From a bacterium (GTDB lineage Bacteria > Bacillota_I > Bacilli_A > RFN20 > CAG-826): a DNA stretch of 64,000 bases. The stretch covers positions 1,064 to 65,063 of the forward strand of contig CAVFGR010000015.1 in NCBI GenBank assembly GCA_963622135.1, written 5' to 3'. Below, piece by piece: positions 1 to 64,000 of this stretch; positions within the stretch are counted from its first letter, which is position 1, and the number at the start of each line of letters is the position of its first letter. The position numbers were made by a program, and so were the translations under genes. The notes below the pieces were generated by a model, which saw only the letters and a program-made list of their open reading frames with translations, was not told the DNA's origin and did no database searches.

Positions 1-1688
1 TTAAAAAAATCCTTATAAGCGGCGCGAATAATTTATATAACCATTACCCGGAAGTCGATAGACTGAACGTTTTCCCTGTTCCAGATGGCGACACCGGCAT
101 CAACATGAATCTCACCCTCACCACTGGGTCGACGGCGATTGCCAATCGAAATGACGAGAATATTTACAATATCGCCAGGGCTTTTGCGACCGGCTTAGTC
201 ATGGGCTCCCGTGGCAATTCGGGCGTTATCACCTCCCAAATTTTCTCTGGCTTCGCCAATGGCTTAAGCGGCAAAGAGAAAATCGGCGTCAAAGGCTTCG
301 TCGAAGCTTGGGAAGAAGCTAAAAAGATTGCTTATAAGGCCGTCAATAACCCGGTTGAAGGCACCATTCTTACCGTTATCAGAGAATCTTCCGATGATTT
401 AGCCAAGCATTTCGAGACCAAAAAGGATATGTCAATCGAAGAAGCGATGGACTATCTCTTCAAAGCCGCTAAGAAATCCTTGAAACATACCCCCGAACTC
501 CTTCCTGTCTTAAAGGAAGTCGGCGTTGTCGATTCCGGCGGCGCGGGCTTATGCTTCGTGATGGAAGGCATGCTCAAAGCCATGAAGGGCAAATTCGTCG
601 AAAGAAGCGATATGAACGATGCGGTCGCCAAAGATGATTCGATGACATCCTTCCTTAAAAACGGCGAAGGTTATGCCGGCGCGAAATTATCCGAAGGCGA
701 AGAAGGCTACGGTTATTGCACCCAGTTCTTGCTCCGCTTAGGGAAACCGGAAGAAGGCAAGCGTCCGTTCGTGGATAAGAAATTCGAAACCTTCTTAGCC
801 AGCCATGGTAATTCGGTCGTCCTCGTCCATGACGGCGATATCGTCAAGGTTCACGTTCATACCTTATCTCCTGGCAACATGTTGAATTACGCCCAAAACT
901 ATGGCGAATTCCTCTCCATCACCATCGAGAATATGTCCGAAGAACATGACAACATCTCCAATGGCCACGCGGCCATGGATATGGAATCCAATATCGAGAG
1001 AAAGAGAGAAAAAGAATGGTCGGAAAACGCCATCATCGTTGTCTCTTCTGGATCGGGATTGGATGAGGTTTTCAAAGAATTGGGGGCCACGAGCATCGTC
1101 TCCGGCGGCCAGACCATGAATCCGTCAACCGAAGACTTCACCAAAGCCATTGAGCAAGTTCATGCCCATAATGTCTATATCTTCCCGAATAACTCCAACA
1201 TCGTTATGGCTGCCAATCAGGCCGCTGAGCTCTTAAGCAATGAAGAGCAGAAGATAAGAGTCGTGCCGACCAATACCATCCCTGAAGGCATTGCCAGCAT
1301 GATGCAATTCGCCGAAGACGGAGATAGAGAAGAAGCCTTCGAAGCGATGAAAGATGCCATTTCGACCGTTAAATCGGGTTCCGTTACCTTTGCGACTAGG
1401 GACACCGATATCGACGGAGTCCATGTCACCAAAGACCAATATCTGGCGATGACAGGAAAACACAACATCGTCTCCTGCGTCCCTGATAAGAAGCAGGCCT
1501 TAAAAGATGTTCTTGATTCGTTGGTCGATGAAGATAGTTCTATGATCACCATCTTCGCCGGCGAGGATGTCAAAGATGAGGAAATCGATGACATTGCTGG
1601 CGGATTAACCGAGAAATACCCATTGGTGGACATCGATGTCCGTCGTGGAAACCAGCCGGTTTATTCCTTCTTGCTCGGCATTGAATAA
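1..1688 (+). CDS. DAK2-domain protein (YloV/FakA-like), 5'-truncated by window edge
   Basis: The frame is open from nt 3. The translation upstream of the first ATG (...ISGANNLYNHYPEVDRLNVFPVPDGDTGINM) matches the DAK2 N-terminus. Position upstream of recG-plsX matches the yloV locus. Confidence 0.85.
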   Translation, partial: KKILISGANNLYNHYPEVDRLNVFPVPDGDTGINMNLTLTTGSTAIANRNDENIYNIARAFATGLVMGSRGNSGVITSQIFSGFANGLSGKEKIGVKGFVEAWEEAKKIAYKAVNNPVEGTILTVIRESSDDLAKHFETKKDMSIEEAMDYLFKAAKKSLKHTPELLPVLKEVGVVDSGGAGLCFVMEGMLKAMKGKFVERSDMNDAVAKDDSMTSFLKNGEGYAGAKLSEGEEGYGYCTQFLLRLGKPEEGKRPFVDKKFETFLASHGNSVVLVHDGDIVKVHVHTLSPGNMLNYAQNYGEFLSITIENMSEEHDNISNGHAAMDMESNIERKREKEWSENAIIVVSSGSGLDEVFKELGATSIVSGGQTMNPSTEDFTKAIEQVHAHNVYIFPNNSNIVMAANQAAELLSNEEQKIRVVPTNTIPEGIASMMQFAEDGDREEAFEAMKDAISTVKSGSVTFATRDTDIDGVHVTKDQYLAMTGKHNIVSCVPDKKQALKDVLDSLVDEDSSMITIFAGEDVKDEEIDDIAGGLTEKYPLVDIDVRRGNQPVYSFLLGIE

Positions 1689-1754
1689 AAACATGATAGA
1701 CGTTCCTTCCGGAGCGTCTTTTTCTTTTTCTAGGCTAAAGCCTATAATAAACGT

Positions 1755-3755
1755 ATGAAGAAATTCAGCCTCTCCTCTTCCAAGGTCATGAACGCTAAGC
1801 TGGCGTTGATGGGGATTTTCACCTACGAAGACGTATTGTTCCATCTTCCTAGCCGTTACGAGGATTATACCTATACCAAGTTGAAGGATATCTACCAAGA
1901 CAAAGAAAGGCTTGTCATTCTCGGGCATTTGGAAGGCAACGTTAAAATCAACCGTTTCGCACATCGAAGCTTAGCGACCTTCATGTTGGTGACTGAAGAA
2001 GGCTACCTTTTCAAAGTCGAAGCCTGGAACCGCCCATATTTATCGAAAGTCATAAAGCCAAATGAGGAATATTCTCTCATCGGCTACTACGATAAGCAAA
2101 GGCATACGGTGGTGATGTCTAACTGCCTCAAGGGCAAGATTGACAAAAATGAGGCCTTAAAGCCCGTTTATCGCTTACCTGACGGAATTAGTAATCATTC
2201 CTTTGTTTCGCTCGTAAATCGGGCCCTAATCGCTTTAAGGGGCAATTTGGAAGAACAAATCCCCTTTGAGTTCCGCAAAAAATATCGATTGGATTCCATT
2301 TATGAGTCTTTGCGTATGCTTCATCAGCCAGAAAGCAGAGACGATCTCTATCGGGGCATGAGATCCCTTAAATATCTGGAAGCCCTCAGGTTTTCTCTTA
2401 AAACTCAAATCGTCAGAGACGAGAATAGAGACCTCGTCAAAGGGCACAGGCATCTTATTGATAGAAACAAACTTGAGGAATTTATTGATTCCCTCCCATA
2501 TCCATTGACTGTTTCTCAACGGAAAGCTTTGAGGGAGTGCTTGGACGATATGGATTCCCCTTCCGTTATGTATAGGCTTCTCCAAGGCGATGTCGGAAGC
2601 GGAAAAACTTTGGTCGCCGCTTTGGCGGCTTACGCTTGTTATCTAAGAGGCGAGCAGACGGCCTTGATGACTCCGACCGACGCTTTAGCCAAACAGCACT
2701 TCGAGACATTGAAAGGCTTATTCAAAGAAACCGAAGTTCATATCGGTCTTCTGACAGGTTCGATGGATCCGCATGAAAAGAGAAATACCTTAGCGGATTT
2801 AAGCGACGGGACTTTGGATATCGTCGTTGGCACGCACGCCTTATTTGCCAAATCGGTGGAATATAATTCCTTGGGTTTGGTCATCATCGACGAACAACAT
2901 AAGTTCGGCGTTAACCAAAGGACTACGTTATTAGGCAAAGGCGAGCACGCCGACCTTCTATCGATGTCGGCTACCCCGATTCCGAGGACGTTGGCCTTGA
3001 CCTTATATGGCGACTTGGATGTTTCGACCTTGACGGAATTCCCATCTGGCAAGCGCGATGTCATAACCAAAATCATGTCCCCTCATGACAAAGAAATAGG
3101 AAAATATGTTGAATCCTGTTTGAATTCTGGACATAGGATGTATGTTGTTGTTCCTCGCATCGAAAGCGACGAAAACCCATATAGCTCGGTCAAAAAGGTC
3201 TTTTCGATGTATGAAAAACGTTTTCCGAATAAGGTGACTATGCTTCATGGCTCTTTGAATCAGGAAGATAAGGACGTAGCTAACCTAGCCTTTAGAAGCG
3301 GGCTTTGTCCTATCTTGGTGGCCACATCTTTGATCGAAGTCGGGATCGACGTCAAACAAGCCAATCTCATGTTGATTTATTCTCCTTCTCACTTCTCTTT
3401 ATCGTCGTTGCACCAACTTAGAGGTCGTATCGGGCGCGATGGTTCCAAAGCCAATTGCCTCTTATTATCCGATGAAGCGGAAGAAGCCGAGAAGCTACAA
3501 GTTTTGGTCAATACGGAAGATGGTTTTGAGATTGCCGAAGCCGATTTGAAGATGCGAGGACCGGGCGAAGTCGCCGGCATTAAACAATCGGGTTTGCCTG
3601 ATTTTGCCTTTGTTAATCCCATCAATGACATAAAGATTTTCGAATGCGCCAGAGATGACGCGAAATACATCAAAGAACACAAAAACGAGGATGGAGAATT
3701 GCTCGCTTTCTATCAAAAATGCGAGGAAGAGGCCAAAGAAGTTTCCATCAGCTGA
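1755..3755 (+). CDS. recG: ATP-dependent DNA helicase RecG
   Basis: 666 aa. Walker A GDVGSGKT, DEQH box, helicase C-terminal motifs; conserved position before plsX. Confidence 0.9.
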   Translation: MKKFSLSSSKVMNAKLALMGIFTYEDVLFHLPSRYEDYTYTKLKDIYQDKERLVILGHLEGNVKINRFAHRSLATFMLVTEEGYLFKVEAWNRPYLSKVIKPNEEYSLIGYYDKQRHTVVMSNCLKGKIDKNEALKPVYRLPDGISNHSFVSLVNRALIALRGNLEEQIPFEFRKKYRLDSIYESLRMLHQPESRDDLYRGMRSLKYLEALRFSLKTQIVRDENRDLVKGHRHLIDRNKLEEFIDSLPYPLTVSQRKALRECLDDMDSPSVMYRLLQGDVGSGKTLVAALAAYACYLRGEQTALMTPTDALAKQHFETLKGLFKETEVHIGLLTGSMDPHEKRNTLADLSDGTLDIVVGTHALFAKSVEYNSLGLVIIDEQHKFGVNQRTTLLGKGEHADLLSMSATPIPRTLALTLYGDLDVSTLTEFPSGKRDVITKIMSPHDKEIGKYVESCLNSGHRMYVVVPRIESDENPYSSVKKVFSMYEKRFPNKVTMLHGSLNQEDKDVANLAFRSGLCPILVATSLIEVGIDVKQANLMLIYSPSHFSLSSLHQLRGRIGRDGSKANCLLLSDEAEEAEKLQVLVNTEDGFEIAEADLKMRGPGEVAGIKQSGLPDFAFVNPINDIKIFECARDDAKYIKEHKNEDGELLAFYQKCEEEAKEVSIS

Positions 3756-3853
3756 CCTCAAAGATAAAGCCTATCGTTTTATAATGCCTACCAAAAGTAG
3801 CGTCCTTGAATTACAATAGGTGCGTATCGCTTTAAAAGCGATGAGGTAGCTAT

Positions 3854-4828
3854 ATGATCAAAATCGCCATCGACATGATGGGCGGGGACAATGGTTCCGC
3901 CGCCACCAAAGAAGCCGTCCGACAATTTTTAAAAGACTACAAAGATGTCGAATTGATCGTATGCGGCAAGAAGGAAGAACTCTCAGATTTAGAAGGCGTG
4001 ACCTTAATCGAAGCCAACGAAGTCATCAAGATGGAGGCGGGCGTCATGGAGGTTTTAAGAAAGAAAGATTCCTCTATGGTCAAAGCCATCCGCGCCGTTG
4101 AGGCAAACAATTGCCAAGCCGTTGTTTCTTGCGGTTCTACGGGGGCTTTCCTATCTGCTTCGACCCTTATCTTGAAGAAAATCCCAGGTGTTAAACGCCC
4201 TGCCTTATGCGCCCAGTTCCCAAATATCAAAACCGGCGGTTATGTCTCGGTTCTCGATGTCGGGGCCTCGAATGAAAATACCCCAGAAGAAATCGCCCAG
4301 TTTGGCTATATGGGCACCTTATATTGCCGCGCGGCCAATGGGGTGAAAAACCCATGGGTCGGTTTGCTTTCCAATGGTTCCGAGGAGGGCAAAGGCTCTC
4401 CGGAAGGCAAAGAGGCTTATACCCTATTAAAAGGCGATGATCGCATCAGCTTCATTGGCAACGTCGAAGGCGATATGGTCATCAATTCCCGTGTCGATGT
4501 CGTCGTTACCGATGGATATTCTGGCAATATCTGCATGAAATCAACCGAAGGCGCCGCGAAAGGTTTAGGCTCTCTCCTCAAACAGGGCTTCAAGAAAAAT
4601 CTCTTTACCAAAATCGGCTATCTATTCTCTAAGTCCGCCATCAAGGAATTAAAAAATAGAATGAGTTCCAAAAAAGTAGGAGGAGCCGTCCTTTTGGGCG
4701 TCAACGCCGTGGCGGTCAAAGCCCATGGCAACTCCGATGCCGAGGCTTTCTATCATGCCATCGCTTTAGCTTATAGATTGGCGAAAGCCGATATCTGCGA
4801 AGAGATGAGGAAAGGATTTGTTGAATGA
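3854..4828 (+). CDS. plsX: phosphate acyltransferase PlsX
   Basis: N-terminus MIKIAIDMMGGD is typical of PlsX. GAGGT RBS 8 nt upstream. Confidence 0.9.
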   Translation: MIKIAIDMMGGDNGSAATKEAVRQFLKDYKDVELIVCGKKEELSDLEGVTLIEANEVIKMEAGVMEVLRKKDSSMVKAIRAVEANNCQAVVSCGSTGAFLSASTLILKKIPGVKRPALCAQFPNIKTGGYVSVLDVGASNENTPEEIAQFGYMGTLYCRAANGVKNPWVGLLSNGSEEGKGSPEGKEAYTLLKGDDRISFIGNVEGDMVINSRVDVVVTDGYSGNICMKSTEGAAKGLGSLLKQGFKKNLFTKIGYLFSKSAIKELKNRMSSKKVGGAVLLGVNAVAVKAHGNSDAEAFYHAIALAYRLAKADICEEMRKGFVE

Positions 4829-5505
4829 GCCGTTTTGATAAGCTTTTCAAAACTTTGAATATCGCTCCTAACGATCTAGCGTTATACGAGATGGCTTTTT
4901 CGCATCCTTCCGTTCATGGTGACCCGGATTACAAGGGTGGCGATTATGAACGCTTGGAATTCTTAGGCGATTCGGTTCTCGGCTATGTTTTAGCCGACAT
5001 CGTTTACAGAGAACACCCTGAATTGGATCAAGGCGGTTTATCCAAAGTCCGCACGCAGTTTGCCAAAGGCTATGCGGAAGCCGACCTTTCTTCCAAACTC
5101 GATTTGCTTAGCTATGTCAGAGTAGGCCGCGGCTTTGTTTGGGGCGAAAAGAACAAAAGAAAGATCTTAGAAGACGTATTCGAATCCTTGATTGGGGCGA
5201 TTTATCTTGATCAAGGGATGAAATTCATCTTCGCTTTATTAAGCGACATTTTCAAAGAAAAGGTCTCGGAAGCCACGCCTTCGAGCGATCCAAAGACTAT
5301 CCTTCAGGAAGCTTTGCAGGCCGAAAGGGAAATCTTTGAGTATCGTGTTCTCAAAGAAGAAGGGCCAGCCAATCAGAGAACCTTTCTCGTTGCCGTATAT
5401 GTTGATGGCACGGAATATGGGCGTGGAGCGGGAGCTTCCAAGCAAGAAGCGGAAACCAATGCCGCCAAGGACGCCCTCAGCAAGTACGCCCCGTTAGGAG
5501 ATTAA
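4825..5505 (+). CDS. rnc: ribonuclease III
   Basis: RNase III signature ERLEFLGDS and a C-terminal dsRBD. ATGA overlap with the plsX stop. Confidence 0.9.
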   Translation: MSRFDKLFKTLNIAPNDLALYEMAFSHPSVHGDPDYKGGDYERLEFLGDSVLGYVLADIVYREHPELDQGGLSKVRTQFAKGYAEADLSSKLDLLSYVRVGRGFVWGEKNKRKILEDVFESLIGAIYLDQGMKFIFALLSDIFKEKVSEATPSSDPKTILQEALQAEREIFEYRVLKEEGPANQRTFLVAVYVDGTEYGRGAGASKQEAETNAAKDALSKYAPLGD

Positions 5506-5506
5506 A

Positions 5507-6487
5507 ATGGGTCTCATATCATTTATCAAAAGCAAGTTCGGTGGCAAAAAAGACGCCAAAGCCTCGAAGTATGACCGTTCTCTTACGAAGTCTCGCTCAG
5601 CTTTCGCTGATAAGTTAAACAAATTGACCGAACGTTATAGCAAGGTCAACGAAGAATACTTCGAAGAACTAGAGGAAATTCTCATCGAAGCCGATGTCGG
5701 GGTTAAGCTTTCTTTGTCTTTGATAGACAACCTTTTATCCAAATCCGAAGAAGAAAACATCACCGACCCCAAGGCCATTAACGAAGCCTTGGTCGATATG
5801 ATGTTCGTTTCCTATATTGAAGGCGGCGACTCCGTCATCAATGAAATCTCCTTCAAAGAAGGCACTCCTACCGTTTTATTGGTCGTCGGCGTCAATGGAG
5901 TCGGGAAAACAACCACCATCGCCAAGTTAGCCAAGCGTTACCAAGATAAAGGCAAGAAAGTGATGCTGGTAGCCGCTGACACCTTCCGTGCCGGAGCGGT
6001 GGAACAGCTTTCCATTTGGGCCGAAAGACTCCATTGCCCAATCGTCGTTGGCAAAGAAAATGGCGATCCTGCTTCCGTCGCATTCGATGGGGCGAGATAC
6101 GCTAAAGAACACAACATCGATTTATGCATTGTAGACACTGCCGGAAGATTGCAAAACAAAGCCAATCTGATGGCGGAATTAGGCAAGATCAAGCGCGTTA
6201 TCGAAAGAGAAATCGAAGGCGCCCCACAGGAGACCTTCTTGGTCATCGATGCGACTACTGGCCAAAATGGCGTCGTTCAAGCCAAAGCCTTCAAAGAAGT
6301 CACTGACTTAACTGGCGTTGTCATCACCAAGATGGACGGCACCGCCAAAGGTGGCATCCTTCTTTCCATCCGTGATGAAATCGGCGTTCCTGTTCGTTTC
6401 ATCGGCTTAGGCGAGAAGATGGATGATTTGGAAGAATTCGACTTAGATCGTTACCTCCACGGCTTACTGATTGGGGGAGAAGAATGA
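5507..6487 (+). CDS. ftsY: signal recognition particle receptor FtsY
   Basis: SRP GTPase motifs [20 protein letters not shown]. Confidence 0.9.
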
Positions 6488-6780
6488 AAATCGAAGATAG
6501 AAACAATCTGAACATCCTCCTTGATCGATATGGAAGTTTGCTAACTTCCTCCCAACTGGAAATCATGACCGATTATTGCGCTTATGACTTATCGTTAAGC
6601 GAAATAGCCGAGTCCCGCTCCATTTCCAGAGCAGCGGTGGAAGATGCCATCAAGAAAGCCACCAAAAAATTGGTGAATTACGAAGAAAACATCAAGTTGG
6701 AAGACTTGAAAAAGAGATTGAGCAAAGCCTTAAAAGATAAGGACTTAGATAAATTGGAGGAAGAGATCAATGGCATTTGA
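6484..6780 (+). CDS. ylxM: YlxM/UPF0122 putative DNA-binding protein
   Basis: 98 aa ORF lying between ftsY and ffh, the conserved ylxM position. Confidence 0.75.
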   Translation: MKIEDRNNLNILLDRYGSLLTSSQLEIMTDYCAYDLSLSEIAESRSISRAAVEDAIKKATKKLVNYEENIKLEDLKKRLSKALKDKDLDKLEEEINGI

Positions 6781-8095
6781 AAATTTAACGGATCGCTTCC
6801 AAAGCGTCTTTAAAAAACTCAGAAGAGAAACCACCATCACCGAAGAGAATGTTGATGCGGCTTTAAAGGAAATCCGCGTGGCTTTATTAGAAAGCGACGT
6901 CAATTTCAAAGTGGTCAAAGCCTTCCTTAATTCCGTAAAGGAAAAGGCCTTGAACACCGAAGTCATCAAGAACGTCAACCCAGGCGACCAAATGGTCAAA
7001 ATCTGCCACGATGAATTAGTTGAACTCCTTGGCAAAGACAATGCCCCGTTGGACTTTAAAAAGAAACCGACAATCATCATGATGGTTGGTCTTCAGGGTT
7101 CGGGTAAAACCACGACCGCTGGTAAATTGGCTTACCTAGCCAAAAAGAAGTATGGCAAAAAAGTCTTGCTCGCCGGTTTGGACGTTTATCGTCCAGCCGC
7201 TATTGAACAATTAGGGACTTTAGCCAAATCCATCGACACCGATTTCTTTGAAATGGGAACTTCTGTTTCTCCGGTCGATGTTGCCAAAAAAGCCAAAGAC
7301 CGCTGCATTAACGAAGGGTACGACATCCTTATTTTGGATACCGCTGGTCGTTTGCAGATCGACGAAGGCCTAATGCAGGAATTGGTCGATATCGAAAACG
7401 CCGTGAACCCAGACGAAGTCTTATTGTTAGTCGATTCTATGGCGGGTCAAGAAGCCGTCAATGTGGCCAACTCCTTCCATCAGCAAGTTAAACTCACTGG
7501 TTTGATCATGTCCAAATTGGATGGCGACGCCAAAGGCGGCGCTGCTTTGTCCATCAAATATATGACCGGGCTGCCTATCAAATTCGCTGGCGTCGGCGAG
7601 AAGATCGATGAATTAGATATCTTCTATCCAGACCGTATGGCGGACCGTATCTTGGGCATGGGCGACGTTATCTCCTTAGTCGAGAAAGCCAAAGAGAGTA
7701 TCGATGAGAAAGAAGCCGAAAAAGAAGCCAAGAAGATGATGTCCGGCAACTTTACCTTGAACGATATGCTTAAACAAATGAAGATGGCAAATCGTTTAGG
7801 CTCTCTATCCAAAATCGCCGCGATGATTCCGGGTATGCCGCGCATCACCGAAGAACAGCAAGCCCAAGCCAAGAAGGAAATGAAGACCTTCGAGGCCATC
7901 ATCAATTCGATGACACCATATGAACGAAATCACCCAGAATGCTTGAAGAACTCCAGAAAGGTCCGTATCGCGAATGGTTCTGGAAAGACCAACGCCGACG
8001 TCAACCGTGTTTTAAAGAAATACGAACAAACCAAGGAAATGATGAAACAATTCAAGCAATATCAGAATTCACCAAAAGGCGGAATGTTCAGATAA
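6770..8095 (+). CDS. ffh: signal recognition particle protein Ffh
   Basis: GLQGSGKTTT, DTAGR, SKLDGD motifs and an M-domain. Confidence 0.92.
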   Translation: MAFENLTDRFQSVFKKLRRETTITEENVDAALKEIRVALLESDVNFKVVKAFLNSVKEKALNTEVIKNVNPGDQMVKICHDELVELLGKDNAPLDFKKKPTIIMMVGLQGSGKTTTAGKLAYLAKKKYGKKVLLAGLDVYRPAAIEQLGTLAKSIDTDFFEMGTSVSPVDVAKKAKDRCINEGYDILILDTAGRLQIDEGLMQELVDIENAVNPDEVLLLVDSMAGQEAVNVANSFHQQVKLTGLIMSKLDGDAKGGAALSIKYMTGLPIKFAGVGEKIDELDIFYPDRMADRILGMGDVISLVEKAKESIDEKEAEKEAKKMMSGNFTLNDMLKQMKMANRLGSLSKIAAMIPGMPRITEEQQAQAKKEMKTFEAIINSMTPYERNHPECLKNSRKVRIANGSGKTNADVNRVLKKYEQTKEMMKQFKQYQNSPKGGMFR

Positions 8096-8100
8096 AAAAG

Positions 8101-8134
8101 AAAACCTCCAAGTTCGGAGGTTTTTTATTTTTTG
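8101..8134. terminator. bidirectional rho-independent terminator (ffh / trmD convergent)
   Basis: Stem CCTCCAAGTTCGGAGG followed by a T-run. On the opposite strand an A-run precedes the stem. Confidence 0.7.
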
Positions 8135-8898
8135 ATGAACTTGTGGCCTTTCTCTAAAGCGGTGGTTTCCCACTTCGGAGTGATACCTTCGTCAGCTTCT
8201 TGAAGAAGTTTCTTATCTTGTTTTGATAATTCCAGCTTCTCGAAAAGGTCAGGACGATATTTCCTAGTTAGGAGCAAAGATTGTTTCCTTCTCCATTTCT
8301 TGATGGCTTCATGATTGCCGGAATAGAGGATATCCGGCACGGTTTGACCTTCGTAATCGTAAGGTTCCGTGTATTGAGGATATTCAAGAAGTGGTTCGTT
8401 GAAGGATTCATCTTCCAAGGAATCGGAAGTGATGGCTCCATCTAGTAAACGCATCACAGCGTCAGTAACCGCCATGGCTGGAATCTCTCCGCCGGTGAGG
8501 ACATAATCGCCGATGGAAATGAGCTCATCGACATAGTCGTTGACTCGTTCGTCAACTCCTTCGTAATGTCCGCAGACCAAGACCAAGTGATCCATTTTGG
8601 CAAACTCTTTGGCTTTGCTCTGGTTGAAGGTTGAGCCCCTCGGAGAGAATAAGCAAACGTGGCTGTTCTCATTGGAGACGGCTTTGATGCAATCGACCAA
8701 TGGTTGGCATTTGAAGATAAGGCCGGCCCCTCCTCCGATAGGTGGTGTGTCGGTTCTTCCGTATTTGTCCTTGGTGTAATCCCTGATGTTGATGACTTCC
8801 ACTTCGATGGCTTTCTTTGAGATGGCACGTTTCAAAATGGAGGTATCTAAATACCCCTGAAACATCTCTGGAAATAAGGTAAGAATGGTAACTTTCAT
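8125..8898 (-). CDS. trmD: tRNA (guanine37-N1)-methyltransferase TrmD
   Basis: 257 aa, TrmD/SPOUT fold motifs; lies downstream of rimM. Confidence 0.9.
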   Translation of the reverse strand: MKVTILTLFPEMFQGYLDTSILKRAISKKAIEVEVINIRDYTKDKYGRTDTPPIGGGAGLIFKCQPLVDCIKAVSNENSHVCLFSPRGSTFNQSKAKEFAKMDHLVLVCGHYEGVDERVNDYVDELISIGDYVLTGGEIPAMAVTDAVMRLLDGAITSDSLEDESFNEPLLEYPQYTEPYDYEGQTVPDILYSGNHEAIKKWRRKQSLLLTRKYRPDLFEKLELSKQDKKLLQEADEGITPKWETTALEKGHKFIKK

Positions 8899-9407
8899 TA
8901 ATCTAACATCCCTGGGATAACGTTGATGATGATTTTATGGTTAATTTCATCGACTTCTTTGATAAAGACTTTTGGAAGCCATGGAACAAAGAAATCTTTG
9001 TTGCCATCTCTTCTGACTCGAAGGCTCTTGGTGGCGCAGTTATCGATTAATTCGATCGCGTGTCCCAACTTATTGCCATCTTGGTCGTAAACATCCGAAG
9101 CAAAGATATCTTCATAACGAACCATACCTTCCGGAAGGACGGCTTTTTCTTCTGGGATCATGATGTCCCATTTGATATATGGCTCGACCGAAGCGATATC
9201 TTTTAACCCCTCGAAGGAGAGATAACAATAATCGCCGGAATCTCTATAAGAAGAGATAGTGGTTTCGATTTGGCTTTCGCCTTTTACCAAGAAGACCGAA
9301 TTGCCCTTCTTGAATCTTAACTTCGGGAAATCGGTATGCAAAAAGCAGAGGACTTCGCCTTTGAGCCCGAAGGTTTTTCTGATTTCTGCCAAAAGAATCA
9401 TTTTCAT
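8898..9407 (-). CDS. rimM: 16S rRNA processing protein RimM (ATG start chosen; the ORF track uses an upstream GTG at 9428)
   Basis: MKMILLAEIRKTFGLKGEV matches the RimM N-terminus. The start codon is ambiguous between 9428, 9407 and 9401. Confidence 0.75.
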   Translation of the reverse strand: MKMILLAEIRKTFGLKGEVLCFLHTDFPKLRFKKGNSVFLVKGESQIETTISSYRDSGDYCYLSFEGLKDIASVEPYIKWDIMIPEEKAVLPEGMVRYEDIFASDVYDQDGNKLGHAIELIDNCATKSLRVRRDGNKDFFVPWLPKVFIKEVDEINHKIIINVIPGMLD

Positions 9408-9431
9408 AACAAATAGAGAAAACGGCACCCT

Positions 9432-9710
9432 TTATTCGGCGCCGTTCTCCTTGCTTTCACTGAAGCTTTCAAATCTTAAATGAACGCGGATGTTGCTGTT
9501 ATCGGCCTTTCCGCAAATACCGATGGCTTCACGGAGGGCATTGGCGACGGAGCCGCGCTTGCCGATCAAGCGGGCGCAGTCATCGTCATCGGCGATAATC
9601 AAGAGAGTGACATCTTTCTTACTGCCGTTAGAAATTTCCTTAACGACGACGCTTTCTGGCTTTTCGACGAGCGGATCGATCAAAGAGTGGATGATCTTTT
9701 CGAAATCCAT
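9432..9710 (-). CDS. KH-domain RNA-binding protein (YlqC/UPF0109-like)
   Basis: IGKRGSVANALREA, a KH-type GxxG loop. Conserved position between rpsP and rimM. Confidence 0.75.
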   Translation of the reverse strand: MDFEKIIHSLIDPLVEKPESVVVKEISNGSKKDVTLLIIADDDDCARLIGKRGSVANALREAIGICGKADNSNIRVHLRFESFSESKENGAE

Positions 9711-9712
9711 GC

Positions 9713-9985
9713 TTATTTGCTTTCCTTTTTAGCAGCGGCCTTGGCATTCAAACCTTTACGGTTGAACATGGCGCGGACAGAATCGGATGGGGTGGCACCA
9801 GCGGCTAACCACTTGAGGGCCAATTCTTCGTTGATTTCAGCACCTTCTGGTCCTTTGTTCGGGTTGTAGAGACCGATCTGTTCGATGTAACGGCCATCAC
9901 GGGCAAAACGGGAGTCCGCGGCGACGATACGATAGATTGGGTCCTTATGACGACCGATTCTGGTTAATCTGATTTTAACTGACAT
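9713..9985 (-). CDS. rpsP: 30S ribosomal protein S16
   Basis: MSVKIRLTRIGRHKDPIYRIV; AAAGGAG RBS. Confidence 0.9.
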   Translation of the reverse strand: MSVKIRLTRIGRHKDPIYRIVAADSRFARDGRYIEQIGLYNPNKGPEGAEINEELALKWLAAGATPSDSVRAMFNRKGLNAKAAAKKESK

Positions 9986-10012
9986 GGTAGTAATCTCCTT
10001 TATGCGTGGCTA

Positions 10013-10041
10013 ATACTATGCCTGTGTATGTATTGTGTCAA
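10013..10041 (-). promoter_or_regulatory. sigma-A-like promoter for the rpsP-KH-rimM-trmD operon
   Basis: On the minus strand, TTGACA, a 17-nt spacer, then TAGTAT, about 25 nt upstream of the rpsP RBS. Confidence 0.55.
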
Positions 10042-10103
10042 GCAAATTCGCTTTACAGATAAAAAATAATCAATGCTATGCATTAAGGGCTATAATTAAA
10101 ACC

Positions 10104-10844
10104 ATGAAACACACTTTTAAACATTATCCGAAACAATTTTATCTGGGCATCTGTCATCGCGGACTTCACGATGAGACATGTTCGGAAAACGGCATGAAGG
10201 CCTTTGAAAACGCCATCAACAACAATATGGCCTTCGAATTGGACATCCATTTATCGAAAGATGGCGTCTTGTTCGTTTCTCATGATGCCGAGCTCGAAAG
10301 GATGACCGGTAAAAAGGGAATCATTGAAGAATTGGATTCAAAGACCATCAAATCGGAGTACCGTCTTCATGACGGTGGGGAGATACCAACCCTCCAAGAA
10401 GTATTGGATTTAAACAAAGAAAAGGTCCTTATTGTCGTCGAAGTAAAAGTTTATAACGACAATTACAAGGCGGTCGCTAAAGCCACAAAAGAGATTCTTA
10501 AACAAATTAAAGATAAGAGCAAAATCGCTATCATTTCTTTCGATCCAAGAGCCTTAATTCGTGTAGGAAGTCGCTTCGAACGTCAATTATTGCTTTTAAA
10601 GGAAAAAGAATGGGTCCGACATTTCGTGCCATTCTTCGAATCCATCGATATCGAATATACGATGGCCAAAGAAGACTGGGTGAAGCGTTATAGAAAGCGT
10701 GGCGGAATCGTCAATTGCTGGACAATCGAAACAAAAGAGCAAGTCGAAGAATATTCTCAATATGTAGACGCGATGACGTTCCAACATGTCGACAAGGATA
10801 TCGTCATCAAAGATCGTGAGAGCTATCTAAAAAAGAGATTGTGA
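10104..10844 (+). CDS. glycerophosphodiester phosphodiesterase (start at MKHTF; longest ORF begins 10035 but would overlap the rpsP promoter)
   Basis: GDPD motifs HRG..HDE..ELDIH..HD. Confidence 0.7.
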   Translation: MKHTFKHYPKQFYLGICHRGLHDETCSENGMKAFENAINNNMAFELDIHLSKDGVLFVSHDAELERMTGKKGIIEELDSKTIKSEYRLHDGGEIPTLQEVLDLNKEKVLIVVEVKVYNDNYKAVAKATKEILKQIKDKSKIAIISFDPRALIRVGSRFERQLLLLKEKEWVRHFVPFFESIDIEYTMAKEDWVKRYRKRGGIVNCWTIETKEQVEEYSQYVDAMTFQHVDKDIVIKDRESYLKKRL

Positions 10845-10977
10845 AGTCTTATCTTCTTGCCAACGCGCTTCCGCGAGCGTAATATACTCACTGCGTCCAT
10901 TAGGACGATGCGTGGGGTCCGCCAGCATAGACTGTGAACCTACTAAGAAAACGATTCGTTAAAGGAGGTAACATATC

Positions 10978-11331
10978 ATGAATACCAATATCGTGAATGA
11001 GATTACCGCCCGTCAGATTCGCACCGACATTCCTTCCTTCAAAGGCGGCGACACCGTTAAGGTCTACGTCCGTATCGTTGAAGGCAAAAAGGAACGTATC
11101 CAGGCCTTCGAAGGCGTTGTCATCAAACGCCGCGGCGAAGGCGTCAGCGAGACCTTCACCGTCCGTAAGATGTCCGCTGGCATCGGTGTCGAAAGAACTT
11201 TCCCAGTCAACTCCCCAGCCATCGCCAAAATCGATGTCTTGAAGTCTGGTAAAGTCCGCCGCGCCCGCATCTACTATATGCGTGGCTTATCTGGCAAGGC
11301 TGCTCGTATCAAAGAAGTCGAGAGCAAGTAA
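10978..11331 (+). CDS. rplS: 50S ribosomal protein L19
   Basis: 117 aa L19. AAAGGAGGT RBS. Confidence 0.92.
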
Positions 11332-11345
11332 TCAGAAAAGAAATC

Positions 11346-11373
11346 AGGCTCGCCTATGGCGGGCCTTTTCTTT
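11346..11373 (+). terminator. rho-independent terminator after rplS
   Basis: AGGCTCGCC-tat-GGCGGGCCT hairpin followed by a T-rich tail. Confidence 0.55.
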
Positions 11374-11405
11374 ACCTAGCAAAAACTAAAAGATAGAATA
11401 TCCCT

Positions 11406-12275
11406 ATGAATCAGCAACAGCAGAAAAACGTTCATTATTTCCCTGGGCATATGAAAAAGGCCCTCATCTCTTTGGAGAAGTTTATTTCTGCTATCGATTT
11501 GGTCGTCGAGGTGGTGGATGCCCGCATCCCTCTTTCTTCGAGAAATCCTTTGCTTGATAAGCTAATCGGCAACAAAGCCCGCATCGTTTTTATGTCCAAA
11601 GAAGATTTGGCGGATGAAAACATCACCAAAGAATGGCTTAACTATTTCAAAGAGAAAGGCGTGATGGCTTCTTCTTCTGATTTAAAGAACGAGAAAGCGA
11701 TGCGTTTGATTGAAGAAGCCAGCAAGCCATACATTGAAAAGAAAAGATCCAAAGAGGCCAAAATCGGCATGAAACCACAGCCGTGTAGGCTCCTTATTGT
11801 CGGTGTTCCAAATGTCGGAAAATCCACCCTTATCAACAACTTGGCAGGCAAAAAAGTCGCCAAAGCAGGCAATAAGCCAGGCGTCACTCGTGCGGAGCAA
11901 TGGATAAAATTGCCATCATCTTTCATTCTTTTGGATTCCCCTGGTATTTTGCCGATGCGCTACGAAGATAAAATGGCGGCCGTCAACCTGGCTTTGACCG
12001 GTTCCATCAAAGAAGAAGTCCTCCCCATCGATGAGTTAGCTAACTTCCTATTGGATATCGTTAAGACCCGCTACCTCGAGGCCTTGAATGAACGTTACTC
12101 GATCGAAGCTTTTAGCGACACCCCTAATGACGAAATCTTTTCGGCTATCGCTCTGAAGCGTGGCTATCTTTTAAAGGGCGGTTCGCCTGATATTGAAAAA
12201 GCCAACTCCCTCCTTATCAAAGAATTCCAAGCCGGCTATCTTGGCAGGATTTCTTTAGAGGCACCGAATGCTTAA
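11406..12275 (+). CDS. rbgA: ribosome biogenesis GTPase A (YlqF/RbgA)
   Basis: Circularly permuted GTPase with VGVPNVGKST. Lies upstream of rnhB as in Bacillus. Confidence 0.85.
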   Translation: MNQQQQKNVHYFPGHMKKALISLEKFISAIDLVVEVVDARIPLSSRNPLLDKLIGNKARIVFMSKEDLADENITKEWLNYFKEKGVMASSSDLKNEKAMRLIEEASKPYIEKKRSKEAKIGMKPQPCRLLIVGVPNVGKSTLINNLAGKKVAKAGNKPGVTRAEQWIKLPSSFILLDSPGILPMRYEDKMAAVNLALTGSIKEEVLPIDELANFLLDIVKTRYLEALNERYSIEAFSDTPNDEIFSAIALKRGYLLKGGSPDIEKANSLLIKEFQAGYLGRISLEAPNA

Positions 12276-12885
12276 CAAAGAAACTGAATTCTATTCCAAA
12301 ACGGTGAGATTGATTGCGGGCGTTGATGAGGCTGGGCGCGGTCCTTTGGCGGGCCCGGTGGTTGCTGCGGCAGTCGTTTTCCCGCCGTCGTATCAAAACG
12401 AAGATATCAACGATTCTAAGCAGCTGACTGCCAAAAAGAGAGACGAGTTGTTCGAAGAAATCAAAAAGAATGCAATCGCCTATGGCATCGCTTCCGTCTC
12501 GGCGGAAAGAATCGATGAGATAAATATCTATGAAGCCACCAAAGAGGCTATGAGGGATGCTATCAAGCAGTTAAAGGGCCAATATGACCTAATAATCACC
12601 GATGCGATGAAACTCTCTTTGGATAAGCCGGTAATTGCCTTAATCAAAGGGGATGCCCAATGTTTGAATGTGGCAGCGGCCTCAATTTTGGCTAAGGTTA
12701 CCCGTGATAGATATATGGAAGATCTTGATAAGAAATATCCGGAATATAAATTCGCAAAACACAAAGGCTATGGGACAAAAGATCATCTCGAAGCCCTGAA
12801 AGAACATGGCCCAATCGAAGGCGTTCATCGGAAATCATTTAGGCCAGTCAAAGAGTTTTATATCGAGCAATTGAAATTATTTTAG
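12268..12885 (+). CDS. rnhB: ribonuclease HII
   Basis: N-terminal GVDEAGRGPLAGPVV motif. Confidence 0.9.
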   Translation: MLNKETEFYSKTVRLIAGVDEAGRGPLAGPVVAAAVVFPPSYQNEDINDSKQLTAKKRDELFEEIKKNAIAYGIASVSAERIDEINIYEATKEAMRDAIKQLKGQYDLIITDAMKLSLDKPVIALIKGDAQCLNVAAASILAKVTRDRYMEDLDKKYPEYKFAKHKGYGTKDHLEALKEHGPIEGVHRKSFRPVKEFYIEQLKLF

Positions 12886-12929
12886 GAAATTACCTCCGCT
12901 AACCGCTATTAGGAAGTGGAGGTATTTTT

Positions 12930-13715
12930 ATGACCGGAAGAGAAATGCTGATCGCCTCATCCATCAAAGTCAATGGCGATTGGGACTCATTGCTGAGAAT
13001 GATAAAAAACAAAGAAACGCTTGAAGAGAATGAAGCGAAAACCCTTCTAGCGAGCCTTAAATGCAAGGCCGTCACCTTGATTGATGAGGATTATCCAGAA
13101 TCTTTAAAGAGGTGCCCAAAGCCACCTATCGTCCTCTTTTATTATGGGGATTTGTCCTTAGCGAGCGACCATAGCCGAAACGTCGCTTACATCGGGAGCC
13201 GAGACGCGACCGATTATGGAATAGAAATGGCTAGATACTTCTCCGACGCCTTGGTGGAGCGCGGAGCCGTAGTCGTTTCCGGCATGGCTCGCGGCATTGA
13301 CGCGGCGGCCCATGAAGAAGTCTTGAAACAAAGAGGAAAGACAATCGCCGTTCTTGGCTCTGGCATCGATAGGCCGTTCCCTGCCTCATCTGCCAATCTA
13401 TATAAAAGGATTAAAACAGATGGGTTGATTCTATCGGAATATCCGAATGATACGGCTCCGGATCAGAAACAATTCCCATTCCGAAACAGAATCATCGCCG
13501 CCTTGTCGAATTTGGTCATTGTCGGGGAAGCAAGCAAAAGGAGTGGAACGCTTATTACAGTGGGATATGCTTTGACTTGCGGATCGGAGGTGGCCTGCGT
13601 CCCGACGAGGGCTGGACAACAGGCAACGACCAACAATCTGATCAAGGAAGGCGCCCATCTTTTGGACTGTGCTACCGACTTGGACGTATTCCTCAAAAGC
13701 GACCCCAAAAAATAA
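12930..13715 (+). CDS. dprA: DNA processing protein DprA/Smf
   Basis: Rossmann-like DprA domain GSRDATDYG...VVSGMARGID. Confidence 0.8.
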   Translation: MTGREMLIASSIKVNGDWDSLLRMIKNKETLEENEAKTLLASLKCKAVTLIDEDYPESLKRCPKPPIVLFYYGDLSLASDHSRNVAYIGSRDATDYGIEMARYFSDALVERGAVVVSGMARGIDAAAHEEVLKQRGKTIAVLGSGIDRPFPASSANLYKRIKTDGLILSEYPNDTAPDQKQFPFRNRIIAALSNLVIVGEASKRSGTLITVGYALTCGSEVACVPTRAGQQATTNNLIKEGAHLLDCATDLDVFLKSDPKK

Positions 13716-13832
13716 GAAAATTTTCTATAAATAATCCTTTATTTATATATAGGTATAAGAGCGTTGGGTCGCTTGACAGCCTTTTAAAATGCTCGTATGG
13801 TTGCTAACGGAAAAAGCAAGAGACACCTTTTT

Positions 13833-15956
13833 ATGAAGCTCATCATCGTCGAATCCCCGAAGAAATGTGACACTATCGCCCACTACCTTGGTGCCGACTA
13901 TAAAGTCATGGCCTCCCAAGGTCATATCCGCGATTTAAGCACTAAAGGGAAAGGCGGTTTGGGCATCGATATCGAGCATGATTTCATGCCTAATTTCGTC
14001 ATTTCAGACGGTCGTGAACACATCGTCAACGAATTGAAGGCCGCTGCTAAAAACGCCGATGAAGTCATTCTTGCAACCGACCCTGATCGCGAAGGGGAGG
14101 CTATCTCTTGGCATCTTGCCAAGGTTTTGGGCCTTGATGTCAAAACCAATAAGAGGCTTCAATTCCACGAAATCACCAAACCTGCTATTTTGGAAGCTTT
14201 GAAAGATCCAAAAACCATCGATCTGAACTTAGTTGAATCCCAAGAGACGCGTCGTATGTACGATCGCATCATCGGTTTCAAGCTGTCCTCTTTGCTCAAG
14301 AATCGCATTGGTTCGACATCGGCCGGCCGTGTTCAATCCGCTACCTTGAAAATGATTGTCGATAACGACGATGAAATAAAGGCTTTCGTCCCGGAAGAAT
14401 ATTGGGACATCACCATTGAATTGAAGGCTGGCAAGCGCAAGCTCACTTTATCTTTAGATAAGGTCGATGGCAAATCCGTCGATATTAAAAACGAGGCAGA
14501 CGCGGAGAAAATCCTTTCTCGCATCGGTGATGAATTGGTTTTGGTTAGTTTGGCCACTTCGAAAAAATCCATCCCTTCGAAGCCTGCTTTAACCACATCG
14601 ACGATGCAGCAAGAAGCTTACGCTCGCTATCGCTTCTCCACTTCCAAAACCCAATCTTTGGCTCAAAAACTATATGAAGGTCTGACTGTTAACGGGGAAC
14701 ATGCTGGTTTAATTACCTACATGCGTACTGATTCCACCCGCTTATCACCTGTTTTCTTCAATGGACAAGCCAAGCCATATATCGAAGAGCATTTCGGAAA
14801 AGAATATGTTGGGCACATCAAAGAAGGCAAAAAGCAAGCCAACGCCCAAGATGCCCACGAGGCCATTCGTCCAACATCGGTCGAACGCACTCCAAAAATG
14901 GTTGCCGCCTCCCCGAATGTAACTTCTGACGAAGCAAAACTTTATCGTTTGATTTATGAACGCACCTTGGCCAGCTGCATGACGGATCACGTCCAAGACG
15001 TGACTACCGCCATATTCGAAACCAACGGGCTCACATTTAAGATTTCTGGCTCTAAAACCGTCTTCCCTGGCTATTGGGCATTGCTCAAGGATGAAGATGA
15101 AAGCAAGGAACTCCCTGAGTTGGAACAAGGCAAGCAATATTCCTTATTAAGTAAAGAAAAAGAGCAAAAATTCACCAAAGCACCTGCTCGTTTTACCGAG
15201 GCTAAAATCGTCAAACTAATGGAAGAAAAAGGCATTGGTCGACCATCGACCTACGCCACCACTCTTCGCACTCTCCAACAACGTGGATATATCACTTCGA
15301 AAGGCGGCGTTGTCACTCCGACGGAATCTGGCAGCAAGACCACTTTCGTCTTGAATAAGTATTTCCCAGAAATCGTTTCGGTCAAATATACCGCCGATAT
15401 GGAACGGACATTGGACGAAATATCTGAAGGGGAAATGAAATATTCGAAAGCCATGAAGGATTTCTATGATCCATTCATGAAAAAATTCGAAGAAGTCTCG
15501 AAGAAGATGTATAAGGATCCCGACCAAGAAACGGGTGAATTATGTCCGGTCTGTGGCTCTCCTTTGGTCATCAAAAAGGGCCGTTATGGACAATTTGTCG
15601 CGTGTGGCAATTATCCGACTTGTTCTTATGTTGAGAAGAAGCCAAAGGCCGAAGTTATATACGTTGGCCGTGACTGCCCGGTTTGCGGGAAGCCTCTCGT
15701 CGAGAGGAAGGATAAAAAAGGCAAGACCTTCGTCGCCTGCTCGGGATACCCAAGTTGCACCTACATCGAAAATGCCCAAGAACAAAAGAAAGCTACGGCC
15801 TACACCGAAGCTGACTACATCAAGGATTGCCCAAGTTGTAAAACGGGGCATATCGTCCTCAAGCACGGCAAGAAGGTAGATTTCTACGCTTGCACCAATT
15901 ATCCTAAATGCAAGTATCACGAATGGTTGACGACCAAAAAGAAAAAGACAAAATGA
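13833..15956 (+). CDS. topA: DNA topoisomerase I (start at MKLIIVESP; longest ORF begins 13797)
   Basis: TOPRIM domain, active-site Tyr region, four C-terminal CxxC zinc ribbons. TTGACA-17-TATGGT promoter at 13773-13801. Confidence 0.9.
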   Translation: MKLIIVESPKKCDTIAHYLGADYKVMASQGHIRDLSTKGKGGLGIDIEHDFMPNFVISDGREHIVNELKAAAKNADEVILATDPDREGEAISWHLAKVLGLDVKTNKRLQFHEITKPAILEALKDPKTIDLNLVESQETRRMYDRIIGFKLSSLLKNRIGSTSAGRVQSATLKMIVDNDDEIKAFVPEEYWDITIELKAGKRKLTLSLDKVDGKSVDIKNEADAEKILSRIGDELVLVSLATSKKSIPSKPALTTSTMQQEAYARYRFSTSKTQSLAQKLYEGLTVNGEHAGLITYMRTDSTRLSPVFFNGQAKPYIEEHFGKEYVGHIKEGKKQANAQDAHEAIRPTSVERTPKMVAASPNVTSDEAKLYRLIYERTLASCMTDHVQDVTTAIFETNGLTFKISGSKTVFPGYWALLKDEDESKELPELEQGKQYSLLSKEKEQKFTKAPARFTEAKIVKLMEEKGIGRPSTYATTLRTLQQRGYITSKGGVVTPTESGSKTTFVLNKYFPEIVSVKYTADMERTLDEISEGEMKYSKAMKDFYDPFMKKFEEVSKKMYKDPDQETGELCPVCGSPLVIKKGRYGQFVACGNYPTCSYVEKKPKAEVIYVGRDCPVCGKPLVERKDKKGKTFVACSGYPSCTYIENAQEQKKATAYTEADYIKDCPSCKTGHIVLKHGKKVDFYACTNYPKCKYHEWLTTKKKKTK

Positions 15957-17239
15957 AGAAAAAAGCGGTAAAGATCATCGGAGGCGGTTTGGCCGGATGT
16001 GAGGCCGCTTATTTCTTATGCAAAAAGGGCGTTGAGGTCACCATGTATGAACGCCGCCCCATCTATGATGACAAAGCTCATGAAACCGAGCTATTAGGTG
16101 AGTTGGTTTGCTCCAACTCTCTTAAATCATTTCAACTTTCCAATGCTTGCGGGCTTTTGAAGGAAGAAATGCGAAAAATGGGCTCCATTATGATGGAAGC
16201 CTCCGATGTTTCATCTATCCCTGGTGGAAACGCCTTAACCGTAGATCGCACATTGTTCGCAGAGGCGATGACGAACATCTTGCTTAAGTTTCCAAACTTC
16301 CATTTAATCCGCGAAGAAGTAACTGATTTTGACGACGAAATAACCATTTTGGCCACTGGTCCTTTGACCGATGGAGCTTTATATGAGAAATTAGGCGAAA
16401 TTTGTCAAAGCAAGCATCTCTCTTTCTTTGATGCGTCAGCCCCAATATTGGCGAAATCTTCTTTTGATTTCAGCAAGGTTTACGCCAAATCTCGCTTCTC
16501 GCAAGACGATGACGCCTATCTCAATTGCCCATTCACCAAAGAAGAATACCTTCGTTTCGTTGATGAACTTCTTAAAGCCGAGAGGGCCCATATCCATTCC
16601 ATTGACACGGAATATTTCGAAGGCTGCTTGCCCATCGAAATCATGGCATCCAGAGGAGCCGAAACTCTTAGACATGGCATGTTGAAGCCTTTTGGTTTAG
16701 GTACCGATGAGCACCCAAAACCATATGCCGTCGCTCAGTTAAGACAGGATACCAAATTAGGCGATTATTATAATCTTGTCGGTTTTCAAACGAACTTGAC
16801 CTATCCTGAGCAAAAACGTGTTTTCCGCCTTATCCCAGGCTTGGAAAACGCCGAGTTCATCCGTTATGGGTTAATGCATAGAAACTCTTATCTCGATGCC
16901 CCTCGCTGTCTCAACGAAGACCTATCTTTGAAGAATAAAAGCAATGTCTTTGTTGCTGGCCAATTATCGGGGGTGGAGGGCTATGTTGAATCGGCGGCAA
17001 CCGGCATCATCGCCGCGGTGGAAGCCCTTCGCAGAATCGAAGGAAAAGAGCATATCTCCGTTCCGAAAGAAACGGTCATAGGCGCCCTGCTCGATTACGT
17101 CACCCACGCAACCTCAAATTTTGCTCCGATGAATGCGAATTGGGCCTTGTTCCCCGGAAGTGATAAAAAACATCGTGAAATAACAATCGAAAAAGCTTTG
17201 AATGCGATAGAATCGTATTGGAGCCGAATCGATGAATAA
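15953..17239 (+). CDS. trmFO: methylenetetrahydrofolate-tRNA-(uracil54-C5)-methyltransferase TrmFO (Gid)
   Basis: MKKKAVKIIGGGLAGCEAA FAD-binding fold. ATGA overlap with the topA stop. Confidence 0.9.
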   Translation: MKKKAVKIIGGGLAGCEAAYFLCKKGVEVTMYERRPIYDDKAHETELLGELVCSNSLKSFQLSNACGLLKEEMRKMGSIMMEASDVSSIPGGNALTVDRTLFAEAMTNILLKFPNFHLIREEVTDFDDEITILATGPLTDGALYEKLGEICQSKHLSFFDASAPILAKSSFDFSKVYAKSRFSQDDDAYLNCPFTKEEYLRFVDELLKAERAHIHSIDTEYFEGCLPIEIMASRGAETLRHGMLKPFGLGTDEHPKPYAVAQLRQDTKLGDYYNLVGFQTNLTYPEQKRVFRLIPGLENAEFIRYGLMHRNSYLDAPRCLNEDLSLKNKSNVFVAGQLSGVEGYVESAATGIIAAVEALRRIEGKEHISVPKETVIGALLDYVTHATSNFAPMNANWALFPGSDKKHREITIEKALNAIESYWSRIDE

Positions 17240-18149
17240 ACCTGAAAAAGAATTTTTGGATCACCTCTCCAAACAACTCAATTATTCCGACAAGACGATC
17301 GACGCCTATCGTCGCGATATTGATGTTTTCTTTTCTTTCATCAACGAAAAAGAAATACTTTTCGACCAAGTTACCAAACAAGATATCAGGGATTTTTTGA
17401 GCTACGAGCTCGATAGAGGAGTCTCTAAAAGGACCCTGCAACGCAGAATGTCGGCCCTCAGAGGGTTTTACACTTTCCTTACCGAAAACAAATATTCGGA
17501 GACTAACCCATTCGTGATGATCACCTCACCAAAGAATCCCGTTCGTTATCCGAGCGCCCTTTCTCTTGAACAAATCGATACCCTCATGAAGAAAAATAAT
17601 GAGAGAACCGACGAGTTAAAGGCCCGCGACCAATCTATTTTGGAACTTATGTACGCCTCTGGAATGCGCGCTTCCGAAGTGGTCGGTTTCACGCCTCAAC
17701 AGATAGATTATTCCAATCGCATCATCCGCATTTACGGGAAAGGCAAAAAAGAACGCTTGGTTCCATTTTCAAAATCTGCATCGCTTGTGATGAAAACATA
17801 CCAAAAGGAACTCCGCCCAATTCTTTTATCTCGTCATATGAGTTCTAAATCTCCGGTTACCTTTTTCCTATCTGCGAAAGGCGATCCTCTCACCACGAGG
17901 GGCTTGGAATACATTCTCAAAGAAATTGAGAGGAAGACGGGCTGCTATTATGGACTGCATCCACATGAGTTCAGACATACATTCGCTACCCATTTGTTAG
18001 AGGGCGGAGCGGATTTGAGAATGATTCAGGAATTGCTTGGCCATGAAAGCCTGAACACCACCCAGGTTTATACCCATGTGACGAAGGAAAACATGAAAAA
18101 TCAATACGATTCATTCTTCCCTCGAGCCAAGAAAAAGGACGAAAACTAA
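17232..18149 (+). CDS. xerC: tyrosine recombinase XerC (CodV-like)
   Basis: R..H..R..Y catalytic tetrad (HEFRHTF...LGHESLNTTQVYTH). Conserved topA-trmFO-xerC order. Confidence 0.8.
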   Translation: MNKPEKEFLDHLSKQLNYSDKTIDAYRRDIDVFFSFINEKEILFDQVTKQDIRDFLSYELDRGVSKRTLQRRMSALRGFYTFLTENKYSETNPFVMITSPKNPVRYPSALSLEQIDTLMKKNNERTDELKARDQSILELMYASGMRASEVVGFTPQQIDYSNRIIRIYGKGKKERLVPFSKSASLVMKTYQKELRPILLSRHMSSKSPVTFFLSAKGDPLTTRGLEYILKEIERKTGCYYGLHPHEFRHTFATHLLEGGADLRMIQELLGHESLNTTQVYTHVTKENMKNQYDSFFPRAKKKDEN

Positions 18150-18335
18150 ACAAAATCAGAGTTTCCGTTAAGGAAGTTCTTTTTTCTTCCTCGCATACGT
18201 GATAGTATACGTCTCGGCTCTTTAAAAGAGCTTATGCACACTCCGGGAATTCACCGCCGTGTTCCCATTCGGGCGAAGCAGCTTAAAAAGCGAATGGGTG
18301 GTCAGGTGTTCGAACTGGAGGAGGTCTAAAAACAA

Positions 18336-19391
18336 ATGGAGGTCACCAAAATGAGTGACGAATTAAACAAGGTTGAAGTTGAGGCCGAAGTCGCCGAACC
18401 AACCATGGACGAGATCGTTCACGATCCAAACGCCCCGATCATCACGATCAAAAAACTTTTGAATGCCGGTGTCCACTTCGGCCATCAAACCCGCCGTTGG
18501 AACCCAAAGATGGGCCGCTACATCTATGGCGCCCGTAATGGCATCTATCTCATCGATCTTTCCAAGAGCGCTGAGCAAACCAAAGCCGCTTATGCCGCTT
18601 TGAAGACCATCGTCGAAAACGGCGGAAAGGTCCTCATCGTCGGTACCAAGAATCAGGCCCAACAAATCGTTATTGAAGAAGCCACCCGTTCCGGCAGCTT
18701 CTACATCTCTCACCGTTGGCTTGGCGGAACCCTTACCAACTTCCGCACCATCCTCGGCCGCACCCGCCGCTTGAAGGATTTGCAAGCCATGGAAGAATCT
18801 GGCGCTTTCGAAAAACTTCCTAAGAAGGAAGTCGCCTTACTCCGCAAGGAATTAGACAAATTGTCCAAGAACCTCGAAGGTATTAAGGAAATGCGTCGTT
18901 TGCCACAAGCTTTGATCGTCGTCGATCCAACCGTTGAGCACAACGCCGTCAAAGAAGCCACTGCCCTTAAGATCCCAGTATTCGCTATCTGCGACACCAA
19001 CGATGACCCAGACTTGGTCACCTTCCCAATCCCATCCAACAATGACGCCACCAGCGCCATCAAACTTCTCGTTGGCGTCTTAACCGATGCTATCGTCGAA
19101 GCCAAGGGTGGAATCACCGAAATCGCTTATGTCCCAGACGAAGGCGAAGAGGCCACCATGAAGGATGCCGTCAAGAACGCCGATATGATCAACGAACAGC
19201 GCCGTGCCGCTATCCGCAAAGCCCGCAAAGAACGTGAAGAACGCTATGCTAAGATGCAGGCTGAGCGCCAGGCTCGTTTCGCTGCTAGAAAAGCCGCCAA
19301 AGAAGGCAAGAACGCCGAAGGTTCCGAGGAAGCTCCTGCCGCTGAGGCTCCAGTCGCTGAAGAAGCCCCAAAGGCTGAGGAGGCCAAATAA
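18336..19391 (+). CDS. rpsB: 30S ribosomal protein S2 (extended; N-terminal acidic leader and C-terminal K/A/E-rich tail)
   Basis: LLNAGVHFGHQTRRWNPKM core. GGAGGAGG RBS. 351 aa versus about 250 aa for a typical S2. Confidence 0.85.
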   Translation: MEVTKMSDELNKVEVEAEVAEPTMDEIVHDPNAPIITIKKLLNAGVHFGHQTRRWNPKMGRYIYGARNGIYLIDLSKSAEQTKAAYAALKTIVENGGKVLIVGTKNQAQQIVIEEATRSGSFYISHRWLGGTLTNFRTILGRTRRLKDLQAMEESGAFEKLPKKEVALLRKELDKLSKNLEGIKEMRRLPQALIVVDPTVEHNAVKEATALKIPVFAICDTNDDPDLVTFPIPSNNDATSAIKLLVGVLTDAIVEAKGGITEIAYVPDEGEEATMKDAVKNADMINEQRRAAIRKARKEREERYAKMQAERQARFAARKAAKEGKNAEGSEEAPAAEAPVAEEAPKAEEAK

Positions 19392-20230
19392 TGGCTGAAG
19401 GAAATCAAATCCAATTAATCAAAGACATCCGTGAAAGAACCGGTGCTGGCATGATGGATTGCAAGCACGCTCTCGAAGAGTGTGGTTGGGACATCGAAAA
19501 AGCCATCGACCTTCTCCGTGAGAAGGGCATCGCCAAGCAGGCCAAGCGTGCCGGCAGAACCGCCAGCGAAGGCTTGACCACCATCAAGGTCTGCGACAAG
19601 TGCGGCTGTGCCGTCATCGTCGAAACCAACTGCGAAACAGACTTTGTTGCCGCTTCCGATAAGTTCATCGCTTTCTCCAATACCGTCGCCGAAAAGGTTC
19701 TCAAGAACAAACCGGCCACCATCGAAGAAGCCAAGGAACTCGTTGCCAGCGACTTGAACGATTGCGCTCTCGCTTGTGGCGAAAAACTCGACTTCCGTCG
19801 CTTTAACATCTTCAACAAAGAGGATGGACAAGCTTATGGCACTTATTCCCATATGGCTGGCAAGATCGGCGTTGTCGTCGTTCTTTCCAAGGATGATCCA
19901 GAAGTCTCCAAACCAATCGCCATGCACATCGCTGCCAACGCTCCTCTCTACATCGCTTTAGAGAACGTTCCGGCCGCCGATCGTGAAAGAGAGAAGAACA
20001 TCGCCCTCGCCGAGGTTCACGATGATCCGAAACTCGCCGGCAAGCCAGAACAGATGCTCGCTAACATCGTTGAGCGCAAAGTCGACAAGGTTTTGTCTCA
20101 GAGCTGCTTAGCTTTGCAACCGTTCTTGATGGACGATTCCAAGACCGTCGGCCAATTCCTCAAGGAAAAAGGCGTCGAGGTCATCTCCTTCGTTCGTTAT
20201 CAGGTTGGCGAAGGCATCGTCAAAGAATAA
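19391..20230 (+). CDS. tsf: elongation factor Ts
   Basis: UBA-like N-terminus LIKDIRERTGAGMMDCKHAL. Confidence 0.9.
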   Translation: MAEGNQIQLIKDIRERTGAGMMDCKHALEECGWDIEKAIDLLREKGIAKQAKRAGRTASEGLTTIKVCDKCGCAVIVETNCETDFVAASDKFIAFSNTVAEKVLKNKPATIEEAKELVASDLNDCALACGEKLDFRRFNIFNKEDGQAYGTYSHMAGKIGVVVVLSKDDPEVSKPIAMHIAANAPLYIALENVPAADREREKNIALAEVHDDPKLAGKPEQMLANIVERKVDKVLSQSCLALQPFLMDDSKTVGQFLKEKGVEVISFVRYQVGEGIVKE

Positions 20231-20244
20231 CGATTCATCGAATT

Positions 20245-20277
20245 AATCCTCACTTAAACGGTGAGGATTTTTTCTTT
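20245..20277 (+). terminator. rho-independent terminator after tsf
   Basis: AATCCTCAC-ttaaacg-GTGAGGATT hairpin followed by a T-run. Confidence 0.75.
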
Positions 20278-20338
20278 TGTCTCAAACTTTACAAAAAAAT
20301 GAGCCCTAGGGGCTCTTTCTTTGTATAATAGAAGCAAT

Positions 20339-21061
20339 ATGAAACCTAAATACACCAAAGTCATCATCAAAATCAGCGGCGAATCCTTGGCCGATCGCTC
20401 TGATTCGACCATTCTCGACAATGCCCAATTGGCTAATGTCGCCAAGGCCATCAAGAGCGTGAAAGATCTTGGCGTCGAAGTCGGCGTCGTGGTCGGGGCC
20501 GGCAACATTTGGAGAGGGCGCTTGGCCGAGAAAATCGGCATCGAAGCCTCCGTGGCCGATTATATGGGAATGCTCGGAACCATTATCAACGCATTAGCTT
20601 TGCAATCCGCCTTCGAAGCGGCTGGCATGGAATGCCGCGTTATGAGTTCCATCAATGTTCCGCAAGTTTGCGAGCCATACCTTAGAAGGAAAGCCATCCA
20701 TCACTTGGATTCTGGAAGGGTCGTTATTTTTGCCGGCGGAACTGGGAACCCATTCTTCACTACGGATTCCGCTGCGGCCTTAAGGGCCAAAGAAGTCGGC
20801 GCCGAAGCCATCCTTATGGGCAAAAACGGGGTGGAAGGTGTCTTGGATGATGACCCACGTGTCAATCCGAATGCCAAATTGATCAAGAAAATCACTTTCA
20901 GAGAGGTGGTTGAAAGAAAACTTGGCGTCATGGATTTGACGGCGGTGGCGATGCTTGAAGACAGCGATATCGATATCAGAGTCTTCAACATGGCTTCGCC
21001 AGAAGTTCTCAAAGATGTCGTCTGCGGAGCAGATTTAGGCACTATTGTCAGCAAGGAGTAA
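20339..21061 (+). CDS. pyrH: UMP kinase (start at MKPKYTKVIIK; longest ORF begins 20321)
   Basis: KISGESL and the UMP kinase fold. Confidence 0.88.
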   Translation: MKPKYTKVIIKISGESLADRSDSTILDNAQLANVAKAIKSVKDLGVEVGVVVGAGNIWRGRLAEKIGIEASVADYMGMLGTIINALALQSAFEAAGMECRVMSSINVPQVCEPYLRRKAIHHLDSGRVVIFAGGTGNPFFTTDSAAALRAKEVGAEAILMGKNGVEGVLDDDPRVNPNAKLIKKITFREVVERKLGVMDLTAVAMLEDSDIDIRVFNMASPEVLKDVVCGADLGTIVSKE

Positions 21062-21063
21062 AT

Positions 21064-21609
21064 ATGGATCCATTAGTAAACGAAGCGAGAGAATCTCTCA
21101 AAAAATGCATCGAATCTTTGAATTACAACCTTTCGAAGCTTCGCTCAGGCAGAGCAAACCCTGCCATTTTAACGGGCATTAAATGCGATTATTACGGAGA
21201 ACAGATGGATATCAGCTCCCTTTGCCAGATTTCCATGCCGGAACCACGCCAACTTCTCGTTAAGCCATATAGCAGAGAAGACATCAAAACCATCAGCGTG
21301 GCCATCGCAGCCGCTAATATCGGCATCAATCCGCAGAATGAAGCGGATGCCATTCGTTTGGTTTTCCCACCTATGACCGAAGAAGTTCGTAAGAATGTCG
21401 CGAAAGACGCGAAGAGAATTGCCGAAGAAGCCAGAGTTGCTATCCGCAATATCCGCCGCGATTTCATGGATTTGGTCAAATGTGACGAAGAGATGAGCGA
21501 GGACTATCAAAAGAGAGTCCAAGAAGATATCCAAAAGGAAGTCGATGCCGTCAACAAACAGGTCGATGAGATTTTGGAAGGCAAAACGAAAGAAATTCTT
21601 TCTATCTAA
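21064..21609 (+). CDS. frr: ribosome recycling factor
   Basis: 181 aa, RRF family. Confidence 0.9.
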   Translation: MDPLVNEARESLKKCIESLNYNLSKLRSGRANPAILTGIKCDYYGEQMDISSLCQISMPEPRQLLVKPYSREDIKTISVAIAAANIGINPQNEADAIRLVFPPMTEEVRKNVAKDAKRIAEEARVAIRNIRRDFMDLVKCDEEMSEDYQKRVQEDIQKEVDAVNKQVDEILEGKTKEILSI

Positions 21610-21614
21610 CTAAA

Positions 21615-22649
21615 ATGCCAAATACCGAAGAACACGAAACAAAGAAAATACAGCCTAACGAGCTAACCTCGGAACAAAAGACCAGCATTAAGACTCGCAC
21701 ATTGGTGGCGATTCCTTTGGTGGCCACTTTCTTGGTGGCTCTTATTTTCGGTGGCTGGGTCATGATGGCTTTCATCGCCTTGCTGGCTGGCTTCGGAATC
21801 TACGAAATCATCAAATCGGCCAAGAAGAAATTCCAACCATGGGTCTGGATTTTGACCTATGTTTTCGGATATGTTCTTATTTTTTGGCCGTTAATTGATC
21901 ATAACGTTCAAAATGCGATGGCCGCTAAAGAAGCGGGGACGACATTCGTTTTCGAGCTCGAGACCTCCTTCGCTCACTTGAATGTGCCTATAACTATCAT
22001 CGGTTTATGCTTGATGATTTATTTCTTAACCGGCATTTTGGACGAAAAGCTTAACTTCAAGGATATCGCCCATTTGTTTGCCTTTGTATTCTTGGTGGCT
22101 TTAGGCCTCCAAGCTATGCTTGTATGCCGTTTCTTCCCGTTTGTCGCCTATGCGCCTTATTCATCAATCGACACTCAGTCTTACGGATTTAAATGGGCTT
22201 GGTCGGCAGGGTTGCTCTTTGTCGTATACGCCGTCTGTTCCTTAACCGATGTCTTTGCTTATTTCGGTGGGATGTTATTCGGCAAGCATAAAATGAACCC
22301 AAGAATCTCCCCAAAGAAAACTTGGGAAGGATTCTTCATTGGTTGGGCTTTTGGCGCCGCCATCGGAATGGGCATCATGTTCTTAATGGCTGGCTTGGAT
22401 TATCCGGTTATCCCTGCTTTGGACATGGACCATTGGTGGGGAATCGTCATTTTAGGAATTTTATTGCCGCTTATCGGCACCTTAGGAGATTTGGCTTTCT
22501 CGCTCATCAAGCGTAGTGAGGAAATCAAAGACTTCTCCAATTTGCTTCCGGGACATGGCGGAATCTTGGATCGATTCGATTCGCCGATTTTTGCTAGTTT
22601 AGGAACCGCCATCATCATTTCCTTCTTCGTCCAAGGATGGGTCCTATAA
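21615..22649 (+). CDS. cdsA: phosphatidate cytidylyltransferase CdsA (N-terminally extended)
   Basis: C-terminal CTP-transferase signature KRSEEIKDFSNLLPGHGGILDRFDS. Confidence 0.8.
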   Translation: MPNTEEHETKKIQPNELTSEQKTSIKTRTLVAIPLVATFLVALIFGGWVMMAFIALLAGFGIYEIIKSAKKKFQPWVWILTYVFGYVLIFWPLIDHNVQNAMAAKEAGTTFVFELETSFAHLNVPITIIGLCLMIYFLTGILDEKLNFKDIAHLFAFVFLVALGLQAMLVCRFFPFVAYAPYSSIDTQSYGFKWAWSAGLLFVVYAVCSLTDVFAYFGGMLFGKHKMNPRISPKKTWEGFFIGWAFGAAIGMGIMFLMAGLDYPVIPALDMDHWWGIVILGILLPLIGTLGDLAFSLIKRSEEIKDFSNLLPGHGGILDRFDSPIFASLGTAIIISFFVQGWVL

Positions 22650-23782
22650 TGAGGACTCTCATATTATTGGGGGCTTCTGGTTCCATCGGCAGCCAAACCA
22701 TCGAATTGCTAGAGGGCGATCCCTCTTCTTTTCGTTTGTTAGGCGTAAGCGTAGGCACGCGCACACAATGTCTACATTCCATTATCGAGAAGTTCCCATT
22801 TTGCAAATATATCTGCGTCAAAAACGAAGCGGATATGACCTCTTTTAAAGAAAAATACCCTGAAATCAATTGGTATTTCGGCGACAAAGGATTGTTAGAT
22901 TTAATCAAGGATTCGTCGGCCGAAATGGTCGTTAATGCCTTACTTGGATTTGCGGGTTTGGAGCCAAGCGTCTATGCGTTGGAAAACGATAAGATTCTTT
23001 GCCTTGCAAATAAGGAATCTTTGGTTTGCGGAGGCCATTTGATCAAAAAAGCTTTAAGGGATCATGACGGAAAACTTTATCCGATCGATTCCGAACATGT
23101 CGCCATTGCCAAGTGTTTGCATGAAAACCGCAAAGAGATAGAAAAAGTCATTTTGACGGCGAGCGGCGGCCCGTTCTATTTCAAAGATGTGGATTTCAAT
23201 AAAGTCACCAGAGATGATGCCTTAAAACATCCTTCCTGGAAAATGGGGGCTAAAATAACCATCGATTCTTCCACCTTGATGAATAAGGGCTTTGAGGTTA
23301 TCGAGGCCTGTGAACTATTTGATTTGCAGCCTGACGATATCGAGATTGTTGTTCATCCTCAATCCTATGTGCACTCCGGTCTTTTATTAAAAGACGGCAC
23401 GTATTTGATTCAAGTTGGTAAGCCCGACATGAAAGGGCCTATCGAGTATGCTTTGAGGGAAGGAAATGTGTCTTATGAGGATGTCATTTCGGTCGGTTCC
23501 TTGAATGAACTGCCTTACGATTTCGCGAATTTCAACGAAAAAAGATTTCCTGCCGTTTCTTTATGCAAAAAAGCACGGAAAATGGGCGGTGGAGCCTTAA
23601 CAATTCTTAACGCGGCTGATGAGATATCCGTTCATCTTTTTTTAGAAAACAAGATGAAATATTTGGACATAGTACATTCATGCGAATTGGCATTGGATAA
23701 CGTATCCAATATAATTGACCCATCGCTTGACGATTTGAAAAAGTTGGATTCATTGACTCGTCAATGGATTCAAAAAAGATAA
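22649..23782 (+). CDS. dxr: 1-deoxy-D-xylulose 5-phosphate reductoisomerase (start MRTLILLGASGSIGS; AAGGATGG RBS)
   Basis: GASGSIGSQT NADPH-binding motif. Confidence 0.88.
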   Translation: MRTLILLGASGSIGSQTIELLEGDPSSFRLLGVSVGTRTQCLHSIIEKFPFCKYICVKNEADMTSFKEKYPEINWYFGDKGLLDLIKDSSAEMVVNALLGFAGLEPSVYALENDKILCLANKESLVCGGHLIKKALRDHDGKLYPIDSEHVAIAKCLHENRKEIEKVILTASGGPFYFKDVDFNKVTRDDALKHPSWKMGAKITIDSSTLMNKGFEVIEACELFDLQPDDIEIVVHPQSYVHSGLLLKDGTYLIQVGKPDMKGPIEYALREGNVSYEDVISVGSLNELPYDFANFNEKRFPAVSLCKKARKMGGGALTILNAADEISVHLFLENKMKYLDIVHSCELALDNVSNIIDPSLDDLKKLDSLTRQWIQKR

Positions 23783-23792
23783 GAGGGGGGAT

Positions 23793-25226
23793 ATGGGTAC
23801 TGTTTTGAATATCATATTGACCATCGTCCTTCTTATCGCGATTTTGGGCATTTTGGTCTCCGCCCATGAAGCGGGGCATTTCTTCTTTGCTAAGATCTTC
23901 GGCGTTTATTGCAACGAATTCTCTATTGGTTTTGGTCCAAAGATCTTCTCTAAACGCAGAAAGAAAGGCGAGACGACCTTCTCTTTGCGTGTCATTCCAT
24001 TGGGCGGATATGTTTCGATGTATTCGGCCGAGGGGCAAGAAAAGGAAGCTAAACGCAACGGCGAAGAATATGTCGCCAATGAAGAAATTGGCCCCAATGA
24101 GATGCTTGACGCCAATGGCAAACCAATTCCTCTGGAACGTTCTTTGGAACACAAGGCCTTATGGAAACGTATCATCATCCTTCTTGCCGGGGTGGCAGTA
24201 AATTTCATCCTTTCCTTCGTTTTCTGCCTTATTTATGCGACCGCCTATCCTCAATATCGCGTCGGTTATCGCATGTCTACGGGTATCACGTTCAGTGAAG
24301 ACTCTACCGGCATTGTTGGAAGTGATTATGGCAAAGTGAACTTATTTGCTTCCGGAACAGAGAATTACATAATCGGCTTCATCTCTTCTTACGATGAATC
24401 TCTCGGCTGGCCGGAAGGATACATTGCCTCCCCGGCTTTGGCAGAGAACAACAAAGAAACGGAGATGGGCTATATCATCGATAATCACGCGGTTCTCACT
24501 TCTTTGGGAGAAAATCGCGACGTCACGGCTCTTTATTATCCGAAATATGAAACGAAGGCCAACGATTTATTATCCTGCCTAACCTTCTATAACAATTCCG
24601 ATGTTTTGATCGTGAATGAAAACGTCAAGAATCTAGGGGTTACCGTGATGCCAAATATGGAGGCGGGAGCCGTGGGCATTTTAGAAGGTGATGCAATATC
24701 TTTCGAAATCAGATCGGTGGAGAAAGATGCAGAAGGCTCATATTCAATTGTCACGCACTTGGTCACTTCGACCTACAAAGAAGGGGCTTGGGATTTCAAT
24801 TTAATCCAAATGACTCCTAAAAAGGCTCAAGAGACCTATGGGGAAAGACTGAAAACAGGATGTGAACAATGGGTTTCTTTCTTCCCGACTATCGGAAACG
24901 CTTTGAAGCAGGTATTCAGCTTCAACTTCGATAACATCGGTGGCGTGGTGGCCATGGGCGCCTCCATCTCATCTTTGACCACCTATATGGGGGCCGGAAG
25001 AACCTTCTTCCTCTACGGCGGCTTGATTTCCTTGAATCTGGCGATTCTCAACTTGCTCCCGTTCCCTGGCTTGGATGGTTGGCAAATCGTTGTCGCGATC
25101 GTAGAAAAAGTCGCTAGAAAGAAGATTCCTTTGAAAGCTAAGCGAATCATTCAAATCGTTGGTTTTGCACTTCTCGCGGTTCTCGCAATCTTCATTATGG
25201 TAAAGGACATCATTAGGCTCGTATGA
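23793..25226 (+). CDS. rseP: RIP zinc metalloprotease RseP/RasP
   Basis: HEAGHF site-2-protease motif. GAGGGGG RBS. Confidence 0.85.
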   Translation: MGTVLNIILTIVLLIAILGILVSAHEAGHFFFAKIFGVYCNEFSIGFGPKIFSKRRKKGETTFSLRVIPLGGYVSMYSAEGQEKEAKRNGEEYVANEEIGPNEMLDANGKPIPLERSLEHKALWKRIIILLAGVAVNFILSFVFCLIYATAYPQYRVGYRMSTGITFSEDSTGIVGSDYGKVNLFASGTENYIIGFISSYDESLGWPEGYIASPALAENNKETEMGYIIDNHAVLTSLGENRDVTALYYPKYETKANDLLSCLTFYNNSDVLIVNENVKNLGVTVMPNMEAGAVGILEGDAISFEIRSVEKDAEGSYSIVTHLVTSTYKEGAWDFNLIQMTPKKAQETYGERLKTGCEQWVSFFPTIGNALKQVFSFNFDNIGGVVAMGASISSLTTYMGAGRTFFLYGGLISLNLAILNLLPFPGLDGWQIVVAIVEKVARKKIPLKAKRIIQIVGFALLAVLAIFIMVKDIIRLV

Positions 25227-28200
25227 ATAGTAAAATGTTTCGTTTCTTAGGTTCCGTTGGCATTGACAATGTCGATTCTTTTGATATGGATTTTGAACAA
25301 GTCCAATACGACCTTAATGACCCGAACGTTCTCTTAATGGTCATAAGGAAAAAAACCGGATGGGATTACTATGACTATGAACGATTCGAAGGGGCATTAA
25401 CCAAAATCGATTACGATTATCGTCTTTCCTTCGTATATGATTCGATCGATGAGGAATCGTTGGCCAATTTCTTCCAAGATTGGCTTTTGAGTCAAAGGAC
25501 GATCTTTTTCGGAGTTGAAGCCAAGTTGGTTGAGAATACCTTAAGAATTTCTTATAGAAACTCAGCAGACGGGAAACGACTCAATGACTTAACCAAAGAA
25601 CTCAAAAAATTATTCGAACATATCAATTACCCTTTTGACATACTCGTTGAGGAAAATCTCGAAGACGAAGAGCTTCTCAGAAAAGCGGGGGCCGAAGAAA
25701 CCGAAAAAGAATATCTCGCCGCCCAACGCGTAGAAAAATACAACATCAAAGGTAATTACCTGAAACTAAACAGAATTGAAGAAGTGTGGTCGTTATTGCC
25801 TCAAAACATCGATATCGTTGGAGAAATATTTAACCTCGATAGCAAAACCGTAAAAGGTGCCAAAATCCTTGTTAAATTTGGTATCGGCGACAATGAAGGC
25901 GCCATCAATTGCAGTGCCCTCCAAAACGATAAAACCCTCGAAAGAGGTCAACTGCAGGACCTTAAAAATGGAGCTCGCTTAGAAGTCAGAGGCAAGATGG
26001 ATTTTGATAAGTTCAGCGGTGAGCGCATCTTGAAGGCCGATTATATTGAGGCCCTTCCTCCATTGCCACTTAGAACAGATCCGGAAGTCGAAAAACGTGT
26101 CGAGCTTCATCTTCATAGCAAAATGTCCGCGATGGATGGCTTAGGCGAAGTCGAAGATTATTGCAAAGTCGCGAAATCGATGGGAATGAAGGCGATTGCT
26201 TTGACTGATCACGGCAACATTCAAGCTTTCCCTGAACTTCAGAAATTTGCCGCAAAGAACGACTTAAAGCCGATTTATGGCTGCGAATTTTACATGTTCG
26301 AGCCACATCAAAAATATGTTTTCAATCCTTGCGATAGGATCTTAAGCAAGGCTCGCTATTGCGTCCTGGACTTGGAATCTACCGGCTTGTCAGCCATCTA
26401 TGACCGAATCACCCAGTTTGGTGGTTTCATCATCGAAAACGGAGAAAAAATCGGAGAGCTGAACATTCTTGTCAATCCTCAAATGCCAATCCCAAAGAAA
26501 ATTCAGGAGAAAACGCATATTACCGATGAAATGGTCAAGGATTGCCCGACCATCGAAGAGGTCATGGACCAAATCGAAGAATTCATCGGTGACTCCATCT
26601 TGGTAACTCATAACGCCTCATTCGACTTTGGCCTTTTAAACGAAGCTAGGACTCGTATGGGCAGAGAGATTTTCCATAACCCTGTCATCGACACCTTGGC
26701 GCTATCGCATTATTTGTTCCCGGAACGCAGAACCCATAAGTTAGGTGCTTTCGCCAAAGCGTTGGACGTTGATGGCTATGATGATGAGAAGGCTCACGCC
26801 GCCGACTTCGACGCTGAGATATTGTATTTGGCTTGGGTTCAGGCGTTGAACAGATATTTGGATCCAAACGGCACCGTCAAGCATGAAGATTTGCTCAAAT
26901 TGGATTTCACGGAAGCCAATTTCCCGAATTTGAAAGGCGAGGAGCTTCAAAGAAAAATCAAAGGAACGCGGTCTTCGTTCTATAAGAACATTCGTCCTTC
27001 CCACGTTGTTGTTTTAGCCAAAGACGAACAGGGGTTGAAGGATTTATACAAATTGATTTCCTTATCCAACACCGAATATATGGCGGATGTGCCGAAGATT
27101 CCGAAGGAGTTAATAGCCGAAAATCGCGAACATCTTTTGATTGGCTCCGGCTGTTTCAACGGAGAAGTTTTCGATAAAGCCAAATACTGCAATTTCGAGC
27201 AGTTGAAGGATTTTATATCCTTCTATGACTACATCGAGATTCAGCCAATAGAAAACTATTCATATCTTATAAATACGGATGAGATAAGTGAGGAGCGTCT
27301 CTACCAGACGTTGAATTTGATTATTAAAGCGGCGGATGAGGCGAAAGTGAAAATCGTCGCGACCGGCGATTGCCATTATGTCAATCCGGAAGACAAAATT
27401 GCCCGTGACGTCTTTATTGAGACCAAGGCTATCGGTGGCGGTCGCCATCCTTTAAACCCGCCATACAGAGACAAATTGCCTCGATTCCCGAATCCTGATC
27501 AACATTTCCGCTCTACCAGAGAAATGCTGGACTCTTTTGAGACTTGGGTTTCGAAAGACAGAGCTAAAGAGTTTGTCGTTACCAATTCCAATTGGGTGGC
27601 AGATCAAATAGAGGTTGTCCATCCAATCAAAGAGGGCACTTTTGCTCCGAACGCGAACCTTCCTGGTTCGGATAAGCTTTTAAGAGAACTTTGCTATCAA
27701 AACCTCGAAAAGTATTACGGACCGAATCCGGATGCAAAAATCAAAGAACGTTTGGACAAAGAACTTAACGGTATCATCAATGGTGGCTATTCGGTCATTT
27801 ATTGGATTGCCCATAAAATCATCAAAAAAGCATCGGAAGATGGCTATTTCGTTGGTTCTCGTGGATCGGTTGGCTCCTCTTTCGTCGCGACGATGGCGGA
27901 TATCACCGAAGTCAATCCACTTGAGCCACATTACCTATGCCCGAAGTGCAAACATTTTGAATGGAGCACCGATCCAAAGATTCGTTCAGGCTTTGACCTC
28001 GAAGACAAAAAATGCCCAGTATGTGGCACATTGATGGAAGGAAACGGGCAAAATATTCCGTTTGAAACATTCTTAGGCTTCAACGCCGATAAGACGCCGG
28101 ATATCGACTTAAACTTCCCGCCAGACTATCAGGCAATCGCCCATAACTACACACGTATCTTGCTCGGGCCTAAAAACTGCTTTAGAGCCGGTACGATCCA

Positions 28201-29578
28201 AACCGTTGCCGATAAGAACGCTTTCGGCTATGTTCGTGGATATTTCGAAAAGCAAGGCGTCAACCCAGATTCGATTCCATCCGCCAAAATCGCGATGATC
28301 GCGAATATGTGCAAAGGGGTTAAACGCACGACGGGTCAGCATCCTGGCGGCATCGTCGTCATCCCTGCCGATATGAACGTTTATGACTTTACCCCATTCC
28401 AATATCCTGCCGAAGATATTGAAGCTGATTGGCTTACAACGCACTTCGACTTCAACTCCATGCATGATGAAGTTCTTAAATTGGATTTGCTTGGTCAGCT
28501 CGAACCTTTGGTCCTTCGTAAAATTGCTCTCAGCTCAGGGGTTCCTTTCGATACGATCCCGATGAACGATCGTAAGGTCCTTTCGCTTTTCTCTTCGCCT
28601 AAGGCTTTAAAACTGAAGACGAATCCTTTGAAATTCCAAACTGGAGCGATGGCTATCCCTGAATTTGGCACCTCATTCGTCCAAGGCTTGCTTCAAACCG
28701 CCAAGCCGAAGACCTTCAATGACCTTTTGGCAATTTCTGGTTTATCGCACGGCACCGATGTTTGGACCTTCAACGCCGAGGATTTAATCAAAGCGGGTAA
28801 GGGCGATATCACGACCGTTATCGGCTGCCGTGATGATATTATGCGTTACCTTATCGAAATGGGCTGCGACCGTCTTGAATCTTTCAAATTCATGGAAACG
28901 GTTCGTAAGAACAAAGGCCATGCGAACCGCACCAAAATCGAAGAAAAGGTGGGAATGCTACGCGAACATGGCGTTCCTGAATGGTATATCGAATCATGCC
29001 GCCGCATCCAATACCTCTTCCCGAGAGCACACGCTACAGCGTATGTCATCAACGCCGTCCGAAACGCTTGGTATAAGTTATACAAACCGCTCCATTTCTA
29101 TAGCATCTTCCTTTCCGACCACATCGATAAATTTGAAATCAAAACAATGGTCAAGGGTTTAGACGCGGTGGTGGAAAGGGTCAATGTCTTAGAGACCCGT
29201 TCAAATACGCGTAACGATAAACTGTCAGAGAAAGAGGAAGAAATCTTGAAAGGATTAAAGGTCTGCGCCGAATTCTTGGATCGCGGGTTCACCTTCCATA
29301 ATATCGATTTATATAAGTCCGCGGCTCACGACTTTGTCGTCGATGAGGATAATAAGGCATTGTATCCGCCTTTTACCGTTATCGATGGTCTTGGCCTAAG
29401 CGCCGCTGAATCGGTGGTAAAAGCAAGGGAAAATGGCGAGGAATTCATTTCCAAGGAAGATCTTAAAAAGAGGACTTCTCTTTCCGAAGCCAATATCAAT
29501 GATTTGAGTGAGGCGGGAGCCTTGGAAGGCTTAGGGGATAAGAACCAATTGTCTCTCTTTGATTTCTTCGATTGTTAG
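25223..29578 (+). CDS. polC: DNA polymerase III PolC-type (Gram-positive replicative polymerase)
   Basis: 1451 aa containing PHP, exonuclease and polymerase domains. The frr-cdsA-dxr-rseP-polC synteny matches Firmicutes. Confidence 0.95.
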   Translation: MNSKMFRFLGSVGIDNVDSFDMDFEQVQYDLNDPNVLLMVIRKKTGWDYYDYERFEGALTKIDYDYRLSFVYDSIDEESLANFFQDWLLSQRTIFFGVEAKLVENTLRISYRNSADGKRLNDLTKELKKLFEHINYPFDILVEENLEDEELLRKAGAEETEKEYLAAQRVEKYNIKGNYLKLNRIEEVWSLLPQNIDIVGEIFNLDSKTVKGAKILVKFGIGDNEGAINCSALQNDKTLERGQLQDLKNGARLEVRGKMDFDKFSGERILKADYIEALPPLPLRTDPEVEKRVELHLHSKMSAMDGLGEVEDYCKVAKSMGMKAIALTDHGNIQAFPELQKFAAKNDLKPIYGCEFYMFEPHQKYVFNPCDRILSKARYCVLDLESTGLSAIYDRITQFGGFIIENGEKIGELNILVNPQMPIPKKIQEKTHITDEMVKDCPTIEEVMDQIEEFIGDSILVTHNASFDFGLLNEARTRMGREIFHNPVIDTLALSHYLFPERRTHKLGAFAKALDVDGYDDEKAHAADFDAEILYLAWVQALNRYLDPNGTVKHEDLLKLDFTEANFPNLKGEELQRKIKGTRSSFYKNIRPSHVVVLAKDEQGLKDLYKLISLSNTEYMADVPKIPKELIAENREHLLIGSGCFNGEVFDKAKYCNFEQLKDFISFYDYIEIQPIENYSYLINTDEISEERLYQTLNLIIKAADEAKVKIVATGDCHYVNPEDKIARDVFIETKAIGGGRHPLNPPYRDKLPRFPNPDQHFRSTREMLDSFETWVSKDRAKEFVVTNSNWVADQIEVVHPIKEGTFAPNANLPGSDKLLRELCYQNLEKYYGPNPDAKIKERLDKELNGIINGGYSVIYWIAHKIIKKASEDGYFVGSRGSVGSSFVATMADITEVNPLEPHYLCPKCKHFEWSTDPKIRSGFDLEDKKCPVCGTLMEGNGQNIPFETFLGFNADKTPDIDLNFPPDYQAIAHNYTRILLGPKNCFRAGTIQTVADKNAFGYVRGYFEKQGVNPDSIPSAKIAMIANMCKGVKRTTGQHPGGIVVIPADMNVYDFTPFQYPAEDIEADWLTTHFDFNSMHDEVLKLDLLGQLEPLVLRKIALSSGVPFDTIPMNDRKVLSLFSSPKALKLKTNPLKFQTGAMAIPEFGTSFVQGLLQTAKPKTFNDLLAISGLSHGTDVWTFNAEDLIKAGKGDITTVIGCRDDIMRYLIEMGCDRLESFKFMETVRKNKGHANRTKIEEKVGMLREHGVPEWYIESCRRIQYLFPRAHATAYVINAVRNAWYKLYKPLHFYSIFLSDHIDKFEIKTMVKGLDAVVERVNVLETRSNTRNDKLSEKEEEILKGLKVCAEFLDRGFTFHNIDLYKSAAHDFVVDEDNKALYPPFTVIDGLGLSAAESVVKARENGEEFISKEDLKKRTSLSEANINDLSEAGALEGLGDKNQLSLFDFFDC

Positions 29579-29609
29579 TGATATATTTACGACTGCGATT
29601 TAATCGCAA

Positions 29610-29685
29610 CGGGACGTAGCACAGTAGGTAGTGCGCCTGGTTCGGGACCAGGAGGTCACGAGTTCGATTCTCGTCGTTCCGACCA
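29610..29685 (+). tRNA. tRNA-Pro (anticodon CGG)
   Basis: Cloverleaf folded by hand; loop UUCGGGA with G37; T-loop TTCGATT; encoded ...ACCA 3' end. Confidence 0.8.
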
Positions 29686-29696
29686 TATCGTAATAT

Positions 29697-29723
29697 AGGC
29701 ATGTCGTAAGGCATGCCTTTTTC
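29697..29723 (+). terminator. terminator after tRNA-Pro
   Basis: GGCATG-tcgtaa-GGCATGCC hairpin followed by TTTTT. Confidence 0.6.
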
Positions 29724-29743
29724 AATCCCAAAACGATGGTTTA

Positions 29744-30373
29744 ATGTTATACAATATCGGCATGAACAAAGTTCAAATTTATTACGCCAAGATCAAGCCT
29801 TTCGGTTCCGAGGAATTTGCCTCGATAGTTGAGGAACTGCCAAACATCAAGAAAACTCAGCTTATGTCGTTCCGCCTTGGAAAAGATAGAGACGCATCTT
29901 TGTCGGCTTATTTGTTATTAAAAGAAGCGTTGAAGGCTAACGATATCAAAATCAATGACTACGAATATGTGGTAAGTGAAAAAGGCAAACCCTCCTTGTT
30001 CTATTGCCCATATCAGTTTTCAATCAGCCACACCGGTGGTTTGTGCGTGGTTGCCATAAGTATCGATGAGGTTGGAATTGACGTAGAAAAAATCAAACCG
30101 TATACGCTGAAAATCGAGCGCATCTTCACTCTTTCCGATTGCGAGTTTATTAATACCTCAGAACAAAAAGAGAAGGCCTTCTATCAAATTTGGACTTCTA
30201 AAGAAGCTTATGTTAAGGCACTGGGTACAGGATTATCTACCGCCTTTAATTCTTTTGAAGTCGTTAACTTGAACGAAAAGCATTTGGTTCATTTCGAGAT
30301 TGGCGACTATATGATTAGCGCATATACAAAAACTTGTTCCGAATTTGAGAAGCCAGTTGAAGTCATCCTTTGA
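29744..30373 (+). CDS. Sfp-type 4'-phosphopantetheinyl transferase
   Basis: PPTase motifs SISHTGGLCVVAIS, GIDVEKI, WTSKEAYVKALG. Confidence 0.7.
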   Translation: MLYNIGMNKVQIYYAKIKPFGSEEFASIVEELPNIKKTQLMSFRLGKDRDASLSAYLLLKEALKANDIKINDYEYVVSEKGKPSLFYCPYQFSISHTGGLCVVAISIDEVGIDVEKIKPYTLKIERIFTLSDCEFINTSEQKEKAFYQIWTSKEAYVKALGTGLSTAFNSFEVVNLNEKHLVHFEIGDYMISAYTKTCSEFEKPVEVIL

Positions 30374-30707
30374 TAAATCTTTTAGCGATATCGTGTCGGT
30401 CTATGGCTAAATCCGTAAAGTGGCGCATCCGATGGATCGCCCGCCAACGGCTATAAGACAGACAATTTAAATGTCGCAAAACTGCCGAGTTGAAAGAATG
30501 ATTTTGTTTGAACAACCAACTTCTAAATGCGCTATTTGCTCATCACCTTTCGGAACGTTAATAAAATGCTTTTCGAAATGCGTTATGGCTAAACTATGGA
30601 TGAGAAAGGCGTCCAAGGACACAAATGAATGGGCTTTCTTGTAAGAAACTACCCAATTTAAGACAAAGAGAAGTATAATTATTTTCTTCGATGAGGAGGT
30701 AAGGCCA

Positions 30708-31484
30708 ATGAATACTTTAGGCAATATCGTAACCATCGATCAAAAGATCGCTGAATGGTTCAATAATAATTTCTCCACCACCCCGCTTCCGGAAGGTCAG
30801 TGGAGTTATGGCAATTTGATTCTCTGCCTAGTCGCCATCTTGCTTTGCACGTTGCTAACGGGCTTGATTGGCATGGAGCGTGAGAAACGTAGAAGAAGTG
30901 CTGGCCTCCGTACCCACCTATTGGTCGGTCTTGGCTCCTGCGTGGTCATGATTATTTCCATTTATGGTTTCCCTCTCACGGATACCCAACGTGATGCTGC
31001 TCGTTTGGCCGCTCAGGTCATCGCTGGCATCGGTTTCCTTGGCGCCGGCACCATCATGCATAATCGCGCCGGTGTTTCCGGCTTGACTACCGCTGCTTCC
31101 ATTTGGTCTACCATGGCCGTTGGCTTGGCCTGCGGTTCGATGAACTTCATCTTGGCTGTCCTTGCAACGATTATCATCCTCTTCGTTCTTATTTATTTCC
31201 GTAGGGCTGAAGAAAGAATCGCTTCTGTCTCGCCAATCTTTGTCATTGTCGCTCCAGCTGATCAGCCATCGCTGACGAGCCTCAATAAGATTGCTGAAGA
31301 AGAAGGTTGGGAACTTTCTAGGGTCGCGTCACGTTTAATCACCGATTCCACCAACCAAGGCGCACTTGAAATAAGTTTCGTCGTCACCGCCAAAGATAAG
31401 AGAAAGCTTGATAAGAATCAGGTCATGACTATTATTGATTCGAAGATGACACTTATCAGTATCCTTCCTGTCGAAAACATGTAA
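30708..31484 (+). CDS. mgtC: MgtC/SapB family Mg2+ transport-associated membrane protein
   Basis: MgtC motif GLIGMEREKRRRSAGLRTHLLVGLGS. GAGGAGGT RBS. Confidence 0.8.
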   Translation: MNTLGNIVTIDQKIAEWFNNNFSTTPLPEGQWSYGNLILCLVAILLCTLLTGLIGMEREKRRRSAGLRTHLLVGLGSCVVMIISIYGFPLTDTQRDAARLAAQVIAGIGFLGAGTIMHNRAGVSGLTTAASIWSTMAVGLACGSMNFILAVLATIIILFVLIYFRRAEERIASVSPIFVIVAPADQPSLTSLNKIAEEEGWELSRVASRLITDSTNQGALEISFVVTAKDKRKLDKNQVMTIIDSKMTLISILPVENM

Positions 31485-31505
31485 TATGCCTCTTAGGAGG
31501 CTTAT

Positions 31506-31582
31506 GTCGCCGTAGCTCAGCTGGATAGAGCAACTGCCTCCTAAGCAGTAGGTCAGCCGTTCGAATCGGCTCGGCGACGCCA
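31506..31582 (+). tRNA. tRNA-Arg (anticodon CCU)
   Basis: Cloverleaf; anticodon loop CUCCUAA; encoded CCA; terminator follows at 31595-31616. Confidence 0.8.
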
Positions 31583-31639
31583 CTACGCTTATTAAGGTCC
31601 GCTTGTCGGGCCTTTTTCTATCAAAGTAATATCATTAAC

Positions 31640-31668
31640 TTGACAACGAGCCTCCTAACGCATATATT
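31640..31668 (+). promoter_or_regulatory. sigma-A-like promoter for tRNA-Ala
   Basis: TTGACA, a 17-nt spacer, then TATATT, 25 nt upstream of the tRNA 5' end. Confidence 0.55.
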
Positions 31669-31693
31669 CTTCAATGCGCTAAGCGCAAAGTTT

Positions 31694-31769
31694 GGGGCGT
31701 TAGCTCAGCTGGGAGAGCGCCTCCATGGCATGGAGGAGGTCGAGAGTTCGATCCTCTTACGCTCCACCA
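31694..31769 (+). tRNA. tRNA-Ala (anticodon GGC)
   Basis: The G3:U70 alanine identity pair is present. Loop AUGGCAU. Encoded CCA. Terminator at 31783-31806. Confidence 0.8.
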
Positions 31770-31927
31770 AACTTGAAAATCAACCGTCCGTGTGGGCGGT
31801 TTTTTCTTTGTTTTCTCCCAAACAAAAAACGGACCGTTGGGAAAAATTCCCAAATAGGTAATTCTTTTTCGATAAATATCTTAAAAGTTGTCTATAATCA
31901 TTTGAGAAGAAAGACTCCATCTAAGCC

Positions 31928-34336
31928 ATGAAGAAAAACAAATGGAAACAAGAAGGTATAACCGCCGAAGAGTTACTTCGGAGCCTTCACGATAAAGACA
32001 AAGCCACCCTTCTTTATGGAAACGGGGATTCTTTAAGCAACGCTTTGCCGAAATACGATGTTCCGGCCTTCAGGATGCGCAACGGTTCGTGCGGCGTTGC
32101 TTTTGATTTCAACAAACAATCTTTATGTTTTCCTTGCCCGTCTGCTGTTGCGGCGACATGGAACAAAAATCTCGCCAACTTGATGGGCAAAGCCATAGCC
32201 AACGAAGCGATCAAAGCTAACGTGGATGTGATATTGGGCCCTTCTTTGAGCATTAAACGCAATCCATTGTGCGGAGATAGTTTCCAACATTATTCAGAAG
32301 ATCCCCTTCTTACTGGAAAAATGGGCGCTTCTTTCGTATCTGGCATCCAATCGATGGGGGTTGGGGCTTGCATCAAAGATTTTGTTTGCAGCAATCAGGC
32401 CACTTCCCGTTCGCATATGGACGCCGAAGTCGATGTCAGGGCTCTCAAGCAGATTTATCTCAAGCCTTTTGAAATTGCCATCAAGGAAAGCGATCCTTGG
32501 ATGTTAATGACCGCCTATAACAAATTAAATGGTGTCGATTGTTCCGAAAATGAATCGCTTCTAAATGATATCTTGAAAAAAGAAATGAAATTCAGAGGGG
32601 TCGTCGTTTCCGCTTGGAGCGCCTGCCCGAGCCCAATTCGTTCCCATGCTGCCGGCGTTGATTTGGAGATGCCATGCTGGGTTAAAAGGAACAAGGATAT
32701 CGTCAAAGCCGTTAAAAAGGGAGAAATCGACAGGGAACAATTCGAAGATTCCGCAAAACGTGTTTTAACCTTGGCTTTGAAAGCTAAGCAAAGACCAAAA
32801 ACTGTCTCGGTCAGCGACCAAGAACAATATCAGATTGCGCAGGAAGTTGCGGAAGAAAGCATCGTCTTAGCCAAAAACGAAGATAACACATTGCCGCTCT
32901 CTTCATATAAAGATACTTGCGTCGTGGGCGCTATGGCGGAGAGTTTCCAAATCGATGGCTTGGCTATCACAAACGTAAATCCACAAGAGTCTCACTCCTT
33001 ATTAAGAGAGATCGCCAAATACGCTCAAGAATCCGGTGATACTTTGGCCTATGCCCCTGGATATTCTTTGAGAGACGACACCCCACAAGGAGAAATTGAC
33101 AGACTGATCGTCGATGCCGAGGAACTGGTTTCCAAATATAAGAGAGTCATTTATGTGGTTGGCCCGGAACATGGGGCATCCACGACAAAATACGATCGTT
33201 CTAACATGCGATTGCCCCATGACCAATTGATGCTCTTTAAACATCTCTATGAGCATAACAAGAACATCATATTGATTGTTGTCACCGGAGCGCCAATCGA
33301 ATTACCGATGATCGACGATGTCAAAGCGGTCGTCATTAACTACTTTGGGGGCGAGATGTCGGCGAAAGCCTTGCATCGCGTCTTGATCGGCAGGGTCAAT
33401 CCATCTGGCCGTTTGCCAGAGACTTGGCCAATAAGCTATTCCTCCGTTCCATCTAGCTGTTTCTATCCCATTCACAGAGTTCCATCTCCATATAAGGAGT
33501 CCATTTATGTGGGCTATAGATACTACCAATCCGCTGGGATACCGGTTCTTTTTCCTTTCGGTCACGGCCTCAGTTATAGCCGTGTCGTTCTCAAAGATTT
33601 GTCTATAGATAAAGAAACAATTGGGGAAGGCGATAAATTCGAAGTCTCTTTGAAGGTCCATAACCTAAGTCGCCGCATCGTTAAGGAAACGATCCAATTT
33701 TATGTTTCCCCAAAGGGCGGGAATATTTATAAACCGACGAAAGAACTCAAAGATTTCGTCAAAGTCACCTTAAAAGAAGGGGAGACGAAAGAAGTCAAAG
33801 TCACCATTGCGTATAAGGACTTAGCCCTTTGGGCATTGGAAACCAAGAAGTGGTTGGTTGAAGAAGACGACTATGACATTCTGGTCGGCAAATCGGTGGA
33901 GAACCTCCAACTTGCCGGGACAATTCATATCAATTCCGGCTGGAAGCCGAAGCGTATGACAATGCTCTCATCCTATTACTATTTTACGAACAAATCGTTA
34001 TATATTCCTGGCGATTATGAGTTCGAACGCATCTTGAAGCACCGCATCAAAAACAGATCTTTGGCTGAGCCTGATCCTTATAGTTTTGAAAGCACCGTTA
34101 AGTCCCTCGGTGAGACCAACATCGGAAGAAGAATCATAAAAGGGATTCAGGAACAGATGGATCCAAGCCTCACCGACTCATATCGAAAGATTCTCTTTGC
34201 TAACCTTCTTGAGATGCCAATTCGCTTGCTCGTTAATTATGGCGCCCCTGAGCATAGGCTTATGTCCGCGTTGGATTTGGCAAACGGAATGCTTTTGCAT
34301 GCTTTCTTCCACTTGTTTGGAGGGAGAAGAAAATGA
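31928..34336 (+). CDS. glycoside hydrolase family 3 beta-glucosidase
   Basis: 802 aa with GH3 N- and C-terminal domains (KHF/GDS...SDW-like regions). No signal peptide. Confidence 0.8.
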   Translation: MKKNKWKQEGITAEELLRSLHDKDKATLLYGNGDSLSNALPKYDVPAFRMRNGSCGVAFDFNKQSLCFPCPSAVAATWNKNLANLMGKAIANEAIKANVDVILGPSLSIKRNPLCGDSFQHYSEDPLLTGKMGASFVSGIQSMGVGACIKDFVCSNQATSRSHMDAEVDVRALKQIYLKPFEIAIKESDPWMLMTAYNKLNGVDCSENESLLNDILKKEMKFRGVVVSAWSACPSPIRSHAAGVDLEMPCWVKRNKDIVKAVKKGEIDREQFEDSAKRVLTLALKAKQRPKTVSVSDQEQYQIAQEVAEESIVLAKNEDNTLPLSSYKDTCVVGAMAESFQIDGLAITNVNPQESHSLLREIAKYAQESGDTLAYAPGYSLRDDTPQGEIDRLIVDAEELVSKYKRVIYVVGPEHGASTTKYDRSNMRLPHDQLMLFKHLYEHNKNIILIVVTGAPIELPMIDDVKAVVINYFGGEMSAKALHRVLIGRVNPSGRLPETWPISYSSVPSSCFYPIHRVPSPYKESIYVGYRYYQSAGIPVLFPFGHGLSYSRVVLKDLSIDKETIGEGDKFEVSLKVHNLSRRIVKETIQFYVSPKGGNIYKPTKELKDFVKVTLKEGETKEVKVTIAYKDLALWALETKKWLVEEDDYDILVGKSVENLQLAGTIHINSGWKPKRMTMLSSYYYFTNKSLYIPGDYEFERILKHRIKNRSLAEPDPYSFESTVKSLGETNIGRRIIKGIQEQMDPSLTDSYRKILFANLLEMPIRLLVNYGAPEHRLMSALDLANGMLLHAFFHLFGGRRK

Positions 34337-35265
34337 TTCTTACCTTGTTAGCTAGAAAAGAAATGAAAAAGACTTTGGATCATAGATGGGATGGCAACCC
34401 TAACCTCCCATATTACAATCCAAAAGACCTCTCGTTGGAAGAGGAGCCTTTTTCTTTTATGGACAACGGTCATAGGATTGATGGCTCTAGATATTGCATA
34501 AAAGATATGAAGCCAAAGGCTTTGGTTTGCTTTTTCCACGGGATCGGTGCTGGAAGAAACGCTTATATGAAAGAAATCTCTTTGCTTTGCAAAGAAGGCT
34601 ATTTGGTTTATGCCTATGACAATCTTGGCTGCGCATATTCGGAAGGTATCGGAATTGGTTCCCTTGGCCGTCCTTATGAGACCCAAAGGAAGTTTTTTGA
34701 ATGGCTCGACAAAGATGAGAGATCCCAAGGTTTGAAAAGATACGCGATGGGGCATTCTTGGGGCGGATATGGGGCGATGATAGCCCTTAAGACCGAATAC
34801 AAAATTGAGAAAAGCGTTTCTCTGGCTGGTTTTCTAAGGCCAAGCACGATTATTTTCAAAAGGGCGAAGGGCCATCTCAAAAGAGCAGGCCTTTTGTCTA
34901 TTCGCATAGCCAATCGCCTTCTCGGCGGGAAAAACTCCGATATCGACGCCGTAGATATCGTTCGTCAAAGCGGGGGAAAACTCCTTTATATCGTTGGGGA
35001 TAAAGACCCTCTCGTTCCGATGTCGTTTAACGGTGAAGCATTGAAAGAGGAATTTGATGGATCTCCTCGCTTCTCTTATATGGTCATCCATGGGTCCGGT
35101 CATCAGGTTCATTACACCCAACAAGCGGAGAAATATATCCTTGAGTTGACCGAAAAGGGTTTAACTTCTATCAATTCTCCGGTTGGTTTGCATATGGATA
35201 TAGATAGGGCTACGGAGATGAATATGGACGTTTTTAAGGCCATATTCGACTTTTTAAAGGACTAA
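34333..35265 (+). CDS. alpha/beta-hydrolase fold protein
   Basis: GHSWGG nucleophile elbow. ATGA overlap with the GH3 stop. Confidence 0.7.
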   Translation: MILTLLARKEMKKTLDHRWDGNPNLPYYNPKDLSLEEEPFSFMDNGHRIDGSRYCIKDMKPKALVCFFHGIGAGRNAYMKEISLLCKEGYLVYAYDNLGCAYSEGIGIGSLGRPYETQRKFFEWLDKDERSQGLKRYAMGHSWGGYGAMIALKTEYKIEKSVSLAGFLRPSTIIFKRAKGHLKRAGLLSIRIANRLLGGKNSDIDAVDIVRQSGGKLLYIVGDKDPLVPMSFNGEALKEEFDGSPRFSYMVIHGSGHQVHYTQQAEKYILELTEKGLTSINSPVGLHMDIDRATEMNMDVFKAIFDFLKD

Positions 35266-35282
35266 GAGTAATATTTTTAAGC

Positions 35283-35366
35283 GCGCTGGTGGCGGAATGG
35301 TATACGCTCTAGCCTCAGAAACTAGTGGGGAGACCCGTGCGGGTTCAAGTCCCGCCCAGCGCACCA
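35283..35366 (+). tRNA. tRNA-Leu (anticodon CAG), class II long-arm
   Basis: 84 nt, long variable arm, loop CUCAGAA, encoded CCA. There is a C31-A39 mismatch in the anticodon stem. Confidence 0.75.
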
Positions 35367-35407
35367 ATAAACATTTAATTTATCACTTACAATAAAAGGA
35401 AAACTAT

Positions 35408-35950
35408 ATGGGCACTCTGATGAAGATAATTGCCATATTATCTCTCTTGGCTAGCGTTGCTCTAGGTATTTCGTATGCCTACACATCGGTTGAGGTGTTG
35501 CTTACTTTAGCCATAACCTTTGGGGTGATTGCCTATCATTTCATCATGCGTTTGCTCGTTGGTTTTATTTATAGTCTTACGATGAAAAATAAGGCCGATT
35601 ACCACAAACGGTGGTATCGAGTTAGCGAACGCGAGTTCGCTTTCTATCAAAAACTGAAGGTTAAAAAATGGAAAGGCAACATTCCGACTTACGACAAAGC
35701 TTCATTTGATATAAAGACGCATTCTTTGGAAGAGATCGTCGGTGCGATGTGCCAAGCTGAATTGGTCCACGAAACCATCATTCCATTGAGTTTCCTACCA
35801 GTTATCTGCGGAATATGGTTTAGTCCTTGGTGGGTGTTTTTAATCACTTCTCTTGCAGCGGCCATGTTTGATTCCGTGTTCATCATCGTGCAAAGATATA
35901 ACCGTCAAAGGATAATCAAATTGTTGGAACGTAAGAGCAATTTGAAATAA
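35408..35950 (+). CDS. hypothetical polytopic membrane protein
   Basis: 180 aa with four predicted TM segments. AAAGGAAAA RBS. Confidence 0.5.
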   Translation: MGTLMKIIAILSLLASVALGISYAYTSVEVLLTLAITFGVIAYHFIMRLLVGFIYSLTMKNKADYHKRWYRVSEREFAFYQKLKVKKWKGNIPTYDKASFDIKTHSLEEIVGAMCQAELVHETIIPLSFLPVICGIWFSPWWVFLITSLAAAMFDSVFIIVQRYNRQRIIKLLERKSNLK

Positions 35951-35977
35951 AGCAAAACGGAAATTGGAGGCAAACGC

Positions 35978-36676
35978 ATGGACCAATATTTAAAAGAAAC
36001 CAAAATGTTGGATTTTTCTTCTCCTTCGATTCAAAAACTAATTGATGAAAAAGGCTGGAACAACCTTAACGAATTTGATCGCCTGAAGGGCATCTACAAC
36101 TATGTTCGTGACGAAATCCTATTCGGATATAACGTCGATGATAATATCCCCGCTTCGAAGGTTCTGAAAGACGGATATGGTCAATGCAATACAAAAGGAA
36201 CGTTGTTTATGGCCTTACTTCGTGCTTGCGACATTCCTTGCCGAATCCATGGATTCACAATCGATAAGAAACTACAAAAAGGGGCAATGACGGGACTCGT
36301 CTACAAGAAAGCCCCCAAAGAAGTTTTCCATAGTTGGGTGGAAGTTTATTTCGAAGGCGAATGGTATGAACTTGAAGCCTTTATATTGGACTCCGGATAT
36401 CTAAAGAAATTGCAAACTAAATTCAGCGATTGCGATGGCTCATTCTGCGGTTATGGAGTAGCTACCGCGGACTTCAAACACCCAACGATAGATTTCAATC
36501 GAAACAACACCTACATTCAAAGCGAAGGCATCGTCAAAGATTTTGGTGTTTATGATTCTCCTGATGAACTACTTAAGGAGCATCACCAAACGATGTCTAA
36601 ATTCAAAGCCTTCTCTTACCGGCATCTTGGCCGACATTTAATGAATAGAAACGTGAAAAGGATAAGAAACGGATAA
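35978..36676 (+). CDS. transglutaminase-like cysteine protease superfamily protein
   Basis: Catalytic Cys context GYGQCNTKGTLFMALLRA with downstream His (HSWVEVY) and Asp. Confidence 0.6.
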   Translation: MDQYLKETKMLDFSSPSIQKLIDEKGWNNLNEFDRLKGIYNYVRDEILFGYNVDDNIPASKVLKDGYGQCNTKGTLFMALLRACDIPCRIHGFTIDKKLQKGAMTGLVYKKAPKEVFHSWVEVYFEGEWYELEAFILDSGYLKKLQTKFSDCDGSFCGYGVATADFKHPTIDFNRNNTYIQSEGIVKDFGVYDSPDELLKEHHQTMSKFKAFSYRHLGRHLMNRNVKRIRNG

Positions 36677-36934
36677 TTAAGCACGAAAGATAATTAATTG
36701 AAATTTGATAGGAAGCGCCACGCTTTGTACTCAAAAAATGTAAAAAGATGGTGAAGGAACTTGTTACAAGCTTATAAAAGCCACGACTTTGGGTAATGGA
36801 GAACGTTGCGACTATGCCATAAATGGATATAAAGGTCCTTATGTTAATAAACACGAGGAATATCATGGCGAATTAGGCCGACGGCGGAACCATTAACCAA
36901 ATTGACTTTGGTTTGTGCTTTAATATTAGAGCGT

Positions 36935-37012
36935 GTGCCTGTAGCTCAGTTGGATCAGAGCGCAAGCCCCCGAAGCTTGAGGCCGGCAGTTCGAATCTAC
37001 CCAGGCACGCCA
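36935..37012 (+). tRNA. tRNA-Arg-like (anticodon CCG), atypical
   Basis: Good acceptor, D and anticodon stems. The loop is CCCCGAA (C33 where U is expected). There is a C51-A63 mismatch in the T-stem. Confidence 0.55.
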
Positions 37013-37028
37013 TCCTTTATTCATTTTC

Positions 37029-37057
37029 TTGAATAAGGAAGACTTAATCCCTATAAT
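37029..37057 (+). promoter_or_regulatory. sigma-A-like promoter for tRNA-Leu(CAA)
   Basis: TTGAAT, a 17-nt spacer, then TATAAT, 19 nt upstream of the tRNA. Confidence 0.6.
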
Positions 37058-37075
37058 ACTTTTCGCACATTCAGT

Positions 37076-37162
37076 GCCCGAGTGGTGGAATGGTAGACGC
37101 GGCGGACTCAAAATCCGCTGGATGCATAATCCGTGCGGGTTCAAGTCCCGCCTTGGGCACCA
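37076..37162 (+). tRNA. tRNA-Leu (anticodon CAA), class II
   Basis: 87 nt, loop CUCAAAA, long variable arm, encoded CCA. A strong terminator (CTTCAGG-gaga-CCTGAAG then T7) lies at 37174-37199. Confidence 0.85.
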
Positions 37163-37275
37163 AAGCAAAAACGGCTTCAGGGAGACCTGAAGTTTTTTTG
37201 TTTATGATAGAAACGTTATTCAAAACACTTTCTCTCATAACTAAACGTGAAGAAACGGATATAATACAAAGGATT

Positions 37276-38136
37276 ATGGAATACGTTATCTCGATAGATT
37301 TAGGCGGAACCAACTTAAGAGTTGGCATCGTATCCGACGATTTAAAGATCGTCAAAGTTCTTAGGGAAAGAACCGTCAAAAACGACAAAGAACAACTCTT
37401 TGAGCAAACTTGTCGCATGATAGATTCTTTGCCATATAAGGAATACGGCGTCACCAAAGTGGGTATTTCGGCTTGTGGTTTAATTGACGGTGATCGTATT
37501 TCTTTTGCAGGGAATCTCGGAATCACGGATTTCGATTTGAAAGGTAAACTCGAGAAAAAATATGGATTCAAGGTAGCCATCAGAAACGACGCGAACTGCA
37601 CGGCTCTGGCGGAGGCCACTTTTGGCTCAACCAAAGATGTCAAAGACTCATATTTCATGACCATCTCGACCGGAATCGGTGGATGTCTTATTCATAATCA
37701 TGAAATGATCAATCTTCCTTTTGAAATAGGACATGAATTAATTGGATACAAAGGCGGGTACCAGGAATTCGAACAGCTCTGTTCCGGGACCGGAATCGTC
37801 AAATTATGCGCATCGAATTCGTTGGATATTGAAAACGCCGGCGATTTCTTTGCCAAGGTGGAAAACAAAGACGAGCTCCCTCTTAAGGTGCTCGATATCT
37901 GGACAGACTTAGTTGCGGTCTTTATCGCCAACACCCAAATGGAATTCAATGTTGATAAGTTCTGTTTGTCCGGCGGAGTCATGAAATCCAGCGGTTGCTT
38001 CATAAAAGACATTGAAGACAAAGCCAACAAAATATTGGCTCCATATCCATTTAAAAAGGTAAATATCGTTCTTGCCGAGATGGACCAGGATGCTGGTTTG
38101 TTCGGTGGTGTTGCCGTTGCTTTAAAAATCAAATAA
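37276..38136 (+). CDS. ROK-family sugar kinase (no HTH domain; start MEYVISIDLGGTN)
   Basis: ROK ATP-binding motif IDLGGTNLRVG and ROK signature. The longest ORF (37090) overlaps tRNA-Leu and was trimmed. Confidence 0.75.
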   Translation: MEYVISIDLGGTNLRVGIVSDDLKIVKVLRERTVKNDKEQLFEQTCRMIDSLPYKEYGVTKVGISACGLIDGDRISFAGNLGITDFDLKGKLEKKYGFKVAIRNDANCTALAEATFGSTKDVKDSYFMTISTGIGGCLIHNHEMINLPFEIGHELIGYKGGYQEFEQLCSGTGIVKLCASNSLDIENAGDFFAKVENKDELPLKVLDIWTDLVAVFIANTQMEFNVDKFCLSGGVMKSSGCFIKDIEDKANKILAPYPFKKVNIVLAEMDQDAGLFGGVAVALKIK

Positions 38137-38204
38137 ATAAAAGGCTTTGAGATAAAAATCATCAAATAAGTTGCAATCTTTATTAATAAGTATAGAGTAT
38201 GTGC

Positions 38205-38222
38205 AGTTAGCCATGACTAACT
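38205..38222. promoter_or_regulatory. palindromic operator candidate AGTTAG-N6-CTAACT (copy 1)
   Basis: AGTTAGCCATGACTAACT, 110 nt upstream of feoA. Confidence 0.5.
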
Positions 38223-38298
38223 AGTGATTGTTTTTAGTTCCTCGAGGCACTAAAAGAATCATAACGTAGCCAAAAGCTAACATATTTTTTCGAAAAGT

Positions 38299-38316
38299 AG
38301 TTAGCGGACACTAACT
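38299..38316. promoter_or_regulatory. palindromic operator candidate AGTTAG-N6-CTAACT (copy 2)
   Basis: AGTTAGCGGACACTAACT, immediately 5' of the feoA RBS AAAGGAGG. Confidence 0.5.
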
Positions 38317-38331
38317 AAAGGAGGACACGGC

Positions 38332-38544
38332 ATGCCATTGATGATTGCGCCAATGAACGTTGACCTAAAAGTCAAAAAAGTCATTGTCGATGACAAACTC
38401 AAAAAGCATCTCCAATCCTTGGGAATCACCATCGATGCGGAAATCAAAGTCATTGATAACGTGAATGGCAATCTCATCGTCATCGTCAAAGGGGTTAGAT
38501 TGGCGTTGGACAAGGGCATTGCGGGGAAAATCTTCGTTGCATAG
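38332..38544 (+). CDS. feoA: ferrous iron transport protein A
   Basis: 70 aa FeoA SH3-like fold. Confidence 0.8.
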   Translation: MPLMIAPMNVDLKVKKVIVDDKLKKHLQSLGITIDAEIKVIDNVNGNLIVIVKGVRLALDKGIAGKIFVA

Positions 38545-38556
38545 GAGGTAGGAGTT

Positions 38557-38790
38557 ATGCAGAAAAAACTAAACGAATTCGAAATAGGCGAGACTGGCCT
38601 AATTAAAAAAGTGGAAGGCGAAGGCCGTCTGCGTCGCAGGCTGTTTGATATGGGCGTCACCCCTGGCGCTACCGTCTCCATGAAGAAAAAAGCCCCTCTG
38701 GGTGACCCGATCGAGATCACTATCAGAGGTTACGAACTGTCTTTGAGAAAGGACGAAGCCAGTTTGGTCGTTATGGAGGTGGAAAAATGA
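38557..38790 (+). CDS. feoA: ferrous iron transport protein A (second copy)
   Basis: 77 aa FeoA. AGGAGGTAGGAG RBS. Confidence 0.8.
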   Translation: MQKKLNEFEIGETGLIKKVEGEGRLRRRLFDMGVTPGATVSMKKKAPLGDPIEITIRGYELSLRKDEASLVVMEVEK

Positions 38791-41114
38791 AACACGTAGC
38801 TTTAGCCGGCAACCCGAACTGTGGTAAAACCACCTTATTTAATGTTCTCACCGGATCTACGGCGCACGTTGGTAACTGGCCGGGTGTTACGGTGGATAAG
38901 AAAACCGGAACTTACAAAAAACTAGAAGAACCACTCGAAATCGTGGACCTTCCGGGCATTTATTCCCTCTCGCCATACACCCCAGAGGAAATTGTTTCTA
39001 GAAACTATATCCTCGACGAGAAACCGGATGTCGTTATCAATGTCGTTGATGCGACCAACATCGAGAGAAACCTCTATTTGACCACCCAGTTGATGGAAAT
39101 CGATGTCCCTGTTGTCATCGCCCTCAACATGTGCGACCTTCTTAAGAAAGATGGAAGCAAGATCAATCCTGAAGTCTTATCTGGCAAATTGGGAGTCCCA
39201 GTCGTTGAGATCTCCGCTTTAAGAGGCGAGGGTCTTGAAGAATTGATGAAAGCCGCTCTCGAAGCCGCCAAGACCAAGAGAGAAGGCAAGACCATGCTCG
39301 AGGATCAAAACCTCATGCATTTGGTCAGAGATGTCACCATCGCTTTCGAAGGAAAAGGCGTCGAGAATCCATTATTCCACGCTGTGAAGCTCGTCGAAGC
39401 CGATGAAATCGAAACCCAAAACCATGGCGATCTCATGCCGATGGTTACAAAGTTCAAAGAAACCTTCAGCGACGATACCTTCGGTGATGATTTCGAAGCT
39501 TTAATTGCCGATGCTCGTTATAAGTTCATCGCCAAAGAATTCGGCAAAGTCGTCGTCAAGAAAGAAGCCGAACCAGAGCCGGAAGTCATCGAGGATAATA
39601 CTGACGGCAAAAAGAAAAAGAAGAAAAAAGCCAAGGTCGGCACCAAATCCGACCGCATCGATAAGGTTTTGACCCACAGAATCTGGGGTCTCCCAATCTT
39701 TATCGTCATCATGTTCTTCTTGTTCCATTTCACCTTCTCTGAAGACTTACTCTTCATGGGCAAGATGGGACTTACCATCGAAAACGAAGCCGCCATCAAC
39801 TTCTTCACCGGCATGGGTTATGAAGGTGAAGCGATGGAAGGCATTCCTTCCTTAGGTGTCTGGCTGCAAAGCTGGATGGGATACATAACCGGGCAGATCA
39901 CCGCTGGATTCCAGTGGTTATGCAATGGTTGCAAGGACTTCGGCGAAGTCGCCGCGGCCAATGCCAGCGCCACTTGGTATGGATCTCTCATCTGCGACGG
40001 TATCTTAAATGGCTTGGATGCGGTTTGCTCCTTCATCCCGCAGATCATGCTCTTATTCTTCTTCATCGCGATTATGGAAGACACTGGCTACATGGCCCGT
40101 ATTGCCTTCATCTTGGATAGAGCCTTCAGAAAGTTCGGTCTTTCGGGCAAGGCCTTCATCCCAATGCTTACTGGCTTTGGCTGCTCGGTTCCGGGCATCA
40201 TGGCCACCCGTACGATCGAAAACGACGTCGAAAAGAACAGAACCATCCGCTTGATGACCTGCTTCTCTTGCGGCGCGAAAGCTCCTATTTGGGCTTTATT
40301 GGCCGGCGTTGCCAACGCCTGCGGATACGGCTATGGCGATGTCTTCGTCTTCACCATTTATATCGGCGGTATCGCGTTAGCGATTATCCTTGCCATCTTC
40401 ATGCGTGTCTTCTCCAAAGAAAAGTACGTTTCCCCATTCATCATGGAATTGCCGCAATACCATTTGCCGCAAGCGAGAAACGTTGCCGCTCACCTTTGGG
40501 AGAAACTGAAACACTACGTCATCAAAGCCGCGACTATCTTAACTGCTTCCTTGATCGTCATTTGGTTCCTTAAGACCTTTGGCGTCGAAGGCGGCAAGTT
40601 CTGCATGGTCGAGGATATCGATCATTCCTTGATTGGCTACATCGGCATGGGCTTGAAGTACATCTTCTATCCATGTGGCTGGGCTATCAATGCGGATGGT
40701 TGGAAATACGCTGCCGCTTCTGTCACTGGCTTAGTTGCCAAGGAAGACGTCGTCGGCACTATGGCGGTCTTGTTCAACGGTGGAAACGAGGATTCCCTCG
40801 CCGAAGCCTTGACCAGTTTATCCGCTTCAGGCGTTTATTCCTTCGCTATCTTCAACTTATTGACCTTCCCTTGCATGGCGGCCATCTCTACCGCCAGAGC
40901 TGAGCAGACCAGAAAGGAATTCTGGAAGACCTTGCTCTTCTGGTTCAGCGTTTCTTACATCGCTTCCGCCTTGGTTTATTGGGTTGGAACCTTGTATGAG
41001 ATTGCCTGGTGGGGTGGATTGCTCGTCACCTTGGCTCTCATCGGTGGCGTTGTCACCGCGGCCATCTTGGTCGTCAGAGGCAATAAGAAAGCCGCTCAAA
41101 AGACCGTTGCTTAA
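38787..41114 (+). CDS. feoB: ferrous iron transport protein B
   Basis: G-domain GNPNCGKTTLFN, the gate motif and a C-terminal polytopic permease. Contains a K7 insert. Confidence 0.92.
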   Translation: MKHVALAGNPNCGKTTLFNVLTGSTAHVGNWPGVTVDKKTGTYKKLEEPLEIVDLPGIYSLSPYTPEEIVSRNYILDEKPDVVINVVDATNIERNLYLTTQLMEIDVPVVIALNMCDLLKKDGSKINPEVLSGKLGVPVVEISALRGEGLEELMKAALEAAKTKREGKTMLEDQNLMHLVRDVTIAFEGKGVENPLFHAVKLVEADEIETQNHGDLMPMVTKFKETFSDDTFGDDFEALIADARYKFIAKEFGKVVVKKEAEPEPEVIEDNTDGKKKKKKKAKVGTKSDRIDKVLTHRIWGLPIFIVIMFFLFHFTFSEDLLFMGKMGLTIENEAAINFFTGMGYEGEAMEGIPSLGVWLQSWMGYITGQITAGFQWLCNGCKDFGEVAAANASATWYGSLICDGILNGLDAVCSFIPQIMLLFFFIAIMEDTGYMARIAFILDRAFRKFGLSGKAFIPMLTGFGCSVPGIMATRTIENDVEKNRTIRLMTCFSCGAKAPIWALLAGVANACGYGYGDVFVFTIYIGGIALAIILAIFMRVFSKEKYVSPFIMELPQYHLPQARNVAAHLWEKLKHYVIKAATILTASLIVIWFLKTFGVEGGKFCMVEDIDHSLIGYIGMGLKYIFYPCGWAINADGWKYAAASVTGLVAKEDVVGTMAVLFNGGNEDSLAEALTSLSASGVYSFAIFNLLTFPCMAAISTARAEQTRKEFWKTLLFWFSVSYIASALVYWVGTLYEIAWWGGLLVTLALIGGVVTAAILVVRGNKKAAQKTVA

Positions 41115-41116
41115 TA

Positions 41117-41521
41117 ATGGAATGGTATGAATATCTGATTATCGTCGTCGCCGTCTTCTTGGTGGTGGGGCCGATAGTTAGTTACTTCGTTAAAAAGAAA
41201 AAAGGCACTTTGAAATGCGAGTGCGGTCACCTTCAAAGTGAATGCACTGGTAACTGTGCCTCTTGTTCCCTGACTAAAAAAGATAGCAAAGGCAAAAAAG
41301 GCACTTTGACTTATGTTGTTTCCGTCCAAGGGATGAAATGTGGTATGTGCGAAAGCCATATCAACGACATCATCCGCAAGGAATTCGACGTGGTCAAAGT
41401 CAAATCATCGCGAAAGAGCCAAACCACGACAATCGTCACCAAGAGAATCTTAAACCCCTCCAAAATAAGATCAGCAATTGGTTCTCTTGGCTACAACGTT
41501 CTCTCGGTGAGGCTTAAATAG
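41117..41521 (+). CDS. FeoB-associated Cys-rich membrane peptide fused to a heavy-metal-associated (HMA) domain
   Basis: N-terminal TM followed by CECGH..C..C.SC, then GMKCGMCESHI...AIGSLGYNV (GMxCxxC HMA fold). Confidence 0.7.
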   Translation: MEWYEYLIIVVAVFLVVGPIVSYFVKKKKGTLKCECGHLQSECTGNCASCSLTKKDSKGKKGTLTYVVSVQGMKCGMCESHINDIIRKEFDVVKVKSSRKSQTTTIVTKRILNPSKIRSAIGSLGYNVLSVRLK

Positions 41522-41529
41522 GTAAGATT

Positions 41530-41560
41530 AGAGGAGATAGCCACTCCTCTTTTCTTTTTC
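41530..41560 (+). terminator. terminator after the feo operon
   Basis: AGAGGAG-atagccact-CTCCTCT hairpin followed by TTTTCTTTTTC. Confidence 0.65.
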
Positions 41561-41700
41561 TTTGTGCCGATGGAATCACACACTTAATGAAATCAATAAG
41601 CCGGCTTTCAAATGTAAAAAACGATATGGTTGCTCTTTGTTATATTTATTGTGATACAATAATTCATTCCGTATGCCTTTTTAGGCAACAAGGAGAATTT

Positions 41701-44121
41701 ATGAGAAAAATTAGTAAATTAACAATTCTGACATTAGGGGCGATCGCTTCTGCGTGTTTGGCCTCTTGCGGGCCTGATGCCAGCGATTCCTCTGATCATA
41801 GCAGCGTTCAGCAAACGCTTACCAGCATCAAAATCGTCTCCGGCTCCATCAAGACCAGCTTCAGCCAAGGCGCAACCCCGAATTATAACAATCTCGCCAT
41901 CAACCTTCTCGACCAAGACGAGAAGAAGATGGATACCTTAAAATGGGTTGATAACAAGGACAAGATCACTTTCACGGAAATCGATACTTCCGAGTTGGCG
42001 ACGGATAAGGTCTTCACCGTTACCTATAACGATGGTCAAAACGAATTCACCGACACTTTGAAATACAATGTCGTTGAGGCCTACACTCTTTCTTCCTGGG
42101 CCGCCAATCCGAATTATTCCTATACGACCGGATATCAGGCCAACAACAAGATCTCTACCGACGAAGATAACTTGGAGAAGGGATTCATGAAGACCGCCAC
42201 CTTCTATGTTGGCAACATGAACTCCGTCAATTTGCTTCCAGAATTAAATGGTTTGAACAAAGAGACCTATGAGGTTACTGAACTTACCACCATTCCAACC
42301 GGCGCGACTGTTAAATTGGTTTCCGAAGGCAAGGATATGGTCGTTGACTCTTATATTGAAAACGCCGATTCCTTCATCAAAGATGGCCAATTGAAATTCA
42401 AAGATGGTGTCACCGGCTCTTTCGCTATCACCCTCAGCTATTCAGGCTTGCAGGATATCGTTTATAACGTCGAAGTCGTCGATGCTTATAACGTCAGCAA
42501 AGCGACCGATTTGTACGCTTTCTACACTAACAACACCAACGATTCTTCTATCTTCACTCCAGTCCATGAATTCAAGAAAGAATTAGGATTGCCTGATGCC
42601 GATAACATTGTTATCCAAAACGACATCACCATCGGCAAGAACGACATCCCTTCCGCCTTCATCTGGCAAGAAAATTGCGACGAAGTCGTCAAAGGAAGCT
42701 TGAAAGACTGGATCCGTCTTTATGAGCATCAATTCGATGACGCCAATGAAACCGCCACTGTCTATGGCAACCTCCATAAGATTTCCTTCAACACCGATGA
42801 AGACGACGAGAATATGTTCCCGTATGTCATAACCGACTCACAGGAAGGTATCGCCCAAAGCGAATCCAAGCCAATCTCTTGTCACGCTTCTTTGTTCTAT
42901 GGCACTTATGGCGCCAATCAAGATCCGTTCAATTGCCAGATTATCTTCAAAGATCTTCAGGCTTCCGGCAATAATGGCGTCGATGATACCGCCACGACAG
43001 CCAAAAAAGTTGGTCCGATGTTCTTGAAGTCCGAAGTTAACTCCAAATTTGACAACGTTTTGGTTAACAGTTTCTATATGGCTGCCATGGCTGACGGTCC
43101 TTATTCTTGGTATGAGAACGGCGTTAAGAAGTATGGCAAGCAAATCGATGGTGTCTTCATTGATCCAAAAATCGAAATTGATTCCTGTCGTTTCAATGAC
43201 TCCGCCAACGCTGCCCTCTATTTCTTCGGTCAGTCCAAAGGCGATATCAAGAACTCCGATATCACCAAAGCCGGTGGACCATTGATCTTCACCAACCCAC
43301 AAATTGAGCCGTTGCCAGATGATGTCATCTCCGCGTTAAGCTACGCCCCGACATTCTCCACTGAAGTCAATATCGATGAAAACAGCTTCCTTTCCAACTA
43401 TACCGCTGGCAAAGGCGGATGGTTCGATGCTTATAGTGCCAGCGCTATTGCCGGAACCTTACAATCCATGGATGGACTTTTCACCCCTTATGGCATGTCC
43501 TTCTTAAGAACGAAGAACGATGTTAAGAAATTCAATCTTATCTTAGTTAATCTTCCTATTTCTGGAGAAGAAGCCCTTGCGTTGCCATCTTTGGATGAAG
43601 GCTGCACCAATGTCACCATTAAGAAAGGCAACAACGTTGTTTACAGCACCCTTGATGGTTATCAAGAAGTTATGACTGCTTATGCCGCTCTCGCGGCCGC
43701 CACTCAATCTGCTGCTTCGGCTGAGGAATTAGCCACCCTCTATCAAGCTTATGCCGATGCTATCTCCAGCAGTTTCTATGGCAATAACTTAGCCTACGCT
43801 AACATTCAGAACGAAATGGTCTTTGCGGCCACTAACGGCGAAGGCAAACATGAATTTGGCATCGTCAATGTTGATCAAAGCAGTGGACAATACTATCTCT
43901 GCTCCAGCGACTACGCCATCAAAGCCGGAATGGCTGCCGCTAGCATCCCTGTCACCGTTCCAAGCAGCTATCAGCCAGGCGAAACTATGAAGAGCGCTGG
44001 ATTCTTATCCGCCACCATCAACGGAAACATCGTTTATGGCTCTTCCCAGCTTACTACCCCGACCGCCTATAACGGCGCCAACAACTACGGCGTCATCTTA
44101 GGCGACTATCACGCTATCTAA
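41701..44121 (+). CDS. large surface lipoprotein (807 aa), function unknown
   Basis: Signal peptide with lipobox LASC (MRKISKLTILTLGAIASACLASCG). AAGGAGAA RBS. Asn/Asp/Gly-rich repeats. The longest ORF (41587) was trimmed. Confidence 0.7.
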   Translation: MRKISKLTILTLGAIASACLASCGPDASDSSDHSSVQQTLTSIKIVSGSIKTSFSQGATPNYNNLAINLLDQDEKKMDTLKWVDNKDKITFTEIDTSELATDKVFTVTYNDGQNEFTDTLKYNVVEAYTLSSWAANPNYSYTTGYQANNKISTDEDNLEKGFMKTATFYVGNMNSVNLLPELNGLNKETYEVTELTTIPTGATVKLVSEGKDMVVDSYIENADSFIKDGQLKFKDGVTGSFAITLSYSGLQDIVYNVEVVDAYNVSKATDLYAFYTNNTNDSSIFTPVHEFKKELGLPDADNIVIQNDITIGKNDIPSAFIWQENCDEVVKGSLKDWIRLYEHQFDDANETATVYGNLHKISFNTDEDDENMFPYVITDSQEGIAQSESKPISCHASLFYGTYGANQDPFNCQIIFKDLQASGNNGVDDTATTAKKVGPMFLKSEVNSKFDNVLVNSFYMAAMADGPYSWYENGVKKYGKQIDGVFIDPKIEIDSCRFNDSANAALYFFGQSKGDIKNSDITKAGGPLIFTNPQIEPLPDDVISALSYAPTFSTEVNIDENSFLSNYTAGKGGWFDAYSASAIAGTLQSMDGLFTPYGMSFLRTKNDVKKFNLILVNLPISGEEALALPSLDEGCTNVTIKKGNNVVYSTLDGYQEVMTAYAALAAATQSAASAEELATLYQAYADAISSSFYGNNLAYANIQNEMVFAATNGEGKHEFGIVNVDQSSGQYYLCSSDYAIKAGMAAASIPVTVPSSYQPGETMKSAGFLSATINGNIVYGSSQLTTPTAYNGANNYGVILGDYHAI

Positions 44122-44127
44122 TAATTT

Positions 44128-46590
44128 ATGACAAATAAGGCCCTGAAAAAGAACATTTGCCTCTTTGCGGGCCTTTTTGTCGTTTTAGGGCTATCGTTCG
44201 GCTTATCTTTCATCAATAAGAGCAACTACGCTCTTAATTTCTTGCCGTTTGTCTTGCTCTTATTGGTCTTAATCGGCGGCTTCATCTTATTGAAACGCTA
44301 CCTTAAAGACCATAAAGCGAAGTCTTTTAAATCCAAATGGCTCACCAAGATGAGTGCTAGATTAGCCACCAAAGAAGGCCGTTATAAGTACCTGCTTTGT
44401 CTCCTTTCCATCATTCTTGGAATCTTGTTTTTCGCCCGTTTCTATTTCTTCAAAGGCACTTACGATTATGTAGATGCTTACGGTGGGGCGGGCTCTTTCA
44501 CTTACTACGACATTTTCCATCTCGAAAGTCAGCTATTGATGCTTCGTTTGGATCCATTGATGCTAGCTAAATACGAGTCGGTTATCGGCACGTTGGCTAA
44601 TGATTTATGGACGGCGTTGGTCGTATTGAGCTTGGTCAGCGCTTTCTATTTGGAAGAATCTTCCTTAAGCGTCCGTCGTTATATCGGCGTTCCTGGCGCC
44701 ATCTTGATCACCCTAGCCTTCCCAATCGTCCTTAAGGGCATCGTTGGGTCCGATGCGGTTTCTTATCGTTCCATCCTTATGGGCTTGGAATTGGCTATCA
44801 TTGATTTCTATTTCTTCCATAGCCTTTTTGAAGAAGGAAAGTTCAAGCTCAATAAGAAAGAGATAAGGAAAATCATCGCCATTTTGATTCCGATGTTATT
44901 GACGATGGCGACCGCTTATTCCCCATCCTTATTATTCGGAAGGACGGTTAATTTGGGCGGTTACACCTTAACCAATCCAAAAGGACCGAAGAATTTATCC
45001 CATCGTATCTATCTATATTTGGCTTTCATCTTGCCAATTTTGTACTTTGCCTTGCTATATCCTATGAGCAAAGAAGAAAGAAGAGGCGCTTTGCTGCAGA
45101 TATCATTAGGTACTTTGATTGGCTATGCCTCTATTCATCGTTATGACATCTGGACGGATTTGTCCTCTTGGCCATTACATCTTTGCAACACCGCCATGTA
45201 CACGATGCCGATAACTTTGTTATTTGCTAGTTACGGTCTTTATTACTTCACCTTCTTCGTTAACGTGTTAGGTGCTTTCTTAGCGTTATTGATGCCTAAT
45301 TTCTCGGAAACCCTATATGTTTTCGATCCGAAAATCGTGGCTTTCTTCATCAACCATTTGAACGCCTTCTTCATGCCGGTGCTAATCGTCATGTGCGGAG
45401 TATATAAGCGACCGAAGATGCGTTACTTCTTATATTCCCAGATAGGGTTCTTTGTGTATTTCGCTTTCGTTATGGCGGTCAACACTATCCTTACCGCCCA
45501 TGGCGTCTCTAGCGACTTCTTCTTCATCAATTCCTCATTCGTCGCCGATAAGTTGGGCGAATGGGCCAAAAACCTATTTAAGACAACGATTTCTTGGGAA
45601 AGCAAAGGATATACCTATGTCTTGCATTTGGCTTACGACATATCCTATTACCTTGTCTATGTCGTCTTAGCCTTCGGCATGTGGTTCTTATACGAATTGT
45701 TATTCCGAGTGACCGACGAATTGGCTGCCATTCGCTTAGCCAAAGAAAAATCAATCAGCCGTCATAAGGCTTACTTAGCCATTCACCAAGGAGGAAAAAT
45801 CATGAGCGAGAAAATTGAATTAACCATCTCTCATCTTTCCAAACGCTATCACGGGAACGATTTCTTTACCGTCAAAGATTTCTCTCTGGACTTAGAGGGC
45901 GGAAAGATCTACGGATTCCTTGGCAAGAATGGCGCAGGCAAATCTACCATCATCAAATCCATCGTTGGTATCCATGGCTTTGAGGGTGGCGAGATTGACG
46001 TCTGCGGGCATAATGTCATCGAAGAGCCATTGGAAGCTAAAAAAGAAATCGGCTTCGTTCCTGATAACTATGCCTTATATGAGAACTTGACCGGCAGACA
46101 GTACATCAGCTATATTGCTGACCTTTATCATGTTTCCAAAGAGCAAAAAGAAGAAACTGAAGAGAATCTCGTTGCCCGTTTGGAATTGGTGGACCGTTAC
46201 GACAAGCCGATGAAATCTTATAGCCACGGCATGAAGCAAAAAATCACCATCATCGCCGCTCTTATTCATAAGCCGAAAATCTGGATTTTGGATGAGCCTA
46301 TGACTGGTTTAGATCCAAATTCCATCTATCAGATCAAAGAATGCATGAGAGAACACGCTAAAGAAGGCAACATCGTCTTCTTCTCCTCCCATATCATCGA
46401 TGTCGTTAAGAACCTTTGCGACGAAGTTGTCATCATTAAGAAAGGTGACCTCATCAGGCGCATTGATTTAGACGCTGAGCCAGAAGAAAGGGAGAACCTC
46501 GAAGAGACCTTCCTTCGTTTAACCAGCGACAGTGAGGAAGAATCAAACATTTTGATTGAAGAAGAAAAGAAGGAGAAAGGAATCGCGTGA
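44128..46590 (+). CDS. polytopic membrane protein (about 14 TM, YwaF/TMEM164-like C-terminal part with PLHLCN) fused in frame to an ABC-transporter ATP-binding domain
   Basis: Continuous 820-aa ORF. The ATPase domain starts at residue 559 (Walker A GKNGAGKST, signature YSHGMKQK, Walker B ILDEP). Internal AAGGAGG plus ATG at 45788-45804. Confidence 0.7.
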   Translation: MTNKALKKNICLFAGLFVVLGLSFGLSFINKSNYALNFLPFVLLLLVLIGGFILLKRYLKDHKAKSFKSKWLTKMSARLATKEGRYKYLLCLLSIILGILFFARFYFFKGTYDYVDAYGGAGSFTYYDIFHLESQLLMLRLDPLMLAKYESVIGTLANDLWTALVVLSLVSAFYLEESSLSVRRYIGVPGAILITLAFPIVLKGIVGSDAVSYRSILMGLELAIIDFYFFHSLFEEGKFKLNKKEIRKIIAILIPMLLTMATAYSPSLLFGRTVNLGGYTLTNPKGPKNLSHRIYLYLAFILPILYFALLYPMSKEERRGALLQISLGTLIGYASIHRYDIWTDLSSWPLHLCNTAMYTMPITLLFASYGLYYFTFFVNVLGAFLALLMPNFSETLYVFDPKIVAFFINHLNAFFMPVLIVMCGVYKRPKMRYFLYSQIGFFVYFAFVMAVNTILTAHGVSSDFFFINSSFVADKLGEWAKNLFKTTISWESKGYTYVLHLAYDISYYLVYVVLAFGMWFLYELLFRVTDELAAIRLAKEKSISRHKAYLAIHQGGKIMSEKIELTISHLSKRYHGNDFFTVKDFSLDLEGGKIYGFLGKNGAGKSTIIKSIVGIHGFEGGEIDVCGHNVIEEPLEAKKEIGFVPDNYALYENLTGRQYISYIADLYHVSKEQKEETEENLVARLELVDRYDKPMKSYSHGMKQKITIIAALIHKPKIWILDEPMTGLDPNSIYQIKECMREHAKEGNIVFFSSHIIDVVKNLCDEVVIIKKGDLIRRIDLDAEPEERENLEETFLRLTSDSEEESNILIEEEKKEKGIA

Positions 46591-48326
46591 AAAAGGTAGC
46601 GAACGAAAAAACATCTGCTTTCCGACGCTTTTTCGCGGTTGATTGGCGTGCCTTTTGGGTGTTGGTGAAAATGCTTTTCTCCAACTCCATGTCCATCAAC
46701 TGGAAGAAAGATAAAAAGAAAGCCATCATCAAGATCGTTTTGAGCTTGGTCGCTTTCGCAGCGGTTGCTGCCTTATCTTACGTTTTCTTCTATTTCTGTA
46801 TTCGCTTTAGCATTTTCTCCTTGCTAGCCTTCGTTCCGATGAGCGTTCCATCTATCGTGGTGACCGTCTTATTGATCATCTCGTTTATTGCTTCCTTATC
46901 AAAAGTTACGGAAGAACTTTATTTCGGAGAAGATAACAAGGTTTTGCTCACTTTGCCAACGAACGGGAATACCTTGTTCTTGTCCCGATTGGCGGTACGC
47001 TACATCACCTCATATCGCCGTTCCTTGTTATTAGAAATCCCATTCTTGATTGGTTATTTTGCTGTTAGCAGATATCCGGTTTATATGTATTTCGTCTTGT
47101 TTGTTATCTGGGCGTTGATCGACTTAGTGATGTTATTGCTGGCTTCCCTCATAAGCGTCCCTGTTTATTACATCAAAAAGGCAATCCGCACCCACACTTG
47201 GGCTAGCATCATCGCTAAATCCATCATCTTTGCCATCATCTTGGCTTTATGTATCACCGTCATTGTCCTTGTACCTGATAATATCGATATTTTCTCGAAC
47301 TGGGGCACATACTTTGCCAAGATTCAGAACGGTCTAAATTACTACAAAAACAACCTTGGGTTCTTCTATCAAATTTCCATGGTCTATTTGGGCAATTTCA
47401 CTGGATTCAGTTTCTATTTCATGTCTCGTTCGGCTATTGCTGGTCTATGGACTTTATTGGCCATAATTGGCCTTATCGTCGTTCTATTCGTGGCATCGTT
47501 AGCTTTGGCTAGCCCGCTATATTTGAAGTTAGCCAGCGGCACTGGAGAACTTCAGGCCAAGGGCAGGAAGAATGCCAAAGAAAAAGAAAACAAGTCTTTG
47601 CCTCCGTTCATTTCTCAAATCAAGAAAGATGCCATTCTGTTCTTCAAGAATTCAGATATTTCTTCTTCCTATCTCGGAACCTTTACAGCTTTGCCTTTGT
47701 TGATCGCTTTGTTGGCCAAAATCTTCAACGCGATGGACTTAAATAGCCGTGGGGACGCTTTGGTGCAGGTCGTGAGCTTACTAATTGCTCTGCTTATCGG
47801 CTTAAGCACCAATTCGGTAATTGCCCGCATCTATTCCGAGGAAGCTGGAGCCTTCAAATTGGCGAGAACCTATCCACTTAAAGAGCATTACGCCGTCGGA
47901 AGTAAGCTCTTTATTCCTGGCGTATTTGGCTGTTTGAGTCTTGTGGCGTGCACTATCTCTTTATGTTACATCCGTCCGGAGATGCTCGAAGGAACTACCT
48001 TCATGGGCGTTGCTATGATCTTCGTTTATGTCGGACATTTGCTATACAGCGCCGGACTCGACTTCACCAATCCAAGTTCTACGTTCGGCGGTGGTTCTTT
48101 CTTAGCTAGAAACGAAAATCGCTCGGTTATCATGGCTTTTATCACTTCGGCCTTCTTTGCGGCTTTGTACTACTATTATTTCCAAGACCACATATTGTGG
48201 CTCTCGTCCTTGCAAGCGACCGCCGGATTCAAGGTATTCATCTTAGGTGTCATCTATCTAGCTTTTAACATCATTCTCTATATTCGCAAAATCAAATACA
48301 TTTACAAAACGGGGGAGGTCTTATGA
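46587..48326 (+). CDS. ABC-2-type exporter permease-like polytopic membrane protein
   Basis: 579 aa with about 12 TM. GTG start overlapping the upstream stop (GTGA). AAGGAGAAAGG RBS. Confidence 0.65.
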   Translation: MKKVANEKTSAFRRFFAVDWRAFWVLVKMLFSNSMSINWKKDKKKAIIKIVLSLVAFAAVAALSYVFFYFCIRFSIFSLLAFVPMSVPSIVVTVLLIISFIASLSKVTEELYFGEDNKVLLTLPTNGNTLFLSRLAVRYITSYRRSLLLEIPFLIGYFAVSRYPVYMYFVLFVIWALIDLVMLLLASLISVPVYYIKKAIRTHTWASIIAKSIIFAIILALCITVIVLVPDNIDIFSNWGTYFAKIQNGLNYYKNNLGFFYQISMVYLGNFTGFSFYFMSRSAIAGLWTLLAIIGLIVVLFVASLALASPLYLKLASGTGELQAKGRKNAKEKENKSLPPFISQIKKDAILFFKNSDISSSYLGTFTALPLLIALLAKIFNAMDLNSRGDALVQVVSLLIALLIGLSTNSVIARIYSEEAGAFKLARTYPLKEHYAVGSKLFIPGVFGCLSLVACTISLCYIRPEMLEGTTFMGVAMIFVYVGHLLYSAGLDFTNPSSTFGGGSFLARNENRSVIMAFITSAFFAALYYYYFQDHILWLSSLQATAGFKVFILGVIYLAFNIILYIRKIKYIYKTGEVL

Positions 48327-48838
48327 AAAAAGGTGTTGCCGTCTTAGTTAGCGCGATATGCCTTTTGGCCGTGGTTTTCGTTACGGTCTTCGGCACTCGC
48401 CCACAAGGTATCGTCCCTGTCATTTACATTACCAATCTCACCATCAAGCCAAGTGACAACAGCCGCTACTGGACCACTGATAGCGGTGTGCATCAATGCG
48501 TTATCGAATATGATCCAAATAAGGAAGTCACCGATGGCGAAGATTGCTATATGCCTTATATTTTTGTCACTGACATTCTTCCTGAAAACGCAACGAACAG
48601 AAGCTTTGTTTATACCCTCGCTAAGGAATATGAAAACTACATCACCTTCTCTTCTGGCGACCAAGCTGCTAGACAAGGCGCTTTCCTTATCAAAAAGATC
48701 ACTGACCGTGCAGATCCAATGGTCGTTTCCATCTCCGTTTCCCCGCAAGATGGCGGCAGTGGCAAAGGCGACACTTTAAAGATCGTCATTGTCTACGACA
48801 AGGTCTATGGAAGTTCTTCGACTCCAAGTGGCGATTAG
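48323..48838 (+). CDS. small signal-anchored exported protein
   Basis: N-terminal TM/signal MKKGVAVLVSAICLLAVVFV. GGGGGAGG RBS. ATGA overlap with the upstream gene. Confidence 0.55.
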   Translation: MKKGVAVLVSAICLLAVVFVTVFGTRPQGIVPVIYITNLTIKPSDNSRYWTTDSGVHQCVIEYDPNKEVTDGEDCYMPYIFVTDILPENATNRSFVYTLAKEYENYITFSSGDQAARQGAFLIKKITDRADPMVVSISVSPQDGGSGKGDTLKIVIVYDKVYGSSSTPSGD

Positions 48839-48914
48839 CCCGTTCTTTTATTCAATAATCTAGAATGCTAAAATCTTGACGGATATTTTACTTTGCAAAA
48901 TATCACTATAAACG

Positions 48915-51734
48915 ATGCAATATTTCTACCTAACATTAGTAGCTCTTTCTCCGGTTGTTCTCAGCATCGTTTTCTTTTTGCTTGATAAATACACGAAATT
49001 CAAGAATCTCAAATACATAGTCAAACAAATTATCTACGGCATCGCTTTCGGCGGACTAGCCATAGTTGGCACTGAATGTGGCATTCCTATCTCGGGGGCT
49101 CAAATCAATTGCCGTGACGCTGCCGTATTAACTGCTGGGCTTATGTTTGGTGGGCCAGCCGGCATGATTGCTGGTGTTATCGGTGGCGTTGAACGTTTTG
49201 TTAGCGTTTATTGGGGCGTTTCCTCTTTCACCCAAATCGCTTGCAGCGTCTCTACTATTTTGGCTGGCGCTTACGCTTGGTTAATTCGCAAATTCATGCT
49301 TGAAAACAATCGCCCGGGAATCTTCTTTGGCTTTTGCGCTGCGGTGGTTATGGAAATCTTCCATTTGGCCATGATTTTCTTCACCAACTTCAGCGCTCAA
49401 GCGGAAGCTATGGCGGTGGTTAGGGCCGCAACCCTCCCAATGGTTTTAAGCAATGGATTGTCTGTGGCGGTTTCAACCTTAGTCATGACCTTGCTTAACA
49501 AGGAGAAACTTTTTGCTAAACTTAGAGACACGAAAACATCGAAAATCGTTCAGCAATGGCTTCTTTTGACGGTTGTTATTGGTTTCTTAGCTTCCGGTGT
49601 TTTCGTTTATAGCTTCCAAACCTCATTAGCCAAGAGCGAGGCTAAAGAATCATTGAATTTGGCTATTTCGGATACCGAGGCGGACATCAAAGATAAGTCT
49701 GATGCGAACATCTTATCTATTTGTCATGATGTGGCCTCTGATTTAACAGCGGGTGATGACATCGATCTTATCGCTGATAGACGTGACGTAACTGATATTC
49801 ATGTCGTTAATAGCAAAGGCATCATTATCAAGAGCACTGATCTATCCTTAATTGGTTGGGATATGCATAATTCCGACCAATCGGAAGAATTCCTATGCCT
49901 TTTGGATGGAAAGACCACGTCTTATGTTCAGGCTTATGGACCGATTGGCTCAAATGAAGAAATCTATCGTAAGTTTGCAGGCGTTACCTATGATGATGGC
50001 TTCGTTCAAGTTGGATATGATGGCGAGCGTCTTCAAAGAGATATTGCCGAGCAAGTCAACAACGTAACCAAGAACCGCCATATCGGCAAAGGAGGATGCG
50101 TCCTCGTCCTCGACCAAAATAAGCAAATAGTTTCTGGCCCAGATTCATTTATGAAGGGCGGGCCGCTGGAAAGTGGCAACAGTTCCTTCCCAATTTCCGA
50201 TACTTTCAAAGTTACCGTAAAGGGAACGGAATACTATTGTGTCTATGCCATGTCGGAAGGCTATTACATCGTTTCCTTGTTGCCAATCGAAGAAGCTTTG
50301 GCTGATCGCAACGTTTCGTTATACCTAAGCACCTTCATGGAAGTAATTGTTTTCGCAATTATATTTGCTTTGGTTTACGGCTTAATCGAAAAGACGGTCG
50401 TCAAGCAACTTAAGCATGTCAATAAGACCTTGTACGCCATTTCCAATGGAGACCTTTCATTGGCGGTAGATGTTAGAGGTTCATTGGAAATGTCCTATCT
50501 TTCCAACGACATCAATAGAACCGTTGATTCGATGAAGAAGTTGATTTCCGAAGCCAACCAAAGAATCGACGATGAGTTGGAATTCGCTAAGCAGATTCAA
50601 TCGTCTTCCTTACCGGTTATCACTGAAAAAGTGAGTAAGCGGCAAGAATTCGATATATACGCCTCTATGAAAACCGCCAAAGAAGTCGGTGGGGATTTCT
50701 ATGATTTCTACGGAAATGAAAAGAACTTCAACATTATGATTGCCGATGTCTCGGGCAAAGGCATTCCAGCCGCGATGTTTATGATGCGTGCCAAAGCCGA
50801 CCTTAGGACCTTGACGGAAGCTGACAAGCCTTTAGATGAGGTTTTTACCTCTGCTAACTCCTCTTTGTGCGATCGTAATGATGCCGGAATGTTCGTCACG
50901 GCGTGGCAAGGGAACATCGATTTAGAAACCGGTCTTCTTACCTTCGTCAATGGTGGACATAACCCTCCATTAATCAAAAAAGCCTCAACTGGAAAATTTG
51001 AATACCTTAAGTCTAAAGCCGGCTTTATCTTAGGCGGGATGGAGGGATTCAAATATCGTTCCAATACCCTTCAATTGGAACCTGGGGATGTTCTTTTCCT
51101 TTATACCGACGGTATCACCGAAGCCGTTGATAACGATCTTAAATTGTATGGCGAACAACGTCTGCTTGATTTGCTCAATAAGACCGAGGCTAAGAATATG
51201 AAAGAACTCTGCCTAGAAGTCTCGAAAGATATCGAAGTTTTCTCCAACGGTGCCCAGCAGGCTGACGATATCACTATGCTGGCCTTCGAATATAAAGGGA
51301 TTGTGCCAATTCCAAGCATTCATTTCGATGAAGCTAAGTTAACGGATATTGAGCAAATGACCGAATTCCTTAATGCCGAACTAAACAAATGCCAATGCCT
51401 TAAGAAAGAACGTTATCAGCTCGATGTCGCCCTTGATGAAGTGGTCTCTAACATCATCAATCATGGATATGACGGGAAGCCGGGGCCACTTACGATGTCT
51501 GTCGAATATCGTGAAGACAGGAATGCCATCTATCTCAAATTTATCGATAAGGGCATTCCGTACAACCCGCTTCATAATTCCGATCCAAACCTCGATGTTT
51601 CCTTGGAAGAGAGGAAAGTCGGCGGAGTTGGCATCTATATCGTCAAGAACACGATGGACGATATGAAGTACAAATATGAAGATGGGCAAAATATTTTGAC
51701 TTTGACAAAGCTTCTTAATAAGGAAGGGGAATAA
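48915..51734 (+). CDS. membrane sensor protein: 7-TM + periplasmic sensor + HAMP + PP2C (SpoIIE/RsbU-type) phosphatase + GHKL anti-sigma-type Ser kinase (RsbW-like) domain
   Basis: PP2C motifs GGDFYDF, DVSGKG, TDGITEA, ADDIT. HATPase_c_2 motifs VVSNIINHGY...GGVGIYIV. Confidence 0.85.
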   Translation: MQYFYLTLVALSPVVLSIVFFLLDKYTKFKNLKYIVKQIIYGIAFGGLAIVGTECGIPISGAQINCRDAAVLTAGLMFGGPAGMIAGVIGGVERFVSVYWGVSSFTQIACSVSTILAGAYAWLIRKFMLENNRPGIFFGFCAAVVMEIFHLAMIFFTNFSAQAEAMAVVRAATLPMVLSNGLSVAVSTLVMTLLNKEKLFAKLRDTKTSKIVQQWLLLTVVIGFLASGVFVYSFQTSLAKSEAKESLNLAISDTEADIKDKSDANILSICHDVASDLTAGDDIDLIADRRDVTDIHVVNSKGIIIKSTDLSLIGWDMHNSDQSEEFLCLLDGKTTSYVQAYGPIGSNEEIYRKFAGVTYDDGFVQVGYDGERLQRDIAEQVNNVTKNRHIGKGGCVLVLDQNKQIVSGPDSFMKGGPLESGNSSFPISDTFKVTVKGTEYYCVYAMSEGYYIVSLLPIEEALADRNVSLYLSTFMEVIVFAIIFALVYGLIEKTVVKQLKHVNKTLYAISNGDLSLAVDVRGSLEMSYLSNDINRTVDSMKKLISEANQRIDDELEFAKQIQSSSLPVITEKVSKRQEFDIYASMKTAKEVGGDFYDFYGNEKNFNIMIADVSGKGIPAAMFMMRAKADLRTLTEADKPLDEVFTSANSSLCDRNDAGMFVTAWQGNIDLETGLLTFVNGGHNPPLIKKASTGKFEYLKSKAGFILGGMEGFKYRSNTLQLEPGDVLFLYTDGITEAVDNDLKLYGEQRLLDLLNKTEAKNMKELCLEVSKDIEVFSNGAQQADDITMLAFEYKGIVPIPSIHFDEAKLTDIEQMTEFLNAELNKCQCLKKERYQLDVALDEVVSNIINHGYDGKPGPLTMSVEYREDRNAIYLKFIDKGIPYNPLHNSDPNLDVSLEERKVGGVGIYIVKNTMDDMKYKYEDGQNILTLTKLLNKEGE

Positions 51735-51736
51735 GC

Positions 51737-52918
51737 ATGGACAACATTAGTTACAAATTGGAAAATGGGACTTTAACGGTTTTCGTTTCAGGGAGAATCG
51801 ATTCTTCGAACGCTCAAGAGTTTGATAGCGAATTAGAATTAATCCGCACGAATAATGCACACAATGCATTGGTGCTAGACGCCGAGAATCTTGAATATAC
51901 CTCCAGCGCCGGTTTACGCGCTATCCTACGCGTTTTGAAACTCGAACCGGGTATGAAAATCATCAATGCCTCCAGCGAAGTTTATGACATTTTCGAGATG
52001 ACTGGTTTCACCGAATTGATGACTATTCAAAAGGCTTACCGTCACATTTCGGTGGAAGGAGCTGAACTTATCGGACAAGGTGCGACGGGCAAAGTCTATA
52101 GAACCGCACCTGACACCATCGTTAAAGTCTATTTCGATTCAAATTCCCTTTCTGATATCGAAAGAGAAATCAAAATGGCTAGAAGGGCCTTCGTTTTAGG
52201 CATTCCGACCGCGATTCCGTTTGATATCGTCAAGGTTGGCGATAATTTTGGTTCGGTTTTCGAGATGCTTAACGCCGATTCCTTCGCGAAGTGCGTCATC
52301 AATGATCCCAATAATATTGATAAATATATCGATTTAAGCGTCGATCTTATGAAGAAAATCCATCACGCCGAAGTGAAGCCTGAAGAGATGGCGGACCAAA
52401 AGGCCGTTTTCCGTAAGAGAGTCGACTTTGCTAAAAATTACCTAAGCAAAGAAAGATACGAGAAATTGTCGAAGATGTATGAAGCCATCCCGGAAAGCAA
52501 TCACATGCTTCACGGCGATCTCCATTTCAAAAACATGATGATGCAAAATGGCGAAGTCCTCTTGATCGATATGGACACCCTTTGCCATGGAGACCCAATC
52601 TTTGAATTTGCCAGCATCTATGATGCCTACCTTGGCTTTTCGGAATTTGATCACGAGAACATTCATGATTTCTTAGGCATTACCTATGAGCAGGGCCAAC
52701 ACGTCTGGCAAAAGACGGTTGAGGACTATTTCGAGACTAAAGATGAAAACCGCATCAAAGAAATAACCGAGAAAGTACAAGTTTTAAGCCATCTTCGCCT
52801 CTTCCATCACATCATTACCCATGGGTTGGATACCGATGAAGAACATAAAAAGCAAAGAGACGGCTATCTCCATCTTCTCGAAAAAGCCATCGATGACGTT
52901 GATAACCTAATTCTCTAG
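51737..52918 (+). CDS. STAS (anti-sigma antagonist) domain fused to an APH/protein-kinase-like phosphotransferase domain
   Basis: STAS loop LEYTSSAGLRAIL. Kinase motifs IGQGATGKVYR, VKVY, HGDLHFKNMMM, LIDMD. Confidence 0.8.
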   Translation: MDNISYKLENGTLTVFVSGRIDSSNAQEFDSELELIRTNNAHNALVLDAENLEYTSSAGLRAILRVLKLEPGMKIINASSEVYDIFEMTGFTELMTIQKAYRHISVEGAELIGQGATGKVYRTAPDTIVKVYFDSNSLSDIEREIKMARRAFVLGIPTAIPFDIVKVGDNFGSVFEMLNADSFAKCVINDPNNIDKYIDLSVDLMKKIHHAEVKPEEMADQKAVFRKRVDFAKNYLSKERYEKLSKMYEAIPESNHMLHGDLHFKNMMMQNGEVLLIDMDTLCHGDPIFEFASIYDAYLGFSEFDHENIHDFLGITYEQGQHVWQKTVEDYFETKDENRIKEITEKVQVLSHLRLFHHIITHGLDTDEEHKKQRDGYLHLLEKAIDDVDNLIL

Positions 52919-52927
52919 GAGTTGAAG

Positions 52928-53227
52928 ATGGAAATAACTAAAAATTTAGATAGTGGGAAAGTCATTCTTTCCCTCAAAGGAAGGCTCGATACGGTCACTT
53001 CGCCAGAACTTGATAGAGTCATGAAAGAGACCTTTGAAGAAACCAATGATCTCGTTCTCGATTTAAAGGGACTGGACTATGTTTCATCTTCGGGCTTGCG
53101 TTTGTTTTTGATTGGTTATAAAACCATGTCCGGGAAAGGCGGACGCTTCTCCCTTATAAATGTCAATGAAGTCGTTATGGATGTCCTTGAAATGACGGGC
53201 TTCAACGATCTTCTATCCAACAATTAA
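52928..53227 (+). CDS. stand-alone STAS-domain anti-sigma-factor antagonist (SpoIIAA/RsbV-like)
   Basis: Phosphorylatable loop DYVSSSGLRLFL. TAGGAG RBS. The ORF track starts at an upstream TTG at 52922. Confidence 0.8.
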   Translation: MEITKNLDSGKVILSLKGRLDTVTSPELDRVMKETFEETNDLVLDLKGLDYVSSSGLRLFLIGYKTMSGKGGRFSLINVNEVVMDVLEMTGFNDLLSNN

Positions 53228-53243
53228 AATCTGGAGGTACAAC

Positions 53244-53885
53244 ATGTTGAAATTATTGGCCAGCTCTTCCGATTCAGGAAAAAATGTCGATGTCGGTTTA
53301 ATCGTCGCGATTGTCTTAGGCATCGCTCTTATTGTCACGTTGGTTGTCTTTATTATCTACACCATCAATCTTAAAAAAGGTGTCTCTTTCTTATACACCA
53401 TCGTCGGCAGCGAAGCCGATACGACCATCGATTCGGCCATCGAAAAGAACGAAACGGCCAAAAAAGACATGAAGAAAGGCGTCGTCACCGACTATAACAA
53501 GCAAAGAAAAGAAATCGCTAAGGAATACGATAAAAAGATCAAAGAGATTAACGCTGGCTACGCCAAACAAGTTAAAGAGACCAGAAAGCAGGCCAACGCC
53601 GCCATCAAGGTAGCGAAGGAAGACGAAGATGCCGAAGGACTTACCCAAATCCGCGAGAAATTAGACATCGACGTCCGCAATATCAACGCTTCCAAACGCG
53701 CTGAAGTTGATCCGGTGGTTACCGAAAAGAACGCTAAGTTAAAGGAAATCGAAGACCAATATAAGCCATCGCTTATCACCTATCAGAGGGTTTTGGCGGT
53801 TTCTAGACACACAAAACCTGTCGCAAAAATTTTAAAGAAATGCAAAGAAAAAGAATACGCTTTGCCAGACTACGATAAGCAATAA
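53244..53885 (+). CDS. membrane-anchored coiled-coil protein
   Basis: One TM (LIVAIVLGIALIVTLVVFIIY) followed by a K/E-rich helical region. GGAGGT RBS. Confidence 0.55.
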   Translation: MLKLLASSSDSGKNVDVGLIVAIVLGIALIVTLVVFIIYTINLKKGVSFLYTIVGSEADTTIDSAIEKNETAKKDMKKGVVTDYNKQRKEIAKEYDKKIKEINAGYAKQVKETRKQANAAIKVAKEDEDAEGLTQIREKLDIDVRNINASKRAEVDPVVTEKNAKLKEIEDQYKPSLITYQRVLAVSRHTKPVAKILKKCKEKEYALPDYDKQ

Positions 53886-53895
53886 AAGATTAGGC

Positions 53896-53935
53896 GGTTG
53901 CGGAGCTTAAGCCTTGGCAATCGCTTTTTTTATTT
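53896..53935 (+). terminator. terminator closing the 41.7-53.9 kb cluster
   Basis: GCGGTTGC...GCAATCGC stem followed by TTTTTTT. Confidence 0.55.
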
Positions 53936-54111
53936 TATGGGTGGGAAACTTTTTTATTCGTTGACACTTTTTAAGGCCATCAAAAAAATGTATCCGCTTT
54001 CATTTATGAGGGTTAAAATTATTTTACAATCGAAATAAGCTATTCGGCTTTCTAGGGAGGATTTTTGCCACATAGTTTATTTCCAAAAACTTGCAAATAG
54101 AAAGGAAACAC

Positions 54112-56181
54112 ATGAAAAAATATTGGCAAGAGCACAAAAAGAGCCTGCTCTGGTTGATTATTGGAATCGTCATGATCTTTGTCACCAGCTTTGCTCAATT
54201 TTTGGTGCAAACAGACGGCTGTAGTGTCAAGGTCTCTGATTTAAGAGATGAGACCAATACCGGCACTATCAGCTTGAATTACACGGACGACACCGGCGCC
54301 TCCGCGACCGGCGACTTCGAAATCAAAGGCGAAGTCAAGTCTGGCATCTTATTCGTCCCTAAGGATGCCTCCGCTGAAAACAAGAAGCCTGGCATCGTCC
54401 TCACTCACGGCTATTTGAATAACCGTGAACTCCAGCTTCCTAACGCTATCGAATTGGCAAGAAGAGGCTTTGTCGTCTTGACCGTTGACCGCGAAGGTCA
54501 TGGTAACTACAACAACGACGATGATGCGGGCGCGTTGATGGCCACCAAGGGCTTATATGAATCCGCTAAGTATTTATATAACCTTGATTACGTTGATCAG
54601 AGCATGATCGGTATCTCCGGTCACTCCATGGGTGGTTTCACCACTGCCATGGCCTTGATCACCGATATGAGTCAGCAGACCTTAACCCTCAATCGCAAGA
54701 GCGTTAAAGCTGATGGTTATCACATCATCAAAGCTGGTCTTATGCAAGGTTGGAGCTCCTTCATGGGCGCCGCCCCTGATGTCAGCGTTGGCTTATTGAA
54801 AGCCACTGATGACGAATTCTTCTTCACTTCTAAGGATTTGGAAGGAAATAAGACCATTTCCAGAGAATTCCTTCATAGCACCGGTGCCGCTTCCTTCGTT
54901 AAGATGGACACCACTGGTTTAACCGAAATCAACGTTCAGAACTGCGCTCGTTACGTCAATGGCGTCGTCGTTGACAAGAAGCCTGGCGAAGCCGTTGGCG
55001 AACCGTTCCGTGCTATCTACGAAGCCGATGAAATCCACCCACTCAACCACTGGTCAGTGACCAGCACCAGAAACGTCTTAGACTTCTTCTACGGCGCTTT
55101 CGGTACCCCAAACGGACACAAATACATCGCCGAAGGTCGTCAGACCTGGGTCGTTAAGGAATTATTCTCCTTCGCCGGCATGCTTTCCTTGTTGTCCTTA
55201 ATCGTCCCATGCGTCAGCTTGATGCTCACTATCCCGTTCTTCAAGTCATTGAAGAAAAAACGCATCGCTGCAGTCGCTGCCGATGGCACTATCGCTACCA
55301 GAGAAGTCGAAGTTACGAAAGAAGCCATCGAAGAAGAAAAGAAACCTCTCAAGAAGTGGTATTCTCACTTGTTCTATTGGATCCCAGCCGTTGTTTGCGC
55401 GGTCTTCGCGGGCTTCTCTATCCAGAAGTTCTGCACCGAATGGGCCGATAAGATCTTCCCGAATTCTCAGTTGTTCCCGCAGGATACAACCAACTGGGTC
55501 GCTGTCTGGACTGCCGCTTGCGGTATCTTCGTCTGCATCGTGACCTTGCTCGTCTACATCGTTAAGTACTGCATCAACAAGGGCAGAGTCGCCCATGGCA
55601 AAGAGCCAATTGATGCTGATAACCCATTCGCTACCGCCAAGGTTTCTTCCTTCGGTAACGCCTTAAAGACCATCTTATTGGCCTGCATCGTCGTCTTCTT
55701 ACTCTACTTAGTCGTCTTCATCAACTGGAAAGCCTGGGTTGTTGACTTCCGTCTCTGGACGCTCGTCATCAAGGTCTTCAACGTCTCTAGCATGATGCCA
55801 ACCATCCTCCGCTACTTGCCGTGGTTCGCCGTTTACTACATCCTTTCCGGCATTGCCAACCAGACCTTCAGAGCCAAGAACATCCCAGATTGGGCCACCA
55901 TCGCCATCAACTCGTTCTTCAACGTCGTTGGCTTGGTCTTGGTTATCGCCATCCAGTATGGCACCTTCAAGTCCACTGGCGTCTTATGGCAGGGGAATAT
56001 GGCCTTAGGCTACATCGTCCTCTTCCCGACGATCGGCGTCCTTATCATCGCCGCCATCCTTTCCCGTGTTCTCTACAAGAAGACCGGAAACATTTGGCTT
56101 GGTTCCTTAATCAACGCTCTCTTATTCACCATCATCACAGTTTCCAACACTGCTGCTAGCTGGGGATATGTCTTCGCGTAA
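54112..56181 (+). CDS. alpha/beta-hydrolase (dienelactone hydrolase/S9-like) domain fused to a C-terminal polytopic membrane domain
   Basis: GISGHSMGG nucleophile elbow, N-terminal TM, about 8 C-terminal TM. AAAGGAAA RBS. The ORF track starts at 54091. Confidence 0.7.
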   Translation: MKKYWQEHKKSLLWLIIGIVMIFVTSFAQFLVQTDGCSVKVSDLRDETNTGTISLNYTDDTGASATGDFEIKGEVKSGILFVPKDASAENKKPGIVLTHGYLNNRELQLPNAIELARRGFVVLTVDREGHGNYNNDDDAGALMATKGLYESAKYLYNLDYVDQSMIGISGHSMGGFTTAMALITDMSQQTLTLNRKSVKADGYHIIKAGLMQGWSSFMGAAPDVSVGLLKATDDEFFFTSKDLEGNKTISREFLHSTGAASFVKMDTTGLTEINVQNCARYVNGVVVDKKPGEAVGEPFRAIYEADEIHPLNHWSVTSTRNVLDFFYGAFGTPNGHKYIAEGRQTWVVKELFSFAGMLSLLSLIVPCVSLMLTIPFFKSLKKKRIAAVAADGTIATREVEVTKEAIEEEKKPLKKWYSHLFYWIPAVVCAVFAGFSIQKFCTEWADKIFPNSQLFPQDTTNWVAVWTAACGIFVCIVTLLVYIVKYCINKGRVAHGKEPIDADNPFATAKVSSFGNALKTILLACIVVFLLYLVVFINWKAWVVDFRLWTLVIKVFNVSSMMPTILRYLPWFAVYYILSGIANQTFRAKNIPDWATIAINSFFNVVGLVLVIAIQYGTFKSTGVLWQGNMALGYIVLFPTIGVLIIAAILSRVLYKKTGNIWLGSLINALLFTIITVSNTAASWGYVFA

Positions 56182-56201
56182 TTAAACTAAGGTAACTAAA
56201 A

Positions 56202-56228
56202 GGCTCAGGTTAATCCTGGGCCTTTTTT
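56202..56228 (+). terminator. rho-independent terminator
   Basis: GGCTCAGG-ttaat-CCTGGGCC followed by TTTTTT. Confidence 0.7.
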
Positions 56229-56251
56229 CGTGCCTATAGCCATAAATATTA

Positions 56252-56269
56252 AGTTAGCATTCGCTAACG
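56252..56269. promoter_or_regulatory. palindromic operator candidate AGTTAG-N6-CTAACG (copy 3)
   Basis: AGTTAGCATTCGCTAACG, 15 nt upstream of a TATAAT box (56284-56289) and 50 nt upstream of the antiporter start. Confidence 0.5.
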
Positions 56270-56318
56270 TAATATACGGGCCTTATAATGTGTCCCGTTG
56301 CCTTAAGGAGGCAGTATT

Positions 56319-57431
56319 ATGTGGTGGATATATCCGGTTTATCTAGTCTTGGTCGCAGCGGTGGTTTATGTTTCCATCAAGCTTGGCGATATGGTCGATT
56401 TATTGGACAAGAAAACCAAAATCAGCGGCGCTTTTATTGGCGGCGTTCTTTTGGCGGCCGTTACCTCCTTGCCAGAATTATTCACCGCCATCTCGTCTGT
56501 CCTTATCGTTGAAGATCCTAGCTTGGCCATCGGTGATATCTTGGGCTCCGATATTTTCAATTTGATGATTTTAGGCGTATATACCTTGATGTTTTTCAAA
56601 AACTTCAGGCATTGCAAAATCAACAAGTTCCATATTTACTCATTGCTCGTTTTGATTTTCTTCTACGCTTGCACGGCCTATGCGGTGTTCGCCCCTGCTT
56701 CTTGGCAACCGATGTTGGGTGATATCAATGCTTTCAGCATTATCATCTTCATCGTTTATGTTCTTACTATCATCTTCCAGCCAAAATCCGAGGAAAAAGA
56801 AGAGGAAGTCAGTGCTGTGCCTGAAAAGGAATCGAAGCTTTCTTTGAAAGTCATTATCATCTTGTTCATCGTCTTATCCATTGTCTTAATCGGCCTTTCC
56901 ATTGGCATCTCCTTAGTAACCGAAAAGATCATCGACCAGATTCCGGCCTTGGCGGGTTCTGTCGGCGGAGCGATCCTTCTTGGTGTTTGCACTTCTCTTC
57001 CTGAAGTCATCTCGACCTTCCATCTGTTCCGTTTGAAAAACTACGATGCCGGTTATGGCAACATGATTGGCTCTTGCACCTTCAATTTCTCCATTTTGGC
57101 CATTGCCGACTTCATTTCATGGGAAGGCTTATATAAGGCCGATGAACAGGAAACAATCCGTAAGTGGATTTCCGAGCGTGGCATTTTCTGCAATGACGCC
57201 AGCGCCCAATGGATGATTATTTTTGGCGCGATCGTTATCCTTGCCGTTTTGGTCACGACCTGCCTTAAATGCTTCACTAAATTCTTCGAGGGCAAGGCAA
57301 GAGGACTTGTCGCCGCTATCTTCTTGGCGCTTATCGTCCTCGGTGGCTATGTTTGTTCGTTGGTATTAAAAATCGATCTGATCAATGGTACAGTTCCGGC
57401 CACGACTAGCCTAATAGCTATTCTAAATTGA
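56319..57431 (+). CDS. CaCA-family cation (Ca2+/Na+)-type antiporter (YrbG-like)
   Basis: Two alpha-repeats with GxxxxAAVTSLPEL and GVCTSLPEV. AAGGAGG RBS. Confidence 0.8.
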   Translation: MWWIYPVYLVLVAAVVYVSIKLGDMVDLLDKKTKISGAFIGGVLLAAVTSLPELFTAISSVLIVEDPSLAIGDILGSDIFNLMILGVYTLMFFKNFRHCKINKFHIYSLLVLIFFYACTAYAVFAPASWQPMLGDINAFSIIIFIVYVLTIIFQPKSEEKEEEVSAVPEKESKLSLKVIIILFIVLSIVLIGLSIGISLVTEKIIDQIPALAGSVGGAILLGVCTSLPEVISTFHLFRLKNYDAGYGNMIGSCTFNFSILAIADFISWEGLYKADEQETIRKWISERGIFCNDASAQWMIIFGAIVILAVLVTTCLKCFTKFFEGKARGLVAAIFLALIVLGGYVCSLVLKIDLINGTVPATTSLIAILN

Positions 57432-58185
57432 TGTCCAATTCGATTGGACAATGATCGGAGCCGTAGATTTCGTTGTGAATCTTCGCGTCTTCCACTTTAT
57501 CCATCAATCTTTGCGAGACTAAGAAATAGTCGATTCTCCAACCGATGTTTTTCATTCTCGATTGGAAACGATATGACCACCAACTATATTCCACTTTATC
57601 TGGATAAAGGGCTCTGTAAGTATCAATAAAGCCTTTGGACAAGAGGTTGGTGAAGGCGTCTCTTTCTTCTTTGGTATAACCTGGATTTCCTTCATTGGAG
57701 ACTGGGTTTTTTAAGTCAATCGGCTTATGGGCAACATTTAAGTCCCCTGTATAGATAATTGGCTTCTTTTTGTCTAAATCGGTTAGGTAGTCCACTAAAT
57801 CTTTTTCGTAGCCCATTCTGAAATCAAGACGTTTTAAGCCATCTCCCGCATTCGGGACATAGGCCGCCACAAAATAGAAGTTTTCGTATTCAAGGGTAAT
57901 AACCCTTCCTTCTTCGTCATATTTGCCGTCTTTAAGTCCATAATGAACAGAAAGTGGCTCTTTTTTGGCGAAGACGGTGACACCAGAATATCCTTTGCGG
58001 ACCTTCGAAACGGTCCAATAGGTGTTATAACCTTCTGGCTCAAAAGGAAAAGAAAGATGGAGATCCTCACTGAATTTAGATTCTTGGATGGCGAATATAT
58101 CGGCATCAAACGATAAGAAGTCCCTAGCGAAGTCTTTGCCTAAAATGGCTCTGATGCCATTAACGTTAAATGAGATGAGTTTCAT
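57418..58185 (-). CDS. xth: exodeoxyribonuclease III (Xth/ExoA)
   Basis: EEP-fold motifs FNVNG, QESK, GDLNVAH, SDHCPI. Confidence 0.88.
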   Translation of the reverse strand: MKLISFNVNGIRAILGKDFARDFLSFDADIFAIQESKFSEDLHLSFPFEPEGYNTYWTVSKVRKGYSGVTVFAKKEPLSVHYGLKDGKYDEEGRVITLEYENFYFVAAYVPNAGDGLKRLDFRMGYEKDLVDYLTDLDKKKPIIYTGDLNVAHKPIDLKNPVSNEGNPGYTKEERDAFTNLLSKGFIDTYRALYPDKVEYSWWSYRFQSRMKNIGWRIDYFLVSQRLMDKVEDAKIHNEIYGSDHCPIELDINLE

Positions 58186-58226
58186 GTGAATAAGGTAATC
58201 TAAAATAATTGCAAACTCAACAAGAT

Positions 58227-58248
58227 AAATAAAAGGCCCATACGGGCC
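58227..58248 (-). terminator. terminator of the minus-strand ABC operon
   Basis: GGCCC-gtat-GGGCC followed by a T-run on the minus strand. Confidence 0.55.
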
Positions 58249-58254
58249 AATTAT

Positions 58255-60102
58255 TTAAAGAGGTAAATCCTTCTTTTTGAATTTTACGGTGCCAATCACA
58301 TAGCCCGCTATTCCGATCACTAACAAAATGGCTAACTTCCAATAGATATTCACCGAATTTCTCGTGATATCCATGACGTCGAACAAAGTGATTATGGAGA
58401 AATAGTTGAAGACATTCAAAGCATCGAATCTGATGATGGAAGGAACGATTTCACTTCCAAACATGCCGACGATAGTGGCGACTAAGGCGAAAATGGTAAG
58501 CCCGCCTCCGATGGCCAAAGAGAATCTCGAACGATTGCAGAAACAACTGACGGCAAAGCAGAAACCACTTAAAGCGAATAAGACTAAGAAAGCCCCGAGG
58601 TTCATCAAGAAGATGCCGCCCAAAGTGACCGAGGTTGCAAGACCGTGCATGGTAAGGTAGCAAGTCACGGATGTGGCGGTGGTGCACAAGAACATTAAGA
58701 AGAGGCTTATCGTCATAAATAGCCCTTGTGTCAAAGTGACGGACTCTCTGCGTGTGCCGGTCGAAATGACATAAGCCATCGAACCGGAATCGACTGAGCC
58801 TGCGACCATATTGTTGATACCGAGAATCATATAAATCATCGGTAAGAGCAAGCCGGCGATTTTATAGAAAATGTATCCGACGATCAAACCATAAATATCC
58901 ATCTGACCGACTTCTTCGATTGCCCCGGAAACATCCTCAGGAAGCGAAGATAAGAAAGAACCGGCAAGTTTTTCGACCAAAGAATTCATCATCTCCTGGA
59001 CCTTTTCGGCGTAAACCTTATCATCCCAGCCTTCTTTGGCGGCCTGCGCATTCAGAAGTTCCAAACGGTAATTGTAATCAACCTCGTAAGAGAGGATTCT
59101 CTCATAACAATCGTTATAAACCTTATCGTAGGTATAGCCGAAACTCATGAATGTTTCTTCATCGATGCCATAATCTTCGACCATGTTTAAAAGGATTCTT
59201 AAGGATTCCTCGGCCGTTAAGGTACAGGCAGCCATCTTACAAGCCGCAACTCTTGAACGGGCGATTTGATATTCATTTCTTTCAGCGGAAGTTAGATAGG
59301 TGTCGATGGTGTTGTCGAAAATGTGGGTAATTAGGGAATCGACGTCGTAATCTGGCAAAAGCTCGATGCCGTTGTCTTCATACATTTTGATGACGTTATC
59401 CATCGGACAAACCGGACCGGTGCCGGCCTGAACGACCATAATCCAGTTATCATCCCATTGCTTATAACCCAAACTTTGGGCGTACTGATCATAGAAATTC
59501 GTGAGGGTCTCGTTGGAAGAGGCAACCGCCGTCTCTTTGGAGAACTTTTCTGCGGTTGGTCTGGAAGCCGTCCATTCATCGATGGAGCCTGTGCTTGGCT
59601 TAGATTGAATCCAATTGACGAAGGAAGTCGCGTAAGAGGTGCAAGAAGCAACACTTGAAGTTGGCTTGGAGGCCATCCAATTGTTATAGGCTTCTTGATA
59701 TTCTTCGACGGTGGCATAGCTGCTTTCGGTTGGCATATCTTCATACCATTCGTCGACCAAAGGCGTGAAATCTTTTACTTCCTTATAGCAGGTATCAAAA
59801 TCGGAAACGAAATAGGAATCGTATTTGGTCTCGGCGACCATGCCGACCGAATAGAAATTGAGAGACATCTTGCCGACATACCCATCCAATTCGGATTTCA
59901 TGACGCTGTCTCTGATGGAAGAAATCAAAACACCGATGGAATCACCGCCGGTGATGACCATTATCGAAGCGACCATGACGCATTCGAGAATCGTGATGAT
60001 GAGCCAGCTTAAACCGTTGGTCTTTAGGCATTGCTTGAATAAGGCTTTGCTCAATCTATGATCGTTGAACCATTGTTTAACTGCCATTTTATTTGCTTTC
60101 AT
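58255..60102 (-). CDS. ABC transporter permease with a large (about 330 aa) extracytoplasmic domain
   Basis: Start MKANKMAVK, with AAGGAGGG 5 nt upstream and a 14-nt overlap with the ATPase gene. The longest ORF begins at 60171. Confidence 0.7.
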   Translation of the reverse strand: MKANKMAVKQWFNDHRLSKALFKQCLKTNGLSWLIITILECVMVASIMVITGGDSIGVLISSIRDSVMKSELDGYVGKMSLNFYSVGMVAETKYDSYFVSDFDTCYKEVKDFTPLVDEWYEDMPTESSYATVEEYQEAYNNWMASKPTSSVASCTSYATSFVNWIQSKPSTGSIDEWTASRPTAEKFSKETAVASSNETLTNFYDQYAQSLGYKQWDDNWIMVVQAGTGPVCPMDNVIKMYEDNGIELLPDYDVDSLITHIFDNTIDTYLTSAERNEYQIARSRVAACKMAACTLTAEESLRILLNMVEDYGIDEETFMSFGYTYDKVYNDCYERILSYEVDYNYRLELLNAQAAKEGWDDKVYAEKVQEMMNSLVEKLAGSFLSSLPEDVSGAIEEVGQMDIYGLIVGYIFYKIAGLLLPMIYMILGINNMVAGSVDSGSMAYVISTGTRRESVTLTQGLFMTISLFLMFLCTTATSVTCYLTMHGLATSVTLGGIFLMNLGAFLVLFALSGFCFAVSCFCNRSRFSLAIGGGLTIFALVATIVGMFGSEIVPSIIRFDALNVFNYFSIITLFDVMDITRNSVNIYWKLAILLVIGIAGYVIGTVKFKKKDLPL

Positions 60103-61000
60103 GTTCGCCCTCCTTGAATTTACGATTGAAATAGTTTTGTAAGGTATCGTGGTTCTCCACGATGGAAACAATTGGATAATTCGATAGAACCTTCAAAAAT
60201 TCTGATGCGTTTTCTCTCTGAATTTTGAATTCCAACTTCGTTTTAGATGATGTTCTTTGAACTTTGAATGGCGATTTTTTCAAGATATCTTCCGCATCAT
60301 TCTCAGAGCTCATTTCGACATAGAAAGTTTGAATATCTGGGTCGGATATCTTGGATATCTCTACCAAATCGATGATCTTCCCCTTATCAATCAAGGCAAC
60401 CCTGTCGCAAGTGGCTTCGACCTCTTCATAAAGGTGGGTGGACATAAAGATGGTTTTGCCTTTCTTATGTTCTTCCTCGATGATGGAGAGGAATTCATCT
60501 CTCATCAAAGGGTCCAAGCCGGTGGTAGGCTCATCGAGGATGATGATTTCCGGATCATTCATCAAGGCTGCCACCAAAGCGGTTTTTTGTTTCATGCCTT
60601 TCGACATACGCTTGAGGGAGGCGTTCGGATCTAAAGCCAGCTTTTGAATGAGATAGTTGGCCTTGGAAAAGTCTTTCAAGCCGTACAATTCGGCCTGCAA
60701 TTTTAAGAAAGTTATGCCGTTCTTTAAATCAGGGAAGGCTATTTCCCCTGGGACGTAGCCGATTAACTTCGCAATCTCGGATTCGTGCTCATGACATTCC
60801 AAACCATTGATGGTGATGGAACCGGAAGTCGGCTTTAAAAAACCCATTATGTGACGGATGGTCGTTGTTTTGCCCGCTCCATTTGAACCGACAAAGCCGA
60901 TCATCTCGCCTTTTTTGATTTCGAAGTTCATATCGAAAATGCCGCGACCTAAGCCGTAGTCTTTGGTTAAATTTGTGGCTTTGATAACTACGTCGCTCAT
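60089..61000 (-). CDS. ABC transporter ATP-binding protein
   Basis: GSNGAGKTTT, LSKGMKQK, ILDEPTTGLD. Confidence 0.85.
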   Translation of the reverse strand: MSDVVIKATNLTKDYGLGRGIFDMNFEIKKGEMIGFVGSNGAGKTTTIRHIMGFLKPTSGSITINGLECHEHESEIAKLIGYVPGEIAFPDLKNGITFLKLQAELYGLKDFSKANYLIQKLALDPNASLKRMSKGMKQKTALVAALMNDPEIIILDEPTTGLDPLMRDEFLSIIEEEHKKGKTIFMSTHLYEEVEATCDRVALIDKGKIIDLVEISKISDPDIQTFYVEMSSENDAEDILKKSPFKVQRTSSKTKLEFKIQRENASEFLKVLSNYPIVSIVENHDTLQNYFNRKFKEGEHESK

Positions 61001-61938
61001 TTGATGACCTCGAATTTCTTATTTGATGAATAAAATTTCATGAAGTAGTCTTCCAAGGACTCCTTCTTGTTGCTAAATGAGACGATCTCGTATTTGGATA
61101 AGTCTTTAACCAAATCGTTCACCTCTTTGTCTTCCATGCCAAAGAACAACGTGTTCTTTTTCTCGGTTGCAAAATAAACGAGATTAGGATGGTTTTCTCT
61201 AAAACTATTCATATCCGTTTCGTTTTCGAAGACGACCGTGTAAGACTGGTTGGAGGCGTTCTTTAAAGAATCGGTGGTGATTTCCGAGACTAACTTGCCG
61301 TCTTTGATGATTAACACTCTCGTGCAACAGGCATCGACTTCCGAGAAGATATGAGAAGAAAGCAAAATGGTTTTGCCCTTTTCCTGCTCCTTCTTGATGA
61401 GTTCGATGAATTTTTCCTGCATCTTATGGTCCAAGCCGGAAGTCGGTTCATCCAAAATGAGGATGTCAGGATCTTTCATAAAAGCCGAGATGATGGCTAA
61501 TTTGCGTTTGTTTCCCAATGACATGCGCTTGGTATCGACCTTCATCTCATTCGGACTCAACTCAAAATATTCAATCAATTCATTCTTCAATTGATCGTTA
61601 TGGTCATTGGAAAGAGATTGCTCGAAAGAAAGGAATTCATTTCCATTCAACCCAGATGGCAAAGCGATTTCCCCTGGGACATAGCCGATGTAACGCAGAG
61701 TCTGGCTATATTCTTTTCTTGCATCTAGCCCTTCGATTGTAATATCGCCTTTATCAGGGGTGGAGAATCCCATAATGTGGCGGATGGTTGTGGATTTTCC
61801 GGCTCCGTTAGGGCCTAAAAACCCAAGACATTCACCTCTATACAATTTGAAGTCGACATCAAAGATTCCACGTCCAGAGCCATAGTCTTTGGTGATGTGG
61901 TCAACGTTGATTAATGCGGTCTTCTCGAAATTTGGCAT
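60997..61938 (-). CDS. ABC transporter ATP-binding protein (second ATPase)
   Basis: GPNGAGKSTT, MSLGNKRK, ILDEPTSGLD. Confidence 0.85.
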   Translation of the reverse strand: MPNFEKTALINVDHITKDYGSGRGIFDVDFKLYRGECLGFLGPNGAGKSTTIRHIMGFSTPDKGDITIEGLDARKEYSQTLRYIGYVPGEIALPSGLNGNEFLSFEQSLSNDHNDQLKNELIEYFELSPNEMKVDTKRMSLGNKRKLAIISAFMKDPDILILDEPTSGLDHKMQEKFIELIKKEQEKGKTILLSSHIFSEVDACCTRVLIIKDGKLVSEITTDSLKNASNQSYTVVFENETDMNSFRENHPNLVYFATEKKNTLFFGMEDKEVNDLVKDLSKYEIVSFSNKKESLEDYFMKFYSSNKKFEVIK

Positions 61939-62017
61939 GGGGAAATAATAGACCTAATTCATTACATGAAAAGGAAGAAAACCCTCCTTTTTTAAAATAA
62001 CCGACTCCCTATTCATT

Positions 62018-62037
62018 TTGAAGAACAATTTCTTCAA
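62018..62037. promoter_or_regulatory. perfect palindrome TTGAAGAA-caat-TTCTTCAA in the divergent intergenic region
   Basis: 8-bp arms. Overlaps the -35 region of a TATAAT box (62053-62058) for the 62066 gene. Confidence 0.45.
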
Positions 62038-62065
62038 ATTAGAGATTTGATATATAATTGTTTTC

Positions 62066-62692
62066 ATGAGCAGATTCATCAACCAATTCAAATATCATGC
62101 GAAGCGGACCTTCGCCTTGATTTTCATTGTTTTAGCCATCGCTTTAGAGGTGGCCAATTTCATTCTTGGTATCTATGTTTACATCTCAACCCGAACCAGC
62201 TCCTTAAGCTTTATTTGGAACTTTGCCATCTTGATGGTTTGCTATGTTCGAATGCTTAAAGGCAATGTTGAGAATGATATGCGAGCCATGATGGGTGTTT
62301 TGACCTTTATTATTCTTTCTACCATCACTCTCGCCTTCGATAGCGTTTATTCGGTCATTATGATCGGGGCTTCTTCCGATACCGTTGAATTGATTATATA
62401 TATCGTTCTTTTCGCCATTATCGGTGGCGAAGCCGCTTTGGGCATCATCACCTCGATCAAACTTCGTAGACTCCTTTATGGATATGGGAGAACGAATATC
62501 AAGCAAGTCAAAATCCTCGCTGGGTTCTTCTTCGGCTTATTAATTGCTGGGCAGGCTTTATATATCGCTATGTGGATTGTGCTGGGATTAGCTTCATCCT
62601 CACTAATCTCCCTCTTTTTGATTTTCCTATCGCCTTTGGGCGAATTCTTCGCCGCCATCGCGGCTTGGATTACCCTTTCTCGAATTGAATAA
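62066..62692 (+). CDS. hypothetical polytopic membrane protein
   Basis: 208 aa with 5-6 TM. Confidence 0.5.
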   Translation: MSRFINQFKYHAKRTFALIFIVLAIALEVANFILGIYVYISTRTSSLSFIWNFAILMVCYVRMLKGNVENDMRAMMGVLTFIILSTITLAFDSVYSVIMIGASSDTVELIIYIVLFAIIGGEAALGIITSIKLRRLLYGYGRTNIKQVKILAGFFFGLLIAGQALYIAMWIVLGLASSSLISLFLIFLSPLGEFFAAIAAWITLSRIE

Positions 62693-62722
62693 GAAATAGA
62701 ATTGGGTTATATTATTTGCCGT

Positions 62723-62798
62723 GCCGACTTAGCTCAATTGGCAGAGCAACTGAATCGTAATCAGTAGGTTGGTGGTTCGATTCCGCTAGTCGGCACCA
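62723..62798 (+). tRNA. tRNA-Thr (anticodon CGU)
   Basis: Cloverleaf; loop AUCGUAA; encoded CCA; terminator AGGCTCA...TGAGCCT followed by T6 at 62812-62836. Confidence 0.8.
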
Positions 62799-62875
62799 TT
62801 AATAAAGTGAGAGGCTCAATGATGAGCCTTTTTTCTTTCGCCCGAAAAAAGGCAAGAAGGTCGGTTAATTTCTGC

Positions 62876-62904
62876 TTGCGTGCCGATAGGCTCGCTCATA
62901 TAAT
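62876..62904 (+). promoter_or_regulatory. sigma-A-like promoter for tRNA-Val
   Basis: TTGCGT, a 17-nt spacer, then TATAAT. Confidence 0.55.
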
Positions 62905-62937
62905 AATGAACGCGCTAAAAAGCGTGTCCAGCTAAGT

Positions 62938-63013
62938 GGGTGTTTAGCTCAGCTGGGAGAGCACCTGTTTGACGTACAGGAGGTCGTGAGTTCGATCCTC
63001 GCAGCACCCACCA
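62938..63013 (+). tRNA. tRNA-Val (anticodon GAC)
   Basis: Cloverleaf; loop UUGACGU; encoded CCA; terminator CCGAG...CTCGG followed by T7 at 63029-63055. Confidence 0.8.
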
Positions 63014-63090
63014 CTCTATTACACAAAGAACCGAGGTCAGCACTCGGTTTTTTTGTTTTTGCCAAAGATTGCGTATATAATCTTTTTACT

Positions 63091-63164
63091 GCGCGTGTAG
63101 TTCAATGGTAGAATTCCAGCTTCCCAAGCTGGCTACACGGGTTCGATTCCCGCCACGCGCTCCA
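63091..63164 (+). tRNA. tRNA-Gly (anticodon CCC)
   Basis: 74 nt; loop UUCCCAA; encoded CCA; TATAAT box at 63074; terminator CTTCGATA...TATCGAAG at 63176-63210. Confidence 0.8.
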
Positions 63165-63295
63165 ATTGAAAGCAAGACTTCGATAAATTTCTATCGAAGT
63201 TTTTATTTTTCGATGGCCTTTGCATGTAGAAAAACGCCATTCTAGTTAGCCACTTCGTTTCAACTCGCTATAATCAAAAAATGCAGGGGTCTTTT

Positions 63296-64000
63296 ATGAA
63301 AATCACCAAAGAGCTAAAAAATGGTATGGAATTCATCCGAATTTCCAATAATGACAACATGGAAGTCGTGCTTTCTCCACTAGGAGGGAGCGTTTATTTG
63401 GTAACCATCGATGGGAAATGCATGACATTAACGCCGAGCGATGTGTCCGTATGGTCCAAGGGCAATATGTATCATGGCAAGATCGTTGGCAGGGTTTGCA
63501 ATAGAATCAAGGGCAACGTCGTGGAGTCGGAAGGAAAACAATATAAGATCGAAAATAACGAAGGCGAAAACACCTTGCATGGCGGGGTTCACGGATTGTC
63601 TACTCAAAACTTCGATTATGAGATAGAAAGCCATGACGATTTCACTTTGGTGACATTCCATCATTTAAGCGAAGACGGTGAAAGTGGTTTTCCTGGCGAA
63701 TTGGACGTAAAGGCAATCTATAAGATTCATGAAGCAAGAAACCAAATCGATTTGACCTTGCTTGCCAAGTCCAATAAGAAGACTTTGTGTTCTTTAACGA
63801 ATCATTCTTATTTCGGCTTAGGAGAAGAAAACATAGATTCCTTATCTTTGTTAATTAAAGGAAACAAATACATCGTTCCCGATGAGAAGACCTTACTTGG
63901 TAAAGGAATCGATGTAGCCCCTGATTATCTAGATTTTTCTAAAGGCAGAGCCATCGGCAAAGATGTCAATTTACCAGTACTTATAAATTCGGCGGTTAAA
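63296..64000 (+). CDS. aldose 1-epimerase (galactose mutarotase), 3'-truncated by window edge
   Basis: Frame open to the end of the window. Motifs HGG..NHSYF. TATAAT box at 63268. An alternative start lies at 63281. Confidence 0.7.
   Translation, partial: MKITKELKNGMEFIRISNNDNMEVVLSPLGGSVYLVTIDGKCMTLTPSDVSVWSKGNMYHGKIVGRVCNRIKGNVVESEGKQYKIENNEGENTLHGGVHGLSTQNFDYEIESHDDFTLVTFHHLSEDGESGFPGELDVKAIYKIHEARNQIDLTLLAKSNKKTLCSLTNHSYFGLGEENIDSLSLLIKGNKYIVPDEKTLLGKGIDVAPDYLDFSKGRAIGKDVNLPVLINSAVK

Follow-up and report, generated by a model that had tools for sequence, protein, structure and literature searches.

The window, that is, the whole 64-kb stretch of DNA that was analysed, carries a feo operon on its forward strand, preceded by tRNA-Arg, tRNA-Leu, and then a ROK-family kinase gene ending at position 38136. 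The listed 348-aa open reading frame of this kinase (37090-38136) overlaps tRNA-Leu (37076-37162), and its true start probably lies near 37291 (MEYVISIDLGG), a position from which the match to Pfam ROK is full-length. The operon begins with two feoA genes, feoA-1 (70 aa, 38332-38544, with its ATG at 38332; Pfam FeoA, E = 1.3e-11) and feoA-2 (77 aa, 38557-38790; Pfam FeoA, E = 4.1e-22), followed by feoB (775 aa, 38787-41114), whose product matches Pfam FeoB_N, Gate, FeoB_C, and FeoB_Cyto. The FeoB linker between the cytosolic and membrane parts contains a seven-lysine run (DGKKKKKKKAKV), encoded by an A-rich tract at about 39600-39650. The last gene (41117-41521) encodes a small membrane protein that combines a Cys-rich segment with an HMA domain at its C terminus (Pfam HMA, E = 1.9e-5), an unusual partner for Feo; its match to FeoB_associated is weak (E = 0.03, below the cutoff), and its homologues follow feoB in four related loci (L001-L004).

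The initial annotation had drawn attention to two copies of the palindrome AGTTAG-N6-CTAACT ahead of feoA-feoA-feoB, and both proved to be exact: predicted operator 1 at 38205-38222 (AGTTAGCCATGACTAACT) and predicted operator 2 at 38299-38316 (AGTTAGCGGACACTAACT), neither assigned to a strand. The second copy, located in the leader, abuts the ribosome-binding site (RBS) of feoA-1 as described, the RBS being read from the forward-strand sequence as AAAGGAGG at 38317-38324. Likewise, the first copy, reported to lie about 30 nt past a TTGCAA hexamer, starts 29 nt after it. This -35-like hexamer (38171-38176, forward strand, read from the sequence) is separated by 16 nt from a -10-like hexamer, TAGAGT (38193-38198, forward strand), and the same spacing occurs in the closest relatives L001 (TTGCAT) and L005 (TTGCAA), where TAGAGT is identical and the hexamers are kept while the spacer between them differs among the three sequences. 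The feo promoter is a prediction based on these hexamers, which L001 and L005 conserve, and a sigma-70 scanner with a 9-of-12 threshold found no promoter at feo. From the end of TAGAGT to the G of GTTAG in operator 1, the distance is 7 nt, which is also the modal distance across related promoters, and operator 1 therefore lies over the predicted transcription start.

Between the two operators, the 5′ leader contains a stable forward-strand hairpin (38224-38262, -14.7 kcal/mol, z -2.35), with a T-run downstream of it (38285-38290). A comparable hairpin in L005 (L005:5429-5478) has the same base, AUGGUU...AAUCAU, and another interior, and the extra 40 nt or so that separate the two operators in the lineage of the window correspond to the hairpin sequence. 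A consensus fold of the leader, computed from three sequences, gave no clear outcome, and the hairpin may be a leader element possibly outside the switch.

A pattern search of the whole window with at most one mismatch returned three copies of the motif against 0.06 expected, a number attained in none of 100 shuffles of the window. The third copy (56252-56269, no strand assigned, AGTTAGCATTCGCTAACG) has one mismatch and, in keeping with the initial annotation, lies ahead of a cation antiporter gene. Allowing two mismatches added just three further matches, all intragenic, against 1.27 expected by chance. A sequence at 43787-43804, ACTTAGCCTACGCTAACA, contains an exact TTAGC-N4-GCTAA core within an 844-aa open reading frame (41587-44121), some 320 nt ahead of the next gene, and may be a weak site or a chance occurrence.

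Distribution and placement of the palindrome

For comparison, 80 genomic loci encoding FeoB relatives were fetched, the nearest of which come from uncultured gut or rumen Bacilli labelled Anaeroplasmataceae, Erysipelotrichaceae, or "Bacilli bacterium". In nearly all of the loci L001-L037, GTTAG-N6-CTAAC is found close upstream of feoA, mostly in two copies, with arms that are invariant and spacers that vary freely. An exact-arm search fixes the arms by its own pattern, and the conservation of the arms rests instead on an unbiased count of every 5-mer inverted repeat whose gap lies between 0 and 12. GTTAG-N6-CTAAC was the top-ranked dyad in this count: of 35 feo upstream regions (34 loci and the window), 28 contained it, compared with 1 of 34 coding controls. 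The motif is, on this comparative evidence, a conserved candidate operator and not a coincidence, and (A/G)GTTAG-N6-CTAAC(T) can be put forward as the operator consensus for Feo across a large group of uncultured Bacilli from the gut and rumen. It also provides a search pattern ready for rebuilding the metal regulon of these organisms.

The placement of the motif is similarly regular, overlapping the predicted core promoter elements of a metal-transport operon. Of 32 upstream regions (from 31 loci and the window), 26 contain a -10 hexamer with a -35 hexamer at 16-18 bp, and a site starts 5-10 nt (most often 7) past this -10 hexamer, so that one operator covers the predicted transcription start. 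In the commonest layout, the promoter is flanked by the two sites, in the order site 1, 6-7 nt, TTTACA or TTGACA, 16-17 nt, TATAAT, about 7 nt, site 2, and RBS, with site starts 58 bp apart. Unlike this arrangement, the window has both sites 3′ of the promoter, with starts 94 bp apart, and the promoter is likewise upstream of both sites in L001, L005, L013, and L023. The second site is therefore the movable one among loci, located either 5′ of the -35 hexamer or downstream in the leader. Helical phasing or looping was considered as a requirement and set aside, given start-to-start spacings of 25, 34, 44, 56-61, 94, 95, and 103 bp. In the window, operator 1 is probably the primary repression site, and predicted operator 2 is the auxiliary one.

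The position of the second site also bears on an alternative reading, in which the palindromes would work as RNA hairpins of the 5′ leader and influence how stable the mRNA is or how accessible the RBS is. Such a role would suit the layout in the window, where the predicted transcript includes both copies, either of which can pair into a 6-bp stem, and where copy 2 abuts the RBS. In most relatives, however, one copy with the same sequence lies 5′ of the -35 hexamer, where it would not be transcribed with feo, and the palindrome would therefore be recognized as DNA and not as RNA. Moreover, the differences seen in the arms (in the third copy of the window and in the 1-mismatch copies of L002, L004, and the Fibrobacterota loci) are one-sided, with no paired changes; the leader fold is unexceptional (z -1.68); and an Rfam covariance-model scan of the feo leader (36500-39000) gave no relevant match at E ≤ 10. 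A role as RNA hairpins is consequently regarded as very unlikely.

The linked regulator and its proposed mode of action

The initial annotation had suggested a dedicated metal-responsive repressor, whose family can now be named. Clustering of all open reading frames of L001-L037 revealed a protein of 120-137 aa in 22 of the 37 loci, nearly always encoded directly 5′ of feoA and separated from it by the stretch that holds the sites. It matches Pfam Fe_dep_repress (44-46 bits, cutoff 26) and Fe_dep_repr_C (about 50 bits, cutoff 27), and, with both domains over the gathering score, is classified from its sequence as a two-domain member of the DtxR superfamily. Among solved structures, it lies nearest to E. 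coli MntR (PDB 2h09, E = 1.6e-13) and to B. subtilis MntR. Among family models, it scores best against those of MntR, yet well under the NCBIfam MntR equivalog cutoffs (PRK11050, 87.9 versus 153 bits; PRK03902, 74.7 or 60.4 versus 138 bits). The recognition-helix segment FSKPSVS is conserved in the linked regulators, and a profile search recovered at least 8000 sequence clusters, which are unnamed in the sources searched.

The association extends across phyla, in a second arrangement. In 12 Fibrobacterota/Chitinispirillia loci, a three-domain DtxR protein with a C-terminal FeoA domain is encoded upstream of feoB, preceded in each case by GTTAGA-N4-TC(T/A)AAC, and about 30 Bacteroidota loci, like most of the remaining loci, have neither the regulator nor the motif (Fisher p = 4e-5 for the association of regulator and box).

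In the 64-kb window itself, no DtxR/MntR-family gene was detected, either by tblastn (best E = 0.06) or by a six-frame profile search (nothing at E ≤ 10), and the flanking sequence fetched for L001-L005, the closest relatives, likewise yielded none. Because the operator arms of the window are identical to those at regulator-adjacent loci, we infer that the regulator is encoded elsewhere in this genome. The same absence could be taken to mean that the palindromes are bound here by a protein of another family, Fur-like, Rrf2, or other, and that the DtxR link holds for relatives but not for this genome. A weak Fur-like sequence (AGATAAAAATCATCA, 38150-38164) with three mismatches just 5′ of the -35 hexamer might be read in the same way. 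The latter, however, is at chance level, with six such matches in the window against 5.1 expected, and unlinked regulator genes are common. Together with the identity of the arms to those next to DtxR-family genes and a box geometry typical of that family, this makes binding by another family very unlikely.

The two palindromes are thus interpreted, with considerable confidence though from sequence comparison, as operators for a homodimeric two-domain metalloregulator of the DtxR/MntR family that controls feo. According to this model, when metal is plentiful in the cytoplasm, the metal-loaded dimer would bind AGTTAG-N6-CTAACT, and a dimer on operator 1, over the transcription start and 7 nt past the -10 hexamer, would block RNA polymerase. 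Located at the RBS, 94 bp further along, operator 2 would either raise occupancy or serve as a roadblock. When metal becomes scarce, the apo-protein would leave, allowing transcription of feoA-feoA-feoB-HMA. We infer that binding is both metal-dependent and repressive.

Comparison with known metal boxes supports the family assignment. The absence of a Fur box, noted initially, is borne out, as no significant match to the 7-1-7 Fur box (TGATAATnATTATCA) was found at the feo promoter, where the 3-mismatch sequence mentioned above is the nearest. The control by Fur, PerR, or Zur known from Firmicutes feo follows the same logic as the proposed switch, in that a repressor carrying its metal acts on the promoter of uptake genes, whereas both the protein family and the box are unrelated, and feo in these uncultured Bacilli is apparently not under Fur control. 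The 19-bp DtxR/IdeR iron box belongs to the same protein family and has GTTAG/CTAAC-like half-sites, but the IdeR box has 1 bp between its GTTAG and CTAAC arms and is bound by two dimers. No match to this box (TTAGGTTAGSCTAACCTAA) was found in the window at up to three mismatches. The earlier description of DtxR-like half-sites with a different spacing is therefore accurate and can be made more specific, since TTAG-N6-CTAA is the published spacing of E. coli MntR, TroR, and SirR.

The enterobacterial MntR box, including that of E. coli, is AACATAGCnnnnGCTATGTT (PMC1698941), and in Haloferax, TroR (iron) binds TTTAGGC-NNN-CCTAAA and SirR (manganese) binds TTTwGAnnnnTCwAAA (PMC10783522); together with the box of the window, these share the geometry T(T/A)AG-N6-CT(A/T)A. 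Like the enterobacterial box, the palindrome of the window has a TAGC-N4-GCTA core with the same spacing at a metal-importer promoter, and MntR and the regulator proposed here are both two-domain dimers of the DtxR family, the linked regulator matching MntR best in sequence. There are nevertheless clear distinctions between them: the outer arms are GTTAG here and CATAG in MntR boxes, the target is feo instead of mntH or sitABCD, and the linked regulator has Cys at the Glu99-equivalent position and a score far under the equivalog cutoff. The Haloferax systems share the TTAG-N6-CTAA geometry but are archaeal, with archaeal promoter architecture, other flanking bases, and siderophore-gene targets. 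In Haloferax volcanii, TroR acts at tandem motifs in iron-uptake promoters, either copy of which suffices for repression (PMC10783522).

In mechanism, the predicted feo switch of the window amounts to an ordinary metal-dependent repressor acting at an operator typical of its family. A literature search for a DtxR-type feo operator or regulator of this kind in Firmicutes found no description. A regulator family and an operator consensus can now be assigned to Feo of uncultured gut and rumen Bacilli.

Iron or manganese as the effector

The effector is expected to be Fe2+ or Mn2+, with Fe2+ slightly favoured. In an ungapped alignment with B. subtilis MntR, the linked regulator has Asp, Glu, His, Glu, and His at the positions of D8, E11, H77, E102, and H103, and an invariant Cys at that of E99, so that five of the six ligands of the binuclear Mn site are kept. 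DtxR/IdeR iron sensors are marked by the primary-site ligands Met10, Cys102, Glu105, and His106 together with a third, SH3-like domain; the linked regulators of Bacilli share the Cys, Glu, and His, have Asp in place of Met10, and lack the third domain. The result is a hybrid sensor site, Asp/Glu/His/Cys/Glu/His, with Asp at position 9 as in Mn-sensing MntR and Cys at position 100 as in Fe-sensing DtxR.

The same operator and regulator family could accordingly serve a manganese-sensing, MntR-type regulon, in which Feo imports Mn2+ as does P. gingivalis FeoB2, and the antiporter site of the window might mediate control of a Mn exporter. The linked regulator is nearest to MntR proteins, and it keeps Asp at the first site, the ligand that distinguishes MntR from DtxR/IdeR (PMC11672702). 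A close parallel is PgMntR, where an identical Asp/Cys/Glu/His set occurs in the regulator of the Mn transporter FeoB2; Mn2+ activates this protein, and Fe2+ releases it (PMC4805248). Both are DtxR-family regulators of a FeoB-type transporter with a hybrid site, although PgMntR has two extra C-terminal FeoA domains and belongs to another phylum; the comparison covers the proteins. A further hint of manganese comes from antiporter homologues carrying yybP-ykoY riboswitch matches with GGGAGUAG and CAACAUAC loops, as described below.

Several of these lines of evidence, however, have a counterpart pointing the other way. The Glu99 ligand of MntR is replaced by an invariant Cys, and the NCBIfam MntR cutoffs are missed widely (88 versus 153 bits). 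The riboswitch matches lie under the Rfam gathering score, and the antiporter site is a single, unconserved copy with one mismatch. In addition, DtxR control of FeoAB in archaea has been treated as iron-responsive (PMC8516115). Feo systems are mostly Fe2+ importers. Manganese sensing by the linked regulator is therefore a tentative reading, to which we give less weight than to its opposite.

A broader form of this idea, which we consider unlikely, is that the feo-linked regulators make up a distinct clade, sharing the Asp/Glu/His/Cys/Glu/His site and comprising the two-domain proteins of gut Bacilli and the three-domain proteins of Fibrobacterota, that senses Mn2+ or the Mn/Fe ratio instead of Fe2+ by itself, clamps the promoter with a stereotyped two-operator cassette, and also controls a CaCA-type antiporter. 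If Mn2+ sensing were true, "Feo" in these uncultured gut lineages would be under MntR-like control and might import manganese, and the feo switch would be somewhat more interesting for it. The hybrid Asp/Cys site poses a testable question in this respect, namely whether iron or manganese is read.

Other genes associated with the box

Under the preferred reading of a DtxR/MntR-family operator, further genes can be proposed as regulon members. In three related loci (L007, L015, and L020), the same box lies past the -10 hexamer ahead of operons encoding an HMA protein, a ZIP transporter, and the regulator, and the full two-site 58-bp cassette precedes operons encoding an ABC ATPase, an FtsX-type permease, an HMA protein, a ZIP transporter, and the regulator in two others (L101:5814-5887 and L102:3127-3200). 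Because the box precedes operons that include the regulator gene, the regulator is likely to be autoregulated in genomes with such box-ZIP-regulator operons. The putative regulon in relatives thus far includes Feo, the ZIP transporter, HMA-domain proteins, and the FtsX-type ABC transporter. HMA domains recur within it in two forms: fused to a Cys-rich membrane segment after feoB in the window, and as a free 82-aa protein encoded ahead of the ZIP transporter under the same box elsewhere (L015:3969-4217; L101:8911-9159).

The third copy in the window stops 50 nt short of the start codon of a gene for a cation antiporter of the Na_Ca_ex (CaCA) family (56319-57431, forward strand; Pfam Na_Ca_ex, E = 1.8e-23), where it overlaps the -35 position of the predicted antiporter promoter and ends 14 nt before TATAAT (56284-56289). 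The antiporter gene may tentatively be counted as a regulon member, and the box was absent upstream of 19 metagenomic antiporter homologues with 47-69% identity. One-mismatch matches of the form G(A/G)TAG(A/G)ATTGACTAAC at five related loci probably reflect a TTGACT -35 hexamer.

Upstream of two antiporter homologues (L088:4837-4972 and L091:4685-4814), sub-threshold matches to the yybP-ykoY Mn2+ riboswitch were observed, with scores of 21.4 and 14.8 bits, respectively, against a gathering score of 45; both contain the conserved GGGAGUAG and CAACAUAC loops together with a terminator. These sequence features hint that the antiporter family may export manganese. Apart from the transporter operons, a 1-mismatch copy of the box is also found ahead of a histidine kinase gene at position 13527 of L101.

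Follow-up and report, generated by a model that had tools for sequence, protein, structure and literature searches.

A four-gene envelope cassette of gut Bacilli with a fusion of a TMEM164/YwaF-type membrane domain and an ABC ATPase

Four adjacent genes (g1 to g4) in the 64-kb stretch of DNA analyzed here, referred to as the window, form a real, self-contained four-gene module that occurs in hundreds of gut Firmicutes lineages. They encode a surface lipoprotein, a polytopic membrane domain fused to an ABC ATPase, a 12-TM permease and a small membrane-anchored protein. We consider the chances about even that they make up a four-component envelope machine, in which an ABC-2 core acts at the outer leaflet to remodel and move either a membrane lipid or a surface molecule with a lipid anchor, which is then passed to the surface partners.

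Results

Layout and conservation of the cassette

The four open reading frames were all recovered where a preliminary description of the sequence had placed them, tightly coupled and with terminators on both sides (Table 1). The gaps of 6, −4 and −4 nt also stood, whereas the distance between g4 and the next gene, g5, was corrected from 77 to 76 nt. The g1 protein has 806 residues and not 807. Its start is preceded by a Shine-Dalgarno sequence (AAGGAG); a longer frame beginning at 41587 is unsupported because homologues measure about 806 aa. The start of g3 overlaps the g2 stop (GTGA) and is supported by a 579-aa database protein that matches at 100% identity, and the start of g4 overlaps the g3 stop (ATGA). 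g1 to g4 are translationally coupled.

The upstream terminator, which had also been reported before, was recovered by the terminator scan (7-bp stem plus T-run). The downstream one proved real as well, with its hairpin at about 53892-53926; the scan alone did not call it, but RNA folding did. A candidate cassette promoter, TGaTACAAT, sits 40 nt 5' of the g1 start; a good −35 is absent and a consensus scan gave no call. No riboswitch or known RNA was detected in the leaders. The GC content of the cassette resembles that of the surrounding DNA, and a mobile-element origin was ruled out by this resemblance, by the lack of a plasmid match and by the presence of PolC and TopA in the window. Identity as a defence system was likewise ruled out, the PADLOC matches reflecting generic ATPase similarity only.

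Table 1. Features of the cassette and its flanks (positions in the window)
Feature	Position	Strand	Description or basis
Intrinsic terminator	41530..41560	+	Ends upstream feoB/HMA unit; left cassette boundary
Candidate cassette promoter	41652..41660	+	Extended −10-like TGaTACAAT; read from sequence only
g1	41701-44121	+	806-aa surface lipoprotein
g2	44128-46590	+	820-aa membrane domain-ABC ATPase fusion
g3	46587-48326	+	579-aa 12-TM permease, GTG start
g4	48323-48838	+	171-aa bitopic protein, Big_2-like Ig domain (predicted)
Bipartite element TGCTAAAATC-N19-GCAAAATATC	48866..48904	+	Conserved before g5; right cassette boundary
Partner-switching-type module (g5 to g8)	48915..53885	+	Outside cassette; Pfam and NCBIfam
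Intrinsic terminator after g8	53892..53932	+	RNA fold dG −17.7 kcal/mol, z −2.85, then U7

A genome scan with a 9-sequence permease alignment retrieved 35 complete loci of related gut Bacilli with the same gene order, at permease identities from 92% down to 34%, and no locus with sufficient sequence lacked any of the four parts. When open reading frames were clustered, the cassette genes were found in 46, 43, 43 and 38 sources and the next commonest neighbour in 9. Six distant loci, mostly of Clostridia type and found via g2 or g1, also hold all four parts, though arranged differently. Coupling, synteny and this distant co-occurrence bear out the earlier claim that the four genes constitute one envelope ABC/surface-protein cassette. 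The g1 family alone comprises several hundred clusters (553 cluster representatives) from gut Bacilli (RFN20 or 'uncultured Mollicutes'-type MAGs) and Clostridia.

A membrane enzyme-like domain fused to an ABC ATPase

The g2 protein consists of an N-terminal 7-TM extension (residues 1-290), a 7-TM TMEM164/YwaF domain (291-530) and an ABC-2/DrrA-like ATPase (565-800). The membrane domain takes up about 560 of its 820 aa, and the nucleotide-binding domain (NBD) follows. The Pfam model of the TMEM164/YwaF family, PF14808, matched residues 291-476 at 58.5 bits against a gathering cut-off of 25 (E 9.1e-16; model positions 5-192 of 217). TIGR02206 ('TMEM164-related integral membrane acyltransferase') scored 52.3 bits (E 4.5e-14), and since this lies below its curated cut-off of 75, g2 is a divergent relative and not a member of that subfamily; the Clostridia-type homologues at loci L003 and L049 reached 64.4 and 74.1 bits. 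Among the matches listed, 118 of 120 homologues of the g2 membrane domain carry the fusion of PF14808 to PF00005, the ABC ATPase family. An internal duplication within g2 was rejected, the N-terminal half and the YwaF half aligning with an hhalign probability of 0.3%.

TMEM164 and YwaF belong to the 'ATGY' superfamily (AIG1-TMEM164-GPC1-YwaF-YpjA), of which human TMEM164 is a Cys-His phospholipid transacylase with essential residues C123, G155 and H181 and a cryo-EM structure that shows an acyl-Cys thioester. In g2, an invariant Cys and an invariant His lie on separate predicted helices with a Gly between them: H292, R293, P349, H351, C353, G382, N409 and H410 of its YwaF domain are invariant in 28 sequences reaching down to 39% identity, and E221 is invariant in the N-terminal extension. 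The spacing C353-G382-H410 is 29/28 residues, compared with 32/26 for C123-G155-H181 of the human enzyme. The membrane domain, searched against PDB sequences as a single sequence and as a 9-sequence profile, returned noise or nothing, so that the solved TMEM164 structure was not reached from g2 and the equivalence of the Cys and His residues rests on invariance and spacing. The TMEM164 metal ligand E106 has no obvious counterpart in g2. Unlike TMEM164 and YwaF, which stand alone with about 7 TM helices, the g2 domain sits between the 7-TM extension and the ABC ATPase.

Family hydropathy and the K+R profile gave 14 TM helices in an N-in/C-in arrangement with all K/R-rich loops cytoplasmic. On this topology, C353 and H410 would lie 5-8 residues from the outer helix end, and the polar residues H292/R293, H351/C353/N354 and N409/H410 are predicted to cluster at outer-leaflet helix ends. 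This sidedness of the active site is a prediction from hydropathy only.

The ATPase domain (PF00005, E 1.6e-25) has intact Walker A (GKNGAGKST, 599-607), signature (YSHGMKQK, 698-705), Walker B with the catalytic Glu (WILDEP, 719-724) and H-loop (FFSSH, 751-755) motifs. Asp646 (VPD) is invariant among the 28 sequences, in a segment that we take to be the Q-loop position. The NCBIfam models drrA and GldA scored 191.7 bits (cut-off 312.45, E 1.7e-56) and 182.6 bits (cut-off 402.6), the lantibiotic-protection ABC ATPase model galliderm_ABC 151.2 bits (cut-off 309.75, E 3.4e-44) and NodI 121 bits (cut-off 521). As none of these curated cut-offs was reached, the scores place the NBD outside the DrrA, GldA, lantibiotic-protection and NodI equivalogs.

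The permease and the extracytoplasmic partners

In its AF2 model (pLDDT 79.6), g3 appears as two type-V (ABC-2) halves in one 12-TM chain. Foldseek gave ABCG2, CcmB and NosY as the best matches; they span about half of g3, with a probability of 0.95-1.0, TMt of 0.49-0.54 and weak E-values of 0.15-1. All three belong to type-V systems, whose roles lie in lipid handling or in serving partner proteins outside the cytoplasm. Compared with each other, the two halves showed a weak motif-level match only (E 0.018), and the outside loops are short (at most 56 aa). PF09847 (12TM_1) and PF16949 (ABC_tran_2) are families of uncharacterised permeases, and g3 homologues carry one or the other annotation: PF09847 was precomputed on 15 of 53 g3 homologue hits, and PF16949 was present on 2 of 18 aligned family members and on the permeases of L049 and L050. 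The g3 of the window, unlike these, scored nothing against either model and matched no Pfam family at E <= 1. It does carry LLTLP at residues 120-124 and a KKD motif opening the second half, which we take to be features of 12TM_1 and ABC_tran_2 permeases ('LxxLP'-type in the first case).

The cassette shares with the DrrAB, ABCG2/G5G8 and Wzm-Wzt/TarGH class a DrrA/GldA-like NBD with all catalytic motifs and translationally coupled genes, and the g3 model resembles ABCG-type TMDs. It differs from type-V exporters in that the modelled TMD halves are fused in one 12-TM chain, and in that the NBD is fused to the enzyme domain, not to a TMD, and scores far under every equivalog cut-off.

A signal peptide and the lipobox L20-A-S-C23 (MRKISKLTILTLGAIASACLAS-C23) identify g1 as a bacterial lipoprotein, as previously described. 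L20 and C23 are invariant in an alignment of 25 homologues, and a lipobox was present in five of five large distant counterparts whose N-terminus could be read (L003, L047-L050). In the AF2 model (pLDDT 88, pTM 0.82), the lipobox is followed by a Ser/Asp linker, two Ig-like beta-sandwiches (about 40-265), a beta-solenoid core (about 300-560, stacked short strands by DSSP) and a lineage-specific alpha/beta C-terminal part (560-806). The label 'beta-helix-like' given to the protein earlier fits the model for the core but not elsewhere, and 'N/D/G-rich' is mildly true only (N 7.9, D 7.3 and G 6.9%). Only the Ig-like part was matched by Foldseek against the PDB (S-layer Sap/SbsC and LigA, E 3e-5), and Big_3 was present in 29 of 43 distant family members. 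For the core, a PDB fold search, a g1 profile against PDB sequences and homologue annotations gave no significant relative; matches in BFVD were to phage tailspike, pectate-lyase-like and LRR solenoids (E 6e-7 to 1e-2), with TM-scores of only 0.14-0.27. None of the fold, profile or annotation searches placed g1 in a catalytic family.

By hydropathy, g4 has an N-terminal TM helix and an extracytoplasmic domain, and its alignment shares the motifs PENATNRS..Y, G.F.I and DGG with the counterparts at L003 and L047. Of 13 aligned family members, 3 matched Big_2 (PF02368; best E 3.8e-8); the g4 of the window itself gave no match but shares their PxNATN..Y and DGG motifs, which suggests a membrane-anchored, Big_2-like Ig domain. 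Taken protein by protein, the view that none of the four has an obvious characterised homologue does not hold: g2 combines a TMEM164/YwaF domain, with a solved human member, and a DrrA-like NBD, g3 models as a type-V ABC fold, g4 is predicted to be Big_2-like and g1 has Ig-like domains.

The neighbouring signalling genes

Downstream of g4 lies a partner-switching-type module, in which g5 combines 5TMR-LYT, Cache-like, SpoIIE PP2C and RsbW-like HATPase domains, g6 STAS and an APH-like kinase, g7 is a STAS protein and g8 has a TM segment and a coiled coil. It had been proposed that this module senses or controls the cassette, the two being one operon and one functional unit. Pointing that way are the 76-nt spacer between g4 and g5, which contains no terminator or significant RNA structure (z 0.29) so that read-through is possible, and the adjacency of the module in the closest relatives only (L004, L005, L007 and L035), to which a related g5/g6 pair 6.2 kb downstream of the cassette in the distant locus L040 can be added. 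However, among 30 informative loci (non-redundant, and extending 3.5 kb or more past g4), the module adjoins the cassette in two, plus two short contigs; one more, L040, has the related pair 6.2 kb away, and in the other 27 no module was found within 3.6-9.5 kb downstream. It was also absent from the six distant loci, and only the four cassette genes recur.

Furthermore, g5 has a conserved promoter-like motif of its own. Wherever the module adjoins the cassette, an element of the form TGnTAAAATC...GCAAAATATC is found about 45 nt 5' of g5. In the window as in L004, L005, L007 and L035, the full bipartite element occurs in a single copy with an unchanged position, although the spacers otherwise diverge, with lengths of 76-365 nt; in L035, where the spacer reaches 365 nt, the element was called promoter-like. 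TGnTAAAAT occurs once in the 64-kb window. The element is probably the extended −10 promoter of the signalling operon together with a 5' leader or operator. A single functional unit is thus quite unlikely, and the link between cassette and signalling genes is a local coincidence confined to one small clade. The inference from operon layout is thereby corrected: the signalling genes lie next to the cassette but are no partners of it.

Discussion

A working model and its alternatives

In the machine that we propose, one g3 would form the transport core and two copies of g2 would contribute the two ATPase domains, so that each copy would tether a YwaF/TMEM164-type Cys-His enzyme and a 7-TM extension beside the core. 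The extracytoplasmic partners would be g4, with its TM helix and Big_2 domain, and the lipoprotein g1, with its Ig-like and beta-solenoid parts. The YwaF domain would draw on a membrane glycerolipid for an acyl chain, bound as a thioester to Cys353, and this chain would then be transferred to, or removed from, a lipid or lipid-anchored surface molecule, candidates being a glycolipid or lipoglycan and a lipoprotein anchor. ATP-driven movements of the ABC-2 core may flip this molecule, extract it or link the enzymatic cycle to it, and the molecule would be presented to g4 and g1 at the surface, by analogy with LptB2FG-LptC or NosFY-NosD. To name g1 as the acceptor would be a guess. Catalysis and substrate are extrapolated from the human enzyme because no characterisation of any cassette member or bacterial YwaF protein was found in the searchable literature.

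A precedent for an ABC-2-type core with extracytoplasmic partners that include a lipoprotein is offered by NosDFYL and CcmABCD. NosFY works with periplasmic NosD, a membrane-attached carrier, and with the lipoprotein NosL. Unlike these systems, the cassette has no copper or haem genes, and Nos and Ccm have no acyltransferase domain. NosD is a beta-helix protein, but PDB searches with g1 did not match it in sequence or in fold. By the same logic, ATP hydrolysis by g2 and g3 might, as in NosDFY or FtsEX, only switch the conformation or activity of g1, with no transport, g4 as adaptor and the YwaF domain as accessory; g1 would then be, for example, a glycan-binding or glycan-cleaving enzyme. The g3 matches to NosY and CcmB, from systems in which the ABC core works on extracytoplasmic partners and pumps no solute, speak for such mechanotransmission, as do the weak likeness of the solenoid core to tailspike and pectate-lyase-type proteins and the constant co-encoding of g1 and g4. 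It is nevertheless somewhat unlikely: a Cys/His-conserved lipid-enzyme domain fused to the ATPase in nearly all listed homologues is left unexplained, the outside loops of g3 are short for partner docking, and g1 falls in no assignable catalytic family. Alternatively, the membrane domain of g2, which is large and polytopic, could be a second transporter TMD or an anchor with no catalysis in an ordinary heteromeric ABC exporter, as the preliminary description read it. That is extremely improbable, since the domain matches an enzyme family and no ABC TMD family, polar H, C, N and R residues within its helices are invariant, and g3 alone already supplies two type-V halves.

A more specific possibility is that diacylglyceryl anchors, either that of g1 or those of lipoproteins at large, are the target of the YwaF domain, which would N-acylate or deacylate them with a phospholipid as acyl donor, and that the ABC core extracts or repositions the lipoprotein; the cassette would then be the functional equivalent, in Firmicutes, of Lnt plus LolCDE. 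The lipobox of all five distant partners read, the invariant lipobox Cys of g1, the acyl-Cys thioester mechanism with a phospholipid donor demonstrated for TMEM164, and a catalytic cluster predicted at the outer leaflet, where lipoprotein anchors reside, are in its favour; Lnt follows a parallel mechanism through a phospholipid-derived acyl-Cys thioester. As in LptB2FG-LptC and in Lnt plus LolCDE, an ABC motor would extract an acylated outer-leaflet molecule and pass it to a bitopic or soluble beta-sandwich partner. However, those systems have other ABC fold types (VI and VII), share no homology with the cassette and occur in different phyla, and g4 resembles LptC only as a single TM helix with a beta-sandwich domain, so the likeness is analogy only. 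To our knowledge, type-V ABC folds are not known as lipoprotein extractors, LolCDE being of type VII. This purely analogical reading is unlikely, and we put no higher the version in which the ABC-2 motor, through its fused TMEM164-like Cys-His transacylase at the outer leaflet, re-acylates the anchor of its own lipoprotein (or a lipoglycan) from a phospholipid donor and then extracts or positions it. Very unlikely, finally, is a resistance or immunity exporter of the DrrAB or LanFEG-LanI type, an ABC-2 pump that would expel a membrane-active drug, bile compound or lantibiotic from the membrane, with the lipoprotein as surface-binding immunity protein. The combination of ABC-2 and lipoprotein is the LanFEG/LanI layout, and the best NCBIfam matches of the NBD are drrA and the lantibiotic-protection ATPase, but at scores far under the cut-offs (192 versus 312 and 151 versus 310 bits). 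Moreover, the neighbourhood contains no conserved lantibiotic or regulator genes, the multidomain partner of 800-1400 aa differs from the small LanI, the fused YwaF domain would go unexplained and there are no plasmid copies.

Significance

In the searchable literature, we found no ABC transporter with a lipid-modifying membrane enzyme fused to its ATPase. Here, such a fusion occurs in a fixed set with three partners, and its context of an ABC-2 core, a lipoprotein and an Ig-domain partner leads to a testable hypothesis for the YwaF branch, namely remodelling of surface lipids or lipid anchors. If true, it would matter for the question of how wall-poor and Gram-positive gut bacteria make or edit their surface lipids and lipoproteins, which are major host immune ligands. 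Should the cassette indeed re-acylate lipid anchors, it would be a Firmicutes/Mollicutes-type machine not recognised before, the functional counterpart of Lnt and LolCDE in bacteria that have neither, and would give the bacterial branch of the AIG1/TMEM164/GPC1/YwaF/YpjA superfamily its first assigned function.

Gene content and boundaries of the cassette

Four tightly packed open reading frames occupy the forward strand between a terminator and position 48838, and encode a lipoprotein (g1), a fusion of a TMEM164/YwaF membrane domain with an ABC ATPase (g2), a permease (g3) and a putative Ig-domain protein (g4). The g1 start was favoured over an upstream ATG at 41587 on the basis of homologue lengths. 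A spacer of 76 nt separates g4 from g5, the first gene of a downstream signalling module (g5-g8), and within it a terminator scan found no terminator-like site and folding revealed no significant RNA structure (fold z 0.29). The preliminary description of genes, overlaps and boundaries was borne out with trivial corrections only, and RNA folding confirmed the terminator that it put downstream of the signalling genes (dG -17.7, z -2.85, followed by a U-run). Upstream of the cassette lie FeoB and a 134-aa protein ending in a heavy-metal-associated (HMA) domain, a pair kept at this place only in the closest relatives (L004 and L035). Two further ORFs were noted in the window: one of 696 aa with a TTG start, a marginal Peptidase_S9 match only and 95% conservation in L004, and one of 638 aa with no Pfam match.

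Coordinates of the cassette and of associated features (window positions unless a locus is named)
Feature	Position	Strand	Remarks
FeoB and HMA-domain protein	38787-41521
Upstream terminator	41530-41560
g1	41701-44121	+	806 aa; good SD AAGGAG
g2	44128-46590	+	820 aa; ~560-aa membrane domain and ABC ATPase
g2 residues 1-290	44128-44997	+	7-TM module
g2 residues 642-647	46051-46068	+	VPD motif
g3	46587-48326	+	GTG start; SD AAGGAG; 4-nt overlap with g2 stop
g4	48323-48838	+	SD GGAGG; 4-nt overlap with g3 stop
Bipartite pre-g5 element	48866-48904
Same, L004	12280-12319
Same, L005	2659-2697
Same, L007	2240-2275
Same, L035	12560-12598
Predicted partner-switching genes g5-g7	48915-53227
696-aa ORF	54091-56181	+	TTG start
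638-aa ORF	58255-60171	-
Tandem small genes, L050	12001-13055		183 and 150 aa
Signal peptidase II, L047	9084-9572
PLD gene, L049	4719-6287

Conservation and distribution of the cassette

Scanning genomes at species level for the permease family retrieved 43 loci. Searches with the window proteins (tblastn) recovered the order g1-g2-g3-g4 in 35 complete loci, over which permease identity fell from 92% to 34%, and every locus missing a cassette part was cut by a contig end. Unsupervised ORF clustering pointed to the same unit, since only g1-g4 recurred (46, 43, 43 and 38 sources) and the next neighbour family was found in 9. Starting from g2 homologues (L003, L048, L049, L050) or remote g1 relatives (L047, L052) led to six distant loci, all of which encoded a YwaF-ABC fusion, a 12TM_1/ABC_tran_2 permease, a bitopic protein of 130-185 aa and a large Big_3 protein. 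In Clostridia-type loci the large gene lies downstream rather than upstream. Among the flanking genes, signal peptidase II (Peptidase_A8) was located ~1.8 kb downstream of the cassette in L047, and in L049 it is flanked by glycosyltransferases and a PLD gene of cardiolipin-synthase-like type; none of these lipid- and lipoprotein-related neighbours is conserved.

All genomes involved are MAGs, some of them with unreliable names. The record titles that can be relied on suggest uncultured gut Bacilli as carriers of the cassette ('uncultured Mollicutes', Bacillales UBA, Candidatus Enteromonas), and the distant set points to Clostridia. Bacilli-type cassettes at 50-72% identity were also present in 'cleanbin' MAGs (L008, L013, L014, L021, L024, L025, L026, L028, L035) titled Escherichia coli, Bacteroides uniformis, Alistipes, Parasutterella, Hallerella, etc., names that look wrong. 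PolC and TopA are encoded in the window itself, and no plasmid copy of the cassette was found.

A TMEM164-family domain fused to an ABC ATPase

In the predicted g2 product, a competent-looking ABC-2 ATPase is covalently attached to a membrane domain with an enzyme-type Cys/His pair, and the same fusion was found in 118 of the 120 listed homologues of the membrane domain. Residues 291-476 matched the TMEM164 family above threshold (PF14808, E 9e-16). The N-terminal domain alone scored 52 bits (E 4.5e-14) against TIGR02206, currently named 'TMEM164-related integral membrane acyltransferase', under its 75-bit cut-off; by these matches the enzyme domain is assigned to the Pfam family yet falls outside the subfamily threshold. 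Human TMEM164 is a dimeric, phospholipid-dependent transacylase with an essential C123/H181 pair, and an acyl-Cys123 thioester is visible in its cryo-EM structure; YwaF has been named as the uncharacterised prokaryotic branch of this superfamily. Across 28 aligned fusion proteins, with identities down to 39%, P349, H351, C353, G382, N409 and H410 were invariant, and the C-G-H spacing was 29 and 28 residues versus 32 and 26 in the human protein. Judged by invariance and spacing, the g2 Cys/His may correspond to the human pair.

Family hydropathy and charge profiles indicated 14 TM helices with both termini inside and all K/R-rich loops cytoplasmic, and by hydropathy a conserved polar cluster would sit where helices 8, 10 and 12 approach the outer face of the membrane. 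Seven of the helices belong to an additional N-terminal module (residues 1-290), in which a membrane-embedded Glu (E221, motif LMGxELG) is invariant and R104 nearly so. Clostridia-type homologues have a shorter version, and the module detectably resembles neither the YwaF half nor any family. The ATPase (ABC_tran, residues 583-725) retains intact Walker A, signature, Walker B and H-loop motifs. Its atypical signature (YSHGMKQK, residues 698-705) and the Asp of the VPD motif, which lies in what we take to be the Q-loop segment, were kept in all 28 aligned proteins; both features may resemble EcsA-type ATPases.

The permease and the surface proteins

Translationally coupled to g2 is a separate 12-TM type-V-like permease. 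The window g3 had no Pfam match and its homologues carry 12TM_1 or ABC_tran_2. Its AF2 model was all-helical, with ~12 TM helices (pLDDT 79.6), and the best PDB matches were ABCG2, CcmB, NosY, ABCG5/8 and ABCG1/16/25 (probability 0.95-1.0, TMt ~0.5, E-values only 0.15-1). Each match spans one half of g3, which we read, from this model, as two fused type-V (ABC-2) halves.

Invariably co-encoded are two predicted surface proteins with Ig-like domains, of which g1 is lipid-anchored and has a solenoid-like core. The g1 signal peptide reads MRKISKLTILTLGAIASACLAS-C, with L20 and C23 invariant in 25 homologues, and a lipobox was present in all five distant large proteins whose N-termini were read (L003, L047-L050). 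The high-confidence g1 model (pLDDT 88, pTM 0.82) comprised a disordered linker, two Ig-like sandwiches, a short-strand stack (~300-560) and an alpha/beta C-terminal part. Only the Ig-like part was matched in the PDB by Foldseek (S-layer Sap/SbsC/SbsB, LigA), and the alignments found in BFVD, to phage tailspike, pectate-lyase-like and LRR solenoids, were long but of low quality. In an exhaustive profile search, 553 cluster representatives shared profile positions ~1-610, 411 of them at E <= 1e-10; 29 of 43 distant members carried Big_3, and none of these 43 had an annotated core. By hydropathy, g4 has one N-terminal TM helix followed by ~140 residues outside. Its counterparts in distant loci, of which one is annotated Big_2, could be aligned with it and share the motifs PENATNRS..Y and DGG, and Big_2 was matched by three of the 13 family members. 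L050 has two tandem small partner genes, one with a TM helix and the other with a lipoprotein-like N-terminus (LLLSSC), whose shared C-terminal domain identifies them as a duplicated g4-type component.

The signalling module

The module g5-g8 is predicted to be a partner-switching-type set of unusual architecture. g5 (939 aa) combines 5TMR-LYT, a Cache-like domain, a SpoIIE PP2C phosphatase and an RsbW-like HATPase kinase; g6 joins a STAS antagonist domain to an APH/TIGR02172-type kinase-like domain; g7 is a second STAS protein and g8 a TM protein with a coiled coil. No sigma factor gene adjoins g5-g7. A g6-like gene (51% identity) also occurs in the distant L040.

The module had been proposed to sense or control the cassette, and conservation did not support such functional coupling: among 30 non-redundant loci whose sequence runs for 3.5 kb or more beyond g4, it adjoins the cassette in two (L004, L035), in L040 a related pair lies 6.2 kb away, and the available downstream sequence of the other 27 has nothing of it. 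It also adjoins the cassette on two short contigs of close relatives (L005, L007). At every such junction the g5 ATG is preceded, at a distance of ~45 nt, by a bipartite element, TGnTAAAATC-N-GCAAAATATC, whose TAAAAT occupies 48869-48874 in the window. Its consensus, TGnTAAAATC-N(16-19)-[GA][ACG]AAAATATC, is kept in five genomes, and the rest of the spacer diverges (76 to 365 nt). TGnTAAAAT occurs once in the whole window, and a promoter-like call was obtained in L035. Its first half resembles an extended -10 promoter, and its second may serve the partner-switching operon as a leader or operator site. Because this extended -10-type site is conserved and unique in the window, g5-g8 are most probably under their own promoter; read-through from g4 is possible.

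A proposed mechanism and its alternatives

The type-V systems known so far either transport lipids or lipid-linked polymers or work for extracytoplasmic partners, e.g., NosFY with NosD and NosL. We give about an even chance to the general reading of the cassette as an ABC-2 machine with an outer-leaflet acyl enzyme that hands over to g4 and g1. One g3 would assemble with two g2, their NBDs dimerising beneath the core and their YwaF domains at the flanks. At the outer leaflet, the YwaF site would work on a glycerolipid or lipid-anchored molecule and form an acyl-Cys353 intermediate. The ABC cycle would serve to flip or extract the product or to gate the enzyme, and g4 and g1 would receive or hold the product at the surface. 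Candidate substrate classes are a glycolipid/lipoglycan or a lipoprotein anchor.

Pure mechanotransmission to g1, the lipid-anchored partner, is an unlikely reading of the same genes, and remodelling of lipoprotein anchors specifically is slightly less likely again. Coupling to the signalling module, with its few conserved adjacencies, is improbable. The nearest relatives of the g2 NBD are drrA, GldA and lantibiotic-protection ATPases, far under all curated cut-offs, and we consider a resistance pump distinctly improbable. Least credible is an inert g2 membrane domain, given its invariant Cys and His residues.

The cassette would work like an ABC-2 exporter with accessory surface proteins, and it is a member of none of the curated transporter equivalogs. 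Full-text literature searches (YwaF, PF14808, PF09847, PF16949, TIGR02206) returned no study of bacterial YwaF-type proteins or of the g2 fusion. Widespread and uncharacterised, the cassette offers a concrete way into what the TMEM164 superfamily does in bacteria.

Follow-up and report, generated by a model that had tools for sequence, protein, structure and literature searches.

Partner switching is usually taught as the release of a sigma factor. In HsbR-HsbA of Pseudomonas aeruginosa and CrsR-CrsA of Shewanella oneidensis, a PP2C phosphatase is followed in one chain by an RsbW-type GHKL kinase/anti-sigma domain, and this chain sets the phosphorylation state of an adjacent single-domain STAS protein (PMC6482189). 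SypE of Vibrio fischeri likewise holds a Ser kinase and a PP2C in one protein and controls the STAS protein SypA, where the downstream effector is the STAS protein and not a sigma factor (PMC10120452). Rv1364c of Mycobacterium tuberculosis is a single PAS-PP2C-GHKL-STAS chain whose own domains phosphorylate and dephosphorylate its STAS domain (PMC9138534). In the All4160/HenR/Alr3423 system of Anabaena PCC 7120, described as "partner-switching-like" and operating with no sigma factor, a STAS-fused enzyme is controlled by STAS phosphorylation via a PP2C-type phosphatase and GHKL-type kinases (PMC13555669, 2026). CapK-CapS pairs an anti-sigma-like kinase of the GHKL type with a STAS domain that is attached to an output domain and is phosphorylated by this kinase on its conserved Ser (PMC13373217, 2026). 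SiaABCD of P. aeruginosa comprises the PP2C SiaA, the kinase SiaB and the switch protein SiaC, with the cyclase SiaD as output enzyme (PMC7647112).

The locus described here lies in a 64-kb stretch of DNA, which was analyzed as a whole and is called the window below. Its four ORFs, P1 to P4, are all on the + strand (48915-51734, 51737-52918, 52922/52928-53227 and 53244-53885), and their coordinates agree with the tight spacing of 2, 9 and 16 nt given in a first-pass annotation of this DNA; the gap of 9 nt presupposes that P3 starts at ATG 52928. This ATG has an AGGAG 6 nt upstream, and the program-called TTG at 52922 is an unlikely start. Strong ribosome-binding sites are also found upstream of P2 and P4, while the 76-nt gap upstream of P1 contains no obvious Shine-Dalgarno sequence and no obvious promoter. 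A stable terminator-like hairpin with a U-run lies directly 3' of P4. This terminator and the translational coupling of the genes both count in favor of the switch proposed below. The features of the locus are as follows.

48915..51734, + strand: P1, 939 aa, membrane receptor with Ser phosphatase and Ser kinase (ORF, Pfam, NCBIfam, TM segments)
49011..49484, + strand: P1 aa 33-190, 5TM-5TMR_LYT membrane sensor module (Pfam PF07694, E 1e-22)
49617..50330, + strand: P1 aa ~235-472, extracytoplasmic domain between TM 216-234 and TM 473-491 (hydropathy)
50718..51293, + strand: P1 aa 602-793, PPM/PP2C (SpoIIE-family) Ser phosphatase (PF07228, E 4.6e-51)
51333..51710, + strand: P1 aa 807-932, RsbW/SpoIIAB-type GHKL Ser kinase (PF13581 HATPase_c_2, E 2.5e-20)
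51737..52918, + strand: P2, 393 aa, STAS fused to an APH-type kinase, proposed output enzyme
51905..51907, + strand: codon of P2 Ser57, equivalent to phospho-Ser58 of SpoIIAA (alignment to 1TH8_B)
52064..52915, + strand: P2 aa 110-393, kinase domain of APH/choline-kinase fold (motifs, PF01636)
52928..53227, + strand: P3, 99 aa from ATG 52928, free single-domain STAS (PF01740, E 1.3e-16)
53087..53089, + strand: codon of P3 Ser54 (ATG numbering), middle S of VSSSGL, equivalent to SpoIIAA Ser58 (alignment to 1TH8_B and 6M36_B)
53244..53885, + strand: P4, 213 aa, single-pass membrane protein with a Lys-rich antiparallel coiled-coil hairpin (TM 20-38, AF2)
53892..53937, + strand: intrinsic terminator-like hairpin and U-run, operon end (RNA fold -19.2 kcal/mol, z -3.25)

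The association of these genes is far beyond chance, as the domain E-values are very low and the gene set recurs at approximately 80 loci in different species. Judging from domain content and gene context, the locus probably encodes a sigma-independent phospho-switch of the partner-switching type in which the effector is an enzyme.

P1 carries, in order, the 5TMR-LYT module, the extracytoplasmic domain, a HAMP-like linker, the PP2C and the GHKL domain. Its hydropathy profile contains six strong N-terminal TM segments and one weaker segment read by eye, an extracytoplasmic stretch of ~240 aa (aa 235-472) and then the TM segment at 473-491. The extracytoplasmic domain is possibly Cache-like: aa 379-454 give a weak dCache_1 match in Pfam (E 0.004, below cutoff), and some relatives of P1 have a clear dCache+HAMP in its place. 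For the HAMP-like character of the linker the support is only indirect: in NCBIfam, aa ~470-560 weakly match histidine kinases and MCPs in their TM2/HAMP region, and Pfam HAMP gave no match within E 0.01. The PP2C motifs GGDFYD, DVSGKG and TDG align with those of Rv1364c (3KE6) and RssB; the best PDB sequence match of this domain is Rv1364c (3KE6, E 3e-11), and the best NCBIfam match of the phosphatase region is SiaA (E 3.5e-20, far below the equivalog cutoff). In the GHKL domain the N-box (DEvvsNiinHGY), G1 (DkG) and G2 (GGvGiy) align with SpoIIAB (1TH8/1TIL) and RsbW (6M36).

The Pfam searches thus uphold the SpoIIE, HATPase_c_2, STAS and APH assignments of the first-pass annotation, including a PP2C and a C-terminal GHKL kinase in one sensor polypeptide. 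That pairing had been called unusual, but it is already present in HsbR, CrsR, SypE and Rv1364c (PMC6482189, PMC10120452, PMC9138534). P1 resembles HsbR and CrsR in having PP2C then GHKL next to a STAS gene. It differs from them in its input, which is a 5TMR-LYT/extracytoplasmic/HAMP membrane sensor rather than REC; Pfam, NCBIfam and TM analysis gave no REC or PAS match in P1. HsbR and CrsR are also proteobacterial, whereas the present system is from Bacillota, and they act on RpoS, FlgM/FliA and the cyclase HsbD, without a STAS-enzyme fusion. SypE has the order kinase-REC-PP2C, and its partner SypA consists of STAS only. Rv1364c, in contrast to P1, has a cytoplasmic (PAS) sensor, fuses its STAS to its own kinase and phosphatase rather than to an output enzyme, and feeds SigF.

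P2 combines a STAS domain at aa 6-99 (Pfam, E 5.8e-10) with an APH domain at aa 110-300 (Pfam PF01636, E 1.9e-14; 54.4 bits versus a cutoff of 23.2). These two domains had been recognized in the first-pass annotation; its label of an APH/eukaryotic-like kinase stands for the APH part only, as P2 is not Hanks-type by match to Pkinase-type models or folds, and the fold is that of the APH/choline-kinase small-molecule type. Small-molecule kinases are the best structural matches of the APH domain, which has ~12-17% identity to any solved member of this family. The best family-level match of the kinase is the uncharacterized TIGR02172 paralogue family (NCBIfam, E 8.5e-32), of which P2 is a relative and not a member (110.8 bits versus a curated cutoff of 228.2). 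The kinase motifs G113xG115xxG118, K130, E144, H259-G-D261-x-H-x-x-N266 and D278 are invariant in A1. Across 136 diverse full-length representatives of the family, S57, K130, H259, N266 and D278 are 100% and D261 is 99% conserved, and the kinase residues overall are 93-100% conserved. With these residues present, the P2 kinase is predicted to be catalytically intact.

P3 matches TIGR00377 above cutoff (NCBIfam, E 1.4e-22) and, together with its PF01740 match, is the classical free STAS protein it was first taken for. At related loci the serine equivalent to P2 S57 never varies: all 49 free STAS homologues and all 77 fused domains have it, and the motif YxSSAGLR is common to both. The nearest matches of the P2 STAS domain are SpoIIAA and RsbV rather than the STAS domains of transporters. 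The locus has three domain families and a phospho-Ser loop in common with RsbU/RsbV/RsbW-SigB and SpoIIE/SpoIIAA/SpoIIAB-SigF. Unlike these canonical systems, it has no sigma gene, its kinase and phosphatase are fused and membrane-bound, and one STAS domain resides on an enzyme. An N-terminal SpoIIAA-like STAS with a conserved Ser, fused to an output domain, likens P2 to All4160 and CapS; however, the All4160 effector is a glycosyltransferase rather than an APH-type kinase, with separate, unlinked kinase and phosphatase, and the CapS output is a wHTH repressor, without a PP2C and in an immune-operon setting. PADLOC returned nothing for the present locus. In SiaABCD, the switch protein SiaC stands alone and binds its enzyme in trans, and SiaB is not fused to SiaA. 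With the APH/choline-kinase family (PF01636) the P2 kinase shares fold and catalytic motifs, but the APH enzymes described so far do not have an N-terminal STAS. The first-pass view that the wiring lacked a described precedent was overstated, since sigma-free outputs and STAS-effector fusions are known (HsbA-HsbD; SypA; All4160, PMC13555669; CapS, PMC13373217; SiaABCD). Only the STAS-APH output appears to be undescribed, and we found no publication on a STAS-APH switch.

Neither Pfam nor a reading of all 54 ORFs in the 64-kb window found a sigma factor, and the window also holds no anti-sigma gene, as had been noted at first pass. Its only sigma-related match is a YlxM/UPF0122 HTH protein (6484-6780) with a sub-threshold Sigma70_r4 hit. 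The sigma-70 family is also absent from the 25 most frequent families among the 150 nearest other neighbor genes at 80 related loci. A sigma factor, or some other target of the GHKL domain, may lie outside the window. The locus could then be a conventional partner switch whose sigma factor is encoded elsewhere, in which the P1 GHKL domain would be the anti-sigma, P2 and P3 the antagonists, and the APH domain an incidental activity or a sensory input for STAS. This would accord with the matches of the P1 GHKL domain to RsbW and SpoIIAB models, with the binding and sequestration of unlinked RpoS by HsbR and CrsR (REC-PP2C-GHKL; PMC6482189), and with the 64-kb extent of the genome viewed here. 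We nevertheless consider such a system unlikely: no sigma gene is present in the window and no sigma family recurs among the 150 nearest neighbors at the 80 related loci, the P1 GHKL domain is membrane-tethered, some proteins fuse GHKL directly to STAS-APH, and GHKL-like domains in relatives are fused to transporters (SDF, MatE) and not paired with sigma factors. It would also leave unexplained why the catalytic residues of the kinase are so strictly conserved.

The STAS-APH architecture is widespread, with at least 7946 matches of this architecture, 655 clusters at 50% identity (E<=1e-30) and at least 595 species genomes, mostly from gut and rumen Bacillota. Among well-flanked loci, STAS-APH has a GHKL domain in its neighborhood in 39/51 (76%), a free STAS gene in 35/51 (69%), a PP2C in 31/51 (61%) and a PP2C-GHKL fusion in 29/51. 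A gene for HD_4, which is RelA/SpoT-hydrolase-like, is found at 33/51 (65%) and is absent from this window. The sensor domains near STAS-APH vary (5TMR-LYT, dCache+HAMP or none). Single-chain GHKL-STAS-APH and STAS-APH-GHKL proteins occur naturally, as do HD_4-STAS-APH fusions, and at two loci (L055 and L060) a single PP2C-GHKL gene lies beside genes for a free STAS, a STAS-HAD phosphatase and a STAS-APH. At 7/51 well-flanked loci, GHKL, PP2C and free STAS are all missing within 5 kb, and thus the STAS-APH kinase can exist without a linked switch.

These last loci would suit a different view of P2, in which its STAS, rather than accepting phosphate, would bind a ligand or mediate oligomerization for a kinase of metabolism or resistance. 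The switch would then consist of just P1 and P3, and the adjacency of P2 to them would reflect co-regulation only. In SulP transporters the STAS domain binds nucleotides or anions and is not phosphorylated (PMC5613929), and antibiotic and metabolite kinases typically have the APH fold. Such a role is quite improbable given the complete conservation of Ser57 and of the whole loop shared with free STAS proteins, the proximity of the P2 STAS to SpoIIAA/RsbV rather than to transporter domains, the GHKL-STAS-APH fusions and the linkage to GHKL at three-quarters of the loci. P2 might also act upstream, its APH-like domain being a protein or peptide kinase for P3, P1 or P4 in a two-kinase cascade. 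The APH fold covers a few peptide/protein kinases (LxmK, TvaE, YihE, FN3K). We regard this cascade as very improbable, as the closest structures are small-molecule kinases, P4 is not conserved, and the phosphohydrolases that recur beside or fused to STAS-APH in relatives (HD_4, HD-CE, PHP, HAD) are typical of small-molecule/nucleotide chemistry.

For the sigma-independent switch with an enzyme effector, we infer the following phosphorylation partners, direction of regulation, substrate and role of P3. The sensor part of P1 (5TMR-LYT bundle, extracytoplasmic domain and HAMP-like linker) would set the balance between its GHKL kinase and PP2C phosphatase, both of which would act on P2 Ser57 and P3 Ser54. 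The P2 STAS would serve as the N-terminal regulatory module of the APH/choline-kinase-type kinase, and its phosphorylation state, along with docking to the membrane-tethered GHKL domain, would turn the kinase on or off or relocate it. If the STAS state gates the kinase in this way, the output would not be sigma release but the phosphorylation of a substrate that is most likely a small molecule. P3 would be a second client of the P1 kinase and phosphatase, most likely competing with P2 for GHKL as a buffer or threshold setter, or else relaying the signal to a further partner. At first pass it had been proposed that the sensor phosphorylates and dephosphorylates a serine in each of the two STAS domains and that control of the fused kinase is the output. 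This proposal is consistent with the invariant serine, the conserved kinase residues, the gene linkage, the GHKL-STAS-APH fusions and the lack of a recurrent sigma factor.

At this locus, Ser kinase/PP2C/STAS chemistry is wired to a small-molecule-type kinase with intact catalytic residues, and among the Bacillota of gut and rumen hundreds of species carry the fused kinase. If the proposed switch operates, it would be a common post-translational path that leads directly from a membrane receptor to an enzyme, and in relatives this path appears to extend to phosphatases and transporters; it would also point to a phosphorylated metabolite with its own kinase and hydrolase in abundant human-gut bacteria. 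A bolder extension, unlikely as a whole and somewhat more so than an unlinked sigma factor, is that the STAS-gated APH kinase writes an undiscovered phosphorylated small-molecule signal, possibly nucleotide-like, that would be erased by the HD_4 RelA/SpoT-type hydrolase or by HD-CE, PHP or STAS-HAD proteins. Through the switch, a membrane receptor would in that case feed into a new metabolite or second-messenger cycle widespread in gut Bacillota, with the GHKL-like domains on SDF and MatE transporters as further STAS-controlled outputs. The module is small, consisting of three proteins with one serine each.

The fourth gene stands apart from these three. The survey of relatives did not sustain the four-gene unit proposed at first pass: homologues of P4 are found only at loci L001 and L004, the two closest relatives, and most relatives carry HD_4 instead. 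P4 is thus a co-transcribed but lineage-specific accessory, and in the proposed switch it would act at the membrane as a coiled-coil protein. It has no Pfam family, and its AF2 model matches generic antiparallel coiled coils only. That model places two long helices (57-126 and 130-202, pLDDT up to 97) after the TM segment, in keeping with the membrane-anchored coiled coil first read from its sequence.

The four genes of the module lie at the positions claimed in the first-pass annotation, and the gaps between them are indeed 2, 9, and 16 nt:

48915-51734, + strand: P1, membrane sensor with a PP2C phosphatase and an RsbW-type GHKL Ser kinase
51737-52918, + strand: P2, STAS domain fused to an APH-type kinase
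52928-53227, + strand: P3, free STAS protein (mechanical start in the ORF list, TTG 52922)
53244-53885, + strand: P4, membrane-anchored coiled-coil protein

For P3, the TTG start at 52922 was dropped in favor of the ATG at 52928, which has AGGAG six nt upstream. The ribosome-binding site of P2, AAGGAAGGGG, falls within the 3' end of P1, and GGAGG precedes P4; no obvious Shine-Dalgarno sequence was found before the P1 ATG (cactataaacgATG). Directly 3' of P4 is a hairpin (-19.2 kcal/mol, z -3.25) with a trailing U-run. No terminator-like site was found between P1 and the four + strand genes upstream of it, and a scan of the 76-nt gap before P1 (48839-48914) returned no + strand promoter. Accordingly, the unit has a well-marked 3' end and an indistinct 5' end, and P1-P4 may be transcribed by read-through from the upstream genes (41587-48838). 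These genes are tightly packed, directly upstream of P1, and preceded by a terminator-like hairpin at 41530-41550; their products are as follows:

Within 41587-48838, + strand: 844-aa protein with no Pfam or NCBIfam match
Within 41587-48838, + strand: 820-aa protein, an ABC ATPase with a fused TMEM164-like membrane domain
Within 41587-48838, + strand: 579-aa and 171-aa proteins, no match for either

A role in anti-phage defense was rejected, as PADLOC matched none of P1-P4 and, among the upstream genes, gave nothing but generic ABC-ATPase hits.

Pfam searches confirmed all of the domains claimed for P1, P2, and P3. P1 matches 5TM-5TMR_LYT (E 1e-22), SpoIIE/PP2C (E 4.6e-51), and HATPase_c_2 (E 2.5e-20). 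Its PP2C domain, with Rv1364c as the best PDB match, aligns with Rv1364c, RssB, and SiaA through the motifs GGDFYD, DVSGKG, and TDG, and the N-box (DEvvsNiinHGY), G1 (DkG), and G2 (GGvGiy) of its GHKL domain line up with SpoIIAB and RsbW. The sensor had been described as a 7-TM/periplasmic/HAMP arrangement; hydropathy places 6-7 TM segments in an N-terminal bundle, followed by about 240 extracytoplasmic aa and then a further TM segment. The HAMP assignment has only indirect support, from matches to histidine kinases and MCPs in their TM2/HAMP region. A weak Cache match (E 0.004) fell under the cutoff. P2 matches STAS (E 5.8e-10) and APH (E 1.9e-14), and P3 matches STAS (E 1.3e-16); phospho-Ser58 of SpoIIAA aligns with P2 Ser57 and P3 Ser54. 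The kinase domain of P2 retains the Gly-rich loop, K130, E144, the catalytic loop H259-G-D261-x-H-x-x-N266, and D278. Pfam and fold evidence ruled out a Hanks-type protein kinase, and it is highly improbable that P2 is a protein kinase working inside the switch.

The STAS-APH architecture to which P2 belongs is that of a large and unstudied family, with at least 7946 matches of about 390 aa sharing the same two domains, a few of which carry the NCBI name "anti-sigma factor antagonist". At 50% identity the family falls into 655 clusters with E<=1e-30, or 1550 at E<=1e-10, and the architecture occurs in at least 595 species-representative genomes. Its main carriers are Oscillospiraceae, Acutalibacteraceae, Lachnospiraceae (among them two cultured carriers, Coprococcus catus VPI-C6-61 and a Sporofaciens sp.), Erysipelotrichaceae, and unclassified Clostridia of gut and rumen origin; the module was also seen in two MAGs labelled Spirochaetia/Spirochaetaceae. 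Among 136 diverse full-length representatives, S57, K130, H259, N266, and D278 are 100% conserved, D261 99%, and E144 93%, and the serines of the YxSSAGLR loop are invariant in 77/77 fused STAS domains and 49/49 free STAS homologs. The module has intact active sites and conserved acceptor serines in domains of clear identity. That the STAS domain of P2 is instead a non-phosphorylated ligand-binding or oligomerization module is a reading against which the invariant loop serines speak, and we regard it as distinctly unlikely.

To survey the surroundings of STAS-APH genes, ORFs were called in 80 loci from the best 80 carriers and searched with two kinds of query, the window proteins and HMMs made from the first matches; neighbors up to 5 kb away from the STAS-APH gene were counted in the 51 loci with enough flank. 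A GHKL domain is present in 39/51 loci, a PP2C domain in 31/51, and a free STAS gene in 35/51, with PP2C and GHKL fused in one protein in 29/51; seven of the 51 have none of GHKL, PP2C, or free STAS nearby. The linkage of PP2C-GHKL and free STAS genes to STAS-APH is conserved across related genomes. The PP2C-GHKL proteins do not all begin with the same sensor: some have 5TMR-LYT (as in P1), some dCache plus HAMP, and some neither, with no Pfam sensor match (L055), so the input is modular.

P4 does not share this conservation. It spans the membrane once, has two long helices predicted at high confidence, matches no Pfam family, and in fold searches matched only generic antiparallel coiled coils (E>0.02). 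P4 homologs occur only in L001 and L004, and other loci carry unrelated genes after the STAS gene; the four genes proposed as a conserved unit are better described as three genes plus a lineage-specific fourth. Together with the four upstream genes, P4 recurs only in L001 (99% identical) and L004 (63%), which is simple synteny among close relatives. The L004 contig (CAVBUY010000005.1, titled Alistipes shahii) shares synteny with more than 15 kb of the window, including the four upstream genes, and its P2 is 63% identical; it carries Bacillota-type genes under a Bacteroidota species label and is probably mis-binned.

The expected absence of a sigma factor from the window was borne out by Pfam searches of 21 ORFs and by reading all 54. 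The sole sigma-like signal, a YlxM/UPF0122 HTH protein between ftsY and ffh (6484-6780, + strand), matches Sigma70_r4 below the threshold; it is not a sigma factor. Among relatives, de novo clustering of 713 neighbor ORFs from the 80 loci yielded no recurrent sigma factor, and the sigma-70 family is absent from the 25 most frequent Pfam families of the 150 nearest unexplained neighbors; one HTH/region-4-like ORF was found in L074. The GHKL domain of P1, aligned as it is with SpoIIAB and RsbW, could still bind an unlinked sigma factor or other target, which we consider unlikely.

The only large real clusters among the 713 ORFs are STAS, PP2C-GHKL, and a protein of about 190 aa with an HD_4 domain, whose gene is near STAS-APH in 33/51 loci, usually between PP2C-GHKL and STAS-APH (e.g., L002:7425-7985 and L064:6418-7008), and is kept in loci without GHKL and PP2C. 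This protein matches RelA/SpoT in the hydrolase region at their N terminus (TIGR00691, E 1e-29), has an HDxxED motif by eye, and by sequence looks like a small alarmone hydrolase. A local HMM found no HD_4 homolog in the window, and the nearest relatives, L003, L004, and L046, lack one too.

Among the longer proteins of the family are GHKL-STAS-APH, STAS-APH-GHKL (twice), HD_4-STAS-APH (P0255), HD-CE-STAS-APH, Na/H-exchanger-STAS-APH, STAS-APH-PHP, and a STAS-APH-nucleotidyltransferase head. These fusions link the GHKL kinase physically to STAS-APH and link the APH kinase repeatedly to phosphohydrolases. It is conceivable, if quite unlikely, that P2-type proteins are STAS-gated writers, with HD-type erasers, of a novel phosphorylated small molecule. 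L055 and L060 each have a single PP2C-GHKL gene whose neighbors are free STAS, STAS-APH, and a STAS-HAD (Cof-type) phosphatase. The output fusions of these neighborhoods suggest that STAS and GHKL domains make up a modular network, free of sigma factors, with enzymes and transporters as outputs:

L055:3191-4285, L060:3784-4866, L063:5143-6939, and protein P0259: output fusions STAS-HAD, MatE-GHKL, and Na/H-exchanger-STAS-APH

SDF (sodium:dicarboxylate symporter) transporters also adjoin STAS-APH and carry an N-terminal domain of about 140 aa related to P1-type GHKL (hhalign 94.8%, E 5e-8), in which the N-box Asn is missing. This domain may act as a pseudo-kinase on which STAS proteins dock to control the transporter. 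The genes are:

L005:2885-4615, L007:1950-3551, L032:5358-7004: SDF with GHKL-related domain
L037:8493-10160, L040:8507-10174, L045:8505-10172: SDF with GHKL-related domain
L052:1148-2767, L069:2815-4470, L071:924-2567: SDF with GHKL-related domain

A single polypeptide with PP2C and GHKL, as in P1, had been called unusual and is already established for HsbR and CrsR (PMC6482189), SypE (PMC10120452), and Rv1364c (PMC9138534). Sigma-independent outputs are likewise described for HsbA-HsbD, SypA, and SiaABCD (PMC7647112). STAS domains fused to phosphorylation-switched effectors were reported in 2026 for All4160 (PMC13555669) and CapS (PMC13373217), where the effectors are a glycosyltransferase and a repressor, respectively; the proposed effector of P2 is an APH kinase. 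In the literature searched we found no description of a STAS-APH fusion or kinase, and no paper connecting it with PP2C-GHKL receptors or connecting STAS-APH or STAS with HD_4/small-alarmone hydrolases.

The proposed sensor/STAS/kinase wiring is plausible and strengthened by the comparative data, while the claims of unusual architecture were overstated. In the simplest model that accommodates these data, P1 would be a bifunctional Ser kinase/phosphatase whose membrane sensor sets the kinase/phosphatase balance, with P2 Ser57 and P3 Ser54 as its substrates, and the STAS domain of P2 would gate or relocate its fused kinase in a circuit without a sigma factor. We judge this joint model somewhat probable; the conserved linkage, the natural fusions, and the absence of any linked sigma factor agree with it, and its inferred steps are the phosphotransfer itself, the sign of regulation, the role of P3, and the substrate. 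P3 would serve as a competitor or buffer, or as a second output.

Elsewhere in the window, the translations read as housekeeping genes in Bacillota synteny (ftsY, ffh, trmD, rplS, topA, rpsB, tsf, pyrH, frr, dxr, rseP, and polC). Alpha/beta-hydrolase genes lie at 34333-35265 (+ strand) and, immediately downstream of the module, at 54091-56181 (+ strand). In relatives, alpha/beta hydrolases (Hydrolase_4, Abhydrolase_1) are the top "other" family near STAS-APH, at 5/150 neighbors, and this proximity is possibly a coincidence.

Follow-up and report, generated by a model that had tools for sequence, protein, structure and literature searches.

Two opposing catalytic domains on one membrane protein

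Within a 64,000-nucleotide stretch of bacterial DNA (hereafter the window), one gene raises the question of what a membrane protein that carries both a predicted serine kinase and a predicted serine phosphatase would sense, and on which proteins it would act. The ORF (48915..51734, + strand) starts with ATG and encodes 939 residues, exactly the coordinates and length given in a preliminary description of this DNA, which had also proposed that five modules are joined in a single protein. All five are present according to Pfam, AF2 models with Foldseek and profile matches in relatives, and the order along the chain is 7TM-LytS, TM8, dCache, TM9, HAMP, PP2C and GHKL. The full-length AF2 model has a pLDDT of 84.4, with a pTM of only 0.53.

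Such an ORF could also arise from chimeric assembly, or from a sequencing error that joins 2 genes. However, over 100 clusters, independent of one another and drawn from numerous sources and assemblies, show the architecture of approximately 935 residues; of the 235 clusters of homologues found at E ≤ 1e-5, the best 120 are all approximately 930 to 950 residues long and have an identical domain set. The five-module architecture is also present in 17 GTDB species genomes and on a near-identical 159-kb MAG contig. This recurrence rules out an artefact, for which we found no supporting point and to which we attach practically no probability. The sensor cassette family, numbering 317 at E < 1e-30 when representatives are taken at 50% identity, is abundant in gut and rumen metagenomes. 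We conclude that the sensor is real, and that it belongs to a large uncharacterised gut and rumen family of predicted membrane-bound, partner-switching-type serine phosphatase/kinases. A form of approximately 810 residues that lacks the kinase is commoner in this family than the five-module form, suggesting that the GHKL domain is accessory and that the kinase, instead of responding to the signal, may be constitutive.

The chain is predicted to cross the membrane nine times

The AF2 model has 7 helices ahead of residue 195 (2-26, 34-54, 67-78, 80-99, 104-128, 136-157, and 162-194), with an interruption at G79/P81. Across the family, the mean numbers of Lys plus Arg in successive loops are 3.7, 0, 0, 0, 3.8, 0, 4.9, 0.6, and 3.5, and this pattern alternates between inside and outside only if residues 67-99 are read as a helical hairpin (TM3/TM4). 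The charge pattern, the helix break at G79/P81 and the 7-TM, N-out topology established by experiment for Escherichia coli BtsS (PMC10653868) together lead to a prediction of 9 membrane helices with the N-terminus outside, comprising a 7-TM LytS module, TM8, the ectodomain and TM9. For the TM3/TM4 hairpin, as for the relative packing of the domains, the basis is DSSP strings and loop-charge statistics. Seven helices, an outside N-terminus and an inside C-terminus are the marks of a LytS-type module; here they are found computationally, from the AF2 helices and the Lys/Arg alternation, the experimental proof being that for BtsS itself.

The same lines of evidence place the C-terminal end of the LytS module, at approximately residue 195, in the cytoplasm. 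It is followed by a Lys/Arg-rich cytoplasmic loop (residues 195-207, the loop with a family mean of 4.9) and by TM8 (residues 208-238, 49536..49628, + strand, from hydropathy), through which the chain exits the cell. In the AF2 model, TM8 is part of a helix (208-278) that runs unbroken into the ectodomain. TM9 (residues 466-491, 50310..50387, + strand; hydropathy 2.43) brings the chain back to the cytoplasm and precedes a Lys-rich segment (mean 3.5). The region of approximately residues 250-480 had been proposed to be extracytoplasmic, and the family loop-charge pattern indeed puts residues 239-465 outside. The earlier helix count and numbering were off by one, with the ectodomain lying between TM8 and TM9 and not between TM7 and TM8.

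The sensor has 2 candidate ligand-binding sites

The N-terminal 200 residues (48915..49514, + strand) form a LytS/BtsS-type 7-TM receptor module with the S-component fold (PF07694, E = 1e-22). The 5TM-5TMR_LYT model (PF07694) covers residues 33-190 (81 bits; cut-off 24.6), and there is an additional weak match to an ECF S-component model. The former is matched in all 47 relatives, and the latter is touched in 32 of the 47. The residues that contact pyruvate in BtsS (R72, R99, C110, and S113) align to R67, R94, C110, and S113 of the sensor, each of which is at least 90% conserved in the closer-family alignment. Since R72 and R99 are conserved in LytS kinases generally and only C110 and S113 of BtsS are thought to be related to specificity, pyruvate is a candidate ligand only. 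Pfam and NCBIfam searches gave no HisKA, His_kinase or GAF match in the sensor, i.e., none of the output domains of a LytS-family histidine kinase.

Residues 239-465 (49629..50309, + strand) are assigned via AF2 and Foldseek to an extracytoplasmic dCache domain. The ectodomain-only model (pLDDT 85.8, pTM 0.79) shows the dCache arrangement of a long N-terminal helix and 2 PAS-like modules, located between 2 TM helices and outside the cell. A Foldseek comparison with the PDB, as proposed in the preliminary description, returned only dCache ligand-binding domains among the top 50 matches (probability 1.00, best 1.4e-9), including Tlp3, Mlp24/37, PctA, DctB, KinD, and Chlamydia RsbU (6mab), so that the suggested Cache-type fold is borne out. 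By Pfam, the dCache_1 model (PF02743) matches residues 379-454 at E = 0.004 with 17.1 bits, under the gathering score of 45; among the relatives, 13 of 47 match at E ≤ 0.01, with a best value of 4.1e-7. The ectodomain is acidic (38 Asp plus Glu versus 20 Lys plus Arg). In a profile search against PDB sequences that bears on ligand-class motifs, only the membrane-proximal module aligned, weakly, to 6mni (E = 0.078).

Given these 2 modules, is there one input or are there two? A single extracellular signal had been proposed, in which case the dCache domain alone would sense the ligand and the 7-TM block would serve as a membrane anchor or a dimerisation scaffold. The dCache domain is the commonest extracellular ligand-binding domain, all top fold matches are to ligand-binding domains, and 4 relatives without the LytS block (L019, L026, L037, and L060) keep the dCache-HAMP-PP2C-GHKL portion, with matches starting at approximately query residue 202. 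However, among 115 divergent representatives, no other part of the sensor is as well conserved as the 7-TM module, whose mean conservation is 0.52 versus 0.31 to 0.39 for the ectodomain. The BtsS ligand-contact residues are kept in approximately 90% of these representatives (R67, R94, C110, and S113 in 106, 108, 102, and 66, respectively, with S113 replaced by Ala in 39 more), whereas candidate pocket residues of the ectodomain are variable, R352 being kept in only 44 of the 115. In BtsS, moreover, the 7-TM fold is itself the ligand-binding site. We consider sensing by the dCache domain alone rather unlikely, and the proposal of a single extracellular signal incomplete. The 7-TM block is probably more than an anchor, with R67, R94, C110, and S113 outlining a candidate intramembrane ligand site.

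A probable HAMP domain leads into phosphatase and kinase domains with intact motifs

The region between TM9 and the phosphatase (50388..50648, + strand), assigned from Pfam and AF2, consists of a probable HAMP domain (approximately residues 492-545), from which an unbroken helical linker runs to approximately residue 578 and into PP2C. The sensor's own sequence scores sub-threshold with the Pfam HAMP model (PF00672; residues 493-540, E = 0.038, 14.7 bits versus a cut-off of 25). Among the relatives, 30 of 47 match at E ≤ 0.01 (best 5.5e-6), and NCBIfam models of histidine kinases and chemoreceptors align at residues 465-560. The AF2 model shows a helix (463-510), a loop and a second helix (524-565), and G512, E525, L529, and N534 are invariant in the family alignment. 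This region is therefore very probably a HAMP domain, in agreement with the HAMP-like linker that had been placed ahead of PP2C.

The PP2C/PPM serine phosphatase domain of the SpoIIE/RsbU class follows at residues 579-796 (50649..51302, + strand; PF07228, E = 4.6e-51). The Pfam match covers residues 602-793 and profile positions 2-191 of 192 (173.9 bits; cut-off 25) and is found in 47 of 47 relatives. Foldseek retrieved SiaA (6k4e, TMt 0.85), RssB, SpoIIE, and RsbX. PPM phosphatases bind their metals via Asp residues in motif I (D), motif II (DxSG), motif VIII (DG), and motif XI (DD or DN). In the sensor family, the motifs GGDFYD, ADVSGKG, YTDG, and DDIT are invariant. A lack of catalytic Asp residues had been named as a reason to doubt the phosphatase; the metal-binding residues D594/D597, D611, D732-G733, and D784/D785 are present and invariant in 47 sequences.

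The C-terminal domain (residues 800-935, 51312..51719, + strand; PF13581, E = 2.5e-20) is a GHKL ATPase of the RsbW/SpoIIAB serine kinase class. HATPase_c_2 (PF13581) matches residues 807-932 with 73.2 bits versus a cut-off of 27.4, and the ATP-binding boxes are invariant (N-box E842/N846, G1 D878/G880, and G2 G903/G904/G906). The NCBIfam models of RsbW (8e-10) and SpoIIAB (5e-6) match the stretch from residue 832 to 937, both under their cut-offs, and the scores are well short of equivalog identity with RsbW or SpoIIAB (NF003144, 38.3 versus 145; TIGR01924, 31.6 versus 155; TIGR01925, 26.5 versus 135). Judged by their sequences, both catalytic domains look active, with all motif residues kept, which fits the earlier proposal that a predicted STAS kinase and a predicted STAS phosphatase sit on the same sensor.

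Two STAS genes lie directly downstream, and STAS genes track the kinase domain among relatives

The gene that follows (51737..52918, + strand) starts 2 nucleotides past the sensor stop codon, with its Shine-Dalgarno sequence within the 3' end of the sensor gene. It encodes a STAS domain (residues 1-105; Pfam STAS, 5.8e-10) fused to an APH/ChoK-like kinase domain (APH, 1.9e-14), and it matches TIGR02172 at 8.5e-32. Conservation is 90% or more in the motifs SSAGLR, GxGxxGKVY, HGDxHxKN, and IDMD, and S57 is the candidate phospho-acceptor. After a gap of 9 nucleotides, again with a Shine-Dalgarno sequence, comes a single-domain STAS protein of 99 residues (52928..53227, + strand; Pfam STAS 1.3e-16, TIGR00377 1.4e-22). 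We place its start at the ATG at 52928, which has AGGAG 7 nucleotides ahead, where the ORF lister gives a TTG at 52922; the protein is likewise called as 99 residues in a relative's locus (L083). Its motif is VSSSGL, and both STAS proteins have a Ser at -2 from the conserved Gly-Leu pair. As expected for partner switching, the sensor operon thus includes 2 STAS genes, each coding for a conserved Ser that could be phosphorylated.

Related loci with sufficient flanking sequence have a STAS gene within 3 kb in 34 of 45 cases when they contain the GHKL domain versus 0 of 11 when they lack it (Fisher p = 4.7e-6), and the STAS-APH fusion is present in 12 of the 45 versus 0 of the 11. Similarly, STAS-APH adjoins the PP2C-GHKL gene in 17 of 65 GHKL-containing versus 0 of 14 GHKL-lacking loci. 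Adjacency to STAS is common but has exceptions: it holds in 12 of the 17 full-length GTDB loci, and no STAS gene neighbours the sensor in 3 full-length relatives whose contigs are long. The link to STAS proteins made in the preliminary description is strengthened by these data, since a STAS with a conserved candidate acceptor Ser lies directly downstream and STAS genes track the GHKL domain. The STAS-APH fusion is a probable substrate and output of the sensor, and the free STAS protein a probable substrate of both kinase and phosphatase. A search with STAS-APH gave 7946 clusters at E ≤ 1e-5, and we regard it as a large unstudied family that likely provides a non-sigma output. The STAS-APH kinase is often paired with an HD_4 (RelA/SpoT-type) hydrolase.

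The gene order also bears on what the GHKL domain does. It could be an intramolecular regulator of PP2C, through binding or autophosphorylation, with phosphorylated STAS made by another kinase. The title of Greenstein 2009 reports communication between the domains of Rv1364c within one polypeptide, and the commoner family form without GHKL suggests that a kinase from another locus can serve the phosphatase. However, the ATP-binding boxes are invariant, and it is specifically the form with GHKL that is accompanied by STAS genes, as expected of a fused kinase in need of a substrate of its own. A purely regulatory GHKL domain is, in our view, very unlikely.

In a classic anti-sigma arrangement, the GHKL domain would instead hold a sigma factor at the membrane, STAS dephosphorylated by PP2C would release it, and the output would be transcription. 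HATPase_c_2 is the anti-sigma-factor family, the RsbW and SpoIIAB models align, and an anti-sigma-antagonist model (TIGR00377) fits both STAS proteins. The scores for RsbW and SpoIIAB are, however, far under the equivalog cut-offs (38 versus 145 and 26 versus 135). Neither the window nor the examined annotated contexts of relatives has a sigma factor gene adjoining the sensor, and the ECF-type sigma gene that lies approximately 1 kb upstream in one locus (L001) recurs in none of the others. The recurrent partner is the STAS-APH kinase and not a sigma factor, and we judge control of a sigma factor, which could be encoded in trans, to be unlikely.

Relation to known systems

By both sequence (3.3e-13) and fold (3.6e-18, 366 columns), the best match of the PP2C-GHKL pair is the RsbU+RsbW structure of Mycobacterium tuberculosis Rv1364c (3ke6). 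Like the sensor, Rv1364c joins PP2C and, directly behind it, a GHKL domain of the RsbW type within a single polypeptide, and it follows partner-switching logic. Unlike the sensor, it is cytoplasmic, senses via PAS and has STAS fused at the C-terminus (PAS-PP2C-RsbW-STAS). Pfam finds no PAS domain and no fused STAS in the sensor, so that only the PP2C-GHKL core is shared; the sensor has instead the 9-TM LytS, dCache and HAMP cassette, and STAS as separate genes, one of them fused to APH.

Vibrio fischeri SypE is a proven bifunctional kinase/phosphatase that toggles its activities on the STAS protein SypA (PMC10120452). It combines an RsbW-like serine kinase and PP2C in one protein that acts on a single-domain STAS; which activity prevails is switched by an input domain, and the downstream output is the STAS protein and not a sigma factor (PMC10120452; PMC8256260). 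SypE differs in being soluble, in its kinase-REC-PP2C order and in receiving its input as phosphotransfer from a histidine kinase. The sensor has the reverse domain order (PP2C-kinase), no Response_reg match by Pfam, and predicted direct membrane or extracellular sensing.

For the input side, RsbU of Chlamydia trachomatis is likewise a transmembrane PP2C with a periplasmic dCache fold (PDB 6mab; Foldseek 4.3e-7); it dephosphorylates the STAS proteins RsbV1 and RsbV2, and its periplasmic domain binds TCA-cycle acids. It lacks the LytS 7-TM module and a fused kinase, its RsbW being a separate protein. E. coli BtsS (YehU) shares the N-out 7-TM module (PF07694) and the 4 aligned pyruvate-contact residues, but there the module continues into GAF and then a histidine kinase, with a LytTR regulator as recipient of the signal. 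In the sensor, it leads into TM-dCache-TM-HAMP and Ser/Thr chemistry, with no DHp/His domain.

The RsbU-RsbV-RsbW-SigB and SpoIIE-SpoIIAA-SpoIIAB-SigF systems of Bacillus subtilis use the same PP2C, phospho-Ser STAS and GHKL serine kinase families, and their phosphatase is controlled via an N-terminal helical linker. They consist of separate proteins that target a sigma factor, whereas the sensor is a kinase-phosphatase fusion with no sigma gene in cis. Pseudomonas aeruginosa SiaA is the best-superposing PP2C (6k4e, TMt 0.85) and the best NCBIfam match (3.5e-20), although the score is far under the SiaA equivalog cut-off (72 versus 700). Its SiaABC pathway has a partner kinase, a small substrate protein and a non-sigma output. 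The SiaB kinase is a separate protein with another fold, and the SiaC substrate is not a STAS protein.

Opposing serine kinase and phosphatase domains in one protein are thus already documented (Rv1364c and SypE), as is the dCache-PP2C combination (Chlamydia RsbU), and the surprise in finding them here is limited. The sensor differs in having 2 different candidate signal-binding sites and an unusual adjoining STAS-APH partner.

A model for signalling

We favour a membrane sensor in which a BtsS-type pocket and a dCache domain set STAS phosphorylation via the GHKL kinase and the PP2C phosphatase, a proposal that we hold with moderate confidence. The GHKL domain would phosphorylate the conserved Ser of the 2 downstream STAS proteins (S57 of STAS-APH and the Ser of SSSGL in free STAS), and PP2C would remove the phosphate. 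The input would be occupancy of the membrane pocket (for example by pyruvate, or by another alpha-keto acid or small carboxylate), binding of a dCache ligand, or both, relayed via HAMP and the helical linker. Sensor domains have been proposed to control PP2C dimers via a coiled-coil linker (PMC12143880), and the relay may similarly alter the state of dimeric PP2C, as proposed for RsbU-type phosphatases. The PP2C state would then set the balance between kinase and phosphatase, as REC phosphorylation does in SypE, and we infer such toggling for the sensor. The output would be the phosphorylation state of the STAS proteins. Since there is no sigma gene in cis, the likely effector is the STAS-tethered APH-like kinase and/or a target of free STAS (cf. 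SypA). More tentatively, it is possible that 2 distinct inputs, a pyruvate-like acid in the pocket and a dCache ligand, are written onto the STAS domain of STAS-APH and so control its kinase.

Partner switching via PP2C, STAS and a GHKL kinase is among the main non-two-component signalling schemes of bacteria, and its inputs and non-sigma outputs are poorly known. The sensor family offers 2 handles: a candidate pocket with the experimentally mapped pyruvate residues of BtsS, wired to Ser/Thr chemistry and not to a histidine kinase, and, as a candidate effector, the APH-like kinase that recurs in fusion with STAS. If the reading with 2 inputs and a STAS-APH output is true, it would define a new output class of partner switching, with a small-molecule or protein kinase in place of a sigma factor, that would be widespread in gut Clostridia. 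Sensing of pyruvate or other organic acids by the sensor and STAS-APH families could matter for gut ecology.

Identification of the sensor gene and its catalytic domains

In the ORF listing of the window, positions 48915..51734 (+ strand) form one uninterrupted ORF that starts at an ATG and encodes 939 aa. Pfam assigns to it a 5TM-5TMR_LYT module (residues 33-190; 81 bits against a cut-off of 24.6), a SpoIIE/PP2C domain (residues 602-793; 173.9 bits) and a HATPase_c_2 domain (residues 807-932; 73.2 bits), together with matches under the cut-off to dCache_1 (residues 379-454; E = 0.004) and HAMP (residues 493-540; E = 0.038). Homologues fall into 235 protein clusters at E ≤ 1e-5, the best 120 of which are all approximately 930-950 aa long with an identical domain set; the few named clusters among these 120 are labelled "SpoIIE family protein phosphatase [Clostridia bacterium]". 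Since a 159-kb MAG contig also holds a near-identical copy of the entire neighbourhood, the ORF is a real gene, with all five modules claimed for it in the preliminary description. The NCBIfam models SiaA, SpoIIE, RssB, RsbW and SpoIIAB match below threshold, and residues 465-560 (the TM-HAMP region) align with histidine-kinase and chemoreceptor models; every equivalog test failed, giving no NCBIfam equivalog membership.

No recognisable Shine-Dalgarno sequence is present in the 77-nt gap upstream of the ATG (48839..48914), and both downstream genes have strong ones. A consensus scan found no convincing promoter ahead of the sensor. In the promoter/terminator scan, the real sequence had fewer sites than its shuffled controls (19 versus 25.5; 15 versus 16.2), and no operon boundaries could be set from it.

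The catalytic Asp residues of the PP2C domain, whose absence had been named as the outcome that would count against the proposal, are present and invariant in an alignment of 47 family members: D594/D597 (GGDFYD), D611 (ADVSGKG), D732-G733 (YTDG) and D784-D785 (DDIT). Likewise invariant in the GHKL domain are E842/N846 (N-box), D878/G880 (G1) and G903/G904/G906 (G2). Among solved proteins, the RsbU+RsbW portion of Mycobacterium tuberculosis Rv1364c (3ke6) is nearest in sequence (3.3e-13) and is also the best match by fold (3.6e-18 over 366 aligned columns, covering both PP2C and GHKL), followed by the PP2C domains of SiaA, RssB, SpoIIE and RsbX. Because domain searches of the sensor found no DHp/His domain, its GHKL domain is best assigned to the Ser-kinase/anti-sigma class and not to the histidine kinases.

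Membrane topology and candidate sensory modules

Simple hydropathy gives eight hydrophobic stretches, presumably those counted in the preliminary description, but this helix count is not borne out. In the AF2 model of the sensor (pLDDT 84.4), the stretch 67-99 is divided into helices 67-78 and 80-99, with the break at G79/P81, which are invariant in the alignment. Averaged over the 47 family members, the first seven successive loops contain 3.7, 0, 0 (the 78-81 turn), 0, 3.8, 0 and 4.9 K+R residues, with 0.6 at the ectodomain start and 3.5 past the last TM helix, a pattern that would satisfy the positive-inside rule only with 67-99 crossing the membrane twice. Escherichia coli BtsS, which contains the same Pfam module, has by experiment seven TM helices and a periplasmic N-terminus (PMC10653868). 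The LytS-type module has been described as an ECF S-component fold with one additional N-terminal helix (PMC11109136), and weak ECF S-component matches in the sensor and its relatives agree with that published fold.

Because of the helix break, the loop pattern and the BtsS topology, we predict nine membrane helices. The first seven make up the LytS-type module (residues 1-194; N-out, C-in), which is followed by a cytoplasmic K/R-rich loop, TM8 (residues 208-238), an ectodomain (residues 239-465) predicted to lie outside the cell, and TM9 (residues 466-491). An eight-TM, N-in topology was rejected, as it would leave the K-rich loop 24-34 outside and conflicts with the BtsS topology, the AF2 model and the K+R pattern. 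On the topology evidence, the region 250-480 is predicted to be extracytoplasmic, as proposed earlier, and not cytoplasmic.

The proposal that this region is Cache-type is likewise supported. Modelled on its own (AF2; pLDDT 85.8, pTM 0.79), the ectodomain has a long helix at its N-terminus and two PAS-like modules of the alpha/beta type, and its best 50 Foldseek PDB matches are dCache sensor domains without exception, albeit with modest TM-scores of approximately 0.4. They include Tlp3 (1.4e-9) and the periplasmic domain of Chlamydia RsbU (6mab; 4.3e-7), with further matches to Mlp24, Mlp37, PctA, DctB and KinD. By profile, dCache is matched at E ≤ 0.01 in just 13 of the 47 relatives, which makes the ectodomain a divergent dCache by sequence. 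No ligand class could be assigned by motif, and an ectodomain profile run against PDB sequences gave one weak match. As for the HAMP-like linker suggested ahead of PP2C, HAMP is sub-threshold in the sensor itself and matched in 30/47 relatives; the AF2 model has a helix-connector-helix straight after TM9, the second helix of which continues unbroken to PP2C. Both observations support the assignment.

The 7-TM block may itself be a receptor. The pyruvate-contact residues of BtsS are R72, R99, C110 and S113 (PMC10653868), which align with R67, R94, C110 and S113 of the sensor, each of which is conserved to 90% or more among the 47 aligned sequences. Within a wider set of 115 much more divergent representatives, they are retained in 106, 108, 102 and 66 sequences, respectively, S113 being replaced by Ala in 39. 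According to the BtsS paper, both arginines are general to LytS kinases, while the Cys (71%) and Ser (79%) are more variable and possibly specificity-determining (PMC10653868). Given the conservation of the BtsS contact residues in the sensor family, pyruvate or a similar small acid is a reasonable candidate ligand. The 7-TM module is the most conserved portion of the sensory part, with a mean column conservation of 0.52 versus 0.31-0.39 for parts of the ectodomain (115 representatives), which argues against a role as a pure anchor.

STAS partners and neighbouring genes

Beginning 2 nt past the sensor stop, with its Shine-Dalgarno sequence within the sensor 3' end, is a gene for a 393-aa protein (51737..52918, +) that joins an N-terminal STAS domain to an APH/ChoK-like kinase. 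After this gene comes one for a single-domain STAS protein, with a likely start at ATG 52928; a mechanical ORF call places the start at TTG 52922 (window 52922..52949), which is probably wrong, as an AGGAG lies 7 nt ahead of ATG 52928. The gene call for the free STAS on the near-identical MAG contig is 99 aa long. From alignment of the D-S-x-G-L motif, we take the Ser of both STAS domains to occupy the position of SpoIIAA Ser58. STAS-APH fusions make up a very large family: 7946 clusters pass E ≤ 1e-5, and the leading 120 are all approximately 390 aa with STAS and APH. In this family, SSAGLR, with the candidate phospho-acceptor Ser, and the kinase motifs GxGxxGKVY, VKVY, HGDxHxKN and IDMD are at least 90% conserved. 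The only annotation given to it is "anti-sigma factor antagonist", and a literature search found no relevant paper on such fusions.

We surveyed 80 related loci from GTDB species genomes, mainly gut and rumen Clostridia MAGs with some Coriobacteriia, Flexilinea, Fibrobacter and others, and counted neighbours only where both flanks extend for 1.5 kb or more (45 loci that keep GHKL and 11 that lack it). A STAS gene lies within 3 kb in 34/45 GHKL-keeping versus 0/11 GHKL-less loci (Fisher p = 4.7e-6), and a STAS-APH fusion within 5 kb in 12/45 versus 0/11. For full-length relatives, the numbers are 12/17 (STAS gene nearby) and 8/17 (STAS-APH); three further full-length relatives are without a STAS neighbour, showing that the association is not universal. 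No conserved sigma factor gene was found near the sensor, either in the window or in the related loci.

In 10 of approximately 17 fusion-carrying loci, an HD_4 gene (RelA/SpoT-type HD hydrolase, PF13328) lies directly upstream of STAS-APH (10835-11410 in locus L001; also in L002, L010, L015, L018, L035, L040, L044, L070 and L071), an arrangement suggesting that kinase and hydrolase act as a pair on one shared small molecule. This gene is missing from the window.

Six neighbours were excluded from the system, since the near-identical MAG contig is the only other place where they accompany the sensor. Upstream, these encode an 844-aa protein (41587..44121, +) whose N-terminus resembles that of a lipoprotein (LASC motif) and which matches no Pfam family at E ≤ 0.001, an 820-aa protein (44128..46590, +) with a TMEM164-family multi-TM domain (9e-16) and a C-terminal ABC ATPase, a permease-like multi-TM protein of 579 aa (46587..48326) and a 171-aa protein (48323..48838), the last two without Pfam match. 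Downstream are a 213-aa protein (53244..53885, +), which begins 17 nt past the STAS gene and combines a single TM helix at the N-terminus with a helical tail rich in Lys and Glu, and a 696-aa protein (54091..56181, +) with an N-terminal alpha/beta-hydrolase (S9/S33-like) and a long multi-TM C-terminal region. The 213-aa protein was found in the near-identical contig only and has only weak matches (DUF2254, ZorA). The 820-, 579- and 171-aa genes form an operon with overlapping starts; the TMEM164-ABC fusion is an unusual ABC architecture and is not kept beside the sensor elsewhere. A defence-system reading was dropped, as PADLOC matched neither the sensor nor the STAS genes.

Family structure

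Searching 1.84 billion representatives with the N-terminal 545 residues of the sensor gave 1728 matches at E ≤ 1e-3 (317 at E ≤ 1e-30). Among the best 150, approximately 80 are LytS-dCache-HAMP-PP2C proteins of approximately 810 aa without the kinase domain and approximately 46 carry GHKL (approximately 940 aa); the remainder are mostly fragment-like, with a few in which the LytS or the dCache block is missing or dCache is duplicated. Since no other output domain occurs among these 150, the cassette is dedicated to PP2C output. The fused kinase is an accessory, present in roughly a third of the lineage. The kinase-less form is thus the commoner one in this set (P0241-P0390), and no STAS or kinase gene lies near it in the GTDB loci (L011, L041, L049, L054, L055, L058, L061, L062 and L072); its substrates would therefore be encoded elsewhere. 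A duplicated dCache ectodomain in four relatives of approximately 970-1020 aa (P0289, P0295, P0346 and P0311) further elaborates the input side. Other relatives in the GTDB loci have dCache-HAMP-PP2C-GHKL without the LytS block, and the modules therefore shuffle.

Proposed mechanism and relation to known systems

The structural parts of the mechanism are supported at the level of sequence and model, and the signalling steps we infer by homology. The GHKL domain would phosphorylate the STAS Ser and the PP2C domain would remove the phosphate. Ligand binding in the membrane pocket and/or dCache would be relayed to the PP2C dimer via HAMP and the helical linker, along the lines of a general model proposed for RsbU-type phosphatases (PMC12143880), and the change in the dimer would shift the kinase/phosphatase balance; in SypE, this balance is shifted by REC phosphorylation (PMC10120452). 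With no sigma factor in cis and STAS-APH as a recurrent partner, the output is most likely the STAS proteins themselves, as for SypA, and/or the tethered APH-like kinase.

The idea of opposing kinase and phosphatase activities on one membrane sensor holds in that both domains are present with invariant motifs, but each element of the architecture has been documented before. PP2C is fused to an RsbW-type kinase in Rv1364c, SypE combines kinase and phosphatase functions directed at a STAS protein, and Chlamydia RsbU, a transmembrane PP2C with a dCache domain, binds organic acids. The HAMP-PP2C combination is also documented (PMC12143880), and a 2024 paper names a 5TMR-PPM fusion among unexpected architectures and describes it as mainly archaeal (PMC11109136). 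The sensor is not an Rv1364c-type regulator (PAS and a fused STAS are absent), nor a SypE-type regulator (REC is absent) or a LytS histidine kinase (the His-kinase core is absent); by analogy, it would work like these systems, yet it belongs to no named one. Three features appear to be undescribed: the placing of two sensor modules in tandem (7-TM LytS and dCache) ahead of one PP2C-GHKL unit, the abundance of this tandem in bacterial gut metagenomes, and the pairing of the sensor with a STAS-APH kinase.
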